From: a virus | Virus genome (UHGV): UHGV-0317024 | Length of the DNA stretch: 18,416 nt | Direction: 5' to 3' (one strand) | Part shown: positions 1-18,416 of the stretch, piece after piece | Numbering within the stretch: position 1 is the first letter of the stretch | Layout of the letters: every line of letters begins with the position of its first letter | The notes under the pieces: generated by a model | The model's database searches: none | The model's input: only the letters and a program-made list of their open reading frames with translations | What the model was told of the DNA's origin: nothing | Made by a program: the position numbers and the translations under genes

Positions 1-1
1 A

Positions 2-382
2 AAATACAACGTAGAATACATCGGTATTGATGCCACCGGCCTCGGTGTCGGCGTGTTCCAGCTCGTGCGCTCGTTCTATCCTGCCGCGCGCGATATCCGC
101 TACACGCCGGAAATGAAAACCGCAATGGTGCTCAAGGCCAAAGACGTTATCCGCCGTGGCTGTCTGGAATATGACGTCAGCGCCACCGACATCACCAGCT
201 CGTTTATGGCTATCCGCAAGACCATGACCAGCAGCGGACGCAGCGCCACGTATGAGGCCAGCCGCAGCGAGGAAGCCAGCCACGCCGACCTCGCCTGGGC
301 GACCATGCACGCCCTGTTAAATGAGCCACTCACCGCCGGTATCAGCACCCCGCTGACATCCACCATTCTGGAGTTTTACTGA
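2..382 (+). CDS. P: Terminase large (ATPase) subunit, C-terminal part; 5' end lies outside the window
   Basis: Reading frame is open from nt 2 (no stop) to TGA at 380-382, so the listed 53..382 ORF is only the tail of a longer gene. Stop overlaps the portal start codon in a TGATG junction. Call rests on position directly upstream of the portal gene and next to cos, as in the P2 P-Q operon; I do not recall the P2 gpP sequence itself. Confidence 0.7.
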   Translation, partial: KYNVEYIGIDATGLGVGVFQLVRSFYPAARDIRYTPEMKTAMVLKAKDVIRRGCLEYDVSATDITSSFMAIRKTMTSSGRSATYEASRSEEASHADLAWATMHALLNEPLTAGISTPLTSTILEFY

Positions 383-1416
383 TGAGCAAGAAAAAAGGGA
401 AAACACAGCAACCTGCGGCAAAAAAAATGACCGCCAGCGCCCCGAAAATGGAGGCATTCACCTTTGGTGAACCGGTACCGGTACTCGACCGCCGTGACAT
501 TCTGGATTACGTCGAGTGCATCAGTAACGGCAGATGGTATGAGCCACCGGTCAGCTTTACCGGTCTGGCAAAAAGCCTGCGTGCTGCCGTACATCACAGC
601 TCACCGATTTACGTCAAACGTAATATTCTGGCTTCAACGTTTATTCCGCACCCGTGGCTTTCCCAGCAGGATTTCAGCCGCTTTGTGCTGGATTTTCTGG
701 TGTTCGGTAATGCGTTTCTGGAAAAGCGTTACAGCACCACCGGTAAGGTCATCAGACTGGAAACCTCACCGGCAAAATATACCCGCCGTGGCGTGGAGGA
801 GGATGTTTACTGGTGGGTGCCGTCCTTCAACGAGCCGACAGCCTTCGCGCCCGGCTCCGTGTTTCACCTGCTGGAGCCGGATATTAATCAGGAGCTGTAC
901 GGCCTGCCGGAATATCTCAGCGCCCTTAATTCTGCCTGGCTGAATGAGTCGGCCACGCTGTTCCGCCGCAAGTATTACGAAAACGGCGCTCATGCCGGAT
1001 ATATCATGTACGTCACCGATGCCGTGCAGGATCGCAACGATATCGAAATGCTTCGCGAAAACATGGTCAAGTCGAAAGGCCGCAACAACTTTAAAAATCT
1101 GTTTCTCTATGCCCCGCAGGGGAAAGCCGACGGCATTAAAATTATCCCGCTCAGTGAAGTGGCAACGAAGGACGATTTTTTTAATATCAAAAAAGCCAGC
1201 GCCGCTGACCTGCTGGACGCGCACCGCATCCCCTTTCAGCTGATGGGTGGCAAGCCGGAAAACGTCGGGTCGCTGGGCGATATTGAGAAAGTGGCAAAGG
1301 TCTTTGTCCGCAATGAGCTTATCCCGCTACAGGACAGGATCCGCGAGATAAACGACTGGCTCGGTCAGGAGGTCATCCGCTTTAAAAACTACTCACTGGA
1401 CACTGACAACGGCTGA
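382..1416 (+). CDS. Q: Capsid portal protein (gpQ-like), 344 aa
   Basis: 344-aa ORF, same length as P2 gpQ; coupled to the upstream gene by ATG overlapping its stop; ends about 170 bp before the cos site, as in P2. Confidence 0.85.
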   Translation: MSKKKGKTQQPAAKKMTASAPKMEAFTFGEPVPVLDRRDILDYVECISNGRWYEPPVSFTGLAKSLRAAVHHSSPIYVKRNILASTFIPHPWLSQQDFSRFVLDFLVFGNAFLEKRYSTTGKVIRLETSPAKYTRRGVEEDVYWWVPSFNEPTAFAPGSVFHLLEPDINQELYGLPEYLSALNSAWLNESATLFRRKYYENGAHAGYIMYVTDAVQDRNDIEMLRENMVKSKGRNNFKNLFLYAPQGKADGIKIIPLSEVATKDDFFNIKKASAADLLDAHRIPFQLMGGKPENVGSLGDIEKVAKVFVRNELIPLQDRIREINDWLGQEVIRFKNYSLDTDNG

Positions 1417-1421
1417 ACATC

Positions 1422-1444
1422 GCCGCCTGCGGGCGGCTTTTTTA
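1422..1444 (+). terminator. Rho-independent terminator of the P-Q packaging operon
   Basis: Perfect 6-bp GC stem GCCGCC(1422-1427)/GGCGGC(1432-1437) with TGCG loop, followed by T-run 1438-1444, 6 nt after the Q stop codon. Confidence 0.7.
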
Positions 1445-1585
1445 CATCCCGTCATCACGCCCTCACACGCTCACCACCGCACAAAACAGCCCGCAGGCAA
1501 ACCAACGCCTCAACGGACAGACTAAGCGCCGTCACGACGCGCTGAGACGCTGAAAAAATAAAATCAGCACCACCGCCAGCGCGCA

Positions 1586-1604
1586 GTGCTTTCCCCGCCT
1601 CGCC
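1586..1604. other. cos site, 19-nt cohesive end of P2 type
   Basis: Plus strand GTGCTTTCCCCGCCTCGCC is the exact reverse complement of the P2 cohesive end GGCGAGGCGGGGAAAGCAC as I recall it; it sits between Q and the replication side, as in P2. Confidence 0.8.
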
Positions 1605-1718
1605 CGCCCGCTTCATGGGGCGGTTTTAATGCAGTTGCATAGATACTATGGATCCGCACCAGTCCTGACCGCACGCAGCCTGAACGGACATCCCCGACGC
1701 ATGCAAAAACATTCACTT

Positions 1719-1730
1719 GTTGCATGCAAC
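1719..1730. promoter_or_regulatory. Perfect 12-bp palindrome GTTGCATGCAAC upstream of the first cargo gene; candidate operator
   Basis: Perfect dyad read from sequence; a further GCATGCA copy at 1700-1706; lies about 110 bp upstream of the 1843 start codon in an AT-rich leader. Confidence 0.25.
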
Positions 1731-1842
1731 GGCTTATTTAATGACAAATCAACTTAAATTTACAAAATCCACAGGTATGGATACTTTGCGAACATGATAG
1801 GCTTACGAGAATTATCGAGCCTATTTTTGACCGGAGCAATGT

Positions 1843-2784
1843 ATGCAAGGTAAAGTTGACGAACAGCAATCCAATGATATTGAAGCTGAGTTTGGATACT
1901 ATCCAGTAGAAGTTAACGTTGAAACTGATGATTTTTCTTTACTTACTTTACCCGGTCTGGCGGAAAAAACAAATCTTATAAACAATCACAGAAATGTTAT
2001 TAACGGTTGGATATACCCAGGAAACCAAGAAGTATATAACCTCAATGGAGGCATATCCACAATGCCTTTTAGCCAACGAGTATTTGGCTTACCCAAAACA
2101 CACTCACTAAAATTAAAAAATACATCTTCACTAGAAACTCTCAATTTTGCTGTGTGGTGTCTGTCTTTTTTCAAAGGGATAAGATTAACAACTACTGATG
2201 CCGGTTTTTTAGACGCAACCCCAATAAAACCCAGCAAATTAACTGACTTTATTCTGGTCAAGTGCTCTGAAAAAGAGGTTATAGAATTAGCACTCAAATA
2301 CATGTCTAGCGAGACAAAAACCAAACACGCACCAATAAATATAGCAGCAATAGTGCATGCACTATTTTTATCCCAAAACCCACAATACCTTAGCTTCGAA
2401 AAATTCCAGTATCTTTACATGGCACTGGATAGTTGCTTTGCTTTAACATGGGCAGAAAAGAACAAGTGTACAGAAAAGACTCTAAATCACTCCAGGCGCT
2501 TGAAGTGGATCTGCAAAACTTATGGAATACCACGACCATCATGGGTTACAGGCAAAAAAAACATTACAAACATCCGCAATGAAAACTTTCATGAAGCTAT
2601 GTTTCATGGTCAACCACTTGGCTTTACCACTATTAACAATTATCAATATGGAGATGACATATTACAACAAATGCAGGCTTTAATTTGCCGATTACTCGTT
2701 GCGATTCTTGGTGTTAACGCCCCCGATTACATCACATCGAACGTGAACTCTCGTGAATATCATTCACTAACATTAAAAATATAA
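1843..2784 (+). CDS. Hypothetical protein, 313 aa, AT-rich cargo gene; function unknown (weak HEPN-like Rx4H motif at residues 245-250)
   Basis: Long ORF with SD GGAG (1833-1836) 6 nt before ATG. Codon usage is strongly AT-biased compared with flanking phage genes. No Walker or other clear catalytic motif recognised. R245-N-E-N-F-H250 fits Rx4H but that alone is not diagnostic. Confidence 0.6.
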   Translation: MQGKVDEQQSNDIEAEFGYYPVEVNVETDDFSLLTLPGLAEKTNLINNHRNVINGWIYPGNQEVYNLNGGISTMPFSQRVFGLPKTHSLKLKNTSSLETLNFAVWCLSFFKGIRLTTTDAGFLDATPIKPSKLTDFILVKCSEKEVIELALKYMSSETKTKHAPINIAAIVHALFLSQNPQYLSFEKFQYLYMALDSCFALTWAEKNKCTEKTLNHSRRLKWICKTYGIPRPSWVTGKKNITNIRNENFHEAMFHGQPLGFTTINNYQYGDDILQQMQALICRLLVAILGVNAPDYITSNVNSREYHSLTLKI

Positions 2785-2799
2785 AACGACTAAAAATAC

Positions 2800-2825
2800 T
2801 CTCCAGTAACAATAAGTACTGGAGA
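2800..2825. terminator. Hairpin between convergent cargo genes; possible bidirectional terminator
   Basis: 9-bp perfect stem TCTCCAGTA(2800-2808)/TACTGGAGA(2817-2825) with 8-nt loop, between the stop of the 313-aa gene (2784) and the stop of the minus-strand 199-aa gene (2867). The flanking T-tracts are weak. Confidence 0.4.
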
Positions 2826-2866
2826 TGTATTATCACTAAAACCAATAAAAAATCACAACTAATGCT

Positions 2867-3466
2867 TTACTTAGATAGTTTGTCTTTAATTATATTCAGA
2901 ACACCAATTATTAATTCACTGATTGGCGTGGCCAACTCAATAGTATTAGATGTCGACTTTGTTCTAAAGTCTTTATCTGTCGGGTGTTGAAATGCTGATT
3001 TAAGAAGAGTCAAAAGCAAAGTTAAACCCACACCAAGGATGAATGCAACAATAGCTATTAGAGAACTGGCCGATAACCAATCGGTGGATAAACCAGAAAT
3101 AGATTTTCTAACTTTATTAGTGTCTGAAGATGGTGTTATCCTCTCATCAGCCATCTTCGGATCCGAAGATAAAGCAGAACATTTTTCTGCTGAAACACAA
3201 GTTTGTGTATCTACTTTTTGTGTTATCGCTGCGGCAATACTGCTTTTCGCTTCCAGCAAGCCATTTCCAACAGCCAAAGCAAAGTTAAGCCCCTGCCATA
3301 GAAATGTACAAGCAAAACAAAGCACAACGGCAGAGAGCACTAATCGCATACTTCTACGCTCTATACCATCCCGTCTATCTCGCCTTATAAGGATATCAGG
3401 ATCTAAATCGCCCTTAGGAGTGGTTCCTTGCTCTGGGGACTGTCCAGATAAATCAATATCAGCCAT
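2867..3466 (-). CDS. Predicted membrane protein with two transmembrane helices, 199 aa; function unknown
   Basis: Two hydrophobic segments (about residues 40-67 and 130-155) separated by a Ser/Thr-rich hydrophilic loop; charged N-terminal 39 residues. AT-rich. Lies downstream of and co-oriented with the ImmA-like gene. No strong SD at the first ATG. Confidence 0.55.
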   Translation of the reverse strand: MADIDLSGQSPEQGTTPKGDLDPDILIRRDRRDGIERRSMRLVLSAVVLCFACTFLWQGLNFALAVGNGLLEAKSSIAAAITQKVDTQTCVSAEKCSALSSDPKMADERITPSSDTNKVRKSISGLSTDWLSASSLIAIVAFILGVGLTLLLTLLKSAFQHPTDKDFRTKSTSNTIELATPISELIIGVLNIIKDKLSK

Positions 3467-3505
3467 AAAAAAATCACCCTTACATGTACAAACGTAAAGG
3501 TGATT
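3467..3505 (-). terminator. Hairpin plus U-tract immediately upstream of the 2-TM gene start; candidate attenuator or terminator
   Basis: On the minus strand an ~11-bp stem (one G-U pair) with a 12-nt loop is followed by seven U (plus-strand A-run 3467-3473), directly abutting the ATG at 3466. Confidence 0.45.
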
Positions 3506-3532
3506 TTAAACAGGTTAAAAGTTAAAGGCTAA

Positions 3533-4018
3533 TTAATAAGCCATTCCTAAGCTCTTTAAGCGCCAATGCATAGCGGCTTCTGATACATTAAAGATGCTTG
3601 CTAATCTCAAAGTGCTATCAATACCTTCTCTGGATACCAATTGACGTATAGCAGACTCAGGCATTAACAACTCAGCAGCAAACTTGTTTGCTTCAACCTC
3701 ACGGTAATCACGAGCACCTGTTGAATAATTCCCGACATTATCCCGATGGTACTCTCCGTCCTGGGTATGCCCCAGCACATGATGACCTAACTCGTGTGCA
3801 ACAGTAAAACGTTGACGATTAGAATGTTCACTAGAATCAAAATAAATCCTATGGACACCCTTTTTGATGACAGCCAGACCGCTTAACCCATCGTTGTTAT
3901 AAGCCGATTCCTCAAGTGCTTCAACACGAGCACCCCACGCTTTAGCAAGCTTAAACGGATCGACAGGTAGTCGGCGATCCCAATAGCGGTCAAGCAGTTT
4001 TTTAGCTGCATAGCTCAT
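3533..4018 (-). CDS. ImmA/IrrE-family zinc metallopeptidase-like protein (HEXXH), 161 aa
   Basis: HELGH motif at residues 75-79 (nt 3782-3796) in the context FTVAHELGHHVLGH, with downstream EVEANKFAAELLMPE typical of the ImmA/IrrE (DUF955) fold. Strong SD AGGAGG 5 nt upstream of the ATG. AT-rich cargo. Confidence 0.8.
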   Translation of the reverse strand: MSYAAKKLLDRYWDRRLPVDPFKLAKAWGARVEALEESAYNNDGLSGLAVIKKGVHRIYFDSSEHSNRQRFTVAHELGHHVLGHTQDGEYHRDNVGNYSTGARDYREVEANKFAAELLMPESAIRQLVSREGIDSTLRLASIFNVSEAAMHWRLKSLGMAY

Positions 4019-4660
4019 GGTTGCCTCCTACGTTAAAAAAGTTAAGTATGCACAGCCATATCACAGTTGTTATTTTATGTCAAGGCTGTTTTTCAGCCAT
4101 TACTATAACACTAATCCACGTTTTCCCATAACATTTTCGACATCATATATGCATTCAGTTCTGCATATAGAGCTTATCTTTGCTGATAACACGAGATGAA
4201 TACGCGCAACCAGCCCACGATTTATAAAAAACCTTATAAATCAGAATATTGAGTTAAAAAAACACTAACTACTTGCGCAGCGAGTTGTTAAACCTCAGCG
4301 ATACTAAAAGAAAATTTCAGAGTCACCGAAGTTTCCACAGAAAACGCAACTTAATGATTTTATTGGAATTTATGTCGCTATTTTTAATTACTTGTTTAAA
4401 TCCGCCATATTGAAACTGTGCATTTCTAGCCACTCACAACTTTAAAAAATTTACATTGCTTTCAAGACCTTATCATCCGTAGTCTCTGCTTTTTACTTTG
4501 AGCTATATCAAAAAAAGCTCAAACATCCTTGATGCAAAACCAGTATTACACAACATAAAATGCAACCAGAAACAACGACATACTATATGTTGTGTTGTTC
4601 AGGTCCTCTGTTCGGTGATATGCCAGATCACTTTGCGTTTAAACAGAGCATTATTTCAGG

Positions 4661-4674
4661 GCAAGACTTCGCTC
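4661..4674 (+). repeat. Direct repeat copy 1, GCAAGACTTCGCTC
   Basis: Exact 14-nt match to 4925-4938; each copy is followed within 3-25 nt by AGTCACTC. Confidence 0.6.
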
Positions 4675-4739
4675 AATAGTCACTCCGCCTTAGAAGCGCA
4701 TATATCGGCGGAAATTGCCCTCTGCTTACAGGAGGCGAT

Positions 4740-4853
4740 ATGAAGAAGTGCTATTACTGCATTCTCGTTCTGGCCCTCTTTGGCTATCCATATGGTAGTC
4801 CGAGTGGTTTGTCAGTAAACGTCAGTAATATCCATGTAAGTATTTTTCTTTAG
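4740..4853 (+). CDS. Candidate small hydrophobic peptide, 37 aa (MKKCYYCILVLALFGYPYGSPSGLSVNVSNIHVSIFL)
   Basis: Not in the supplied ORF track. Canonical SD AGGAGG (4730-4735) 4 nt before ATG 4740; stop TAG 4851-4853; followed 18 nt later by a terminator; hydrophobic Cys/Tyr-rich N-terminus. Confidence 0.3.
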   Translation: MKKCYYCILVLALFGYPYGSPSGLSVNVSNIHVSIFL

Positions 4854-4861
4854 TATGCTTC

Positions 4862-4895
4862 AAACAAAAAAACCACCTGCCAGGGTGGTTTTTTT
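4862..4895. terminator. Bidirectional rho-independent terminator
   Basis: Stem CCACCT(4873-4878)/GGGTGG(4883-4888, one G-U pair), flanked by A-run 4862-4872 and T-run 4889-4895. Can terminate the small plus-strand ORF and minus-strand transcription leaving gene A. Confidence 0.65.
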
Positions 4896-4924
4896 GCGCC
4901 CGTCATCAATCCGATGAAAGACTA

Positions 4925-4938
4925 GCAAGACTTCGCTC
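4925..4938 (+). repeat. Direct repeat copy 2, GCAAGACTTCGCTC
   Basis: Exact 14-nt match to 4661-4674. Confidence 0.6.
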
Positions 4939-5155
4939 GAGATGAATTATGCTTCGACATAAAGTCACTCGCAATGGTTTTATTAACCGAAATAGATGCT
5001 CTTTTATGACTCGAATCAAATAGCTGCCTTCAATTACATGCTAACGATTCAATACAATTTAGCCTTCTGATTCAACACGCTATTGCTCCTCATCTACCTT
5101 AGAGGTGTTTCGCATAATCCATTCAAAGACATATAAAATCACGCTGTATTTTTAC

Positions 5156-7432
5156 TCAAATGGGTAACAAAAATCCCGGCCAATCATCAGCGACCTGATA
5201 AGTGAAAGGTTTCCCGTCATAATTTACGGTCGCGCCACGCGCCAGCGCCTCAAGCTCCCATCGTTGCGGCCTGATACCGTTCTGAGCGAGATCAACGCGG
5301 ATACGGGTAATTTGCAATCGTTCCGACCGGGTCAGTCTGGCCGATGGTGCAATTTCATGCGGTTTTAACGGGCTTCCGTTTCTTTGCTGACGGTTTGGCG
5401 TTCTCCGGTCGTGTTTTAATGCGCCCCTGAGCGCCCTCACGACCTCCGGGTCATTCCATTCGATAACATCGTCATCAACCAGATTAAGCACTGCTGCGGC
5501 GTGCTCAGAAGGTGTGGGAGCCGGTAACGAAGTATCACCACCGGTGAGCTTTCCACAGTTATTGACAGGACTCCGAGGCGCGGCGATGCCGCTTTTTAAA
5601 GTCAAAGGCTGAACGACCGGAACTTTCGGCACAATGCGCCAGTCCGTCGTTCTGGTGATATGAATATGACGCGCGCCGAGATGCGGCGCGTAAATGCCGA
5701 CCACTCTCTCGACCTCTTCCTCGTACTCGTTAACGTCATCCGACAGACTACGGGCGACCCTGACAGTCTGACAATCGCGCGGGACATTTGCCCCACCCTG
5801 CGCGCTGATATACAGCGCAAAATCACCACTGTCTGCGGCGGCGCGTGCAGCCTCGACGCGCTCGTCAAACTCATCAGCAATGCTGACGCCGCGAGGCAAT
5901 TTGCGTAGTTCACGGTAAGCCCCCATTGTCGGCAGGCCAACCGTTTTAAATTGCGGAATGCGCCACGTTGACGCCCATGCGGTAACAGCCGCTGCAGTGT
6001 CTTTCAGCGGCCTGCCGGTGTCGTTATCGAGCTGACCATCCAGTGCATAGCCGTCGATGTTTTTTGAAATGTATTTCGCGATATATCCCGCAGCACCGCC
6101 CCGGTTAAGGTGTTTTGCCTGAAAACGGTTTCGCGCGGCTCCTCTTTCGTCGCCATCCTCTTTGAGCGCATAGCGACGCATGATTTCGATAATCTGGTTA
6201 CGCTGGCGTGGATGACAAAAAAGCATCATATGCCAGTGCGGCGTTCCGTCGTGGTGTGGCTCGACGACTCGCAAACCGTAGACCTGTAAATCATTATCCT
6301 TGAATGCCGTGCGCATCAGGCTCCAGATACGGCAGAGATAACGCTGCGCATCCTTTGGATTAAATGCCTCATCGTTCCAGCCGTGATTAAGCTGAACGGT
6401 TTTACTTTCGCCTTTTCCGACCTGACGTGTCGGGTGATACTTTGACGGCGCGGTCAGCGTGATAAACATCCCCACATCACCCTCTGCGGCGGCGTAACGC
6501 TCAATACCGGCAATGGTGTTCATCAGCTCCATCCGGCGAATTTCAGGATTAGAAATACTGCCCATCACCTTACTGATAAGGTCGATGCGCTCGCCGGTTT
6601 CCCTGTTTTCAAGGTCACACGATTTAAGAAATTCCAGATTTGCCTGGCGGCGCGCACGCACATCACGAATGGCGTGTTTACTGGCATAAGGAGAACGGTC
6701 TTTATTGACCTCCCCGACAGCTATCAGTAACGCCTCATGCCAGCGCATACGCTGGCCTTTAAGCTGATGAGTCCACCACTCATCGTTAAACAGGCGGGCA
6801 ATGGCAGAATATGCCTGCCTCGTGGTCATCTGTCCTTTACGGTATTTTTTCCAGTAGAGCGGGGAAATATTGAAAGCACGTGCAGCGCCAGCAACATGAC
6901 CATACAGGTGAGCCTGCGCCTCATCCGTAAACAGCGATTCTTTTTCACCATGCGCATCCACCCATGCATCGCAGAGTTCCTCATACATCATGAAAAGCTG
7001 CGATGAGATACGGGCGGCAAACTTTTTCAGCTCCTTGTCATTCATTCCCGGCAGGCGCGCATAGTGGTCACGCTCTGCCAGAAACAGCAACGACGCGTCG
7101 GTGTTCATTTCATGGCGCTGATTCACACGCTCAATGCGCGGCCATAAACGACGCTGAAAAGTAGATGTGAGGAAATAAAACCCGTGCACCGGGCTTTTAT
7201 TGCGCCGGATGTAGTCATAGCGTGAAGTAAACAGCGAGCGCAAAAAGTAAGGCAGGCGGTTAATCGTGGATAAAACACCTTGCACCTGACGCATCTCGTC
7301 ACGTGTAAGAGGTCTTTCGCGCCCGACAGCCTCGCGTGGCGCGTTCCATGCATAAGCACCGGTAAACGCCTTACCGGTGCCTGCGGTAAATGCTGACGGA
7401 GGGACAAAACGCCCGGAGGCTTTAACGGCCAT
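5156..7432 (-). CDS. A: Rolling-circle replication initiation endonuclease (gpA-like)
   Basis: The 772-aa ORF begins at a TTG at 7474; I place the start at the ATG at 7432 (MAVKASGRFVPP...), which matches the P2 gpA N-terminus as I recall it and gives 758 aa against 761 in P2. Position downstream of the early operon is as in P2. Confidence 0.85.
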   Translation of the reverse strand: MAVKASGRFVPPSAFTAGTGKAFTGAYAWNAPREAVGRERPLTRDEMRQVQGVLSTINRLPYFLRSLFTSRYDYIRRNKSPVHGFYFLTSTFQRRLWPRIERVNQRHEMNTDASLLFLAERDHYARLPGMNDKELKKFAARISSQLFMMYEELCDAWVDAHGEKESLFTDEAQAHLYGHVAGAARAFNISPLYWKKYRKGQMTTRQAYSAIARLFNDEWWTHQLKGQRMRWHEALLIAVGEVNKDRSPYASKHAIRDVRARRQANLEFLKSCDLENRETGERIDLISKVMGSISNPEIRRMELMNTIAGIERYAAAEGDVGMFITLTAPSKYHPTRQVGKGESKTVQLNHGWNDEAFNPKDAQRYLCRIWSLMRTAFKDNDLQVYGLRVVEPHHDGTPHWHMMLFCHPRQRNQIIEIMRRYALKEDGDERGAARNRFQAKHLNRGGAAGYIAKYISKNIDGYALDGQLDNDTGRPLKDTAAAVTAWASTWRIPQFKTVGLPTMGAYRELRKLPRGVSIADEFDERVEAARAAADSGDFALYISAQGGANVPRDCQTVRVARSLSDDVNEYEEEVERVVGIYAPHLGARHIHITRTTDWRIVPKVPVVQPLTLKSGIAAPRSPVNNCGKLTGGDTSLPAPTPSEHAAAVLNLVDDDVIEWNDPEVVRALRGALKHDRRTPNRQQRNGSPLKPHEIAPSARLTRSERLQITRIRVDLAQNGIRPQRWELEALARGATVNYDGKPFTYQVADDWPGFLLPI

Positions 7433-7697
7433 ATGAGCCAAAAGCCTCTGAACAACGCTTGCTGAGTTGCTCAACCTGCGCGTTTAAATCAGCAAAAGAT
7501 TTTGCGCTTCCGGTCAGAATATCGTGATGCATCAGGCCGGAAACGAGCTGGCCTAATTTCGGGTAATAACCAACCACCGCCAGCCATTCCTGACCGGCGT
7601 TTTTACCGCTTTCCGCTCTCTTTTTCTCGTGGAGAATAAACTGAAAGCTGTCACTGGTAACGACATAACGTTCGCCAATTTCAATACGAATACTCAT
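7422..7697 (-). CDS. Early-operon hypothetical protein, 91 aa (P2 orf83 position)
   Basis: ORF with stop overlapping the A start and start overlapping the upstream gene stop (ATGA coupling); synteny with the P2 early operon. Confidence 0.6.
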   Translation of the reverse strand: MSIRIEIGERYVVTSDSFQFILHEKKRAESGKNAGQEWLAVVGYYPKLGQLVSGLMHHDILTGSAKSFADLNAQVEQLSKRCSEAFGSYGR

Positions 7698-7921
7698 GCC
7701 GTTCTCCGGTAATGTTTGTTTTTTGCTTCAAAGACTGACTGACAGGAAACACAACGCGTGGCTGACGGATAAGCCGCACGACGGGCAGCAGGTATTGGCG
7801 CGTCACACTCTTCGCAAACCAGCGCAGAAACACCGCAATGTTTTACCCTTGCCGCGTTAATCTGGCGCTCCAGTAATTCAGCCTGTTGTTCCTGAATAAA
7901 ATCCACGTTGTCCGGCATCAC
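7694..7921 (-). CDS. TraR/DksA-family C4 zinc-finger protein, 75 aa (P2 orf82 position)
   Basis: CEEC-N17-CVSC four-cysteine motif typical of TraR/DksA zinc fingers; translationally coupled to its neighbours. Confidence 0.75.
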   Translation of the reverse strand: MMPDNVDFIQEQQAELLERQINAARVKHCGVSALVCEECDAPIPAARRAAYPSATRCVSCQSVFEAKNKHYRRTA

Positions 7922-8223
7922 CAGCTCCTTTTGTCGTTCAGCTTCTTAAATTCATCAGCGCAATAACTGGCGAGTTCTGTCGTTAATTTTGTCAGTTCAT
8001 CCACTGAGGAAATTTGCTTGTGGAATACAGCGCGTTTAACAAGTAAATTGACCACATCAGACAGGAGGTTTAATTCACTCTGATAAATTGCGATAACAGA
8101 TTCAGTTATTTCGCGCTTCTCTTTATCAATACCAAGTTGAATAAGAGACAAATCACCATTTTTCATAACGGCGATTTTTAAGGCGTTATTCAGTAATACA
8201 ACCGAACGAGAACAGGACATCAA
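7918..8223 (-). CDS. Early-operon hypothetical protein, 101 aa (P2 orf81 position)
   Basis: ORF in the coupled series; AT-richer than its neighbours. Confidence 0.55.
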
Positions 8224-8444
8224 AGCACCTCCCCGCGAGACAATCCGATATTGTGAAATTTTTCCGACTCCTGACTGAGCAGCTCAACTATCTCCACGCG
8301 GGATAACTCCGCCTTTGTGATGTGGCGAATCATGGCGTCAAGATGAGAAGAAAAGCGCGTCGCAGCGTCGGCCTGTGCTTCGGTTCTGGCCTGTTGCAGC
8401 AGTAATGCGTATTTACCGCACTGATTTTCAGAAACTGTATGCAT
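8220..8444 (-). CDS. Early-operon hypothetical protein, 74 aa (P2 orf80 position)
   Basis: ORF coupled to the downstream gene by ATGA overlap. Confidence 0.55.
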
Positions 8445-8507
8445 GACTTTCTCCAGGCAAAAAGAAGCCCCGCACGATTAAGTGCGTTAAAAACTCTGGT
8501 TAATTAT

Positions 8508-9014
8508 TTAATGCAGATATTGCTCTGGTTTTACCGACGTCAGAATTGTCGGTGCATACTCAAACAGACTGAATAATTCACGTAATGCACGGAATAAAGC
8601 ATCACGCCAGTAACATGATTCTTCATTAATTCGCCAGTACGGCTGATTGAATTCTTTTTCTGTCAATCCCGCATGCATAAATAAAGTACGACGCTGACTG
8701 ACTGTTAAAAAACTAATATATGCATACTCACTTGCGCCGACCTGACGGCGTTTTGAGAATGCGCCACGCAATTCATCAATTGCACAAACCAGTCGTTCAC
8801 GTTCGACGTCGTTCATTTCTTCAAAACGCATCGTTGCGTGACGCTGTTTTAACTGTGCATGAAAGCAAACCGTTAGCCGTTCGCGCTCCATCATCTGATT
8901 ATAATAATCACATGTATCCTGCCAGCGAGGGACGGCAAGATGCTTGCCAATTATCCGGCGCATAGCTGCTGGCTGTTTTTCAACGAGATTGAGCGTCATC
9001 ACTGTCATTTCCAT
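8508..9014 (-). CDS. B: Replication protein gpB-like (helicase-loading function in P2), 168 aa
   Basis: Size (P2 gpB is 166 aa) and position between cox and the small early ORFs. Confidence 0.65.
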   Translation of the reverse strand: MEMTVMTLNLVEKQPAAMRRIIGKHLAVPRWQDTCDYYNQMMERERLTVCFHAQLKQRHATMRFEEMNDVERERLVCAIDELRGAFSKRRQVGASEYAYISFLTVSQRRTLFMHAGLTEKEFNQPYWRINEESCYWRDALFRALRELFSLFEYAPTILTSVKPEQYLH

Positions 9015-9202
9015 ACCCTCCGGCTTTTCAGAAAGGTCAGAGCCTTTTTTAACGGACTCTGTTTTTTGGTGCGGATAATGATTCCCTTACGCCCCTTACC
9101 GTGGGTGATGGTGAAGTCAATCGCCCTGGGGCTTTCGTTACGCAATAACTGAGCAATACAACGCGGCTCATTCATAATCACAACCCCATCCACAAAAGCC
9201 AT
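9005..9202 (-). CDS. Small early-operon ORF, 65 aa (P2 orf78 position)
   Basis: ORF bridging the cox stop and the B start with short overlaps; no recognisable motif. Confidence 0.35.
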   Translation of the reverse strand: MAFVDGVVIMNEPRCIAQLLRNESPRAIDFTITHGKGRKGIIIRTKKQSPLKKALTFLKSRRVWK

Positions 9203-9465
9203 GCATCACGCTGTTCAACCGGTCGGTTATAAAACGCCTCACGTACAGCGCGATTAAACTCAGGAATGAAAACCCATTTTTCACCGGCACGAGCCTTCGG
9301 TTTGCAAGGATCACGCAATTCAATAATTGGTAATTTATTTGCCTTCACCATTTCACTGACGGCTGTCTTTGGCTTCCCTAATAAATCAGCAAATTTATCC
9401 ACATGAACCGCATCAAGCGGATACTGAATCACATAATTTTCAGCGTCCATATATGGTACCCTCAT
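9178..9465 (-). CDS. cox: Cox-like excisionase and early repressor
   Basis: About 90 aa, first gene of the leftward early operon, divergent from C; C-terminal region resembles the P2 Cox tail (W-L-x-W-x-G-L). The true start may be the internal ATG at 9450 (MDAENY...). Confidence 0.7.
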   Translation of the reverse strand: MRVPYMDAENYVIQYPLDAVHVDKFADLLGKPKTAVSEMVKANKLPIIELRDPCKPKARAGEKWVFIPEFNRAVREAFYNRPVEQRDAWLLWMGL

Positions 9466-9526
9466 AGGATCCAGCCCTTTCTAAACCACTCAAAACCGTT
9501 TAGATGCTGGTTTATTCTCAAATCAA

Positions 9527-9579
9527 TGGAACCTATATAGGTTCCAGTTTTGAGGGAATTTAGTCCCTATATAGGCACC
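9527..9579. promoter_or_regulatory. Immunity switch region (divergent early and repressor promoters) with two operator-like palindromes
   Basis: Perfect 20-bp palindrome TGGAACCTATATAGGTTCCA (9527-9546) and a second copy of the core CCTATATAGG (9566-9575), centres 34 bp apart, in the 121-bp gap between divergent cox and C. Confidence 0.55.
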
Positions 9580-9586
9580 ATGTCAA

Positions 9587-9880
9587 ATGAAATTAAGCGA
9601 AAAGATTAAGGCCTTGCGTGAGGCTGAAGGGCTAAGCCAATCAAAATTCTGTGAAATCATAGAGTTACCGCTAAGCACACTTAAAAAATATGAAGGAGGA
9701 AACTTTGAACCCGGTGGCACAGCTTTGCTAAAAATCACTATGCATCCCACATTCCAAAAATATGCTCTATGGCTTATGACAGATAAAACCGCGCCGGACG
9801 CAGGACAAATCGCACCGGCTCTCGCGCACATTGGGCCAGAGTCAACAGAGTCCAACCACTCCGCGAAAAGGATTGGCTAA
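9587..9880 (+). CDS. C: Immunity repressor C-like (HTH), 97 aa
   Basis: Small HTH protein divergent from cox; the motif GQIAPALAH matches the P2 C repressor C-terminal region as recalled; followed by int as in P2. Confidence 0.8.
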   Translation: MKLSEKIKALREAEGLSQSKFCEIIELPLSTLKKYEGGNFEPGGTALLKITMHPTFQKYALWLMTDKTAPDAGQIAPALAHIGPESTESNHSAKRIG

Positions 9881-9949
9881 CTCTATATAAAGATTACATT
9901 TTCACCATTTGCTACCAAGATGGTGAATACAGCGCCGGAGGGCTTTCTT

Positions 9950-10930
9950 ATGGCAATTAAGAAGCTCGATGATGGTCGCTATGAAGTGGACATTAGACCT
10001 CGCGGTCGCGACGGAAAACGCATCCGCAGGAAATTCGAAAGAAAAGCTGAAGCACTAGCATTTGAGCGATACACAATCGCCAATGCCAGTCAGAAAGAAT
10101 GGGGAGGCCAGCGAGCAGACCGCCGGACTTTGAGTGAGTTGCTGGACATCTGGTGGAAATATCACGGGCAAAACCACGAGCATGGAACAAAAGAGTTTAA
10201 TCATCTACTCAAAACCATCAGCGGCATAGGTGATATACCAGTGAGCAGGATGAGCAAAAGGGCTTTGATGGATTATCGTTCCATGCGACTACGTGATGGT
10301 ATCAGTGCCGCAACGATAAACCGTGACATGTACCGATTATCCGGCATGTTCACAAAATTAATTCAATTGGATGAATTTTCCGGGCAACACCCAATTCACG
10401 GACTGCCGCCACTGGCGGAGGCCAACCCTGAAATGACGTTCCTGGAAAAAGCAGAAATCGAAAAACTGTTAAATGTTTTGGCTGGTGATGACTTACTTGT
10501 CGCGCTTTTATGTCTGAGCACCGGAGGAAGATGGACGGAAGTTGCCACGCTAAAACCAGCACAGATTACAAATTGCAGGGTTACCTTCCTGAAAACCAAA
10601 AACGGTAAAAAGCGAACCGTGCCGATTTCTGAGGAACTGGAGAAAAAAGTTAAAGAGGAGGCCAGCGCCAAATTATTCAAAGTTGATTATGAGAAATTTT
10701 GCGGGATTTTACGCAGAGTGAAACCTGATATACCACCCAATCAGGCAACCCACATCCTGCGGCATACATTCGCAAGCCATTTCATGATGAATGGGGGCAA
10801 TATAATCGCACTGCAACAGATTCTGGGACATGCGAGCATTCAGCAGACGATGGCCTATGCGCACCTTGCGCCTGACTATCTGCAAAATGCCGTCGCTCTG
10901 AATCCACTAAAAGGCGGAGTGACGTTATAA
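9950..10930 (+). CDS. int: Tyrosine integrase
   Basis: Start placed at the internal ATG (MAIKKLDDGRYEV..., the P2 Int N-terminus) preceded by SD GGAGG. C-terminal catalytic region carries R...HxLRHT...Y (HILRHTFASHF, LGHASIQQTMAYAHL). Confidence 0.9.
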   Translation: MAIKKLDDGRYEVDIRPRGRDGKRIRRKFERKAEALAFERYTIANASQKEWGGQRADRRTLSELLDIWWKYHGQNHEHGTKEFNHLLKTISGIGDIPVSRMSKRALMDYRSMRLRDGISAATINRDMYRLSGMFTKLIQLDEFSGQHPIHGLPPLAEANPEMTFLEKAEIEKLLNVLAGDDLLVALLCLSTGGRWTEVATLKPAQITNCRVTFLKTKNGKKRTVPISEELEKKVKEEASAKLFKVDYEKFCGILRRVKPDIPPNQATHILRHTFASHFMMNGGNIIALQQILGHASIQQTMAYAHLAPDYLQNAVALNPLKGGVTL

Positions 10931-10945
10931 ATTTCCCCCTCTGAG

Positions 10946-10964
10946 TGTCCACATAGTGTCCACA
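10946..10964. repeat. Arm-type integrase binding repeats, left arm (TGTCCACA x2)
   Basis: TGTCCACAtagTGTCCACA; this is the reverse complement of the P2 Int arm-site consensus TGTGGACA as I recall it. Confidence 0.6.
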
Positions 10965-11141
10965 CTCAAGAAATTTTGAAACCGCTCCAAACCCTTACAG
11001 CTTTCGATAAGTACCTGTTTTTACTTTTGATTGCATGTAAGTAATTGATAAAAAAAACCCCCACATCATGTGGGGGAAGACAGGGATGGTGTCACAAAAA
11101 AGCACCTAACCTGATGATATAAATGGATTTATATCAAGCAC

Positions 11142-11160
11142 TGTCCACATAGCGTCCACA
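11142..11160. repeat. Arm-type integrase binding repeats, right arm (TGTCCACA x2)
   Basis: TGTCCACAtagcGTCCACA; near-identical to the 10946-10964 copy. Confidence 0.6.
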
Positions 11161-11175
11161 TCGACCATAAATAAA

Positions 11176-11200
11176 GCCCCTCAACTGAGGGGCTATTTTT
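11176..11200. terminator. Hairpin plus T-run downstream of ogr and int; likely bidirectional terminator
   Basis: Stem GCCCCTCA(11176-11183)/TGAGGGGC(11186-11193) followed by TATTTTT on the plus strand and TTTATTT on the minus strand. Confidence 0.5.
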
Positions 11201-11204
11201 GTGA

Positions 11205-11423
11205 TCACATCCACATAATTTGCTGCCCTGACGGCAACGGGTGCGGCCTTACGGCGTGGACTTCTCCCGGCTTCACGATGTATCGCTGTACCGACTCATA
11301 AGTGATGAACGTGGCGCTGCAATTCACGTTCTGACACTGGTGATAACGCTCTTTTGTCGTGTCAGTGATATAGCGGCTTGTACGCGCATGTGCGGCATGC
11401 TGGCATAAAGGACAATGAAACAT
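11205..11423 (-). CDS. ogr: Ogr zinc-finger late-gene activator, 72 aa
   Basis: Starting at the internal ATG gives MFHCPLCQHAAHARTSRYITDTTKERYHQCQNVNCSATFITYESVQRYIVKPGEVHAVRPHPLPSGQQIMWM, 72 aa, matching P2 Ogr as recalled, with the CxxC...CxxxxC zinc finger. Confidence 0.9.
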   Translation of the reverse strand: MFHCPLCQHAAHARTSRYITDTTKERYHQCQNVNCSATFITYESVQRYIVKPGEVHAVRPHPLPSGQQIMWM

Positions 11424-11504
11424 CGCGAGCACCTCTTCCGGTTTTGTTGATGGTGCCATTTTAGTTAATTTGTCCTTATAAAACAAACAGATAAAATAAA
11501 AACA

Positions 11505-12668
11505 TTACTCATCATCTTCTGTTTCGTACTCCACATCAGAAAGCCTGACCTCAAGCTCTAAGGACGTCGTGAAGCCGCGATTATTCAGAAAATGTGTCAC
11601 CTTAGTGATTGTCCAGTCCTGCTCGTCTATGACGCGCTTAAAACCTGACACTTTGACCGGCGTTTCCGTGTAAATATCTGCACGACCGGTAGCCAGGCTG
11701 ATGGAAAACTCCGCAACGCCCCGTTGCAGTTTATCCCACTTCGCCTGAGCGGCGCGCATGGCCTGCGCTTTCGTGGCATATACCGTGGTCAGGGCAAAAA
11801 CATTGTCAGCCTCACCGGCCATGTATTCACCTTCGCGCGCTTCCGGTACTTTTGGCGCTTTCTTCTGCGTGACCGGTTTCGCTTTCGGGTGCTCCAGTGC
11901 GCGCAGGTGTTTCTCTTTCTTTTTGCGTTTCAGTTTTACCTTCTGCTTTTGTGGCTTCGGGTCTTTGGTGTGTAACCACTTTGCCGTTACGCCGGTGTAG
12001 GCTCCACGGTCAGCAATCGCAAAATGATGACGGTCGCCGTCGCTGCGGGTGATGGTAATCTGCGGGATTTTTTTACCGCTGGCCGTCACCCCCTGCCCGG
12101 CTTTGAGAAACAACAGTTTTCCCATTTTTACCGACACCTCACCGCCGTTGCGTTCTGCTAGACGGGTCAGGAATTTCGCATCAGACTCCTGCGACTGATC
12201 GATGTGCGGGATTTTAATTCCGGCCAGTGACGGAGCGACACTGGCTTCCAGCCTGTTACGGGAGGCTATCGCCTCAACAATCGCACCGAGCGTGGTGTCA
12301 TGCCAGGAGCCTTCACGGCGGGAATTGAGCGTGCCACGAAAATCTGCACTCCGGGCCCGGATGGTGACCACATCCGGCGCGCCCCGGTGTTCTACCTCAT
12401 CAACGGTGAATTTCCCTTTGCATACCAGGGCAAAACCTTTCCAGCCGATATACACCGTCAGGACAGCGCCACGAACCGGCAGCCCGACCTGCCCGTCGGC
12501 ATCGTTCAGTTCAATATCAAGCTGGTCAGCCTCAAAGCCCCGGTTATCCGTCAGGGTCATGCTCATCAGACGGCCGCTGATATTGCCGGTAATATCCCTG
12601 CTGTCGAGCATCAGCATGTAATCCGGCGTCAGCGTACTGCCTGCATCAAATGTCAGTGCATCCAGCAT
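11505..12668 (-). CDS. D: Tail protein gpD-like, 387 aa
   Basis: Same length as P2 gpD and same position (last gene of the tail operon before ogr). Confidence 0.85.
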   Translation of the reverse strand: MLDALTFDAGSTLTPDYMLMLDSRDITGNISGRLMSMTLTDNRGFEADQLDIELNDADGQVGLPVRGAVLTVYIGWKGFALVCKGKFTVDEVEHRGAPDVVTIRARSADFRGTLNSRREGSWHDTTLGAIVEAIASRNRLEASVAPSLAGIKIPHIDQSQESDAKFLTRLAERNGGEVSVKMGKLLFLKAGQGVTASGKKIPQITITRSDGDRHHFAIADRGAYTGVTAKWLHTKDPKPQKQKVKLKRKKKEKHLRALEHPKAKPVTQKKAPKVPEAREGEYMAGEADNVFALTTVYATKAQAMRAAQAKWDKLQRGVAEFSISLATGRADIYTETPVKVSGFKRVIDEQDWTITKVTHFLNNRGFTTSLELEVRLSDVEYETEDDE

Positions 12669-13147
12669 TATCCCGCCCCCGTCATACCTGTGAATCTGGT
12701 CGCCAGACTGCCAGCCTTACCGATGAGCGATTCCGCCTGTTTACCGATATCACCATAAAGCGCGGCCAGTGATTCATCAACGCGGGTGAGTGACAGCGTA
12801 AAATCAATTTTCCGGGGTGTGCCGTCTGCAAAGAAAATACTCCCTGTTTCACTCACCCTGCTGATGACATACATACCGTAAATCATGCCAGTGCCATCCA
12901 GCAACGGCCACGCCCGGCCTTCCTCTGCCATCAGCCTGAGCGTGGTCATCGTCAGCTTGCCGCCGGTCAGTTCGGGATAAAGCACGCCGGCAAGCGTGAT
13001 GTTTTCCTCGCCAACACCGAGAAACTGGTAGGCATCCCGTTTACCGATACGGGAATTTGACGGCCAGCGATAATCTGATTCACGCTGCATGGTCTGGTGT
13101 GGCAGCGTCTGGCGCATAAAAACAAACATACCTAACGCGAGCATCAT
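12668..13147 (-). CDS. U: Tail protein gpU-like, 159 aa
   Basis: Same length as P2 gpU; its stop overlaps the D start. Confidence 0.85.
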   Translation of the reverse strand: MMLALGMFVFMRQTLPHQTMQRESDYRWPSNSRIGKRDAYQFLGVGEENITLAGVLYPELTGGKLTMTTLRLMAEEGRAWPLLDGTGMIYGMYVISRVSETGSIFFADGTPRKIDFTLSLTRVDESLAALYGDIGKQAESLIGKAGSLATRFTGMTGAG

Positions 13148-13161
13148 TTTTCGTCACCTCC

Positions 13162-15609
13162 TTAACCGTCATGCATCATGCTGGCACGGGCGCGCGCACG
13201 TTTATCCCGCTCGTATTTTTCGAGCGCATCCTGTAACTGGCGGTCAAGCTGTGTCCCCGGTGCAGTACCACCCGTCAGGCTGATGTGATATTCGTTTTTA
13301 CTCTGGTCCACATAAGAGCGGCCAGCCGGTGCCGTGACCGGCTGATAAGCCTGATAGCCTGCATAAGAGCTGGTCGCCGGAATATAACCACCGCTGCCAT
13401 ACGTGGCGGCTTGAGTTCTGGCGGCGGTCTGGTCAAGTGTGTCTGACTCTTTGTTGATAACACCGAGTTTTTCCAGTACCCAGTCAATACCGCTGCGCAG
13501 TTTGTTGAACGCATTAAGCGGCAGCATCAGCGCGTCAGCCAGTGCCTGCCCGAACATGACCCCCGTGTCACGGCAACGGTTCAGGGTATCCTGAGTGGCT
13601 TTGACCGGGGCAATCAGGTTTTTAAACCACTGCCACGCGGCCTGTAACTTTTCACCCAGCCAGTCAAACACCGGCTTAAGTGGCGTGAACAGTTCCCCCA
13701 CCGGCGCAAATGCCACTTTCAGCCCTTCAACCACACCGCCAAAGAATGCGCTGACAGGCTCCCAGTATTTACGGATAAGCAACGCCCCGGCGACAATTGC
13801 GGCCACCACGACCACAACCGGCCAGCTAATAGCCCCGATGGCGGTCATAACAGCACTGCCAACTGTCGTGAAGATTGCCCCCATTGCGCCTGCTGCCGCG
13901 ATAATGGCATTGATGCCGGTGATAACCGGCCAGGCTACAAGACCAATGGCACCGATGATGCCAGTAAGCGCCAGCGCGCCACCGACAATGAGGCCGATGG
14001 TTGACGCCAGTGATTTGTTTTTCTGGATCCAGCCGTCGAGTTTTAACACATACTTTGTGGCCGTCTGAGTGAGCTTACGCAGTGCGCCTTCCTGCTGGTC
14101 AAACAGGTCAGTCCCCACCGCCTCATAAGCGGACTGAAACTCCTTAAAGTCACCGCCGAGGTTGTCCTGCATGATATTTACCAGTTCTGCGGTCTTTCCG
14201 TCTGAGGCTTTAAACGCAGCGGTCAGTTTGTCCAGCTTTCCGGTTGAGGCGGCAGTCATCAGCACAGCGGCGGCTGAGCTGGCCTCCTCCCCGAAAATGG
14301 TTTTCATGTATTCGGCCTGCTGGGCAGTACCGAGCCGGTTTTTCTCAAAACTGGCCTGCATTTCTTTCAGAATGGTAAATACTGGTCGGGTGTTTCCCTT
14401 GCTGTCTGAGGTTTTCACGCCAAGCTCTTTGAGTGCATCCCATGCTTTTCCCGTTGGTGCCTGCAGGCGGCTTAACACGGCACGGCTTCCCGTCCCCGCC
14501 ATTGAGCCTGTGATTTTTGCATCATGCAGCGCCCCGACCATTGCGGCGGTTTCTTCAATGCTGACACCGGCATTTTTTGCCACAGGTGCGGCATAGGTCA
14601 GCGCATCGCTCATGCCGTCAAAATCGGCGGCAGTTTTGTTCATCGTCATGGAGAGAACATCCCCGATATGAGCGACCTTATCGTTTGAAAGCTGAAAGGC
14701 GGATTTCATCCCCATCAGCAGGGCGGCGTTTTCTTCCATCGTGCGGCGGTTCGCCAGCGCCATATTCAGCGTGACCGGCGTTGCCGCCTGAATGGCATCA
14801 ACATCCCCACCCGCTTTCGCGATGATTATCTGTGCACCGGCCGCATCATCCGCCGAGGCGGCGGTATTGTCGCCGAGCTGGCGCGCCTGCTTGCGTAGTG
14901 CAGCCATTTCGGCGGAGTCTTTTGCCACACCGAGCACAGCCTGCAATTCTGAGTTTTTCTGCGCAAACTCATAACCGGGCATCAGCAACTTAACTCCGGC
15001 CATCGTTCCCGCCGCCGCAATCCCCACACCGGCAGCGCCCACTGAGGCCATATTTCCGGCCAGTTCCTTTCCGGCCTGATAACGCTGTTTTACTGCGTTA
15101 AGTTTTGCCTGTTGTGCACTGACACGCGCCAGTGCGTCGCGCTGACGGTTAAGCTGTGCGGTGGTTTCACTGATACGGTTTTTCAGTCCCTGCTCATCAT
15201 GTGCAAGATTGCGGGTATTAATTCCCACAGCGGCCAGTTCCCGCTGCTGGCGTTTAACGGAATCCGTCAGGCGGTTATATTTCGCCTGTAAGTCCTCCGC
15301 CGCACGCTTTGCGGATTCCAGCACTTTCGCCTGAGCACGGGTCGGACGTTCGGTATTTTTAAACTGTGTGGCAAGGGCTTCGGCCTCCTGCCGAGCCTTT
15401 TCAAGTGCATGACCAGTCACGGCGAGCTGTGCACTGGTCTTGCGGAATCCCTCAATACGGGATGCCTGACCGTTCAGCTCGCGCAGTGATTTTTGTGTTT
15501 CCCGGATATCCCCCGACAGCGATTTGCTCGCTGTGCGGATGGATTTAAACGGGCGGGATGCCTGGTCAACAGCCCTGAGCAATACCTGTAATTTTACATT
15601 GTTACTCAT
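13162..15609 (-). CDS. T: Tail tape measure protein gpT-like, 815 aa
   Basis: 815 aa as in P2 gpT; N-terminal coiled-coil-like region, Ala/Gly-rich hydrophobic central segments and a long helical C-terminal part typical of tape measure proteins. Confidence 0.9.
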   Translation of the reverse strand: MSNNVKLQVLLRAVDQASRPFKSIRTASKSLSGDIRETQKSLRELNGQASRIEGFRKTSAQLAVTGHALEKARQEAEALATQFKNTERPTRAQAKVLESAKRAAEDLQAKYNRLTDSVKRQQRELAAVGINTRNLAHDEQGLKNRISETTAQLNRQRDALARVSAQQAKLNAVKQRYQAGKELAGNMASVGAAGVGIAAAGTMAGVKLLMPGYEFAQKNSELQAVLGVAKDSAEMAALRKQARQLGDNTAASADDAAGAQIIIAKAGGDVDAIQAATPVTLNMALANRRTMEENAALLMGMKSAFQLSNDKVAHIGDVLSMTMNKTAADFDGMSDALTYAAPVAKNAGVSIEETAAMVGALHDAKITGSMAGTGSRAVLSRLQAPTGKAWDALKELGVKTSDSKGNTRPVFTILKEMQASFEKNRLGTAQQAEYMKTIFGEEASSAAAVLMTAASTGKLDKLTAAFKASDGKTAELVNIMQDNLGGDFKEFQSAYEAVGTDLFDQQEGALRKLTQTATKYVLKLDGWIQKNKSLASTIGLIVGGALALTGIIGAIGLVAWPVITGINAIIAAAGAMGAIFTTVGSAVMTAIGAISWPVVVVVAAIVAGALLIRKYWEPVSAFFGGVVEGLKVAFAPVGELFTPLKPVFDWLGEKLQAAWQWFKNLIAPVKATQDTLNRCRDTGVMFGQALADALMLPLNAFNKLRSGIDWVLEKLGVINKESDTLDQTAARTQAATYGSGGYIPATSSYAGYQAYQPVTAPAGRSYVDQSKNEYHISLTGGTAPGTQLDRQLQDALEKYERDKRARARASMMHDG

Positions 15610-16029
15610 TCGTGTTTCCGCTTCGCCGGAGCGCCTTTTCGCGCCATGTGATGAGTTCGGTCAGGCTCATGGGATACAGTTCTGATGGCGGCCAGTGAAA
15701 TATCACTGCCACATCCGCCATCAGGTCATCGACCGACAGATTTTTCGGAAACGTCACTGCACCGAGTTCGGCGACAAAAAACCGACCACCTTACCGGCCA
15801 GCGCCACAAGGTCAGGCAGTTCCAGCGCGGCGACTTCCTGCTCGGTCAGCATCGGTGCCGTCATGCGCGGCAGCACCTTAATCAGTGCATCGACTTCAGA
15901 GTTCGCGACCTCTGCCAGACTGACACCGCGCAGCGTCCCGGCATTGGGTTTCATCAGCGTGACCTGTTCGATAACCTGCTCACCACGTTTGACCGGATTG
16001 TCCAGGGTAATGACATTTTCTTTGTTCAT
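15602..16029 (-). CDS. E': Tail assembly chaperone E+E', made by -1 programmed ribosomal frameshift at TTTTTTG (plus-strand 15775-15781)
   Basis: Hand translation of the -1 frame after the slippery site gives an open extension (...FVAELGAVTFPKNLSVDDLMADVAVIFHWPPSELYPMSLTELITWREKALRRSGNTNE) ending at TAA 15602-15604, overlapping the T start by 8 nt. This is the P2 E/E+E' arrangement. Confidence 0.75.
15754..16029 (-). CDS. E: Tail assembly chaperone gpE-like, 91 aa
   Basis: 91 aa as in P2 gpE; ends ...VGFLSPNSVQ with the slippery heptamer T-TTT-TTG eight codons before the stop. Confidence 0.85.
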   Translation of the reverse strand: MNKENVITLDNPVKRGEQVIEQVTLMKPNAGTLRGVSLAEVANSEVDALIKVLPRMTAPMLTEQEVAALELPDLVALAGKVVGFLSPNSVQ

Positions 16030-16085
16030 GGTTTTCTCACTTCTGAATCGGGGTTAACCGGTCAGCCTGGCTGACCGGATGAAAA

Positions 16086-16604
16086 TCACAGGCCGATATT
16101 GCGGCGGTGTTGCTCCAGCCGGTCGACGCCGTTCACCTTCTCAATCATGTTGATGGTGTCAATTTCGACCAGCTCCTTACCATCCATCGTCAGCCGGAAA
16201 TAGGTGCAGACCACGGAGATTTTCGACTCGGTGTCTTCTCCCTGTTTCCCCTCGCCGGTGTCGATTTCTTTCTGACGGCCACGCATGACCACCTCGACGG
16301 CCACCGTTTCGCCGGTATCGTCGCGCTGGTAAGAGCCGGCAAAACGAATCGGCACGGCATCCACACCGGTTGCGGCGTAAAGCTCCCAGATAACCGAATC
16401 CGGGAAGCCCCCGAGCGACCACTCCATTGACAGCGCATCGTCATCAAGGCCGAGGTCTACCGGTGCGCTGCCGTTCATCCCCGCACCGCGATAGTTTTCA
16501 AGCTTACGGGTCAGTTTTGGCAGCGTGACGGACTTTGCAACGCCCTGATAGCTGTAGCCGTTCAGAAAGACGTTCATTAACTTGAGTTTGCGCGGCATTG
16601 CCAT
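16086..16604 (-). CDS. FII: Tail tube protein gpFII-like, 172 aa
   Basis: Same length and position as P2 FII. Confidence 0.9.
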   Translation of the reverse strand: MAMPRKLKLMNVFLNGYSYQGVAKSVTLPKLTRKLENYRGAGMNGSAPVDLGLDDDALSMEWSLGGFPDSVIWELYAATGVDAVPIRFAGSYQRDDTGETVAVEVVMRGRQKEIDTGEGKQGEDTESKISVVCTYFRLTMDGKELVEIDTINMIEKVNGVDRLEQHRRNIGL

Positions 16605-16616
16605 CGGTCAGGCTCC

Positions 16617-17807
16617 TTAATTGCTGTTAACCGAGGTGACCAGATTTGCCAGGTATTTATCGGTAATACGCTGGCGCAGGGTCAGGTTTTCAAGAGGAGG
16701 CACCGGTGTATAGTCGTAGTCGATATACAGTTTTCCGGCCTTGAGGGTTTCCGCATCGTTGGATTCTTCGCTGAACCAGCAGGTCGCATCCACGATATAG
16801 CCGTTTGTTTTCAGCTCACGGAATTTGGCATTGATGCCGTCAACGATGTCGCGAATCAGCGTTGCAGTGATGGGCTTGTCCACCGCCCACATGTGCGCCT
16901 CAGCCATCGTGTCGGCCAGCACCTGCGCGGTGCGGGTGTAGTTTTCAAAGAGGAACAGCGGGTCATCAGAGCAGGTACGGTTACCCCAGAAGCGGAAACC
17001 GTCACGGCGAATCAGCGTTGTGACGCCTGACTCGTTAAGCAGGTCAGCATCAGTACCGGACTCCTGCAAATCCCAGAATACAGAGGCGCTGATGCCGGTA
17101 ACACCGTTCACCCCGACATTGGACAGCGTTTTATGCCAGCCCTGCTCCTGGTCGATTTTAGCGCGCAGCCCCAGCGCACGGGCGGTGGCATACGCGGTGG
17201 CGGTGGTACTGGTGACCGTATCCCATGCGAGGAAATTCGGCCAGATGACCATCAGCTCACGCTGGCTGAAATTCTGACGGTAGGCTTTCACCTCGGAAAT
17301 GGTTTTACAGCCCCATGCGCTGATATACCCGAAAGCGCGCAGCTTCTGACAGACTGATGCCAGTGCAACAGCCACCTCTTTGGTATCCAGTCCCGGCACG
17401 CCGAGAATACGCGGTTTAACACCAGTTACCGACTCCGCCGCCAGCAGGGCTTTCAGTCCGGTGTACTGACCGTTTTCGTCGGTGGTGCCGATGATATTGG
17501 AAACGGTCTGCGCGAGTTTCGTTTCTTCGTCATCGCCGGTGCCGTCTTCCACGCGCACGACAACGGTGACCGGTTTTGACTGGTCGGCGATGGCCTGCAA
17601 CGATGCCGCCAGCGTGCCTTTTTTACCGGCCTTTGCAATTGCGCTCTGCACATTGGTAATCAGCACAGGTTTATTGAGGGGGAAGGTTTCCGCATCCGCA
17701 TCGCTGGCCGTGCAGACCATGCCGACAATGGCCGTGGATACGGTGGAAATGACGCGGGTGCCGTCGTTAATCTCCAGCACCTGCACGCCGTGATGATAGT
17801 CACTCAT
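16617..17807 (-). CDS. FI: Contractile tail sheath protein gpFI-like, 396 aa
   Basis: Same length and position as P2 FI; SD GGAG upstream of the ATG. Confidence 0.9.
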   Translation of the reverse strand: MSDYHHGVQVLEINDGTRVISTVSTAIVGMVCTASDADAETFPLNKPVLITNVQSAIAKAGKKGTLAASLQAIADQSKPVTVVVRVEDGTGDDEETKLAQTVSNIIGTTDENGQYTGLKALLAAESVTGVKPRILGVPGLDTKEVAVALASVCQKLRAFGYISAWGCKTISEVKAYRQNFSQRELMVIWPNFLAWDTVTSTTATAYATARALGLRAKIDQEQGWHKTLSNVGVNGVTGISASVFWDLQESGTDADLLNESGVTTLIRRDGFRFWGNRTCSDDPLFLFENYTRTAQVLADTMAEAHMWAVDKPITATLIRDIVDGINAKFRELKTNGYIVDATCWFSEESNDAETLKAGKLYIDYDYTPVPPLENLTLRQRITDKYLANLVTSVNSN

Positions 17808-17866
17808 CCGTTTAACTCCGTGGTTAATGGGTGAGTGGTATTTTCAGTTGTGCCGGAGATGTCAGG

Positions 17867-18244
17867 CTATTTGTCCCGGTTGGCTAAGGGATGACACAAT
17901 TTATTCTTTGTCGCTGATGAGGGGAATTTTTTATAGAGCGTGGACAGGCCAATATCAAAAATCAGCGCCACGCGTTGACGTGATTCACCCGCAGCCAGCA
18001 ACCGTCCTGCCTGTTCCCACTCACTCGCGGTGAGCTTCGGACGTCTGCCACCAATACGACCTTTAGCTCTGGCCGCTTCCAGTCCGGCGCGAGTCCGCTC
18101 GACAATGAGTTCTCGTTCCATTTCAGCCAGGGCACCCATCACATGAAAGAAAAAACGTCCCATCGGCGTGCTGGTATCAATGGCATCCGTCAGGCTGCGA
18201 ACAACGTTTATGAAAATGCAGAGATAACGGGCAAGTGGCATCAT
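17867..18244 (-). pseudogene. N-terminally truncated serine DNA invertase (Gin/Hin/Pin family) remnant; catalytic domain start absent
   Basis: Residues from [36 protein letters not shown]... to the C-terminal HTH align with about residues 88-190 of Gin/Hin-type invertases. The first ~12 residues of the ORF have no invertase similarity and the N-terminal ~85 residues, including the catalytic Ser, are missing. Confidence 0.65.
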
Positions 18245-18271
18245 CTCCGGTTTTTATTCAGGGGGATGCTC

Positions 18272-18416
18272 ATGCTTATTGGCTATGTACGCGTATCAAC
18301 AAATGACCAGAACACGGAATTGCAGCGTAACGCGCTGGAGTGCGCGGGATGTGAGCGGATTTTTGAGGACAAAATCAGCGGCACGAAGTCCGACAGGCCG
18401 GGACTGAAAAAACTGC
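18272..18416 (+). CDS. Serine DNA invertase (Gin/Hin/Pin family), N-terminal part; 3' end lies outside the window
   Basis: Hand translation gives [48 protein letters not shown], the canonical invertase N-terminus with the catalytic serine in [16 protein letters not shown] 6 nt upstream. Not in the ORF track because no stop falls inside the window. Confidence 0.85.

Follow-up and report, generated by a model that had tools for sequence, protein, structure and literature searches.

Organization of the Window

The window, by which we mean the whole stretch of 18,416 nucleotides analyzed here (UHGV virus genome UHGV-0317024), follows the P2 gene order, with P2 gene families found on both sides of cos and of attP (Pfam and identical loci, Table 1), and is 94-97% identical at the nucleotide level to Peduovirus records. 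It opens within gene P, which in the metagenome scaffold discussed below encodes 590 aa (Terminase_6N/6C) and ends at the start of Q; the sources of the exact Q protein call it phage portal protein. The cos site lies 170 nt downstream of Q. Neither PADLOC nor Pfam gave an identification for the 313-aa and 199-aa cargo ORFs, and the cargo includes PHROGs families 5937 and 8096, to which PHROGs assigns no function. Relatives carry other cargo at this position (1843-4018), which is presumably where the P2 map has tin and old. The exact gene A protein is rare (9-19 contigs). An Rfam search returned nothing at gathering thresholds and, in the 1.1-kb gene-poor stretch, no more than sub-threshold noise.

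Table 1. Features of the window, in window coordinates, with strand and the basis of each assignment.
Feature	Positions	Strand	Basis or remark
Gene P, 3' end (large terminase/ATPase subunit)	1-382	+	start before window
Gene Q, portal protein, 344 aa	382-1416	+	PF04860 Phage_portal; identical loci
cos, 19-nt P2 cohesive end GGCGAGGCGGGGAAAGCAC, joined and internal	1586-1604	-	exact match
Variable cargo, low G+C (34-43%)	1843-4018		composition
Cargo ORF, 313 aa	1843-2784	+	
Cargo ORF, 199 aa	2867-3466	-	
Cargo ImmA/IrrE (M78, CapP-like) metallopeptidase	3533-4018	-	PF06114 3.8e-21; PADLOC capP 1e-30
Gene A, rolling-circle replication endonuclease, 758 aa	5156-7432	-	PF05840 Phage_GPA
Early operon	7422-9450	-	Pfam in identical loci; ORF starts checked
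DUF5405	7422-7697	-	
TraR/DksA zinc finger	7694-7918	-	
Second DUF5405	7918-8220	-	
DUF2732	8220-8444	-	
Gene B	8508-9008	-	
cox	9178-9450	-	
Immunity repressor C, 97 aa, HTH	9587-9880	+	HTH_3; repressor protein C in MK907237
Tyrosine integrase (int), WΦ type, 326 aa	9950-10930	+	PF24624 Int_N and PF00589 Phage_integrase
attP, P arm (int side)	10931-11046		same as attR phage side (alignment)
Predicted tandem arm-type Int sites, P arm	10946-10953, 10957-10964	-	TGTGGACA repeats
attP core, 47 nt, GATAAAAAAAACCCCCACATCATGTGGGGGAAGACAGGGATGGTGTC	11047-11093		overlap of attL and attR identities
attP, P' arm (ogr side)	11094-11204		same as attL phage side (alignment)
Predicted arm-type Int sites, P' arm	11142-11149, 11153-11160		TGTGGACA-type repeats
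Terminator-like hairpin, downstream of ogr	11163-11206		
ogr, late-gene activator, 72 aa	11205-11423	-	PF04606 Ogr_Delta; annotated OgrK in E. coli prophages
Tail genes D to FI	11505-17807	-	Pfam and ORFs
D	11505-12668	-	
U	12668-13147	-	
T, tape measure	13162-15609	-	
E/E' (E and frameshift product)	15754-16029 for E	-	
FII, tube	16086-16604	-	
FI, sheath	16617-17807	-	
hin/gin-type serine invertase, C-terminal two thirds, cut off at 18201	17867-18201	-	translation
Inverted piece splitting the invertase gene	18202-18416	+	orientation opposite to scaffold

The cos Site

The 19-nt cohesive end published for P2-related phages, GGCGAGGCGGGGAAAGCAC (PMC3931495), occurs once in the window with 0 mismatches, the chance expectation being 0 matches. 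Phage genes flank it, with portal gene Q (382-1416) on one side and the cargo and gene A on the other, and this makes cos an internal, uncut site, as an earlier reading of the sequence alone had proposed. The records of other phages place their termini at the same point. In the linear record OQ383618 the overlap between the two ends consists of exactly the 19 cos nucleotides, record positions 1-16615 corresponding to window 1586-18201 and record positions 29979-31582 to window 1-1604, while the records of L-413C and P37 end at window position 1586 and that of HQ103 at 1605.

The attP Site

An intact attP occupies window positions 10931-11204, between the stop codons of int (10930) and ogr (11205). 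We dissected it by aligning the window with the attL (fieF-ogr junction) and attR (int-cpxP junction) of two E. coli prophages, and the order that emerges is the int-side arm of attR, a 47-nt core and the ogr-side arm of attL, with no host flank. The core and the E. coli attB between fieF and cpxP are identical; the core is present exactly in 23 fetched loci and contains an inverted repeat that forms a hairpin, CCCCCACAT-C-ATGTGGGGG. A tyrosine integrase gene adjoins attP, each arm of which carries two direct arm-type repeats (PF00589; motif search), TGTCCACATAGTGTCCACA at 10946-10964 and TGTCCACATAGCGTCCACA at 11142-11160; the exact motif TGTGGACA is found three times in the whole 18.4-kb window, in each case inside the attP arms. 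The consensus for P2-type arm sites is tgTGGaCa (PMC3448106). A predicted IHF site at 11038-11050, abutting the core, is the only consensus match in the window, where ∼0.9 matches are expected. These Int and IHF sites are predictions from sequence motifs, and Int, IHF and Cox would be the proteins that bind and recombine this attP. The sequence-only reading of an intact attP, with int, attP and ogr contiguous and paired arm repeats on both sides, thus agrees in full with what is seen, and no host sequence is present in 10931-11204 beyond the shared 47-nt core.

The same int-attP-ogr junction recurs in 37 phage records at 94-99% identity (for example, 99.1% in MET_P1_103_31, 97.9% in L-413C and 94.8% in WΦ). 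It is extremely improbable, then, that the junction is a chimera or an assembly artefact, a concern raised when the sequence was first read, or that the phage has entered a host replicon at some site outside the window. The source sequence is not flawless, as there is one private rearrangement near the right end of the window, but the junction is a canonical attP shared with independent phage records and is built exactly from two phage-side arms and one core, and the matching scaffold described below is without spare length for host DNA. Exact attP-spanning patterns of 62-70 nt were absent from the viral_contigs, genome_contigs and metagenome_contigs collections, which do not contain the source of the window.

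The arrangement of a single integrated prophage, in which int and ogr lie at opposite ends and abut host DNA, is absent from the window; the int-ogr gap is 274 nt and contains attP alone. Since cos and attP are both uninterrupted, the window represents neither a single integrated prophage nor a virion molecule ending at cos.

Integrated Copies of the Phage

E. coli and Salmonella carry integrated copies very commonly, and those in E. coli look different. There cpxP comes after int and fieF after ogr, and identity to the window stops exactly at the edges of the 47-nt core, a core common to attL and attR at the fieF-cpxP site of E. coli 1916D18, isolateD, GCA_053271715 and others; these broken junctions uphold the earlier contention that the window is not a simple integrated prophage. 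Eight other contigs with an identical gene A protein (gpA) are 99.96-100% identical to window 1-11093 and then run into cpxP, which again shows how the integrated form differs from the window. The copy integrated in E. coli GCA_053271715 measures 31,562 bp from core to core, corresponding, with one core counted, to a genome of 31,515 bp.

Protein look-ups give a similar picture. The exact integrase protein occurs in 29,170 collection blocks, with cpxP next to it in 10 of 10 places among the matches listed; the exact Q protein is found only in chromosomal prophages among the matches listed, and the exact tape-measure protein only in mosaic prophages at other att sites. Among the matches listed, a single integrated arrangement, or an end before the junction, accounts for 10/10 places for int, 9/9 for Q and 7/9 for gpA. 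When 5,426 complete E. coli genomes were searched with a 181-nt attP-spanning probe, no intact attP was found at coverage of at least 80%, the best coverage of 63-68% corresponding to attL or attR. Whole-window megablast against complete E. coli genomes had returned matches of 77-98% apparent coverage in one chromosomal place, and we rejected these as cases of chromosomal attP because they are internally deleted fieF-cpxP prophages whose pieces were joined in permuted order by the tool.

The Matching Scaffold and Its Topology

An exact look-up of gpA led to a metagenome scaffold, ENA ERZ28657178 scaffold_1002, of 31,570 bp. Window positions 1-17432 match it at 100.000% and 6617-18201 at 100%, such that 1-18201 is identical overall. 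Inspection for host flanks, as had been recommended, found that scaffold positions 8114-31570 (23.4 kb) hold phage genes only, with ogr adjoining int and no host DNA. The scaffold exceeds the genome length by 31,570 - 31,515 = 55 nt, assuming no indels in scaffold 1-8113, and its mapped ends overlap on path positions 30336-30390; the terminal overlap of 55 nt is deduced from length, as is the lack of host DNA in 1-8113, the stretch of scaffold read being 8114-31570. As 55 is the usual final metaSPAdes k-mer, we infer that this excess marks a circular de Bruijn path with k=55. The match is not byte for byte, because the last 215 nt of the window are inverted, and the window may in truth come from another version of the assembly.

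P2 virion DNA is linear with 19-nt cohesive ends, and P2 circles containing both cos and attP are textbook intermediates. By homology with P2, the cohesive ends of the present phage would anneal after injection and be ligated into a circle with an uncut cos and an intact attP, and this circle would serve as substrate for Int/IHF-mediated integration at the attB between fieF and cpxP; after replication initiated by gene A, monomeric circles would be the substrate of the terminase, to be cut at cos. Reads across the joined cos and reads across attP would both have been present and dominant in the sample, so that the de Bruijn path ran round the whole genome; the point at which the circular path was then opened would have been arbitrary, in this case the invertible tail-fibre segment, leaving both cos and attP internal. 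The packaging substrate of P2 is circular dsDNA, and reads that cross cos cause assemblers to put cos at a random contig position (PMC5557969).

The anatomy of cos and attP, the scaffold identity, the lack of host DNA in 23.4 kb of the scaffold and the integrated counterparts were each observed directly; the 55-nt terminal overlap and the physical nature of the molecules sampled are inferred. The window is probably part of the genome of a P2-like coliphage (Peduovirus, with a WΦ-type integrase and att site) in its excised, attP form, closed into a circle by a metagenome assembler. Internal positions of cos and attP are what is normally expected of the excised form of a well-known phage, and the topology is ordinary and already known. 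Of the three origins offered originally, a circular form and a circularised assembly are favored by the evidence, and the junction of a tandem polylysogen is disfavored.

That last origin, in which attP is regenerated where two prophages join head to tail at fieF-cpxP, with a cos lying inside each copy, has a precedent in the tandem P2 double lysogens of classical genetics, and the window would be free of host DNA under either reading. It is nonetheless highly improbable, given that the length of scaffold_1002 exceeds a single genome by 55 nt, that host genes are absent from the 23.4 kb read, that the equimolar attL, attP and attR of a dilysogen should break an assembly at the core, that an intact attP of this type occurs in 0 of 5,426 finished E. 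coli genomes and that the places listed for int, Q and gpA are, in the proportions given above, single-integrated or end before the junction.

We also consider it unlikely that the circle is a composite and that no single circular molecule was sampled, with prophages in lysogens contributing the cos-crossing reads, linear virion DNA contributing the attP reads and the assembler merging both. The sample is a bulk metagenome (METAG in the record name), integrated copies abound in E. coli and Salmonella, and a frequent source of cos-crossing reads is contaminating prophage or circular forms (PMC5557969). With ample lysogen coverage, however, attL and attR branches at the 47-nt core, which is shorter than k=55, should break the contig, and scaffold_1002 passes unbroken through attP.

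The Inverted Right End

The invertase gene is intact (197 aa, Resolvase and HTH_7) in scaffold_1002 and in isolates. In the window this gene is split: positions 18202-18416 correspond to positions 83-297 of the scaffold locus on the plus strand, and the sequence up to 18201 to the same locus from 412 on the minus strand. The inverted piece opens with 1 nt plus the centre and right half of a 26-bp cix/hix-like crossover site (18202-18216), and contains the N-terminal coding region of the invertase from 18272. A break at 18201/18202 is also seen in comparisons with MET_P1_103_31 and with another collection locus; the inverted junction itself is absent from scaffold_1002, and exact look-ups of the cut-off invertase ORF, with two alternative starts, found no record. 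A clean serine-invertase exchange at 18201/18202 is not supported, since the junction misses the central AA by 1 nt and the partner sequence inside hin does not resemble a cix half-site. It is very unlikely that the phage was carried in the sampled community chiefly as a long-lasting extrachromosomal circle (episomal or pseudolysogenic) and not as a transient replication intermediate, or, as a related possibility, that the 329-nt inversion, which splits the invertase gene at the cix crossover site, is real and locks the tail-fibre (host-range) switch.

Relevance for Annotation

The relevance of these results is mainly one of annotation hygiene, and no new biology follows from the topology itself. 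A contig with an internal cos and an internal attP should be labeled a complete, circularly permuted, excised phage genome and not a prophage region or rearranged element. With the landmarks of cos (1586-1604), core (11047-11093) and attB (fieF-cpxP), one can re-open the record at cos and assign a host (E. coli/Salmonella).

Comparison with Known Phages

P2 and the window share an identical 19-nt cohesive end and the gene order P-Q-cos-cargo-A-B-cox-C-int-attP-ogr-D-U-T-E-FII-FI. The attP core and attB (locI) of P2 are other than those of the window phage, and P2 carries old and tin where the window phage has the 313-aa, 199-aa and ImmA/IrrE cargo. The hin-type invertase and invertible tail-fibre segment of the window phage lie, we assume, at the position of the P2 Z/fun locus.

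Over 801 nt the int-attP-ogr region of the window is 94.8% identical to that of WΦ (AY135739 / NC_005056) and 97.9% identical to that of Yersinia phage L-413C (AY251033), both of which have P2-type TGTGGACA arm repeats, as in the window, but differ from it in cargo and in parts of the early region. We take MG1655 position 4104392 to be the same locus as fieF-cpxP. The attP core of L-413C is the same as that of WΦ, and both have been placed at this MG1655 position, 4104392 (PMC3448106).

The closest whole genome is that of Salmonella phage MET_P1_103_31 (OQ383618), which matches window 1586-18201 as a single piece at 97.4% identity and shares the cargo genes, attP (99.1%) and invertase locus of the window. 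Its record is of the linear virion form with cos at both ends, whereas the window is permuted with cos internal. The topology of representation is shared by the published record of Escherichia phage vB_EcoM-12474III (MK907237), a "complete genome" in permuted form in which cos and int-attP-ogr are both internal, as they are here; window 1-1641, including cos, matches it in one piece, and the two share a backbone at 96-97% identity but have different cargo between cos and gene A.

Identity and Gene Map

Megablast places the entire window among the P2-like phages (Peduovirus). The top match is Salmonella phage MET_P1_103_31 (OQ383618), which aligns to window 1586-18201 in a single piece at 97.4% identity, and the next are many Escherichia and Yersinia P2-like phages at 94-97%. 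Read from left to right, the window follows the reverse of the conventional P2 map, with the features arranged as listed in the table.

Features of the window, in left-to-right order
Feature	Position	Strand	Remarks
End of P	left end of window		before Q
Portal gene Q	382-1416		
cos	1586-1604	minus	between Q and cargo
Low-G+C cargo region	1843-4018		between cos and gene A
Replication gene A	5156-7432		followed by early operon, B and cox
Repressor gene C	9587-9880		
Integrase gene	9950-10930		followed by attP
ogr	11205-11423		
D, U, T, E, FII, FI	after ogr, up to 17807		
Start of hin-type invertase locus	right end of window		beyond FI

Cohesive End and Attachment Site

The sequence-only reading held that cos and attP are both intact and contiguous, and hence that the window is no simple integrated prophage; the observation on which it was built is borne out in every particular. 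The 19-nt cohesive end of P2-related phages, 5'-GGCGAGGCGGGGAAAGCAC-3' (PMC3931495), has one match in the window, with 0 mismatches and none expected by chance. Record OQ383618, written as a linear molecule, begins and ends at cos, and the 19 nt by which its termini overlap are precisely those of the window; in the megablast alignments the records of L-413C and P37 end at window 1586 and that of HQ103 at 1605. Phage genes are found on both sides of 1586-1604, and cos is therefore joined and internal.

Close relatives reside as prophages between fieF and cpxP in the chromosomes of E. coli strains 1916D18 and isolateD, and attP of the window was aligned with their attL (fieF/ogr) and attR (int/cpxP) junctions. 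On the ogr side the match to the window starts at 11047 and runs rightward, on the int side it runs leftward up to a limit of 11093, and the overlap of the two, 11047-11093, defines a 47-nt core, GATAAAAAAAACCCCCACATCATGTGGGGGAAGACAGGGATGGTGTC. The window is made up of the phage arm of attR, a single core and the phage arm of attL, and the host flanks of both junctions are absent from it, so that the region 10931-11204, where host DNA would have spoken against the original reading, is free of such sequence apart from the shared core. Nor is the int-ogr junction likely to be an artifact of assembly, as int-attP-ogr is present in 37 phage records as well, including those of WΦ and L-413C. In each arm two arm-type sites stand in tandem, TGTCCACATAGYGTCCACA at 10946-10964 and 11142-11160; these are the paired repeats that had been noted around an intact, contiguous attP. 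On the MG1655 map, position 4104392 lies inside the fieF-cpxP interval. WΦ and L-413C have their attP core in common and are both assigned to this position, and the arm sites of P2-type Int proteins follow the consensus tgTGGaCa (PMC3448106). Across the window TGTGGACA has just three exact matches, all of them inside the attP arms. The sole window match to the IHF consensus WATCAANNNNTTR, at 11038-11050, abuts the core; because chance alone would give about one such match in each window, it is only the position of this putative site that is suggestive.

The Matching Scaffold and the Probable Circular Form

Exact attP-spanning patterns gave no match in the three contig collections scanned. Among ten window proteins that were looked up, gpA is rare as an exact sequence, being found in nine contigs, one of which, XUQI22-1_SAMN14445727_METAG-scaffold_1002 of ENA ERZ28657178 (31,570 bp), has ogr adjoining int. 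This scaffold is 100.000% identical to window 1-17432, and its other fetched part is 100% identical to window 6617-18201. Phage genes occupy scaffold positions 8114-31570 throughout, and positions 1-8113, judged by their length, would leave no room for host DNA because the isolate GCA_053271715 needs just 8.1 kb for its genes L through H/G. In that isolate the prophage measures 31,562 bp from outer core edge to outer core edge, so that the genome itself comes to 31,515 bp, and the scaffold is longer than this by exactly 55 nt. When the fetched scaffold parts (8114-31570) are mapped onto the isolate, position 1 falls at path position 30390 and the end at 30336, giving a 55-nt overlap, with both ends at the invertible tail-fiber segment beside the invertase gene. 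The usual last k-mer of metaSPAdes is 55, and a circular path is reported by this program as a terminal k-mer overlap; from the excess and the overlap we infer that scaffold_1002 is a circular assembly path.

The packaging substrate of P2 is circular double-stranded DNA, and reads that cross cos, from circular forms or from prophage, commonly make assemblers place cos randomly in a contig (PMC5557969). On the way from injection to integration or to replication, the phage DNA normally takes the form of a circle in which cos is ligated and attP free, and a metagenome in which such circles outnumber lysogen junctions would be expected to give exactly this scaffold. A mixture of virion DNA, joined at attP, and prophage DNA, joined at cos, could produce the same result. 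The core is, at 47 nt, shorter than k = 55, so that abundant attL and attR reads would branch there and break the contig, and the unbroken passage through it counts somewhat against a lysogen-rich mixture. The same continuity speaks against a tandem dilysogen, where attL, attP and attR are present in equimolar amounts. As the scaffold continues through the core, the attP path was the dominant one in the assembly.

The Integrated Form

In the assembly collection 29,170 blocks list an integrase identical in protein sequence to that of the window, and in all 10 of the places listed it is followed by cpxP, in both E. coli and Salmonella contexts. A 181-nt probe centered on attP (67 nt per arm plus the core) has no place at the threshold of at least 80% coverage in 5,426 complete E. 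coli genomes; the best coverage obtained there, 63-68%, corresponds to one arm plus core, that is, to attL or attR. Single chromosomal places that seemed to hold the whole window did so in appearance only, being ordinary, partly deleted prophages whose pieces were joined in permuted order.

Identical gpA is carried by the eight other contigs, which derive from Logan assemblies and E. coli isolates. Their match to the window (99.96-100%) is confined to 1-11093, the latter position being the right edge of the core; the longer ones pass into cpxP, and two stop before the junction. Since these contigs cease to match at 11093 and the matching ogr-side contigs begin at 11047 and continue into fieF, the very same phage is known in integrated form, differing there from the window exactly as expected.

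E. coli chromosomes H51-H54, recovered with the attP probe (e.g., NZ_CM137004.1, 4367665-4369369), contain ~1.7-kb remnants, annotated as integrase, a VgrG/Pvc8 (gene D) fragment and ogrK, that cover the probe as two separate pieces. In all likelihood, an internal deletion has here left only the two ends of prophages of the same att type. Phage halves are also present in the Salmonella "plasmid" records NZ_CP019203.1 (74624-84272) and NZ_CP092913.1 (72070-79978), where they stop precisely where the core does, at window 11093 and 11047. These are integrated copies on replicons labeled plasmid, and either a plasmid-borne attB-like site was used or chromosomal contigs were mislabeled, both of which could account for the records.

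Invertase Junction and Invertible Tail-Fiber Segment

The last 215 nt of the window differ from scaffold_1002, with window 18202-18416 corresponding to positions 83-297 of the fetched end part of the scaffold (L036) in reversed orientation. A 329-nt segment (L036 83-411), comprising the N-terminal 259 nt of the invertase gene and 70 nt upstream, seems to have been flipped. At the 18201/18202 junction, GCTGCGAA/CAACGTTTATG, the hin/gin-type invertase gene (17867-18416) is split, with the C-terminal part on the minus strand, as far as 18201, and the N-terminal part, together with half of a 26-bp cix-like site, on the plus strand from 18202; the gene is intact in the ENA scaffold and in all isolates. 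One breakpoint is 1 nt off the center of the 26-bp cix/hix-like site TTCTCCCAAACC-AA-CGTTTATGAAAA and the second is within the invertase gene, at codons ..INF/RSL... A clean serine-invertase product was considered and rejected, as a 2-nt-stagger exchange would not leave such a junction and the sequence on the partner side is unlike a cix site. The junction is absent from all 5,426 E. coli genomes searched, an exact look-up returned no record of the truncated invertase ORF that it creates, and it may be a private rearrangement or an end artifact.

Beside the invertase gene, the tail-fiber C-terminal/assembly segment has opposite orientations at the scaffold end (L036 1-97) and in the GCA_053271715 locus (L035, about 7400-9300), a 19-nt inverted repeat is shared at the switch point, and several short-read contigs (L037, L038) stop within about 130 nt of it. 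By analogy, this behavior fits an active host-range switch of the Mu-G/P1-C kind.

Cargo and Gene-Poor Stretch

The cargo between cos and gene A has a G+C content of 34-43%, as against about 55%, and encodes proteins of 313 and 199 aa and a 161-aa ImmA/IrrE M78 peptidase whose best PADLOC match is CapP (1e-30). The first two have no Pfam or PADLOC match and belong to PHROGs 5937 and 8096, families of unknown function. Because the cargo found at the same position in relatives is of the methyltransferase, GmrSD/HEPN, AAA_13 ATPase, Fic or DprA-like kind, the region may, by analogy, be an uncharacterized defense or regulatory module. The ~1.1 kb from the ImmA/IrrE gene to the end of gene A (4019-5155) contains no ORF above 81 aa, and no Rfam family reaches threshold in it, the top match, RNAI-like at 4787-4897, scoring 27.8 bits when the gathering score is 47. 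Relatives with the same cargo have this stretch conserved as well.

Relation to Known Phages

The element belongs to a known species-level Peduovirus group and is seen here in its known excised form, and there is nothing new in its topology. The window agrees with the P2/WΦ paradigm in cos sequence, gene order, integrase family, arm sites and attB, and the same permuted layout, with cos and attP both internal, is found in the published phage record MK907237.

Follow-up and report, generated by a model that had tools for sequence, protein, structure and literature searches.

The AT-rich stretch that this P2-like prophage carries between its cos site and gene A is genuine cargo, and we lean towards reading it as two independent, uncharacterised accessory modules placed side by side, each acting by the mechanism set out below. 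Module 1 is a single gene, ORF313, encoding a predicted HEPN RNase. Module 2 is an operon of two genes, encoding a zinc peptidase of the M78 family and a 2-TM membrane protein. Both modules are predicted, and likely, to be of the phage-exclusion or toxin type. Coordinates refer to the window, that is, the whole stretch of 18,416 nt from UHGV virus genome UHGV-0317024 that was analysed, in which the cargo and its surroundings comprise the following features.

1586-1604, minus strand: P2 cos cohesive-end sequence, left edge of the hotspot
1843-2784, plus strand: ORF313, 313 aa, stand-alone predicted HEPN RNase (module 1)
2575-2592, plus strand: codons for R245-N-E-N-F-H250, the Rx4H HEPN catalytic motif of ORF313 (position confirmed)
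2800-2825, both strands: bidirectional terminator-like hairpin with a 9-bp stem on both strands, between the convergent ORF313 and 2-TM genes
2867-3466, minus strand: 2-TM membrane protein, 199 aa (phrog_8096, E 1e-124), predicted effector of module 2
3470-3507, minus strand: hairpin followed by a U-run (inverted repeat I5), ending 4 nt before the 2-TM ATG
3533-4018, minus strand: minimal ImmA/IrrE-type M78 zinc peptidase, 161 aa, first gene of module 2
4019-4390, minus strand: leader/promoter region upstream of the peptidase gene, with which it travels in P2-like phages

The left edge is fixed by a 19/19 match to GGCGAGGCGGGGAAAGCAC, which we take to be the P2 cohesive-end sequence; 0.01 chance matches would be expected. 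Since the island lies between this exact cos site and gene A (5156-7474), its placement in the Q/cos-to-A hotspot, already made in an earlier sequence-only reading of the same DNA, is correct. The coordinates given there for three ORFs in an AT-rich stretch were also borne out. The GC content is 0.37-0.44 against 0.54 for the backbone, with values of 0.368 for ORF313, 0.398 for the 2-TM gene and 0.444 for the peptidase gene, compared with 0.545 (P/Q), 0.538 (gene A) and 0.555 (late genes). However, the island does not end at 4018, as had been stated; low GC continues to ~5150, and 4019-5155 has a GC content of 0.376 and no long ORF. The notion of a variable cargo slot held, in that related prophages carry other gene sets there, or none. 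For example, the slot is filled by a DinI-like gene in L100.

What did not stand was the treatment of the three genes as one module. Both in E. coli and in other genera, ORF313 can be found with no peptidase/2-TM pair, and the pair with no ORF313. ORF313 is present and the pair lacking in P2-EC67, in ~50 complete E. coli genomes and in Pseudomonas, Aeromonas, Acinetobacter and Stenotrophomonas, its neighbours in these genera being different each time. The Acinetobacter homologue lies 84 nt downstream of a gene for DUF4238, a validated single-gene defence, and the Aeromonas homologues lie among housekeeping genes. Conversely, the pair is found without ORF313 in other P2-like prophages, on a plasmid, in a genomic island and in other prophages; instances are OU784750, E. 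coli O121 and entries in Table S5 of Rousset et al. 2022. Within the island, ORF313 is convergent to the pair, with the hairpin at 2800-2825 between them, and "three-gene" thus describes adjacency and not a unit.

These distributions largely refute a single abortive-infection system with ORF313 as the enzyme, the peptidase as regulator and the 2-TM protein as effector, and we regard such a system as highly improbable. The genes do adjoin in the hotspot, they form a single locus in Table S5 of Rousset et al., and all 46-47 near-identical E. coli copies (at least 99% identity) carry all three. However, the copies with all three genes show 99.5-100% identity over 3.6 kb, so that the co-occurrence reflects shared descent and probably one event, and it is set against the many genomes and genera in which the parts are found apart and against the convergent arrangement with its terminator-like hairpin. 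The trio arrangement is present in ~1% of complete E. coli genomes. In the co-occurrence check that had been proposed, complete E. coli genomes had the trio together only as island copies of at least 99% identity, and each module was also found alone, in E. coli as well as in other genera.

The earlier candidate label of an undescribed module was not supported. The same proteins had already been catalogued as "Peptidase_M78 + hypothetical + hypothetical" (WP_000119270 + WP_001161722 + WP_001389947), beside an entry "hypothetical + Peptidase_M78" (Rousset et al. 2022; PMC9122126, Table S5), but the catalogue gives no function, HEPN assignment or module split for the arrangement, and "Peptidase_M78" is absent from its Table S2 of evaluated systems (PMC9122126). 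Identity with the validated system of "three hypothetical proteins" in that study is unlikely, since that system was described without predicted domains and this locus is listed with Peptidase_M78. ORF313 and the 2-TM protein also had no match in PADLOC, although PADLOC 2.0 may not include models for that system.

ORF313 consists of an N-terminal alpha/beta domain (~aa 1-160) and a C-terminal helical HEPN-like domain (~aa 163-300). In the structure model, the Rx4H motif lies on helix 241-254, and residues 250-263, directly after the motif, have pLDDT <50. In 33 homologues, down to 44% identity, R245, N246, H250 and E251 of the RNxxxHE motif are invariant. The motif thereby conforms to the Rx4-6H pattern of HEPN proteins, in which R is usually followed by a polar residue. 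The best structural matches are HEPN domains, with moderate scores only, and no solved fold matched the N-terminal domain; a Foldseek search of the protein against the PDB returned no match. A ribonucleotide-reductase R2, hit when the ORF313 profile was run against PDB sequences, was rejected as a spurious stretch (E ~0.01). There was no Pfam family for ORF313 at E up to 1 and no match in PADLOC or NCBIfam, and Pfam gave only weak, chance-level matches for the 33 homologues, with no HEPN family among them. The family comprises at least 600 sequence clusters across Gammaproteobacteria and is recognised by no profile library. One homologue, P0063, bears the UniRef name "Apea-like HEPN domain-containing protein", which is a lead only. 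From its motif and modelled fold, we read ORF313 as a solo HEPN RNase, by prediction, of an unmodelled family. The lack of a HEPN HMM match, the structural scores and the housekeeping surroundings in Aeromonas would suit a different reading, which we think unlikely, namely that ORF313 is not a defence RNase. Its Rx4H domain would then have another role, such as RNA or ligand binding, or the processing of phage or host RNA for the good of the prophage itself; alternatively, the assignment to HEPN would be wrong.

The solo HEPN proteins taken as references were ApeA (Gao 2020; bioRxiv 10.64898/2026.01.26.701840), HepS (PMC13043305) and DARNA/PD-T7-3 (bioRxiv 10.64898/2026.02.22.705581). ORF313 resembles them in being a single gene with no fixed partner, found on prophages and islands. 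By the same analogy, its combination of an Rx4H HEPN domain with a non-catalytic, possible sensor domain would be expected to lead to RNA cleavage and growth arrest. No sequence-profile match to ApeA, HepS or DARNA was obtained for ORF313 in PADLOC or Pfam. ApeA is a protein of ~580 aa with all-helical N-terminal, Mid and split-HEPN domains (bioRxiv 10.64898/2026.01.26.701840), a description that sets ORF313 apart, with its 313 aa, strand-rich N-terminal domain and lack of a HEPN_Apea match. In DARNA/PD-T7-3 (456 aa), an N-terminal HEPN domain (R117x4H122) precedes a C-terminal helical ssDNA-binding domain (bioRxiv 10.64898/2026.02.22.705581); the domain order of ORF313 is the reverse, and PADLOC gave no match. 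In HepS, a stand-alone HEPN protein of <250 aa, the motif occupies residues 100-105 (PMC13043305); ORF313 is longer, has it at 245-250 and carries a further domain at the N-terminus. We therefore read ORF313 as a protein that may act like ApeA, HepS or DARNA, yet is a member of none of these families.

In the mechanism proposed for module 1, the HEPN domain (R245x4H250) would be a latent RNase, with sensing or regulation the likely task of the N-terminal alpha/beta domain. Once another phage infects the cell, ORF313 would be activated, and would then cut tRNA or other RNA and bring translation to a stop. This activation model is drawn from the analogy with the solo HEPN defence proteins ApeA, HepS, DARNA/PD-T7-3 and PrrC.

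The first gene of module 2 encodes an ImmA/IrrE-type HEXXH peptidase, as the sequence-only reading had recognised. It matches Pfam Peptidase_M78 (PF06114) at E 3.8e-21, with 75.6 bits against a cut-off of 22, and has its HELGH at residue 75 (encoded by 3782-3796). Both HELGH and EANKFAAELLMP are conserved in the peptidase alignment (A3); the protein has no GAF domain, no HTH domain and no Cys residue. It also matches the PADLOC models capP (E 1e-30, with the alignment confined to profile positions 8-153 of 242) and RmrA (E down to 6e-17), in both cases through the M78 domain. Given these matches, and the Rx4H motif and apparent HEPN-like fold of ORF313, it was too strong to say that nothing here resembles a known defence protein. 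The proposed profile search did agree with that reading in one respect, in that no protein matched a PADLOC system as a whole.

The peptidase shares with ImmA/ImmR, IrrE/DdrO and CapP/CapH the M78 (COG2856) HEXXH and a downstream E-x-x-A-N-x-F-A-x-x-L-L-M-P block, and with ImmA its length of ~160 aa. Like ImmA, IrrE and CapP, it is encoded beside its presumed target, on mobile elements and near immune genes. Unlike ImmA/ImmR, the pair has no adjacent or fused XRE-type HTH repressor, and the conserved neighbour is the 2-TM protein. CapP is composed of the peptidase, a central HTH-like domain and a C-terminal GAF domain with an ssDNA groove, has a cysteine-switch loop in many cases, and is encoded next to CapH. 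In contrast, the present peptidase stops at residue 161, lacks Cys, a GAF domain and an inter-domain ssDNA groove, and has no CapH neighbour. Since GAF domain, ssDNA groove and cysteine switch are all missing, the activation mechanism of CapP/IrrE is inapplicable as described. The RmrA models, which we take to represent the RosmerTA (RmrT/RmrA) system, offer a further likeness, that of an M78-domain protein paired with a toxin in a toxin-antitoxin-like defence. However, these models have 357-400 positions, of which only the C-terminal M78 part aligns (from ~140; e.g. 146-267 of 363). The upstream part is an HTH domain, and RmrA, an HTH-M78 fusion of ~360-400 aa, adjoins the RmrT toxin. The present peptidase is instead stand-alone and first in its operon, and its partner is a specific 2-TM family.

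Upstream of the peptidase gene, a putative promoter was recognised by eye (TTGACA at 4083-4078, 17 nt, then TATGGC with a TG extension; AGGAGG at 4029-4024), though an automated promoter scan did not report it. The leader (4019-4390) is kept with the pair in L001 and L102. In the Serratia, plasmid and Vibrio loci it is unconserved save for the last 16 nt, where the ribosome-binding site lies. Since the DNA upstream of the peptidase gene is common to the different contexts only over these 16 nt, a conserved non-coding RNA there was rejected, and SOS control was likewise set aside, no LexA-box-like site having been found in 4019-4390.

The peptidase and 2-TM genes form a conserved two-gene operon, with the peptidase first. 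This order and a gap of ~70 nt are preserved on a Serratia chromosome, an Enterobacter plasmid and a Vibrio island, and the two proteins diverge in parallel (63% then 46% identity for the peptidase, 48% then 23% for the 2-TM protein). In GTDB species-representative genomes, a 2-TM ORF lies directly downstream in 27 of the ~45 closest peptidase loci. Taken as a stand-alone M78 protein of ~155-175 aa followed by a same-strand 2-TM protein with polar N- and C-terminal tails, the pair is present in the window, in L001, L102, L005-L012 and L109-L116, and in 27 GTDB species-representative loci. Distant relatives of the peptidase across Proteobacteria have a small 2-TM partner instead of the usual HTH repressor substrate. 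In P. aeruginosa prophages the pair directly follows an S24-type, self-cleaving CI repressor, and in Klebsiella it lies at the end of a P2/HP1-like prophage. In Serratia, a RosmerTA-like gene architecture (a 223-aa protein, then a 371-aa HTH+M78 fusion) is found ~1.8 kb downstream of the pair.

The 2-TM protein has hydrophobic segments at ~38-66 and ~126-160, which agrees with the earlier assignment as a 2-TM membrane protein; their Arg/Lys-rich flanks, as judged from hydropathy and charge, suggest an N-in/C-in topology. It has 53 homologue clusters. The alignment (A2) displays a DLSG motif near the N-terminus, a TM2 that is invariant (AFILGVGLTL) and an amphipathic helix at the C-terminus. 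Of 54 2-TM partners, 33 have the N-terminal motif, against 3.5 +/- 1.8 in shuffles, an excess that is inflated by the counting of related sequences. PADLOC, Pfam and NCBIfam returned no match for the 2-TM protein, and the PHROG families of the island proteins carry no function. The conserved hairpin that precedes its gene (3470-3507) holds the sole SD-like sequence, GGUGA, in its 3' arm, and across five loci 4 of its 13 predicted pairs have pair-keeping changes on both sides. It probably serves as an attenuator or terminator and as a mask of the ribosome-binding site, limiting 2-TM expression.

From these features we infer that the pair is a peptidase-controlled membrane effector. The cytoplasmic peptidase would be made in excess, and the hairpin/U-run attenuator would restrict expression of the downstream 2-TM gene. 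By way of its invariant second helix, which contains GVGLT, the 2-TM protein would form oligomers, and it would damage the inner membrane or depolarise it. Because the usual HTH substrate is absent and the 2-TM protein is the sole conserved partner, the cytoplasmic tails of the latter are the most likely target of the peptidase, with the conserved N-terminal D-L-S-x-G motif as the candidate cleavage site. Cleavage would either keep the 2-TM protein inactive (antitoxin logic) or free it upon a trigger (protease-gated effector logic). In lambda, rexAB lies directly after the CI repressor gene, and bacterial gasdermins are protease-activated. The pair may be compared to RexA/RexB as a prophage operon of a cytoplasmic sensor or enzyme and a small membrane protein, which in P. 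aeruginosa also follows CI. This likeness and that to gasdermins, a protease-plus-pore logic, are analogies only, both the membrane damage and the cleavage being putative.

The characterised members of the peptidase family, ImmA, IrrE and CapP, all cleave an XRE/HTH repressor, and the peptidase could be an ImmA-like anti-repressor of an HTH repressor encoded elsewhere, either the prophage's own C or that of another element. It would then render the prophage inducible or disturb other phages, and the 2-TM protein would be an unrelated protein of the superinfection-exclusion or lysis type. The DinI-like gene in the slot of L100 would fit, as would phage 186, which has the SOS-controlled anti-repressor tum at this genome end. 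However, no HTH ORF was found in 4019-5155, and no HTH gene adjoins the pair in the Serratia, plasmid, Vibrio, Klebsiella and O121 loci, the neighbour in P. aeruginosa being the self-cleaving S24-type CI. With the 2-TM protein as the only conserved partner, non-phage loci included, and with no LexA-box-like site found upstream, we hold the anti-repressor role to be quite unlikely.

A role in addiction (post-segregational killing) or stress, stabilising mobile elements and not directed against phages, is doubtful, if less so. Here a membrane toxin would be under constant degradation by the peptidase, and would be freed once the element is lost. An abundant first gene and an attenuated second gene are reminiscent of an antitoxin-toxin operon, the pair is carried on a plasmid and on islands, one source names a homologue, P0203, "toxin", and COG2856 peptidases have long been predicted as toxin-antitoxin components (PMC2701414). 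The neighbours at 20 distant peptidase/2-TM loci, moreover, are mostly housekeeping genes, with only 3 integrases and a few restriction-modification genes, so the defence-island signal is weak outside Enterobacterales and prophages. Nevertheless, addiction requires an unstable antitoxin, for which an enzyme is an odd choice; recurrent use of prophage accessory-gene slots suits exclusion at least equally; and this role is compatible with defence, many toxin-antitoxin modules being abortive-infection systems as well.

Returning to the peptidase-controlled effector, a more far-reaching version of the two-module reading is possible, and we put it forward tentatively. The pair would represent a widespread, hitherto unrecognised class of protease-gated membrane effectors, and ORF313 a new solo-HEPN defence family with a new sensor fold. 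As part of the same joint proposal, this would be the first ImmA/IrrE-family peptidase to have a membrane toxin, and not an HTH repressor, as its substrate. In the course of phage infection, cleavage of the D-L-S-x-G tail would turn on, or turn off, an activity that forms pores or depolarises the membrane.

The last ~760 nt of the low-GC island (~4391-5150) are common to prophages with other cargo or none, and contain the following.

4440-4960: near-invariant core element of ~500 nt, phage backbone and not cargo
4740-4853, plus strand: 37-aa hydrophobic ORF with AGGAGG upstream
4865-4896, both strands: bidirectional terminator within the element
~4939-4862, minus strand: predicted ~77-nt RNA with terminator (z -3.8)

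The element accompanies other cargo in L013 and is also found where the hotspot is empty (L014). The 5' end of the predicted RNA has an exact complementarity of 14 nt to 4661-4674, which is invariant in 5 phages. No Rfam, Pfam or NCBIfam family was found for the element, and Rfam gave only sub-threshold matches on 1400-5300, on the terminator hairpin. Judging from its sequence, the element is possibly a type I toxin/sRNA antitoxin pair, with the predicted RNA opposing a putative toxin.

The slot between cos and gene A of P2 has proved to be a reservoir of anti-phage systems, and the trio arrangement has stood there without an assigned function. The split into modules alters the experiment, in that a clone with all three genes would mix the effects of two systems. 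If ORF313 is indeed a HEPN protein, defence annotation would gain an extra family and a new sensor domain. If the reading of the pair is true, the roles of ImmA/IrrE/CapP-type peptidases would widen from repressor cleavage to the control of membrane effectors. Finally, in the element beside gene A, many P2-like prophages may carry a type I toxin-antitoxin locus that has gone unannotated.

A P2-like (Peduovirus) prophage in reversed orientation makes up the window, and three genes of low GC content lie between its cos site and replication gene A. The cos site was located by an exact 19/19 match to the P2 cohesive-end sequence.

Features of the cos-to-A region and its borders
Preceding Q: end of the terminase gene
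382-1416, plus strand: portal gene Q
1586-1604: P2 cohesive-end sequence (cos)
1843-2784, plus strand: ORF313 (GC 0.368)
2800-2825: bidirectional terminator-like hairpin, separating ORF313 from the other two genes
2867-3466, minus strand: two-TM membrane protein, 199 aa (GC 0.398)
3470-3507: 13-bp hairpin followed by a U-run, between the peptidase stop and the start of the 2-TM gene
3533-4018, minus strand: M78 peptidase, 161 aa (GC 0.444)
5156-7474, minus strand: gene A

All three ORFs were found exactly where the sequence-only reading had placed them, and their lower GC content was confirmed against the backbone (0.545 for P/Q and 0.538 for gene A). The island had been drawn as 1843-4018, which places the ORFs correctly and stops too early; GC is 0.383 across 1701-5155, and the low-GC stretch runs 1.1 kb further (4019-5155), where no ORF longer than 81 aa was found. 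Elsewhere in the window, AT skew is strongly negative (-0.37 to -0.40) at 11600-12200, where the late-gene block begins, around the minus-strand ORF at 11505-12668; this is probably just a coding-strand effect.

The proposal that the cos-A interval is a variable cargo slot holds in related prophages. For example, an AAA ATPase pair occupies it in the E. coli W prophage, DinI-like and other genes are found there in a 186-like prophage, and the prophage of strain 504838 has no annotated gene in it. Among 5,426 complete E. coli genomes, 46 carry the 3.6-kb island itself at 99.5-100% identity, as does Salmonella phage MET_P1_103_31; RefSeq labels two of its genes "hypothetical protein" and one "ImmA/IrrE family metallo-endopeptidase". 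Rousset et al. 2022 (PMC9122126) described a defence hotspot between Q and A, and their Table S5 lists "Peptidase_M78 + hypothetical + hypothetical" (WP_000119270 + WP_001161722 + WP_001389947), which is this very arrangement, as well as "hypothetical + Peptidase_M78" lacking ORF313. The arrangement is therefore not new as a listing. Since "Peptidase_M78" is absent from the table of evaluated systems in the same paper, the locus has been catalogued and its function not assigned.

The three genes had been read as a possible single abortive-infection system, which their distribution contradicts: they form two modules, ORF313 and a peptidase/2-TM operon, transcribed convergently with a hairpin between them. 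ORF313 occurs without the pair in P2-EC67 (GenBank AM157369), where it already bears this name and has ORF226 and ORF73 as neighbours, and in Yersinia P2-like phages; an allele about 78% identical, with other neighbours and again no pair, is present in about 50 complete E. coli genomes. Conversely, the Peduovirus record OU784750 has the pair without ORF313, the gene downstream of its peptidase belonging to the same PHROG family as the 2-TM protein and being annotated from an internal start, and the slot of E. coli O121 strain 201805972 contains no annotated gene apart from those of the peptidase and the 2-TM protein. Complete E. coli genomes carry ORF313 and the pair together only as copies of one island at least 99% identical. 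Their joint presence in these genomes is most simply explained by shared descent.

Homologues of ORF313 (603 clusters) are spread across the Gammaproteobacteria at 45-50% identity. Profile searches returned no Pfam, PADLOC or NCBIfam match; the protein falls in phrog_5937, a family without an assigned function, and scanning 33 homologues singly gave no HEPN family match. In an alignment of 33 family members, R245-N246-x3-H250-E251 is invariant, which is the Rx4-6H signature of HEPN RNases. In the AlphaFold2 model (pLDDT 82.9), the N-terminal domain (residues ~1-160) is rich in strands and the C-terminal domain is helical, with the motif on its helix 241-254. Foldseek found no match in the PDB. 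The structure comparisons gave moderate scores, with similar values for unrelated helical bundles in the same list; the HEPN assignment therefore rests on motif and fold together. Loci in four genera have no fixed partner gene: the P. aeruginosa homologue lies in an ICE-like island with an OLD-family ATPase nearby, the Aeromonas homologue adjoins an AlkZ-like gene, the neighbours in Stenotrophomonas are unknown genes, and in Acinetobacter seifertii (locus L106, 3907-5957) a gap of 84 nt separates the homologue from an upstream gene for DUF4238, which Rousset et al. (PMC9122126) validated as a single-gene defence; this suggests a small defence islet. We conclude that ORF313 is a single-gene predicted HEPN protein of an unmodelled family. 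It may be a tRNA-cutting RNase, with activity and trigger predicted by likeness to ApeA, HepS and DARNA, which are latent and activated on infection. ORF313 belongs to none of these three: ApeA (~580 aa) has three helical domains, DARNA (456 aa) has its HEPN domain at the N-terminus, and HepS is shorter than 250 aa.

The second module encodes the predicted HEXXH metallopeptidase, verified by a Pfam Peptidase_M78 match (E 3.8e-21) with HELGH at residue 75. With an ImmA/IrrE/CapP-type peptidase and a HEPN signature in the island, the view that its proteins have no known relatives no longer stands. The peptidase is a minimal M78 enzyme that carries HELGH together with the EANKFAAELLMP block. Its match to the PADLOC capP model (1e-30) is confined to profile positions 8-153 of 242, and that to the RmrA models to their M78 part. 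The 161-aa protein has no GAF domain, HTH domain or cysteine, and no HTH gene adjoins it here or in the other contexts compared. The ssDNA-groove and cysteine-switch mechanism of CapP and IrrE (PMC13228613) therefore cannot apply to it as such. Residues 78-92 (window 3743-3787), the loop from HEXXH to the third zinc ligand, contain invariant H84-T85 and H91-R92-D93; in CapP this place is taken by the autoinhibitory cysteine-switch loop. As a cysteine switch is not possible in this enzyme, a histidine-based equivalent is conceivable.

The 2-TM prediction for the 199-aa protein was upheld, with hydrophobic segments at ~38-66 and 126-160. Its family, phrog_8096, comprises only 53 clusters, chiefly from Enterobacterales. 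In three very different settings, namely the phn-nrdD interval of a Serratia chromosome (L005), an Enterobacter plasmid and a Vibrio island flanked by serine recombinases, a 161-164-aa M78 gene always lies upstream of the phrog_8096 gene with a gap of ~70 nt. About 1.8 kb downstream of the Serratia pair (L005, 7463-9246), a gene for a 223-aa unknown protein is followed by an overlapping gene for a 371-aa HTH_3 and Peptidase_M78 fusion, which is the RosmerTA gene architecture; this small island thus holds two distinct M78-based modules.

Peptidase and 2-TM protein diverge in parallel. When the nearest relatives of the peptidase were compared across species-representative genomes, a 2-TM ORF of 119-260 aa directly followed the peptidase gene in 27 of the ~45 closest loci (Desulfovibrio, Nitrosomonas, Pseudomonas, Moraxella, Sulfurimonas and others), and the 2-TM-family HMM detects several of these partners. 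In more distant relatives (36-41% identity) the layout is the classical one, an HTH-sized ORF overlapping the peptidase gene from upstream. An N-terminal D-[LFY]-[SG], often DLSxG, is present in 33 of 54 partners vs 3.5 +/- 1.8 in shuffles, a figure inflated by the relatedness of the sequences. The partners also share an invariant AFILGVGLTL in the second helix and a C-terminal amphipathic helix, and the Arg-rich flanks would put both tails in the cytoplasm. In P. aeruginosa prophages (L109-L112, 4001-4934), an S24-type CI repressor gene is directly followed by genes for an M78 peptidase of 170 aa and a 2-TM protein of 135 aa with N-terminal KDLSQG; rexAB has the same position next to cI in lambda. 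A Klebsiella pair lies at the end of a P2/HP1-like prophage, and both are classical accessory-gene positions. The neighbours of 20 distant pair loci are chiefly housekeeping genes.

The 2-TM gene has a single SD-like sequence, which sits in the 3' arm of the 3470-3507 hairpin. Across five loci, pairing is kept through two-sided changes in 4 of 13 pairs, and the loci from Serratia, the plasmid, Vibrio and E. coli O121 retain the hairpin with compensatory changes. It resembles an attenuator that, with its U-run, would keep the membrane protein scarce, well below the level of the peptidase. No LexA-box-like site was found upstream of the peptidase gene. In the best model, the pair would be a membrane effector under peptidase control, with a cytoplasmic tail of the 2-TM protein as the site of peptidase action. 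The peptidase may either inactivate that protein, following antitoxin logic, or activate it, as proteases do gasdermins, and the pair may serve either in phage exclusion or in element addiction.

Upstream of the peptidase gene, ~370 nt (4019-4390) accompany it in P2-like phages, of which only 16 nt at the ribosome-binding site are conserved in other contexts. The ~760 nt adjoining gene A (about 4391-5150) belong to a phage backbone lineage: roughly 100 E. coli prophages that carry different cargo share them at ~86-94% identity, and they also occur in an otherwise empty slot. Within them a core of ~500 nt (4440-4960) of non-coding appearance is nearly invariant between divergent flanks and occurs, without RefSeq annotation and regardless of cargo, in ~150 of 5,426 complete E. 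coli genomes.

Features of the backbone element
4740-4853, plus strand: hydrophobic 37-aa ORF with AGGAGG upstream
4865-4896: bidirectional terminator
Minus strand: promoter-like site giving a predicted ~77-nt RNA (fold z -3.8)

Differences between phages in the 37-aa ORF are mostly synonymous. The 5' 14 nt of the predicted RNA are the exact complement of 4661-4674 in the 5' UTR of this ORF, and neither copy of the 14-mer varies among five phages. The candidate toxin and sRNA have no match in Rfam, Pfam or NCBIfam. The element resembles type I toxin/antitoxin pairs that act by pairing in trans, such as zorO/orzO and tisB/istR, and is a candidate for such a pair; it lies in adjoining backbone DNA, outside the cargo finding.

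The M78 peptidase/2-TM operon is an unusual variant of the ImmA/IrrE/CapP theme, one without an HTH substrate. Both cargo modules are plausible candidates for phage-exclusion or toxin-type systems, and the peptidase/2-TM pair is the part of the island most deserving of experiment.

Follow-up and report, generated by a model that had tools for sequence, protein, structure and literature searches.

The protein of 313 residues encoded by ORF313 most likely represents a new HEPN RNase family, serving as a one-gene anti-phage or abortive-infection protein. Its R-x4-H motif is real and is conserved more strongly than anything else in this widespread protein without a name, whose gene P2-like phages carry beside their cos site. 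The window, i.e. the whole stretch of 18,416 nucleotides that we analysed, is the genome of a P2-like phage (Peduovirus) of the E. coli/Salmonella type, and the positions of the features discussed here are collected in Table 1. In E. coli, ORF313 is annotated as the hypothetical protein WP_001161722.1. It matched its PHROG family ('unknown function') with an E of 3e-205, and a literature search found no published test or name for the protein.

Table 1. Features of the 18,416-nucleotide window, with positions counted from its first letter.
Feature	Position	Strand	Remark
Terminase end and portal gene Q	53-1416	+	
P2 cos 19-mer, GGCGAGGCGGGGAAAGCAC	1586..1604	-	exact match
Ribosome-binding site GGAG	1833..1836	+	6 nt before the ATG at 1843; read from the sequence
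ORF313, 313-aa cargo protein	1843..2784	+	ORF and translation; PHROG 5937
N-terminal mixed alpha/beta domain, about aa 10-142	1870..2268	+	presumed sensor/regulatory domain
C-terminal helical, HEPN-like domain, about aa 143-300	2269..2742	+	
Codon of invariant E186	2398..2400	+	candidate conserved upstream acidic residue of the HEPN active site
Codons of R245-N-E-N-F-H250	2575..2592	+	predicted HEPN catalytic motif; CGC AAT GAA AAC TTT CAT
Hairpin, 9-bp stem	2800..2825		separates ORF313 from the convergent 199-aa ORF; terminator-like
M78 metallopeptidase (161 aa), then 199-aa protein	2867-4018	-	second cargo module
Replication gene A	5156-7474	-	
cox-, C- and int-like genes	9178-10930		
ogr, D, U, T, E, FII, FI	11205-17807	-	

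A sequence-only reading of this DNA had pointed out that residues 245 to 250 fit the Rx4-6H signature of HEPN RNases, and the codons within the ORF bear this out; no other Rx4-6H occurs in the protein. The same reading took a lone Rx4H for weak evidence, and rightly so, because Rx4H appeared in 21% of 20,000 composition-preserving shuffles of the ORF313 protein (Rx4-6H in 50% and RNx3H in 1.9%). When the conservation of the motif among homologues was checked, R245 and H250 were invariant in all three sets of sequences (39, 83 and 46). In the 39 homologues with at least 44% identity, N246 and E251 were invariant as well. The 83 cluster representatives, which reach down to 26% identity, have only G112, E186, R245, H250, G260 and R283 as invariant columns; N246 and E251 each stand at 93% there, the exceptions at N246 including H and A among the matches listed, and the spacing from R to H contains no indel at all. 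R-N-x3-H-E is retained in 46 of the 46 homologues on viral contigs, and the consensus of the family reads h-R-N-x-x-h-H-E-[A/G].

The earlier statement that no second supporting motif accompanies the Rx4H therefore has to be corrected, given the N that follows R, the E that follows H, and the invariant E186 and R283. Anantharaman et al. (2013, PMC3710099) give as a rule for HEPN domains that the position behind R mostly holds N, D or H and takes part in catalysis, and the R-N pair of ORF313 conforms to it. The candidate role of E186 rests on the same survey. Among the acidic residues upstream of the motif, E186 is invariant and D196 is conserved at 90%, with no K or R at +4, where HEPN domains often carry Ex3[K/R] on helix 2; the assignment of this helix is provisional.

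The predicted structure points in the same direction. An AlphaFold2 monomer built from the 39-sequence alignment reached a pLDDT of 80.5 and a pTM of 0.82. In this model the C-terminal domain, with predicted helices at 143-154, 163-176, 184-206, 216-227, 241-255 and 273-288, forms a four-helix up-down bundle that resembles solved HEPN domains. The motif lies on the predicted helix 241-255, after which come a loop of low confidence (253-268) and the final long helix, and this succession corresponds to the helix-3/loop/helix-4 layout of HEPN domains, in which the motif sits on helix 3 (PMC3710099). The HEPN region had been placed in the C-terminal ~90 residues, which is too small for the helical region of the model. 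A HEPN-like fold, which had been suggested as a check on the motif, was indeed predicted: the best structural matches among 48,164 PDB chains were HEPN domains and not other four-helix bundles. They comprised Csm6 (8jbc, score 7.1), a HEPN protein (4nqf, 6.8), the sacsin HEPN (3o10, 6.7), AF0298 (2hsb, 6.5), YutE (1ylm, 6.4), AbiA (8oz7, 6.3), HepT (7ae2, 5yep and 8xdj, 6.0-6.2), further HEPN proteins (1wwp, 1ufb and 1wol, 5.4-5.7) and AbiV (9bj5, 5.2). A Foldseek search against the PDB gave zero matches.

The N-terminal domain contains its own set of conserved residues (F17, G18, P21, W56, R79, F81, T86, H87, F102, G112, R114 and D135). It was modelled with confidence in the full-length protein and its pLDDT was 66 when it was folded alone, a drop that suggests packing against the helical domain in the predicted structure. 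For aa 12-60 an identity as bacterial RyR domain was considered and set aside, as the profile match was weak (E 0.12-0.33) and had no Pfam or structural backing.

Searches for known families placed the protein in none of them. ORF313 gave zero matches in Pfam (E up to 1), PADLOC or NCBIfam, and scans of its relatives (39, 83 and 54 sequences) against the same three collections returned no significant family. The 83 full-length relatives and 54 C-terminal fragments yielded lone sub-threshold matches only, three of which fall in the HEPN clan (HEPN_RiboL-PSP, 0.074; HEPN_Apea, 0.08-0.15; HepT-like, 0.11); at the level of sequence profiles these are suggestive and not significant. No HEPN entry was found in a profile search of the PDB, and ORF313 thus shows no significant profile match to a described HEPN family. 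One homologue, A0A3A8EY04, bears the automatic UniProt name 'Apea-like HEPN domain-containing protein', which current Pfam did not reproduce. The HEPN RNase reading is nevertheless supported by the conservation of the motif and by structural neighbours, in the predicted model, that are dominated by HEPN domains.

One of the systems closest to ORF313 is ApeA, described by Gao et al. (2020) and represented in Pfam by HEPN_Apea (PF18739); its mechanism is the subject of bioRxiv 10.64898/2026.01.26.701840. ApeA and DARNA (bioRxiv 10.64898/2026.02.22.705581) are single HEPN proteins in which a non-catalytic domain gates tRNA cleavage. The complete sequences of Ec1, Ec2 and Ec3 ApeA were taken from E. 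coli genomes. Like ORF313, ApeA is a single gene with a C-terminal HEPN domain carrying R-N-x-h-x-H (RNLIVH in Ec2ApeA compared with RNENFH in ORF313; the ApeA motifs are RNLIVH or RNKITH), and its non-catalytic N-terminal part and HEPN domain form a regulatory pocket. However, ApeA has about 580 residues (583, 601), with a helical N-domain, a Mid domain and a split HEPN domain with insertions, whereas ORF313 combines an alpha/beta N-domain and a helical C-domain within 313 residues. Identity with ApeA was rejected because neither ORF313 nor its relatives gave a PADLOC ApeA, NCBIfam or significant HEPN_Apea match. Direct comparisons were negative as well: hhalign of the C-terminal profile against Ec1, Ec2 and Ec3 ApeA gave a probability of 0.5% (E 0.12), and BLASTP was empty. 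An 'H-x-x-R-I-x-W' upstream of the motif in Ec2 and Ec3 ApeA is absent in Ec1 and was therefore treated as a coincidence. P2-like prophages also carry the experimentally studied genes of Ec2ApeA (L034, 2501-4252) and Ec3ApeA (L036, 2501-4254) as cargo, located between baseplate gene V and virion morphogenesis/tail genes and not in the Q-A hotspot. In strain EC416 the annotation splits an Ec3ApeA-type gene into two ORFs, of 196 aa and 372 aa, and this copy may therefore be disrupted.

The other candidates fared no better. DARNA/PD-T7-3 is a protein of 456 aa whose HEPN domain is N-terminal (aa 1-159) and is followed by a Pds5-like C-terminal domain (bioRxiv 10.64898/2026.02.22.705581); this order, and the empty PADLOC result for ORF313 and its relatives, exclude identity with it. 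HepT/MntA was rejected because ORF313 has no adjacent MNT nucleotidyltransferase, nor any conserved neighbour at all; no nucleotidyltransferase occurred among the matches listed (25 of 70 matched neighbour families). The proteins differ besides in their motifs, which read RNxxxHE[A/G] in ORF313 and Rx4HxY in HepT, and in the additional 140-aa N-terminal domain of ORF313. A HEPN protein of the AbiF/AbiD type with an RNA antitoxin was discarded too, as there was no Abi_2 match and no adjacent tandem repeats. The sole tandem array near the gene is a 15-bp unit repeated twice at 1654-1683, near cos, and no Rfam family or ncRNA was found beside ORF313. Because ORF313 failed the comparisons with ApeA, DARNA/PD-T7-3, HepT and AbiF, the most fitting description is that of a HEPN-like family not described before. 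[quoted passage not shown] Old is an ABC ATPase with a TOPRIM nuclease, and ORF313 has neither of these domains.

The genomic position of ORF313 is that of a variable accessory gene. The 19-mer near the portal gene matches the cos sequence of P2 exactly, and the first base of the phage record OQ383618.1 coincides with the cos position. Going inward from cos, one meets ORF313 first; it stands between the portal gene Q and gene A, within a cargo block of 3.5 kb that extends from cos to gene A and has a GC content of 35-45%, compared to 52-58% in the core genes. The homologue in P2-EC67, reportedly deposited by Odegrip and colleagues in 2006, has an annotated RBS at the equivalent place. From its sequence, the hairpin behind ORF313 appears terminator-like on both strands, and ORF313 would accordingly be its own transcription unit. 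The Q-A "old/tin" region is a hotspot of anti-phage systems (Rousset et al. 2022, PMC9122126), and the ORF313 protein itself is entered in the hotspot table of that study as 'hypothetical'.

The family is widespread. We found 603 homologues in a database clustered at 90%, and 655 cluster representatives at 50% identity match ORF313, nearly all of them with about 300 aa and from end to end. Their hosts are gamma-, beta- and alphaproteobacteria. The gene is present in about 2% of complete E. coli genomes (98/5,426) and in many strains of Salmonella, Klebsiella, Pseudomonas, Acinetobacter and Aeromonas. Most of the viral contigs with a homologue (42/46) are P2-like and carry the gene after portal Q and cos and before gene A, with alleles whose identity ranges from 100% down to 49%. 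In five loci, including an Enterobacter prophage, no other gene occupies the hotspot, and the gene stands alongside two unrelated ORFs in P2-EC67. The remaining four homologues are on viral contigs of 30-58 kb without the P2 portal and gene A. Elsewhere, a homologue is found at the end of a trb conjugation operon common to Xanthomonas, Achromobacter, Albidiferax and Thauera, and in an island of P. aeruginosa at a distance of 3 kb from Gabija; in Aeromonas it adjoins an AlkZ-like gene. Single loci have it close to Avs3, to a CBASS-like set (with matches to E1-E2, JAB and NucC) or to PDC-S49, and phage, conjugation and recombinase genes are among its neighbours too. Across 26 bacterial loci there was no conserved partner gene except where the whole element was common, and we take the ORF313 gene for an autonomous, horizontally mobile single-gene module.

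The conjugative element deserves a separate remark. At four loci the homologue adjoins DUF2274, TrbI and TrbG-like genes; the element is common to Xanthomonas, Achromobacter and Thauera, and the Albidiferax form is truncated. Four of the neighbours on conjugative elements match the PADLOC candidate model PDC-M06B (E 1e-80), a model that may simply capture a conjugation gene.

We suggest that ORF313 would act as a self-contained single-protein conflict system, carried as cos-proximal cargo in the Q-A slot of a P2-like phage. Its C-terminal half would be a divergent, metal-independent RNase domain of the HEPN type, with an active site made of R245, N246 and H250, probably helped by E186, E251 or R283, and probably composite across a homodimer as in other HEPN enzymes. 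The N-terminal alpha/beta domain may pack on the HEPN domain and keep it inactive during lysogeny. A competing phage that infects the cell would then provide the trigger that releases the RNase, and the released enzyme would cut host or phage RNA, so that translation stops and the infection is aborted. The commonest target of HEPN-type RNases is the anticodon loop of tRNA. The proposal draws on the analogy with ApeA and DARNA and on general HEPN enzymology (PMC3710099). We consider this chain as a whole, in which an autonomous single protein aborts infection through a HEPN RNase gated by its N-domain, to have slightly better than even prospects. A bolder version, held tentatively and with a little less than even confidence, is that ORF313 founds a new and widespread one-protein anti-phage system (~650 clusters at 50% identity), in which an undescribed alpha/beta sensor domain, for which there are no relatives in structure, controls a HEPN RNase that has diverged strongly, the trigger and the RNA target being other than those of ApeA and DARNA.

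A HEPN-type RNase could also serve a purpose other than defence, as an addiction or maintenance toxin of the prophage or as a factor that reshapes RNA in the P2 cycle or in lysogeny. The structural and motif evidence is equally compatible with such a role, partition systems and cytolethal distending toxin are known as non-defence cargo of the Q-A hotspot (PMC9122126), and the Aeromonas copy is surrounded by housekeeping-type genes and not by a defence island. However, the family lacks a conserved antitoxin-like partner gene, and there are no upstream tandem repeats or Rfam RNA that would point to an RNA antitoxin. ORF313 also recurs on phages, conjugative elements and islands, near Gabija, Avs, CBASS-like and PDC genes, as is typical of defence genes. 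Moreover, P2-like phages that otherwise resemble each other carry it as an exchangeable accessory gene in many allelic forms, from which it follows that the phage cycle does not need it. We therefore regard a role outside defence as unlikely.

Somewhat more doubtful again is the idea that the helical bundle only resembles a HEPN domain and has no RNase activity, the invariant R, H and E serving some other chemistry or binding a ligand, e.g. in a phosphate or nucleotide pocket shared with the N-domain. Against it, the best-conserved residues of the family are R, the N next to it and an H at exactly +5, whereas HEPN domains without catalysis are those that have lost Rx4-6H (PMC3710099). The preference for HEPN domains over other four-helix bundles in the comparison with PDB chains argues against it as well.

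It is improbable that ORF313 is part of a three-gene system together with the 199-aa protein and the 161-aa peptidase of the second cargo module. The 161-aa protein is CapP/ImmA-like: it matched Pfam Peptidase_M78 (E 4e-21), its best PADLOC match was CapP (E 1e-30), a CBASS-associated protease, and it is also RmrA-like. No ImmR- or CapH-type HTH partner was visible next to it. The 199-aa protein has two hydrophobic, transmembrane-like stretches by eye and no family match. The trio fills the hotspot in the phage of the window and in its near-identical relatives, behind one allele of 49% identity there are again homologues of the two other genes (at 58% and 88% identity), and a table of Rousset et al. 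lists 'Peptidase_M78 + hypothetical + hypothetical' including the ORF313 protein (PMC9122126). However, the peptidase and its companion are on the opposite strand, convergent with ORF313 and with the bidirectional hairpin in between. The pair accompanies only the 100% allele and that one 49% allele, being missing from 37 of the 46 viral loci and from all bacterial loci but an identical prophage. In the tables of Rousset et al. the peptidase also occurs in P2 hotspots without ORF313, beside a possible TM199 variant (PMC9122126), and at the five loci mentioned above ORF313 has the hotspot to itself. Because the pair is absent from most ORF313 loci, the three-gene system was rejected as the main reading. 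Finally, a functionless Rx4H that arose by chance has a negligible probability, as the frequency of Rx4H in the shuffles, which would allow it, is outweighed by a motif that is invariant in the 83 representatives and the 46 viral copies together with its flanking N and E, and the conservation data effectively refute it.

The single-protein HEPN effector in defence thus remains our preferred reading. If it is confirmed, a 'hypothetical protein' carried by one in fifty or so of the complete E. coli genomes would become a named candidate defence gene, one unannotated arrangement of the P2 hotspot would be filled, and a compact HEPN nuclease with a new regulatory domain would join the infection-gated RNases. 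No new principle would follow, since HEPN effectors that consist of one protein are already familiar from phage hotspots; the family of ORF313 is new, but its kind is well known from phage and defence hotspots, and the find is expected and not surprising. Being small, autonomous and widespread, it is a good and cheap candidate for experiments.

Some further observations concern the phage genome itself. The integrase gene (9920-10930, + strand) adjoins ogr (11205-11486, - strand), and cos is internal; the genes of the window are therefore in the order of the circular or vegetative phage and not in that of an integrated prophage, and attP should lie within 10931-11204. Just past the tail-sheath gene FI there is an ORF of 125 aa (17867-18244, - strand) that looks by eye like the C-terminal half of a Hin/Gin-type serine recombinase and appears to be truncated at its N-terminus.

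Downstream of gene A, an AT-rich stretch of 1.1 kb (4019-5155) has no annotated feature, and no Rfam family reached the threshold in it. Its gene-A-proximal part (4391-5155, 765 bp) is conserved at ~86% or more in most of 150 matching E. coli genomes, with no annotated feature under this match among the matches listed (12 records). It contains a hydrophobic ORF of 37 aa (4740-4853, + strand; MKKCYYCILVLALFG...) with an AGGAGG site 5 nt upstream, and behind it, at ~4866-4895, there is a strong GC hairpin flanked by runs of A and T. The ORF at 4740-4853 may be a gene for a small membrane peptide.

Follow-up and report, generated by a model that had tools for sequence, protein, structure and literature searches.

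The closest validated analogue of the gene pair described here is the RosmerTA system of the Gordonia phage Kita, RmrT(D5)/RmrA, whose antitoxin is an ImmA-type protease and whose toxin depolarises the membrane. Its protection is narrow (PMC10440598), extending to only 2 phages of the BASEL collection. The sources for RosmerTA, in which ImmA-type protease domains serve as antitoxins, are the Millman 2022 preprint (10.1101/2022.05.11.491447) and Ernits 2023 (PMC10440598). A RosmerTA construct with rmrA deleted was not transformable, and in a study of Pectobacteriaceae rmrA of a canonical RosmerTA was essential by Tn-seq. The pair analyzed here is located in UHGV-0317024, an E. coli P2-like prophage; the complete analyzed stretch of 18,416 nucleotides is referred to as the window. 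It resembles RosmerTA in being a two-gene unit carried by phages and defence islands, with an M78 peptidase-domain protein beside a variable partner without known domains. In the Kita system this partner is membrane-localised and depolarises the membrane, and the partner in the window is predicted to contain two TM helices. In contrast, RmrA comprises ~360-400 aa, often with an N-terminal XRE HTH, whereas the peptidase of the window has 161 aa. Moreover, the membrane partner of the window belongs to a separate and rare family, and the pair has a fixed order with the peptidase first and a terminator/RBS-lock hairpin in between.

In PD-lambda-2 the M78-containing protein itself is the toxic partner. 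The repressor–protease pairs CapH/CapP, ImmR/ImmA and DdrO/IrrE share with the window the M78 catalytic fold, the zinc site and an occurrence on mobile elements. Activation of CapP by ssDNA leads to cleavage of CapH between F82 and R83 (Lau et al. 2022 preprint, 10.1101/2022.04.27.489752). Although CapP and IrrE are the best sequence and structure matches of the window peptidase, they possess a C-terminal GAF domain and many CapP proteins an internal Cys switch, and the window peptidase has neither. Furthermore, the window pair differs from these systems in that it has no adjacent HTH substrate, and the downstream unit is a single membrane protein gene instead of a regulated operon.

A membrane effector under a cytosolic partner is also found in P4 gop-beta-cII, which like the window pair is cargo of a P2/P4-type hotspot; Gop has two TM helices and is toxic without beta. 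The lambda RexAB system is a prophage exclusion system with a small membrane effector under the control of a cytosolic partner. Both are unrelated to the window pair in sequence and have partners other than proteases, and an intergenic terminator/RBS lock is not described for them. In bacterial gasdermin systems a protease gene lies beside a membrane pore-former whose pore activity is under proteolytic control. The associated proteases bear sensor domains, and the folds are unrelated to the window pair. Cleavage of the membrane protein at our locus is hypothetical.

The pairing itself is already known. It appears in the catalogue of Rousset et al. 2022, who tested the allele 'Peptidase + TM' (pFR104) of E. 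coli TA280, which was cloned with its native promoter and challenged with eight coliphages; it is found among the 'additional tested systems' and is absent from the validated defences (PMC9122126). A claim of rarity for the pairing would be overstated in view of this listing. The pFR104 allele comprises the same locus and the same two families with 88% (peptidase) and 54% (membrane protein) identity to the window, but it is a different allele, and the authors annotated its membrane protein from an internal Met with one TM helix. Their hotspot table includes the accession of the window peptidase, WP_000119270. They describe neither the hairpin nor the tail motif nor the wide distribution of the pair (PMC9122126). 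A CRISPRi study including TA280 compared conserved genes, and its text is silent on the peptidase and the cassette.

The peptidase and its membrane partner

The features of the two genes are as follows:

3533-4018, minus strand: gene of the M78 (ImmA/IrrE-type) zinc metallopeptidase, 161 aa (ORF list and Pfam)
4024-4029, minus strand: Shine-Dalgarno sequence AGGAGG (consensus) of the peptidase gene (sequence)
4055-4083, minus strand: putative promoter-like element TTGACA-17 nt-TATGGC (read from the sequence)
2867-3466, minus strand: gene of the two-TM membrane protein, 199 aa (ORF list, hydropathy and family alignment)

The proposed assignment of the upstream gene product to the ImmA/IrrE-like metallopeptidases was confirmed by a match to Pfam Peptidase_M78 (PF06114; E 3.8e-21, 75.6 bits at a cutoff of 22). 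Both the HExxH motif and the downstream Glu, which is the third zinc ligand, are present, and the residues H75, E76, H79 and E107 were invariant in 50 homologues. The HEXXH region also adopts a metallopeptidase fold in structure prediction: an AlphaFold2 model with a pLDDT of 87 and a pTM of 0.83 retrieved CapP from the PDB as best fold match using Foldseek (7t5t; 3e-6, TM 0.60), followed by IrrE/PprI (7e-6 to 8e-5). Based on the invariant zinc-site residues and the confident M78 fold the peptidase is predicted to be catalytically competent.

Comparison with the PADLOC profiles yielded values of 1.1e-30 for capP and 6e-17 to 5e-7 for RmrA, with the capP match covering only profile positions 8-153 of 242 and the RmrA matches only positions ~141-304 of models with 357-400 positions, which correspond to the C-terminal peptidase part of RmrA. 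The layout consists of the catalytic domain and C-terminal HTH-like helices, after which the model stops. According to profile coverage and the AlphaFold2 model neither a GAF domain nor an N-terminal HTH is present, and the 161-aa sequence contains no cysteine. The impression that 161 aa is short for the family did not hold, since members of the stand-alone M78 subfamily have mostly 150-170 aa.

The predicted duplex of the peptidase Shine-Dalgarno sequence with the anti-SD sequence has an energy of -10.2 kcal/mol. As the 50 nt around the start codon fold weakly (-8.5 kcal/mol), the ribosome-binding site is predicted to be free. Serratia L006 shares this ribosome-binding site context, aacgtaggaggcaaccatg. 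The putative promoter is flanked by an inverted repeat CAGCC...GGCTG; a consensus promoter scan made no call at this position because the -10 hexamer is weak.

The presence of a two-TM protein next to the peptidase could be verified. Hydrophobic segments are located at residues ~38-66 and 126-160, and AlphaFold2 predicts long helices at 23-88 and 118-159 in a model of moderate confidence (pLDDT 64). Foldseek and PDB sequence/profile searches revealed no meaningful match to this protein, and there was no match in Pfam, NCBIfam or PADLOC, the last of which contains no model for it; it belongs to PHROG 8096, a family of unknown function. The family is rare, with 57 representatives in 1.84 billion. 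Its disordered N-tail is predicted to be cytosolic and carries the conserved motif IDLSG; this short motif recurs across the family, while the rest of the tail is hypervariable. TM1 is followed by a variable, presumably periplasmic loop with a conserved C-x6-C. TM2 is invariant from Acinetobacter to E. coli, AFILGVGLTLLLTLLK, and is directly followed by a conserved SAF[QRH]HPTD; the C-terminus forms an amphipathic helix with a predicted cytosolic location.

This pattern of conservation bears on the idea that the membrane protein, without being toxic, blocks phage DNA entry or another envelope process at the inner membrane, with the fast-evolving periplasmic loop providing specificity and the peptidase acting in maturation or turnover. 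At P2-type loci the identity of the membrane protein is only 55-63% compared with 82-100% for the peptidase, with the divergence concentrated in the N-tail and the C-x6-C loop, and every placement lies in prophages. Both findings would be in line with superinfection exclusion. However, the best-conserved regions are TM2 and the cytosolic C-terminal helix and not the periplasmic face, and the periplasmic part is nearly absent from the short-loop members in Pseudomonas, Cupriavidus and Desulfovibrio. In addition, the pFR104 allele gave no validated protection. To our knowledge, exclusion proteins need no dedicated cytosolic zinc protease. We consider this explanation unlikely.

A conserved hairpin in front of the membrane protein gene

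The peptidase gene and the membrane protein gene are separated by a 66-nt spacer with the following elements:

3470-3507, minus strand: RNA hairpin with 16 bp and a 6-nt loop (MFE and centroid structures)
3467-3473, minus strand: U7 tract directly 3' of the stem, abutting the ATG (sequence)
3473-3479, minus strand: Shine-Dalgarno sequence GGGUGAU of the membrane protein gene, inside the 3' arm of the hairpin

The sequence-only reading, which had placed a strong hairpin with a U7 tract at 3467-3505 directly at the start of the membrane protein gene, was essentially right. The spacer alone folds with a dG of -18.4 kcal/mol. In a 106-nt context the energy is -28.3 kcal/mol (z = -4.45), and none of 200 shuffled sequences folded as well. 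The ATG at 3466 directly follows the U7 tract, four U's of which pair with an upstream A-tract. A simple terminator scan missed the hairpin because these four U's were counted into the stem. The structure combines a stable stem-loop with an immediate U-tract, as expected for an intrinsic terminator, and its 5' arm (AUCACC) mimics the anti-SD sequence of the 16S rRNA. The predicted duplex of the membrane gene Shine-Dalgarno sequence with the 16S 3' end has an energy of -10.2 kcal/mol here and of -6 to -10 kcal/mol at homologous loci, where the sequence is always located within the 3' arm.

The hairpin is more than a chance structure, as its architecture is found in eleven versions of distinct sequence. 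All of them keep 9-16 contiguous pairs, a run of T5-T8 and 0-4 unpaired nucleotides in front of the ATG, and compensatory changes on both sides of a pair were found, for example UA to GC and AU to CG. These changes were identified by folding each sequence individually and tabulating the pairs with the stem base as anchor. An RNAalifold consensus from MAFFT-aligned spacers was weak, with misaligned distant hairpins, and was replaced by this tabulation. The stem is AU-rich and contains only 3-5 G-C pairs. Where the hairpin is missing, the two genes overlap or lie only 5-13 nt apart, an arrangement typical of toxin–antitoxin pairs.

Judged from these sequence features, the hairpin would be both an intrinsic terminator stem and a structure that sequesters the ribosome-binding site, and the compensatory changes together with the position of the Shine-Dalgarno sequence in the 3' arm support the proposed tight, conserved negative control of membrane protein expression. 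The term attenuator is appropriate if it loosely denotes a partial terminator combined with an RBS lock. In the strict sense it does not apply, since neither the MFE nor the centroid fold of the 106-nt context shows a competing antiterminator structure.

The spacer could be read differently if the hairpin terminates a monocistronic peptidase gene and the membrane gene is transcribed from a start within the spacer; transcripts from this start would not contain the 5' arm and would be translated freely. A TAAAAT resembling a -10 element extends over the foot of the stem, and TAAAAT, TATAAA, TAGAAT or CATAAA precede the stem core in most lineages. However, this hexamer is accounted for by the pairing of the A-tract with the U-tract, a convincing -35 element is absent and the promoter scan was silent in the spacer. 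The overlapping genes in the hairpin-less lineages moreover imply co-transcription. Such an uncoupled expression of the two genes seems quite improbable to us.

The negative control also touches the question of the direction in which the two proteins act. In a sensor-activator arrangement a peptidase that stays silent until it is triggered by a cue from a phage or from damage would clip the cytosolic tail of an inert membrane protein and thereby free an active pore, following the logic of the cell suicide by bacterial gasdermins and their proteases; the hairpin would merely limit leaky activation. The M78 relatives CapP, ImmA and IrrE are signal-activated single-site endopeptidases, the active site of the window peptidase is invariant, and candidate cleavage sites are available in the conserved motif of the N-tail and in SAF[QRH]HPTD after TM2. 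On the other hand, the peptidase lacks the GAF sensor and the Cys switch of CapP/IrrE, the double throttling of the membrane gene suggests that the uncleaved protein is already harmful, and ImmA-domain proteins behaved as antitoxins in the tested two-gene toxin–antitoxin systems. We regard an activating peptidase as a possible but tentative alternative.

Association of the two genes across prophages

The following elements surround the pair in the window:

1843-2784, plus strand: 313-aa ORF converging on the gene pair
2800-2825, called on both strands by the terminator scan: terminator-like 9-bp hairpin

The pair occupies a variable cargo hotspot of the P2-like prophage between gene A (replication) and cos/portal. 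On the gene strand the ORF list contains no ORF of at least 40 aa at 4019-5155, and the small ORFs tested in this region gave no Pfam match. An Rfam search of 1400-5300 yielded sub-threshold matches only, with no leader or riboswitch at gathering score. The hairpin at 2800-2825 is situated in the gap where the membrane protein gene and the 313-aa ORF converge and probably marks the end of the two-gene unit. Two neighbouring elements were rejected as core parts. The 313-aa ORF is present at some loci of the pair only and missing from most contexts; it has no match in Pfam, PADLOC or NCBIfam, and the PHROGs matches of this ORF and of the membrane protein are limited to families of unknown function. 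The 1.1-kb spacer occurs by itself in otherwise empty hotspots.

The distribution of the pair was analyzed using viral and metagenome scans and exact-protein look-ups, since the membrane family is absent from representative genomes: among species-representative genomes a scan with the family alignment revealed only chance pattern matches and a search for the exact 48-nt degenerate TM2 pattern found none. At ~30 of ~30 loci with enough flanking sequence, the only ones counted, the same peptidase subfamily is located directly upstream of the same membrane family. These loci represent ~ten genera and several prophage types, and the upstream M78 peptidases have 154-170 aa and are encoded on the same strand. 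The pair was found in E. coli, Salmonella, other P2-type phage hosts, Serratia, Klebsiella, Rahnella, Vibrio, Acinetobacter, Aeromonas, Pseudomonas, Cupriavidus, Alcaligenes and Desulfovibrio. Apart from the pair the loci have unrelated surroundings, and all placements are prophage moron or defence-island positions. One copy resides inside a Mu-like prophage, the P. aeruginosa pair lies downstream of a cI-like repressor of the self-cleaving S24 type, and the Serratia pair adjoins a separate HTH-M78 pair.

The assumption that an XRE/ImmR partner is missing was borne out. An adjacent HTH partner gene was found neither in the window nor at the loci with precomputed Pfam annotation, and the nearest XRE-type gene of the window, the P2 C repressor at 9587-9880, is ~5.5 kb away from the peptidase gene. 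As a classical regulator the peptidase would cleave a distant HTH repressor (such as P2 C or a host XRE protein), with the membrane gene as an unrelated passenger. The best profile and fold matches of the peptidase, CapP and IrrE, indeed cleave XRE-type repressors, and the prophage encodes one. But the two-TM gene is the sole constant neighbour in ~ten genera and several types of mobile elements, an HTH gene is adjacent at none of the examined loci, and the P. aeruginosa copy stands beside a repressor that cleaves itself. Furthermore, an identical peptidase allele co-occurs with two types of P2 C repressor that are only 56% identical to each other, which argues against the prophage repressor as a hidden substrate, and P2 C was rejected as substrate on these grounds. 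A classical regulator appears highly improbable. Synteny at every locus with enough flanking sequence instead supports, at the level of gene order, the suggestion that the peptidase is functionally tied to the two-TM protein and not to an XRE repressor.

A proposed peptidase-restrained membrane effector

We propose, with a probability of about one half, that the two genes form a self-contained prophage 'moron' pair in which the peptidase restrains a membrane effector, an HTH-less relative of RosmerTA-like toxin–antitoxin or abortive-infection systems. The data directly show the gene pair, the peptidase fold with its active site, the obligate synteny and the conserved, covarying hairpin, while we infer that the membrane protein is toxic, that proteolysis takes place, in which direction the control runs, that transcripts end at the hairpin and that the module acts against phages. 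The upstream gene would provide a cytosolic M78 zinc peptidase from a strong and free ribosome-binding site. The downstream gene would encode an inner-membrane protein whose two termini face the cytosol, as the dangerous effector component, which is probably oligomeric, built on the invariant TM2 and membrane-permeabilising or depolarising. The partner of the peptidase would be this co-encoded protein rather than an HTH repressor, and the effector would be restrained in an antitoxin-like manner by binding and/or cutting of a conserved cytosolic element, either the DLSG-type motif of the N-tail or the region after TM2 or the C-terminal helix. The hairpin and the U-tract would halt most transcripts just before the second start codon, and in read-through transcripts the hairpin would conceal the Shine-Dalgarno sequence of the membrane gene. 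Due to termination and hiding of this sequence the effector may be made in far lower amounts than its controller.

The RosmerTA-like reading is favoured because of the obligate synteny, the tight coupling, the conservation of the hairpin, the invariant zinc site and confident fold of the peptidase, the invariant TM2 and conserved tail motif of the membrane partner, the prophage context and the precedent of Kita. Several observations stand against it. The N-terminal HTH usual for RosmerTA antitoxins is absent from the window peptidase, and PD-lambda-2 demonstrates that an M78-containing protein can take the toxic part. The pFR104 allele lies outside the defences validated on the eight-coliphage panel (PMC9122126). 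The AU-rich stem with its 3-5 G-C pairs and the pLDDT of 64 for the two-TM model also belong here. As the biochemically characterised M78 regulators are signal-activated single-cut proteases, an activator role fits at least equally well. A further-reaching and rather doubtful version is that this M78 lineage has changed its substrate class from soluble HTH repressors to the cytosolic tail of an inner-membrane protein. A single cut would then activate or disarm a protease-gated effector that prophages carry across Proteobacteria and whose dosage would be set by a terminator/anti-SD RNA.

In E. coli, Salmonella and Klebsiella the module recurs as cargo of P2-like prophages, and the one test published so far, on a small panel of phages, gave a negative result. 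The conserved terminator/RBS-lock hairpin explains several mis-annotated start codons in the databases and would represent a clean natural example of setting a toxin:antitoxin ratio at the RNA level. If the proposed reading is true, the RosmerTA idea would be extended, and a small tractable system of 161 + 199 aa would be available for protease-antitoxin neutralisation. The ImmA/IrrE scaffold would then directly control a membrane effector without a DNA-binding partner, beyond its role as a repressor-cleaving switch.

Prophage setting and cargo region

The window, 18.4 kb long, is a P2-like prophage of E. coli. Its cargo region, with the peptidase gene and the membrane protein gene (together the module), is the P2 cargo hotspot of Rousset et al. 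2022 (PMC9122126).

Features of the prophage and its cargo region
382-1416, plus strand: terminase end and portal gene, then cos-side terminators
1843-5155: low-GC variable stretch (GC 0.37-0.44, compared with 0.53 in flanking phage genes)
1843-2784, plus strand: 313-aa orphan ORF converging on the module (GC 0.37; PHROG 5937, unknown function)
2867-3466, minus strand: membrane protein gene, 199 aa
3533-4018, minus strand: peptidase gene, 161 aa
4019-5155: 1.1-kb stretch with no annotated gene, between peptidase gene and gene A
4740-4853, plus strand: small ORF of 37 aa (MKKCYYCILVLALFGYPYGSPSGLSVNVSNIHVSIFL) with a strong AGGAGG ribosome-binding site
about 4861-4897: A7-stem-T7 bidirectional terminator-like hairpin, after the 37-aa ORF
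5156-7474, minus strand: replication gene A (Pfam Phage_GPA, 2.8e-124)
9587-9880, plus strand: XRE-type C repressor
17867-18244, minus strand: ORF of 125 aa at the right-hand end, past the tail sheath gene

Beyond gene A follow Cox, the C repressor, integrase and tail genes. An identical copy of the 3.8-kb cargo region was found in 46 of 5,426 complete E. coli genomes, where its annotation lists two hypothetical proteins and an 'ImmA/IrrE family metallo-endopeptidase', flanked by the portal and replication endonuclease genes.

The 313-aa ORF gave no match in Pfam, PADLOC, NCBIfam or the PDB. Among the loci examined it is restricted to some of the P2 type, and a 49%-identical allele occupies the same convergent position beside a different module allele (loci L015 and L028). 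It may be cargo in its own right, as a single gene, or else an optional third component. The 1.1 kb between gene A and the peptidase gene contain no gene-strand ORF of at least 40 aa, and the small ORFs tested there had no Pfam match. This spacer is conserved across genomes. About 760 nt of it (especially 4391-5150) form the sole content of otherwise empty P2 hotspots in about 100 further E. coli genomes (represented by L038), so that the spacer is independent of the module. The 37-aa ORF is 92-100% conserved in all spacer-bearing loci, the motif GAGCGAAGTCTTGC occurs twice near it, and a single sub-threshold RNAI-like Rfam match overlaps it; the ORF may encode a small hydrophobic peptide or be a type I toxin-like element. 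By eye, the 125-aa ORF resembles the C-terminal portion of a serine recombinase/invertase.

The peptidase, its membrane partner and their pairing

The 161-aa protein matches Peptidase_M78 in Pfam (3.8e-21) and PHROG 87 'metallo-protease'. Its AlphaFold2 model is confident (pLDDT 87, pTM 0.83) and consists of the catalytic domain and three C-terminal HTH-like helices. The nearest PDB folds are CapP (7t5t, E 3e-6, TM 0.60) and then IrrE/PprI, a likeness also matched at the sequence level, and in this model the HEXXH region folds as the metallopeptidase that the sequence-only reading had predicted. H75, E76 and H79 of this motif, as well as E107, are invariant in an alignment of 50 homologues. 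The top PADLOC match is capP (1.1e-30, limited to profile positions 8-153 of 242), whereas the profiles of RmrA, the antitoxin of the RosmerTA toxin–antitoxin systems, matched more weakly and only in their C-terminal halves. Neither a GAF domain nor an N-terminal HTH is present in the 161-aa model, in contrast to CapP, which carries a GAF domain, and to the RosmerTA antitoxins, which often have the HTH. The sequence is devoid of cysteine and therefore has no CapP-type Cys switch; in a pairwise alignment R92 corresponds to the Cys-switch residue of CapP. Low model confidence is confined to residues 96-101 in the loop after HExxH (84-104), which carries invariant H84 and R92 and may be a substrate-gating loop. 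The peptidase had been regarded as short for its family, but 161 aa is normal, as the stand-alone subfamily is mostly 150-170 aa long.

The membrane protein contains two strongly hydrophobic segments (about 38-66 and 126-160), with an Arg-rich stretch just before the first. AlphaFold2 helices cover residues 23-88, 118-159 and 175-198, the N-tail and loop are disordered, and the mean pLDDT is 64. TM2 (AFILGVGLTLLLTLLK) is invariant from Acinetobacter through E. coli. High conservation in the enterobacterial members extends to SAF[QRH]HPTD after TM2 and to the helix ELATP[LI]SELI...K[FL]SK. The periplasmic loop is hypervariable, but enterobacterial members retain a C-x6-C pair in it, which fits an N-in/C-in topology. 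The N-tail, a P/Q-rich linker of low complexity and variable length, keeps a short DLSG/FDYSA/DLSDG motif near its start. Frame-preserving indels and this motif support the upstream ATG, not an internal Met, as the true start. Several database homologues (P0006, P0009, P0012, P0021 and P0023) begin with 'MVIFFM...' or 'MGAFFM...'; these starts are miscalled and translated from the hairpin 3' arm and U-tract (ATGGTGATTTTTTTTATG; locus L045, 2501-2515). Other records, started at the internal Met in TM1, lack the N-tail and half of TM1. In P2-type loci the peptidase is 82-100% identical, the partner only 55-63%.

The pairing was searched in both directions, from the membrane protein and from the peptidase. 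A collection of 5.8 billion proteins yielded 53 membrane protein homologues, mostly from Enterobacterales, with Vibrio and Acinetobacter in addition, and a profile search of 1.84 billion cluster representatives yielded 57; the membrane family is therefore rare. In Vibrio harveyi, A. baumannii, Serratia, Rahnella and one metagenome an M78 gene of 156-164 aa lies immediately upstream on the same strand, in otherwise unrelated surroundings. A degenerate TM2 pattern added 21 loci from viral and metagenome contigs, with the peptidase directly upstream wherever the sequence suffices. On the peptidase side the homologues were distant, only 42-51% identical. They came from Cupriavidus, Desulfovibrio and several prophages: a lambdoid one in P. 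aeruginosa, where the gene lies just downstream of the S24-type repressor, a Mu-like one in Aeromonas, one in Alcaligenes and the end of one in Klebsiella. In each case the next gene encodes a protein of 130-236 aa with the architecture of the membrane partner: an N-terminal tail with a hydrophobic-D-[LFY]-S-[GAD] motif, two TM helices, a C-terminal amphipathic helix and a Lys-rich end; the closer homologues (Klebsiella, Aeromonas, P. aeruginosa) share a G-x-GLTL-type second helix. Since the peptidase lies directly upstream in all adequate loci from both directions, the two genes are an obligate pair. The proposed pairing was thus confirmed; as to the two-TM gene being the sole neighbour, it is the constant partner, but in some P2-type loci the 313-aa ORF converges on the module.

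The absence of an XRE/ImmR partner also held: no HTH gene is adjacent in the window or in any of the subfamily loci examined with Pfam annotation. An HTH substrate encoded at a distance is very unlikely. P2-like prophages with C repressors of only 56% identity carry an identical peptidase allele, which disfavors the prophage repressor as hidden substrate. The cassette with the 100%-identical peptidase occurs in two immunity types (L010, L012 and L027; L011, L019, L020 and L023), and other module alleles reside in P2-like phages with gene A only 30-37% identical, which indicates horizontal exchange of the module among hotspot occupants. In Serratia (L006/L007), a two-gene unit at 8463-10246, about 1.8 kb downstream of the module, encodes a 223-aa protein and a 371-aa HTH_3 + Peptidase_M78 protein. 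This unit is canonical and RosmerTA-like; HTH-less and HTH-bearing protease systems thus share one island.

The intergenic hairpin

The 66-nt spacer between the two genes holds a 16-bp hairpin (stem 3470-3507 on the transcribed strand) whose U7 tract (3467-3473) touches the ATG at 3466. Its 106-nt context folds at -28.3 kcal/mol, which 0 of 200 shuffles matched (z = -4.45). The architecture recurs in several alleles of E. coli/Salmonella-type P2 loci, in Serratia, Klebsiella, Rahnella, Aeromonas and Vibrio and in two metagenomic lineages, always in the order A-tract, stem, T5-T8 run and then ATG within 0-4 unpaired nt. Eleven distinct sequences form 9-16 contiguous pairs (dG -11 to -20 kcal/mol). 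Changes on both sides keep the pairs, for instance from UA to GC (first non-A·U level) and from AU to CG (third level); that pairing is conserved rather than sequence points to an RNA structure, as opposed to a site bound by protein.

The Shine-Dalgarno sequence (GGUGAU, GGUGG or GAGGG) always lies in the 3' arm, with a predicted 16S 3'-end duplex of -6 to -10 kcal/mol, and in enterobacterial hairpins AUCACC in the 5' arm copies the anti-SD. For the peptidase gene the site is a consensus AGGAGG, and the RNA around it is weakly structured. Because a U-tract stem precedes the ATG and the SD is within the 3' arm, whereas the peptidase AGGAGG is free, the hairpin should act twice, ending most transcripts before the second start codon and hiding the ribosome-binding site on read-through. 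No alternative antiterminator fold was found in the 106-nt context, and Rfam gave no leader for 1400-5300. Of the attenuator proposed earlier, the hairpin with its U7 at the membrane protein start therefore remains, but regulated attenuation is not supported; tight control of the membrane gene is backed by the conserved, covarying hairpin, with termination at the U-tract as its presumed step.

In the lineages without a hairpin (Acinetobacter, Pseudomonas, Cupriavidus, Alcaligenes, Desulfovibrio) the genes overlap or stand 5-30 nt apart. Coupling is thus universal, with the hairpin as a lineage-specific means of lowering the second product. It is very unlikely that the second gene is transcribed independently.

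Related systems and direction of control

The pairing is not unknown: it is catalogued, was once tested without phenotype, and has a validated precedent in a protease antitoxin with a membrane toxin. The P2 hotspot contents table of Rousset et al. (PMC9122126) includes precisely this peptidase (WP_000119270), accompanied by one or two hypothetical proteins. The same study cloned the 'Peptidase + TM' pair of E. coli TA280 with its native promoter (pFR104; proteins 88% and 54% identical to those of the window) and challenged it in MG1655 with eight coliphages; it is placed in Table S2B, 'additional tested systems', and absent from the validated-defence table. Within RosmerTA the ImmA protease domain (NetFlax node D25) serves as a hub antitoxin domain and 'often' comes with an N-terminal HTH; the system of Gordonia phage Kita combines a protease antitoxin with a membrane-localised depolarising toxin and protects against two BASEL myoviruses only (PMC10440598). 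Any anti-phage role of the present module would be conjectural, and superinfection exclusion is an improbable explanation of it.

The best-supported reading is a self-contained prophage accessory unit. The cytosolic M78 protease would act on the co-encoded inner-membrane partner and not on a repressor, the membrane protein would be the harmful or effector component, and the hairpin would hold it far scarcer than the protease. For the direction of control we commit, at a probability of about one half, to an antitoxin-like protease in what would be an HTH-less RosmerTA-like system, because ImmA domains were shown experimentally to be antitoxins in two-gene systems and because toxin–antitoxin-style coupling is combined with double throttling of the second gene. 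In RosmerTA, rmrA deletions were unobtainable, and the gene is essential by Tn-seq in three Pectobacteriaceae. The main rival, though unlikely, is the opposite polarity, in which a signal-activated protease arms the membrane protein. What is known biochemically of CapP, ImmA and IrrE favors it: CapP is an ssDNA-activated, GAF-bearing protease that cuts the HTH repressor CapH at F82|R83 (10.1101/2022.04.27.489752). However, the peptidase studied here has no sensor domain, and an uncleaved membrane protein would need restraint. PD-lambda-2 contains an Xre–peptidase fusion that is toxic in its own right.

Taken together, the finding is real and biologically coherent. Beyond what was catalogued before, the analysis shows how broad and how strict the pairing is, and it adds a subfamily with no HTH anywhere and the conserved terminator/anti-SD hairpin together with the conserved tail motif.

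Follow-up and report, generated by a model that had tools for sequence, protein, structure and literature searches.

[quoted passage not shown] In broader terms, we think it likely that P2-like phages carry an autonomous cassette of this type where their cos-proximal defence hotspot meets gene A. The plus strand would be transcribed from an nrdDG-derived promoter with two FNR boxes, paired NrdR-like boxes and a TAAAAT -10, giving an mRNA of about 325 nt in which about 170 nt of structured leader, with the SD closed off in a hairpin, precede the frame of a 37-residue peptide. From the minus strand, a sigma-70 promoter would drive an sRNA of about 72 nt, convergent with the mRNA onto a common bidirectional terminator. 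The first 14-17 nt of this sRNA would match, as reverse complement, a site that lies in the leader 66-79 nt upstream of the AUG, and pairing between the two may block peptide synthesis, whether by RNase III cleavage, by loss of a ribosome standby site or by invasion of leader helix H3. Computed support comes from conservation, selection on the coding sequence, RNA-RNA covariation, leader structure, promoter homology and mobility.

Organization of the spacer

Judged by its sequence, the spacer is a mosaic of four pieces: a leader linked to the cargo, a junction of the phage backbone, the cassette and the 3′ untranslated region of gene A. The first part (4019-4390, minus strand), an AT-rich region upstream of the ImmA/CapP-like gene, is hotspot cargo and lies outside the cassette: it is found only together with the ImmA-like gene (in the window, in loci L001 and L002, and in ImmA-positive viral contigs), while loci L003-L005 have other sequence or cos in its place. 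The junction from cos-proximal/cargo DNA to the cassette (4391-4441) belongs to the P2 backbone; it is conserved in P2-type loci, kept even in the cargo-free L005, and missing from the cassette copies outside P2. At the other end, homology with these non-P2 cassettes stops near 5005, and the remainder (5006-5155, minus strand) is a gene A-proximal 3′ untranslated stretch, found in P2-type loci only and 85-95% conserved there.

The GC content of the spacer is 32-44%, in comparison with 52-58% for gene A. Its longest ORFs, of 81 aa (4498-4743) and 60 aa (4017-4199), are not conserved in the alignment of relatives and have no family match in Pfam. A preliminary description of this spacer had placed an SD, a small ORF, a terminator and a pair of repeats in it, and all of these are where it put them.

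The peptide gene

The small ORF (4740-4853, plus strand) encodes the 37-residue peptide MKKCYYCILVLALFGYPYGSPSGLSVNVSNIHVSIFL and follows an AGGAGG (4730-4735, plus strand) that ends 4 nt upstream of its ATG. Frame and a length of 37-39 codons are kept in 19/19 variants, pS is well above pN throughout (dN/dS 0.08-0.6), and the ORF is under purifying selection. It is annotated in one inspected record only, OQ383618, as a “hypothetical protein”, and the sRNA in none. Five peptide variants gave zero matches in Pfam, NCBIfam and PHROGs, a search of 1.84 billion representative proteins returned eight matches at E ≤ 0.001, six of which are family members, and literature string searches with the peptides and the sRNA seed yielded no matching paper. 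The cassette has no match among the Rfam, Pfam, NCBIfam and PHROG families.

The peptide, which looks like one of a membrane type, has a basic N-terminus, a hydrophobic core of 10-13 residues and a C-terminal alternation of hydrophobic and polar residues. Its N-terminal part resembles a Sec signal, the basic residues and the core being followed by a G-x-P-x-G-S turn; the C-terminal 17 residues have no charge or one acidic residue, and no variant has a charged tail. The combination of a 10-13-residue hydrophobic stretch with a β-strand-like C-terminus is atypical for helical type I toxins.

As in type I systems, the coding sequence is small (<60 aa), hydrophobic and conserved, and a predicted adjacent sRNA gene is complementary to the mRNA of the putative toxin. 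We infer on these sequence features that the peptide is toxic. The main alternative, which we regard as rather unlikely, is that the same RNA anatomy serves a peptide that is not a toxin, namely a small exported or membrane factor of lysogenic conversion, exclusion or signalling, so that the sRNA and the oxygen/dNTP status would tune its amount; instead of a toxin-antitoxin pair, the locus would then be a small-protein gene under sRNA regulation. A Sec-like N-terminus would suit such a factor, as would the alternating C-terminus, which is unlike helical pore-formers; TimP, however, with 38 aa and a signal-like N-terminus, is toxic (PMC7667032). Furthermore, the cassette is found preferentially on plasmids, prophages and islands, and a sequestered SD coupled with a constitutive-looking antisense promoter is a hallmark of addiction modules. 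A toxin under antisense control is the reading that we prefer.

Repeats as predicted sRNA target and seed

The two copies of the 14-mer GCAAGACTTCGCTC (4661-4674 and 4925-4938) form an exact direct repeat, 264 nt apart, and the window has no further site with ≤3 mismatches. When the spacer (1137 nt) was simulated 2000 times with a first-order Markov model, 0.7% of the runs contained an exact direct repeat of at least 14 nt, bearing out an earlier estimate of less than 1% for a chance repeat; the analytic expectation is 0.006 pairs. We predict from sequence comparison that one 14-mer is the target in the mRNA and the other the 5′ seed of an antisense-type sRNA. The target, “site 1” (4660-4674, plus strand), would consist of the first repeat copy and one G:U pair, and lies 66-79 nt upstream of the ATG. 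Complementarity of the sRNA 5′ end to the leader would itself give rise to a DNA direct repeat on both sides of the ORF and terminator.

In every complete variant the longest match between leader and sRNA region is found at the homologous position, and is 13-18 nt exact in most; L017 and L079 have exact runs of 8-9 nt, the duplex being broken by one G:U. The spacing is fixed: from the start of the site 1 core it is 76-79 nt to the ATG, and from the end of site 1 it is 63-66 nt in all variants; the start of the site 2 core precedes the -10 by 18-19 nt. The preliminary description had named conservation of ORF and repeats in related genomes as a check, and both hold in the 19 variants (75 loci), with the length and frame of the ORF kept and sites 1 and 2 co-varying. 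Pairing in the modelled intermolecular duplex amounts to 95.4% and drops to 29-43% on sliding, and its covariation is 0.196 against 0.129+-0.014, with 0/500 shuffles reaching the observed value. Four pairs have compensatory changes (14 cells), which represent few independent events because three of the four come from one clade (L051, L053, L078, L081). Internal mismatches always combine G in site 1 with A in site 2, or T in site 1 with C in site 2; such mismatches are G:U pairs only if the proposed strand assignment holds, which supports pairing between sRNA and target.

The repeats could instead be DNA elements (two sites of one protein, a target-site duplication, or the recombination scar of an insert), which we consider very improbable. 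They do flank a discrete unit at a spacing of 264 nt, and two sites for the same protein would also be expected to stay alike. Such models, however, do not predict mismatches that are exclusively G:U-compatible for one strand assignment, the cassette occurs in unrelated elements that have no common regulator, and the repeats keep a fixed distance from the ATG and the promoter -10. A scar would be expected to decay, not to co-vary across lineages that are about 60-75% identical. The earlier suggestion of repeated regulatory sites stands in the RNA-RNA sense and falls for DNA sites, while that of a small toxic peptide or sRNA locus agrees well with a conserved, selected ORF and with 14-mers predicted to be sRNA target and seed.

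Each 14-mer had also been described as followed by AGTCACTC. The copies are present (4678-4685 and 4964-4971, plus strand), but they do not behave as a functional repeat, showing no co-variation. We rejected AGTCACTC as a second pairing element: the copies vary independently in relatives, and the second is outside the predicted sRNA because it falls within the spacer of the sRNA promoter. That copy (4964-4971) is probably coincidental or lineage-specific.

The predicted sRNA and the shared terminator

The predicted sRNA (about 72 nt; 4867-4939, minus strand) is composed of the 5′ seed (4925-4939), stem-loop 1 (4898-4922) and the terminator, and its fold has an energy of -31.9 kcal/mol (z = -3.6). 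The same order of 5′ seed region, middle stem-loop of variable sequence and terminator is found in 15/15 sRNA variants, with discrete hairpins in the MFE structure for 14 of them. The seed is fully unpaired in four of the 15; the others close it in part through a weak hairpin of 4-6 bp. Duplexes between cognate sRNAs and leaders are 14-18 nt long, with energies of -25.6 to -34 kcal/mol.

A consensus scan places the sRNA promoter at 4946-4986 (minus strand), with a -10 CATAAT (4951-4946), a -35 TTGCGA (4974-4969) and an A/T-rich UP-like tract (4986-4978). Hexamers and tract are conserved in 19 variants, the 17-nt spacer between the hexamers varies, and the seed starts 7-8 nt downstream of the -10. 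The promoter is predicted to be of the sigma-70 type and looks constitutive.

The bidirectional intrinsic terminator (4866-4895), which also forms in folds of the minus strand and would serve the two RNAs in common, is a 13-nt perfect inverted repeat: an A-run (4866-4872), a stem (4873-4877/4884-4888), a loop (4878-4883) and a T-run (4889-4895). No variant departs from the stem-loop CCACCTGCCAGGGTGG, and this holds for L076 and L115 too, whose retrieval did not depend on the terminator. The consensus scanner missed it because its greedy stem takes in the A/T arms. Both RNAs are presumably made. An Rfam covariance search (istR, orzO, ohsC, sib, rdl, sok and others) gave zero matches at the gathering score; the sub-threshold matches at E up to 10 (RNAI, Phe leader, OrzO-P) are terminator-driven, that to OrzO-P scoring 22 bits against a gathering score of 60 on the terminator only.

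The structured leader

The predicted 5′ UTR of the peptide mRNA (4568-4739, plus strand; its start set by the -10) is structured in the RNAalifold consensus of 12 variants, which contains helices H1 (4606-4612/4642-4648), H2 (4614-4618/4628-4632) and H4 (4684-4689/4707-4712) and possibly H3 (4658-4664/4715-4721). The consensus comprises 25 pairs and is 92.3% paired, against 39-52% when slid; 13 pairs have compensatory changes, and the covariation of 0.387 compares with 0.197+-0.019 in shuffled alignments, 0/500 of which score as high. Indels in the leader alignment are not multiples of three. Immediately before the ORF, a putative SD-sequestering hairpin (4719-4735, plus strand) pairs the anti-SD CCUCU (4719-4723) across a 7-nt loop with the SD in AGGAGG. 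The unpaired probability of the SD is 0.03-0.43 in partition-function folds of 14 variants.

We also considered an sRNA-triggered switch, in which invasion of H3 frees the anti-SD for the SD. In the folds of the same 14 variants the SD is mostly paired whether site 1 is free or blocked, and thermodynamic folding gave no indication that blocking site 1 alters SD accessibility. As a defined switch this was set aside; H3 invasion with release of the anti-SD may still be one option among others.

A promoter related to that of nrdDG

The consensus scan found no promoter for the peptide gene; the promoter was identified by homology. Positions 4442-4538 match the treC-nrdD intergenic region in 5426/5426 E. 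coli genomes (97 nt, 84-86% identity, E 1e-21), and 12/12 cassette variants align to K-12 PnrdD (pairwise E 4e-13 to 2e-29). By this comparison, the region (4442-4566, plus strand) is a paralogue of the host nrdDG promoter. The TTTACA motif, both FNR boxes, NrdR box 1, the -10 and NrdR box 2 are colinear in the two and identically spaced. They differ in what follows, here the mRNA of a 37-aa peptide on mobile elements rather than an anaerobic ribonucleotide reductase, and in that box 1 is degenerate or shifted in the lineage of the window.

The FNR-2-like box TTGAGCTATATCAA (4498-4511, plus strand) matches TTGATnnnnATCAA at 9/10 positions, and its center is 51.5 nt before the -10 in K-12 PnrdD and all variants. 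The FNR-1-like box TTGATGCAAAACCA (4529-4542, plus strand; 8/10) is centered 20.5 nt before the -10 in K-12 PnrdD and 12/13 variants, L084 having a degenerate TTAATGC half-site at this position. The -10, TAAAAT in the window (4556-4561), is invariant as TA(A/G)AAT in all variants and K-12. It is overlapped by the first NrdR-like box (4548-4563, plus strand; 12/16), and the second, ATACTATATGTTGTGT (4580-4595, plus strand; 14/16), follows 16 bp after it; a repeat scan of the window also detected the pair as an inverted repeat. In this lineage the K-12-like box 1 is degenerate, and the shifted pair (12/16 and 14/16, linker 16) fits best. NrdR-like boxes are 15-16 bp apart in L076, L103, L053, L078, L081 and L051, with a weak box 2 (9-10/16) in L078 and L081, and 26 bp apart in L079 and L052. 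L017, L080 and L082 have no pair at 15-16 or 26 bp, and boxes of 10-12/16 at 7 or 20 bp instead.

These boxes suggest that FNR and NrdR may control the peptide promoter. The nrdDG promoter of E. coli is itself activated by FNR and repressed by NrdR; for the homologous K-12 fragment, FNR activation (PMC2892513) and NrdR binding to 57 bp (PMC12176259) have been published. A more speculative extension, which we hold to be doubtful, makes the cassette a suicide or dormancy switch gated by the nucleotide pool and oxygen. The host dATP sensor NrdR and the oxygen sensor FNR would set when toxin mRNA exceeds the constitutive sRNA, and a collapse of dNTPs in the anaerobic gut, through a superinfecting lytic phage or replication stress, would lead to peptide synthesis.

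Distribution and mobility

About 150 of 5426 E. coli genomes (about 3% of complete genomes) have the cassette adjoining gene A, and this does not depend on what the hotspot carries: the right-hand 765 nt of the spacer are found next to gene A with ImmA, AAA-ATPase or SIR2 cargo and also without cargo. Diverged copies lie beside genes for a protelomerase, Zot/secretin, an integrase, a resolvase and an IS3 transposase, and others occur in further prophages and islands. In addition, 409 plasmids carry the cassette (392 from Klebsiella, 347 conjugative), mostly large conjugative IncF plasmids of Klebsiella, one inspected example of which has resistance genes. Since it occurs with such varied cargo, elements and plasmids, the cassette is independent of its surroundings.

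Most loci were retrieved via the terminator as an anchor, and the metagenome loci also via ATTATGC, so the conservation of these two elements is partly by construction, a bias offset only in part by L076, L115 and a 5′UTR-anchored scan. A scan of genome contigs with a terminator 24-mer returned mostly tiny contigs of unrelated taxa with the terminator alone in common; the true homologues among them are L051-L053 only.

The preliminary description had also suggested gene decay. It is scarcely credible that a larger gene, such as an exclusion gene of the old/tin type or former cargo, decayed to leave this spacer, with the small ORF a chance leftover. In favor of it, the region is AT-rich without long ORFs, and P2-like phages are known to vary at this tin/old hotspot (PMC9122126). 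Against it, the ORF has a constant length under purifying selection, the full cassette anatomy is kept outside P2 in unrelated elements without P2 genes, leader indels are not multiples of three and the covariation is of the RNA type, and the longer ORFs have no family matches.

Comparison with known systems

The proposed layout corresponds in plan to par of the Enterococcus faecalis plasmid pAD1 (Fst, RNA I, RNA II), in which convergent promoters, a bidirectional terminator and direct repeats read in opposite directions have been described (PMC7472228). Shared with par are the convergent promoters and common bidirectional intrinsic terminator, RNA-RNA complementarity arising from oppositely transcribed DNA direct repeats, an intramolecular structure that sequesters the SD, and carriage by mobile elements. 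In contrast, par is found in Firmicutes, and its two repeats (DRa, DRb) extend over the SD and start codon, whereas the cassette has a single repeat 66-79 nt upstream of the AUG, without overlap of SD or initiation codon. The peptide also lacks the Fst/Ldr signature, i.e., a transmembrane helix followed by Trp and a highly charged tail, with PXXXG in the hydrophobic core. There is zero sequence similarity between par and the cassette.

In tisB/istR-1, zorO/orzO, shoB/ohsC and dinQ/agrB, as predicted here, a short sRNA complementarity (roughly 18-21 nt in these pairs) falls far upstream of the SD, in a 5′ UTR that is long and structured, and for the cassette, too, the primary transcript should be translationally inert. 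Transcription is divergent in those pairs, with tisB and dinQ under LexA control, unlike the cassette with its convergent transcription, common terminator and nrdDG-type promoter. The third comparison is timP/timR (the ryfA locus of Salmonella and E. coli), where pairing involves the sRNA 5′ end and 18 nt of the 5′ UTR (PMC7667032). The likeness extends to a peptide of 38 aa with a signal-sequence-like N-terminus; timR, however, is divergent and sits at a core-genome locus, while the cassette is convergent, and Rfam ryfA (RF00126) gave no match to the cassette at E up to 10.

Implications

If confirmed, the cassette would represent a previously undescribed enterobacterial type I toxin-antitoxin family, bring the par/Fst layout into Gram-negative bacteria and provide a clean model of seed-to-leader pairing. 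We know of no earlier case of a mobile element copying the nrdDG control region, and confirmation would give a testable link from dNTP and oxygen sensing to toxin expression. A stabilising or stress-responsive module on Klebsiella plasmids would be of practical interest. Should the tentative switch reading be true, it would amount to an abortive-infection or addiction device that borders the P2 defence hotspot and is also present on resistance plasmids of Klebsiella. On the main reading, the “non-coding flank” of this hotspot would be a functional module in its own right.

Genomic setting and distribution of the cassette

The window genome is a P2-like (Peduovirus) phage in circular form, in which the spacer at 4019-5155 (GC 32-44%, versus 52-58% in gene A) adjoins replication gene A (5156-7474, minus strand). 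To its left lie portal gene Q (382-1416, plus), the 19-nt P2 cos sequence (1586-1604) and three cargo genes: two whose products, of 313 aa (1843-2784, plus) and 199 aa (2867-3466, minus), match only PHROGs of unknown function (phrog_5937 and phrog_8096), and an ImmA/M78 peptidase gene (3533-4018, minus; Pfam Peptidase_M78). The ImmA-like protein is CapP-like (PADLOC capP, E 1e-30); no CapH-like HTH gene was noticed among its neighbours, and in P2DC1 (locus L002) the ImmA-like protease is paired with another partner, a 159-aa protein. The gpA-gpQ interval is a published defence hotspot of P2-like phages, treated gene by gene in a paper that mentions no non-coding element (PMC9122126). In the window, as in P2, the hotspot cargo is bounded by cos and gene A; in the retrieved loci L003 (AAA ATPase) and L004 (SIR2) it is bounded by cos and gene Q, and cos adjoins the cassette. 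Two insertion points therefore flank cos.

At megablast level the spacer matches no more than three phage records; among 5426 complete E. coli genomes, however, 150 match. Its right-hand ~765 nt (4391-5155) adjoin gene A in every matching E. coli genome; other cargo takes the place of the left end in L003 and L004, and L005 has no cargo there and runs straight into cos. Nucleotides 4019-4390, the left 370 nt, occur only together with the ImmA-like gene. The spacer is a mosaic, and its core, at about 4442-5005, an autonomous cassette. For many E. coli chromosomes labelled “complete” (RefSeq H4, H5, H15, H18, H24, H30, H37, H39, H42) the match begins at record position 2278, so that the first base of the 2277-nt prophage gene A is also that of the record; such assemblies seem to be rotated to the P2 replication gene, not dnaA.

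Searches anchored on the terminator, and for the metagenome scan additionally on the sRNA-promoter -10, yielded 75 complete cassette copies in 19 sequence variants, a set skewed by the terminator anchor. A protein search without the terminator added two copies, one complete and one cut by a contig end, and a scan of viral contigs anchored on the 5′UTR gave the same contigs as the terminator. Variants with peptides beginning MKKCYYC lie beside gpA in all cases and diverged variants in none, their neighbours being a protelomerase (L017), Zot/secretin genes (L052), an integrase and a DsbA-like gene (L053), a resolvase (L078) and an IS3 transposase (L080); the non-P2 copies are homologous across window ~4440 to 5005. 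By BLAST, 409 PLSDB plasmids carry the cassette (about 75% identity across 95% of the query), 392 of them from Klebsiella and 347 conjugative, and it is annotated on none; one IncFIB/IncFII example has it complete. An Enterobacter MAG (L051, 4629-5553) has a cassette split by a ~920-bp insertion between two terminator copies, with a 217-aa ORF that belongs to no known family, its site 1/site 2 match still perfect over 16 nt. The metagenomic contig L100 holds copies of two different variants, at 3418 and 6338, 2.9 kb apart and near transposase genes.

The small ORF

The ORF at 4740-4853 (plus) keeps a length of 37-39 codons in 19/19 variants, with synonymous differences far exceeding non-synonymous ones (pS 0.53 and pN 0.18 between the window and L080; dN/dS 0.08 between L080 and L052), a pattern that marks it as a gene. 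In this peptide family the N-terminus is basic and the core (10-13 residues) uncharged; a G-x-P-x-G-S-Q-S-G turn comes next, and hydrophobic residues alternate with polar ones in the C-terminal segment. No Pfam, NCBIfam or PHROG model matched, and among 1.84 billion representative proteins only eight matches reached E<=0.001, of which six belong to the family. No paper with the peptide or seed strings was found in the literature searched.

The repeats as target and seed of a predicted sRNA

All features listed in the preliminary description were confirmed at their coordinates, and its estimate of under 1% for a chance repeat holds (about 0.6-0.7% for an exact direct repeat of 14 nt over the 1137-nt spacer). 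The terminator (4866-4895), a perfect inverted repeat of 13 nt that has A and T arms, folds on either strand. A consensus scan predicts a sigma-70-type promoter on the minus strand at 4974-4946 (TTGCGA, 17 nt, CATAAT), whose hexamers and upstream A/T tract are conserved over the 19 variants, the spacer being freely variable. The complement of repeat copy 2 starts 7-8 nt past the -10, and the predicted sRNA (4939 to about 4867, minus) would fold into a 5′ seed, a stem-loop and the terminator (z = -3.6), a plan kept in 15/15 folded variants with differing middle stem-loop sequence.

In every complete variant the longest match between leader and sRNA region falls in the same place, its core starting 76-79 nt upstream of the ATG at site 1 (4660-4674) and 18-19 nt before the -10 at site 2 (the seed, 4925-4939). 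In a model of the two sites as an intermolecular helix, paired cells make up 95.4%, versus 29-43% when slid; four pairs show compensatory changes, independent covariation events being few, and covariation between the sites is 0.196 against 0.129±0.014, with 0/500 shuffles as high. Three positions are altered in both copies in one clade (AAGACTTCGCT to AAGGCTTTGCT) and one position in another. All other internal differences set G at site 1 with A at site 2, or T at site 1 with C at site 2; for these to be G:U pairs, site 1 has to be read as plus-strand mRNA and site 2 as minus-strand sRNA. Cognate duplexes are computed at -25.6 to -34 kcal/mol; AAGGCUUUGCU-class sRNAs pair poorly with plain AAGACUUCGCU-site mRNAs (-10 to -17 kcal/mol) and reach -18 to -23 kcal/mol with the intermediates L017, L079 and L052. 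On this pattern we read the repeats as the target site in a predicted mRNA and the seed of a predicted sRNA; the AGTCACTC motif beside each repeat lacks such properties.

A second, imperfect direct repeat in another register (4667-4685 / 4952-4970, 19 nt, 74% identity) connects the sequence flanking site 1 on its 3′ side with the sRNA promoter spacer, and may have been left by the duplication from which the antisense gene arose. The 27-nt terminator core also occurs on small enterobacterial plasmids and, in the genome contig scan, on tiny contigs (0.4-3 kb; L041-L075) from unrelated taxa (Streptomyces, Micromonospora, Kocuria, Clostridium, Hymenobacter), which look as if they share a small plasmid, vector or contaminant whose terminator is RNAI-like; the match of Rfam RNAI to the core is weak (28 bits, gathering score 47).

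Leader structure

RNAalifold on 12 variants gives four leader helices, with 92.3% of cells paired versus 39-52% when slid, compensatory change in 13/25 pairs and covariation of 0.387 against 0.197±0.019 (0/500), so modelled a structured RNA. The SD sits inside a local hairpin, mostly paired by prediction, and predicted helix H3 joins the 5′ half of site 1 to a stretch overlapping the anti-SD, a pairing that suggested an sRNA-driven switch. The folds do not bear such a switch out, SD accessibility being the same with site 1 blocked, and it is kept only as one possible mechanism for the proposed repression by pairing.

A promoter related to that of nrdDG

Sensitive BLAST with the cassette finds a match in every E. 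coli genome, window 4442-4538 aligning with the treC-nrdD intergenic region (97 nt, 84-86% identity), and all variants are colinear with the K-12 nrdDG promoter (pairwise E 4e-13 to 2e-29). Two FNR-type boxes stand at the same distance from an invariant TA(A/G)AAT -10 in K-12 and 12/13 variants; the exception, L084, has a degenerate downstream half-site. In most variants NrdR-like boxes are paired at a distance of 15-16 bp or 26 bp; the window lineage has a degenerate K-12-like box 1, and there a shifted pair is the better fit. Judged by this homology, the peptide promoter is a paralogue of the nrdDG promoter with putative FNR and NrdR boxes. The homologous K-12 57-mer is bound by NrdR loaded with ATP and dATP (PMC12176259), and nrdDG expression requires FNR (PMC2892513); no link between NrdR and any toxin-antitoxin locus was found in the literature searched. 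Window 4470-4538 is almost identical to the host promoter (against L114 2529-2597: TTGAGCTAyATCAAAAAAAGCTCAAACATCCTTGATGCAAA), unlike other variants, which have TTGTTCTG... in its place, a difference suggestive of a recent exchange with the host nrdDG locus by recombination or gene conversion.

Comparison with known systems

With tisB/istR-1 and zorO/orzO the cassette shares a pairing site well upstream of the SD. No Rfam family matched the cassette, and its peptide is without the Fst/Ldr signature. The layout is like par of pAD1 (PMC7472228), from which the cassette differs by a single repeat far upstream of the SD, a placement resembling timP/timR (PMC7667032). The alternative of a decayed larger gene, an old/tin-like scar, is rejected on the indirect evidence of an ORF under selection and of cassettes kept whole outside P2. 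The proposal of a toxic-peptide/sRNA locus is supported and sharpened by selection on the ORF, seed/target covariation and leader structure; the cassette would encode a putatively toxic peptide and a putative sRNA.

Follow-up and report, generated by a model that had tools for sequence, protein, structure and literature searches.

The DNA invertase family acts at 26-bp sites (TTCTCCNAAACC NN GGTTT...) that flank a tail-fibre segment or a flagellin promoter segment, and hin, gin and cin are known to carry, in the 5′ part of the gene, a recombinational enhancer that depends on Fis. Gin (Mu G segment), Cin (P1 C segment) and Hin (Salmonella H segment) are small serine recombinases that combine a Resolvase with an HTH_7 domain. 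Cin reportedly also recombines a true site with a poorly related sequence, the quasi-cix site (cixQ), by exchange at the 2-bp centre, and the product is said to be stable because the hybrid sites are poor substrates. The closest described system to the cassette considered here is Pin of the e14 element of E. coli K-12 (Plasterk & van de Putte 1985); invertible tail-fibre loci are also described for the P2-like prophages of EPEC E2348/69 (Goldberg et al. 2014, PMC4272514). The same order of H, tail-fibre assembly genes, invertase and FI is found in pro483, in the P2 of strain T22 and in Salmonella phage MET_P1_103_31. The underlying system, a Pin/Gin-type tail-fibre inversion cassette in P2-like phages, is thus already known; the lesion reported below is unique, and its reality is uncertain.

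The sequence analysed (hereafter the window) is the whole 18,416-nt stretch of virus genome UHGV-0317024, which is that of a common P2-like E. coli phage. Its minus strand carries FI, FII, E, T, U, D and ogr. Next come int, C, cox, B and A, and after A there is a variable locus, then the portal gene Q and the terminase gene P, the latter represented by its end. Gene ogr (11205-11486) lies directly beside int (9920-10930), with the attP junction in 10931-11204, and the cos region is continuous (1417-1842, from portal Q to the variable locus); the window therefore represents the phage in circular or excised form. In E. coli isolates this phage also occurs integrated between cpxP and fieF (L030, L002 and L028), with 99.97-100% identity across the regions that were compared. 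The variable locus (1843-5155, between portal Q and gpA) occupies the position of the P2 tin/old locus. It encodes a 313-aa and a 199-aa protein, both without Pfam or PADLOC match, and a 161-aa CapP-like M78 peptidase (PADLOC capP, E 1.1e-30), while the ~1.1 kb at 4019-5155 contains no ORF of at least 100 aa and no Rfam match. The 313-aa protein is very widespread (9378 blocks), and the locus may be a defence or regulatory cassette.

The tail sheath gene FI (16617..17807, minus strand, 396 aa) was located from the ORF list and the alignment with P2 FI; it has Phage_sheath Pfam domains, and the exact protein is recorded beside intact invertases. The alignment with P2 also confirmed an earlier note, made from the letters of the window, in placing the locus studied here directly upstream of FI, at the position of fun(Z) in P2. 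Two invertase pieces are found at this locus. The first is the invertase 3′ fragment (17867..18201, minus strand), delimited by Pfam and by comparison with relatives, which starts at the second base of codon 87, ends with the stop codon and contains the E-helix part of the catalytic domain and the HTH_7 DNA-binding domain. It forms most of a 125-aa minus-strand ORF (17867-18244, stop codon at 17867-17869) with Pfam matches to Resolvase (PF00239, positions 96-144, E 3.8e-15) and HTH_7 (PF02796, positions 1-44, E 5e-13) and a C-terminus ending in LANRDK. The catalytic serine region is absent. A Gin/Hin-type C-terminal piece without the catalytic N-terminus had thus been rightly recognised, but its size is residues 87-197, that is 111/197 (~56%), not two-thirds of the protein. 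The first 14 codons of the ORF (18202..18244, minus strand) are not invertase sequence, and invertase homology therefore begins at 18201; they are the leader of a silent tail-fibre C-terminal exon of relatives, which in L001 opens the CDS annotated as ‘phage tail protein’ (9892-10467), and are here fused in frame and supply the ATG.

The second piece is the invertase 5′ fragment (18272..18416, plus strand), which comprises codons 1-48 and is truncated by the end of the window before residue 87. It matches Resolvase (PF00239) at positions 2-55 (E 7e-14) and has the catalytic-serine motif YVRVSTNDQ, so that the N-terminal catalytic domain with its active-site serine is present, as a detached fragment only. 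Upstream of it lies the invertase promoter or leader region (18217..18271, plus strand), now directed away from FI and 100% identical to L003 98-152 in reverse orientation; a promoter scan found no match to the sigma-70 consensus in 18217..18271, and an Rfam scan of the window returned nothing relevant. The start codons of the minus and plus ORFs are separated by 27 bp. The earlier note had described an invertase start ~30 bp away on the other strand; the spacing and the catalytic N-terminus hold, but this is very probably not a second gene. A single continuous frame of ~185-200 aa joining both domains is absent from the window, the parts lying on opposite strands on either side of 18201/18202, while in relatives both domains are found in one continuous 197-aa gene. 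Where Gin, Cin and Hin are whole enzymes, the window has gene fragments only.

Comparison with relatives shows that, at the level of sequence, the minus and plus pieces are halves of one tail-fibre-switch invertase gene. In the relative L001 (NZ_CP098178) the intact invertase gene is at 9268-9861; window position 18201 corresponds to L001 9602, and window 18202-18416 corresponds, reverse-complemented, to L001 9931 to 9717. The minus piece (17867..18201) is 100% identical to L003 412-746 and L001 9268-9602, both within intact 197-aa genes, and the intact genes of L001-L004 match the plus ORF at 100% identity over codons 1-48. The ENA metagenome scaffold XUQI22-1_SAMN14445727_METAG-scaffold_1002 (31,570 bp) has 100.000% identity to window 1-18201 (its pieces L029 and L003 correspond to window 1-17432 and 10617-18201, 100.000% each), and it carries one intact 197-aa Pin-type invertase gene beside FI. 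Window 18202-18416 is 100% identical, reverse-complemented, to L003 83-297, which is the 5′ end of that gene with its upstream region, and L001, L002 and L004 show the same relation to the window pieces. Intact P2-like relatives have 97-100% nucleotide identity up to window 18201, an intact invertase and no 18201/18202 junction. Megablast of window 16600-18201 against 5426 complete E. coli genomes gave at least 80% coverage in 546, which are collinear with the window and have a single ‘recombinase family protein’ adjoining FI. The last 215 bp of the window match the same genomes up to 100%, on the opposite strand and 114 bp away, and the genomes that best match the 3′ piece are found among the 14 in which the 5′ piece is matched at 100%. 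The two pieces complement each other, one supplying codons 87-197 and the other codons 1-48 onward. Since both are 100% identical to parts of one intact gene, they belong to the same allele and to one gene.

The earlier note had offered two explanations: inversion of the 5′ part had split a single invertase gene, or the insertion of a new invertase-carrying module had truncated an older one. The 100% matches to one intact gene support the former, while the latter finds no support in two pieces of the same allele. A version of it in which the minus piece is an old remnant and the plus ORF a complete gene, from a new module or from a real inverted duplication, could draw on the truncated invertase remnants that are common beside FI in P2-like prophages (a 98-aa form, 134 blocks), on the other decay forms known (P0121, P0122 and P0132) and on the window ending before residue 87 of the plus ORF. 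We nevertheless consider two genes very improbable. Alleles of the invertase gene otherwise differ by 2-14%, the minus piece begins in codon 87, where the flipped segment deduced from the junction ends, and the deletions behind the common remnants have another breakpoint, at which codon 71/72 meets what is left of a tail-fibre-assembly gene; the packaging size of P2 would probably also be strained by a second invertase cassette.

The cassette to which the gene belongs can be seen whole in the relatives. In intact relatives the invertase flips a tail-fibre segment of ~1.8 kb between two 26-bp crossover sites. The near site, immediately upstream of the invertase gene, is in L001 at 9917-9942 (TTTTCATAAACG TT GGTTTGGGAGAA, centre TT at 9929-9930) and the far site at 11753-11778, inside gene H, with 1806 bp between the two; together they form the inverted-repeat pair I1, found as TTTTCATAAACG TT GGTTTGGGAGAAGG and the far site. 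Between the sites L001, L002 and L004 carry alternative tail-fibre C-terminal exons together with assembly genes. The window shows one half-site and the centre only (18203..18216; centre AA at 18203-18204 and the 12-nt half-site CGTTTATGAAAA at 18205-18216), the partner half-site GGTTTGGGAGAA being absent from its normal place and the remainder of the cassette lying past the window end. The earlier proposals of a tail-fibre host-range inversion system and of 26-bp crossover sites therefore apply to the relatives, with their cassette and inverted pair of sites; in the window the switch is broken as written, and only a half-site is visible.

The likeness to e14 extends to the sites and to the gene. 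The published e14 P-segment repeat TTGGTTTGGGAGAAGG is identical to the right half of the near crossover site (PMC12529663), and the K-12-derived strain DH5alpha (H82) has 97.7% identity to the 215-bp 5′ piece of the window, the matched copy being presumably e14 pinE. The e14 P segment and the relatives have a like layout, with the invertase beside a segment of ~1.8 kb that holds two tail-fibre exons and two assembly genes. Unlike that of e14, the present cassette lies in a P2-like phage upstream of FI, and here the invertase gene and the near site are split by the inverted junction, so that the cassette cannot work as e14 Pin does.

The rearrangement junction lies at 18201..18202 (...GCTGCGAA/CAACGTTTATG..., in longer context ...GTCAGGCTGCGAA/CAACGTTTATGAAAATGCAGAG...), where L001 9602 is joined to the reverse complement of L001 9931; the wild-type sequence at the same position is ...GCTGCGAA/AATTAATG..., and the bases shared at the joint number 0. 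At this left junction the comparison shows a single gene whose 5′ part is inverted, and it places both breakpoints. The simplest reading would be a 329-bp inversion of L001 9603-9931, for which the reciprocal junction is predicted to be ...GCGGCATTAATT/GTTTGGGAGAAGG.... If the inversion was simple, the flipped piece comprises codons 1-86 with one base of codon 87, the first, then 30 bp of intergenic DNA and 40 nt from the beginning of the silent tail-fibre exon ORF, and it reaches over the left half of the near crossover site to 1 nt past the site centre.

The two breakpoints differ in their relation to the crossover sites. The right one (L001 9931/9932) is 1 nt from the centre TT of the near site; the chance that a random breakpoint within ±1 kb falls this near a site centre is estimated at about 0.5%. 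The left one (L001 9602/9603), in codon 87, has no resemblance to a crossover site. With a weight matrix built from four half-sites the true sites score 28.6 and 29.8 bits, while all registers at the left breakpoint give -10 to -23 bits, values within the 20th-90th percentile of background; a quasi-site at the left breakpoint was ruled out on these background-level scores. Nor is the joint the canonical product of exchange at a 2-bp centre in any register: the departure consists, according to the register, of one additional C, an additional CAA or a C in place of A. An AA-centred exchange at the left breakpoint (AA at 9601-9604) was checked by hand in three registers, none of which yields the observed joint. 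Exchange by homology or microhomology, or a template switch guided by it, was rejected with no bases shared at the joint; an inverted match of 7/10 between AAAATTAATG and CATAAACGTT exists but is 3 nt out of register. PhaseFinder-style in-silico flipping between inverted repeats was likewise discarded, no repeat flanking the flipped segment. A 17-nt inverted repeat, I3 (16/17), is found at L001 9515-9531 and 10002-10018, the first arm at window 18114-18130 and the second past the window end, the arms being LAEMER codons of the invertase and GWLKCNG codons of the tail-fibre exon. Its symmetry axis is within 0.5 nt of that of the flipped 329-bp piece, and ENA scaffold_1002 ends exactly at I3. 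Further complementarity on this axis was sought and none was found (z 0.4-1.5), for which reason the coincidence of the axes (estimated at about 2%) was treated as chance and a role of I3 in the rearrangement set aside.

Secondary crossover has been reported for a related enzyme: Cin is said to use secondary sites with little homology, work associated with the names Iida & Hiestand-Nauer 1986-87 and Rozsa et al. 1995. Compared with the Cin quasi-sites, the present joint is 1 nt off at best and its partner is without site similarity. Full-text literature searches on secondary crossover sites returned nothing relevant.

A reciprocal inversion would preserve the reading frame at both of its junctions. 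The predicted reciprocal fusion joins invertase residues 1-86 to the tail-fibre exon and would be 264 aa (L001-type) or 183 aa (L002-type). Frame preservation on both sides, one end at a crossover site and the ability of host Pin-family enzymes to act in trans on such sites (PMC12529663) could suggest a programmed, reversible self-inversion, in which the invertase turns its own expression on and off by flipping the 5′ third of the gene. Such a switch appears extremely improbable, as the left end has no inverted repeat or site-like sequence, the joint is non-canonical, an in-frame outcome is expected 1 in 3 by chance, and the inverted state is absent from the 546 E. coli genomes with the arrangement and from all collections searched. 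We also give very little credence to a ‘suicide’ inversion in which the enzyme recombines its crossover site with an unrelated position of its own coding sequence and so permanently fixes the choice of tail fibre, the boldest form of which would be a reversible self-switch operated in trans by host Pin-family enzymes.

Neither the junction nor its products recurred in any search. The junction 27-mer and the predicted reciprocal junction 25-mer each gave 0 exact matches in IMG/VR, JGI metagenomes and GTDB genomes; the joint is spanned by 0/5426 complete E. coli genomes (546 of which have the normal arrangement) and by no phage record searched. The fusion ORF (125/124 aa) has no record in the exact-protein indexes of ENA, JGI, NCBI and Logan assemblies, with three possible starts tried, and among 5.8 billion proteins or clusters no full-length homologue of either fusion protein was found, the best matches having 76% coverage without a Resolvase domain or being ordinary invertases. 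Look-ups with FI, the 313-aa protein and gpA likewise yielded no sequence that continues the window past 18416. The two orientations thus did not recur in independent genomes or samples, as a programmed switch would.

Decay of the invertase gene beside FI takes several other forms, and the breakpoints of all of them differ from 18201/18202. The 98-aa remnant, widespread in P2-like prophages (134 blocks; L007-L015, around 9940-10297), results from a deletion that joins invertase codon 71/72 to a remnant of the tail-fibre-assembly gene and leaves a fixed tail fibre. It is the same gene at the same position upstream of FI, with 98.8% identity over the shared part, but it has lost the 5′ part, which the window keeps, inverted and 70 bp away. 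BLAST alignments with these remnants end at 18201, and a shared breakpoint was considered; the remnants extend 46 nt further and represent a different deletion. P0121 and P0132 have in-frame internal deletions between short repeated motifs (RPG..GRS and LGR..GRF), and P0122 is a holin-invertase fusion from a large deletion.

Three inverted or duplicated arrangements were seen around the invertible segment in other assemblies. In IMG/VR sequences L037 (1-1205 versus 2914-4118) and L086 (167-1078 versus 2919-3830), 99.9% identical inverted duplications of 0.9-1.2 kb, comprising the invertase and the start of FI, lie on both sides of the ~1.7-1.8-kb invertible segment; they are probably mis-assemblies that chain the junctions of both orientation states, and could be real palindromic rearrangements. 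In the NCBI scaffold L016 (8880-10060) a full invertase and an FI fragment are followed by N runs and then a truncated invertase and FI, which looks like a scaffolding problem at the locus.

The junction in the window may itself be non-biological, with the invertase of the phage intact: it could come from a chimeric library molecule made by inverted template switching, from a short contig placed in the wrong orientation or from a contig end that folds back; we think this somewhat unlikely, yet it has to be weighed seriously. The scaffold that is 100% identical over 18,201 bp keeps an intact gene, the junction and its products are missing from every collection searched, and the joint is blunt, non-canonical and at a non-site. 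Just 215 bp, about one read length, lie beyond it. The region already confuses assemblers through the real tail-fibre inversion: in this phage family the crossover site is a frequent contig end (L003, L043, L065 and L076), and L037 and L086 have the false-looking inverted duplications described above. Against this, a breakpoint 1 nt from the site centre would be met in a random chimera at the same estimated rate of about 0.5%, and the joints of the L037 type are at true crossover sites with the whole segment kept, unlike 18201/18202. No k-mer is common to both sides of the joint, so a de Bruijn graph alone could not have created it; without k-mer overlap or microhomology the joint must have been in the reads, where single chimeric reads are normally pruned. 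Beyond the joint the window continues for 215 bp; a further 114 bp would be needed to tell an inversion from a fold-back.

The reading we prefer is a real, one-off aberrant inversion linked to the invertase, and we regard it as about evenly poised between true and false. In this phage copy a 329-bp piece holding invertase codons 1-86, the upstream region and the left half of the near site would have been inverted, either by a misfire of the phage’s own invertase or after its break at the crossover site was rejoined inside its own gene. The position of the right breakpoint near the site centre, unlikely for a random chimera, argues for a real event; the non-site partner, the non-canonical joint, the intact twin scaffold and the uniqueness of the junction argue against it. 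That the inversion was simple and reciprocal, that it exists in real DNA and that the invertase was its cause we infer from these comparisons.

Expression of FI was considered through the P2 late promoter pF, whose features in the P2 record were mapped through the alignment to 17831..17904 (minus strand). By homology with P2 the transcription start falls at 17831-17833 and the Ogr activator binding site at 17876-17904, with the outer parts of the Ogr site (TTGTG ... TTAGCCAACCGGGACAA) conserved. The predicted Ogr site overlaps the last ~12 invertase codons (17867-17904; LANRDK-stop). The overlap of the remnant with the FI late promoter, suspected in the earlier note, is therefore real by the P2 alignment and is the normal arrangement in all relatives with an intact invertase; overlap of coding sequence and promoter element is common to all phages with the invertase-FI arrangement. 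As mapped, the predicted pF promoter is unaffected by the rearrangement.

Neither reading, real or artefact, makes this a new system. If the junction is an artefact, it is a warning that false inverted joints are possible in contigs around invertible tail-fibre segments, and that ‘two facing invertase genes’ need comparison with close relatives before interpretation. If it is real, parting the catalytic N-terminus from the E-helix and the DNA-binding domain would leave no active invertase, and with the halves of the near site 329 bp apart a host Pin-family enzyme acting in trans should not flip the segment either; with the invertase lost and the near site split, the host range of the phage would be locked. 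A real junction would be of some interest for studies of serine recombinase fidelity and for the engineering of Gin-type recombinases, opening no long-standing question. It would be a natural case of a DNA invertase whose gene and crossover site were both destroyed by one event of its own making, the host-range switch of this phage would be frozen, and invertases could be taken to hit non-sites in the wild.
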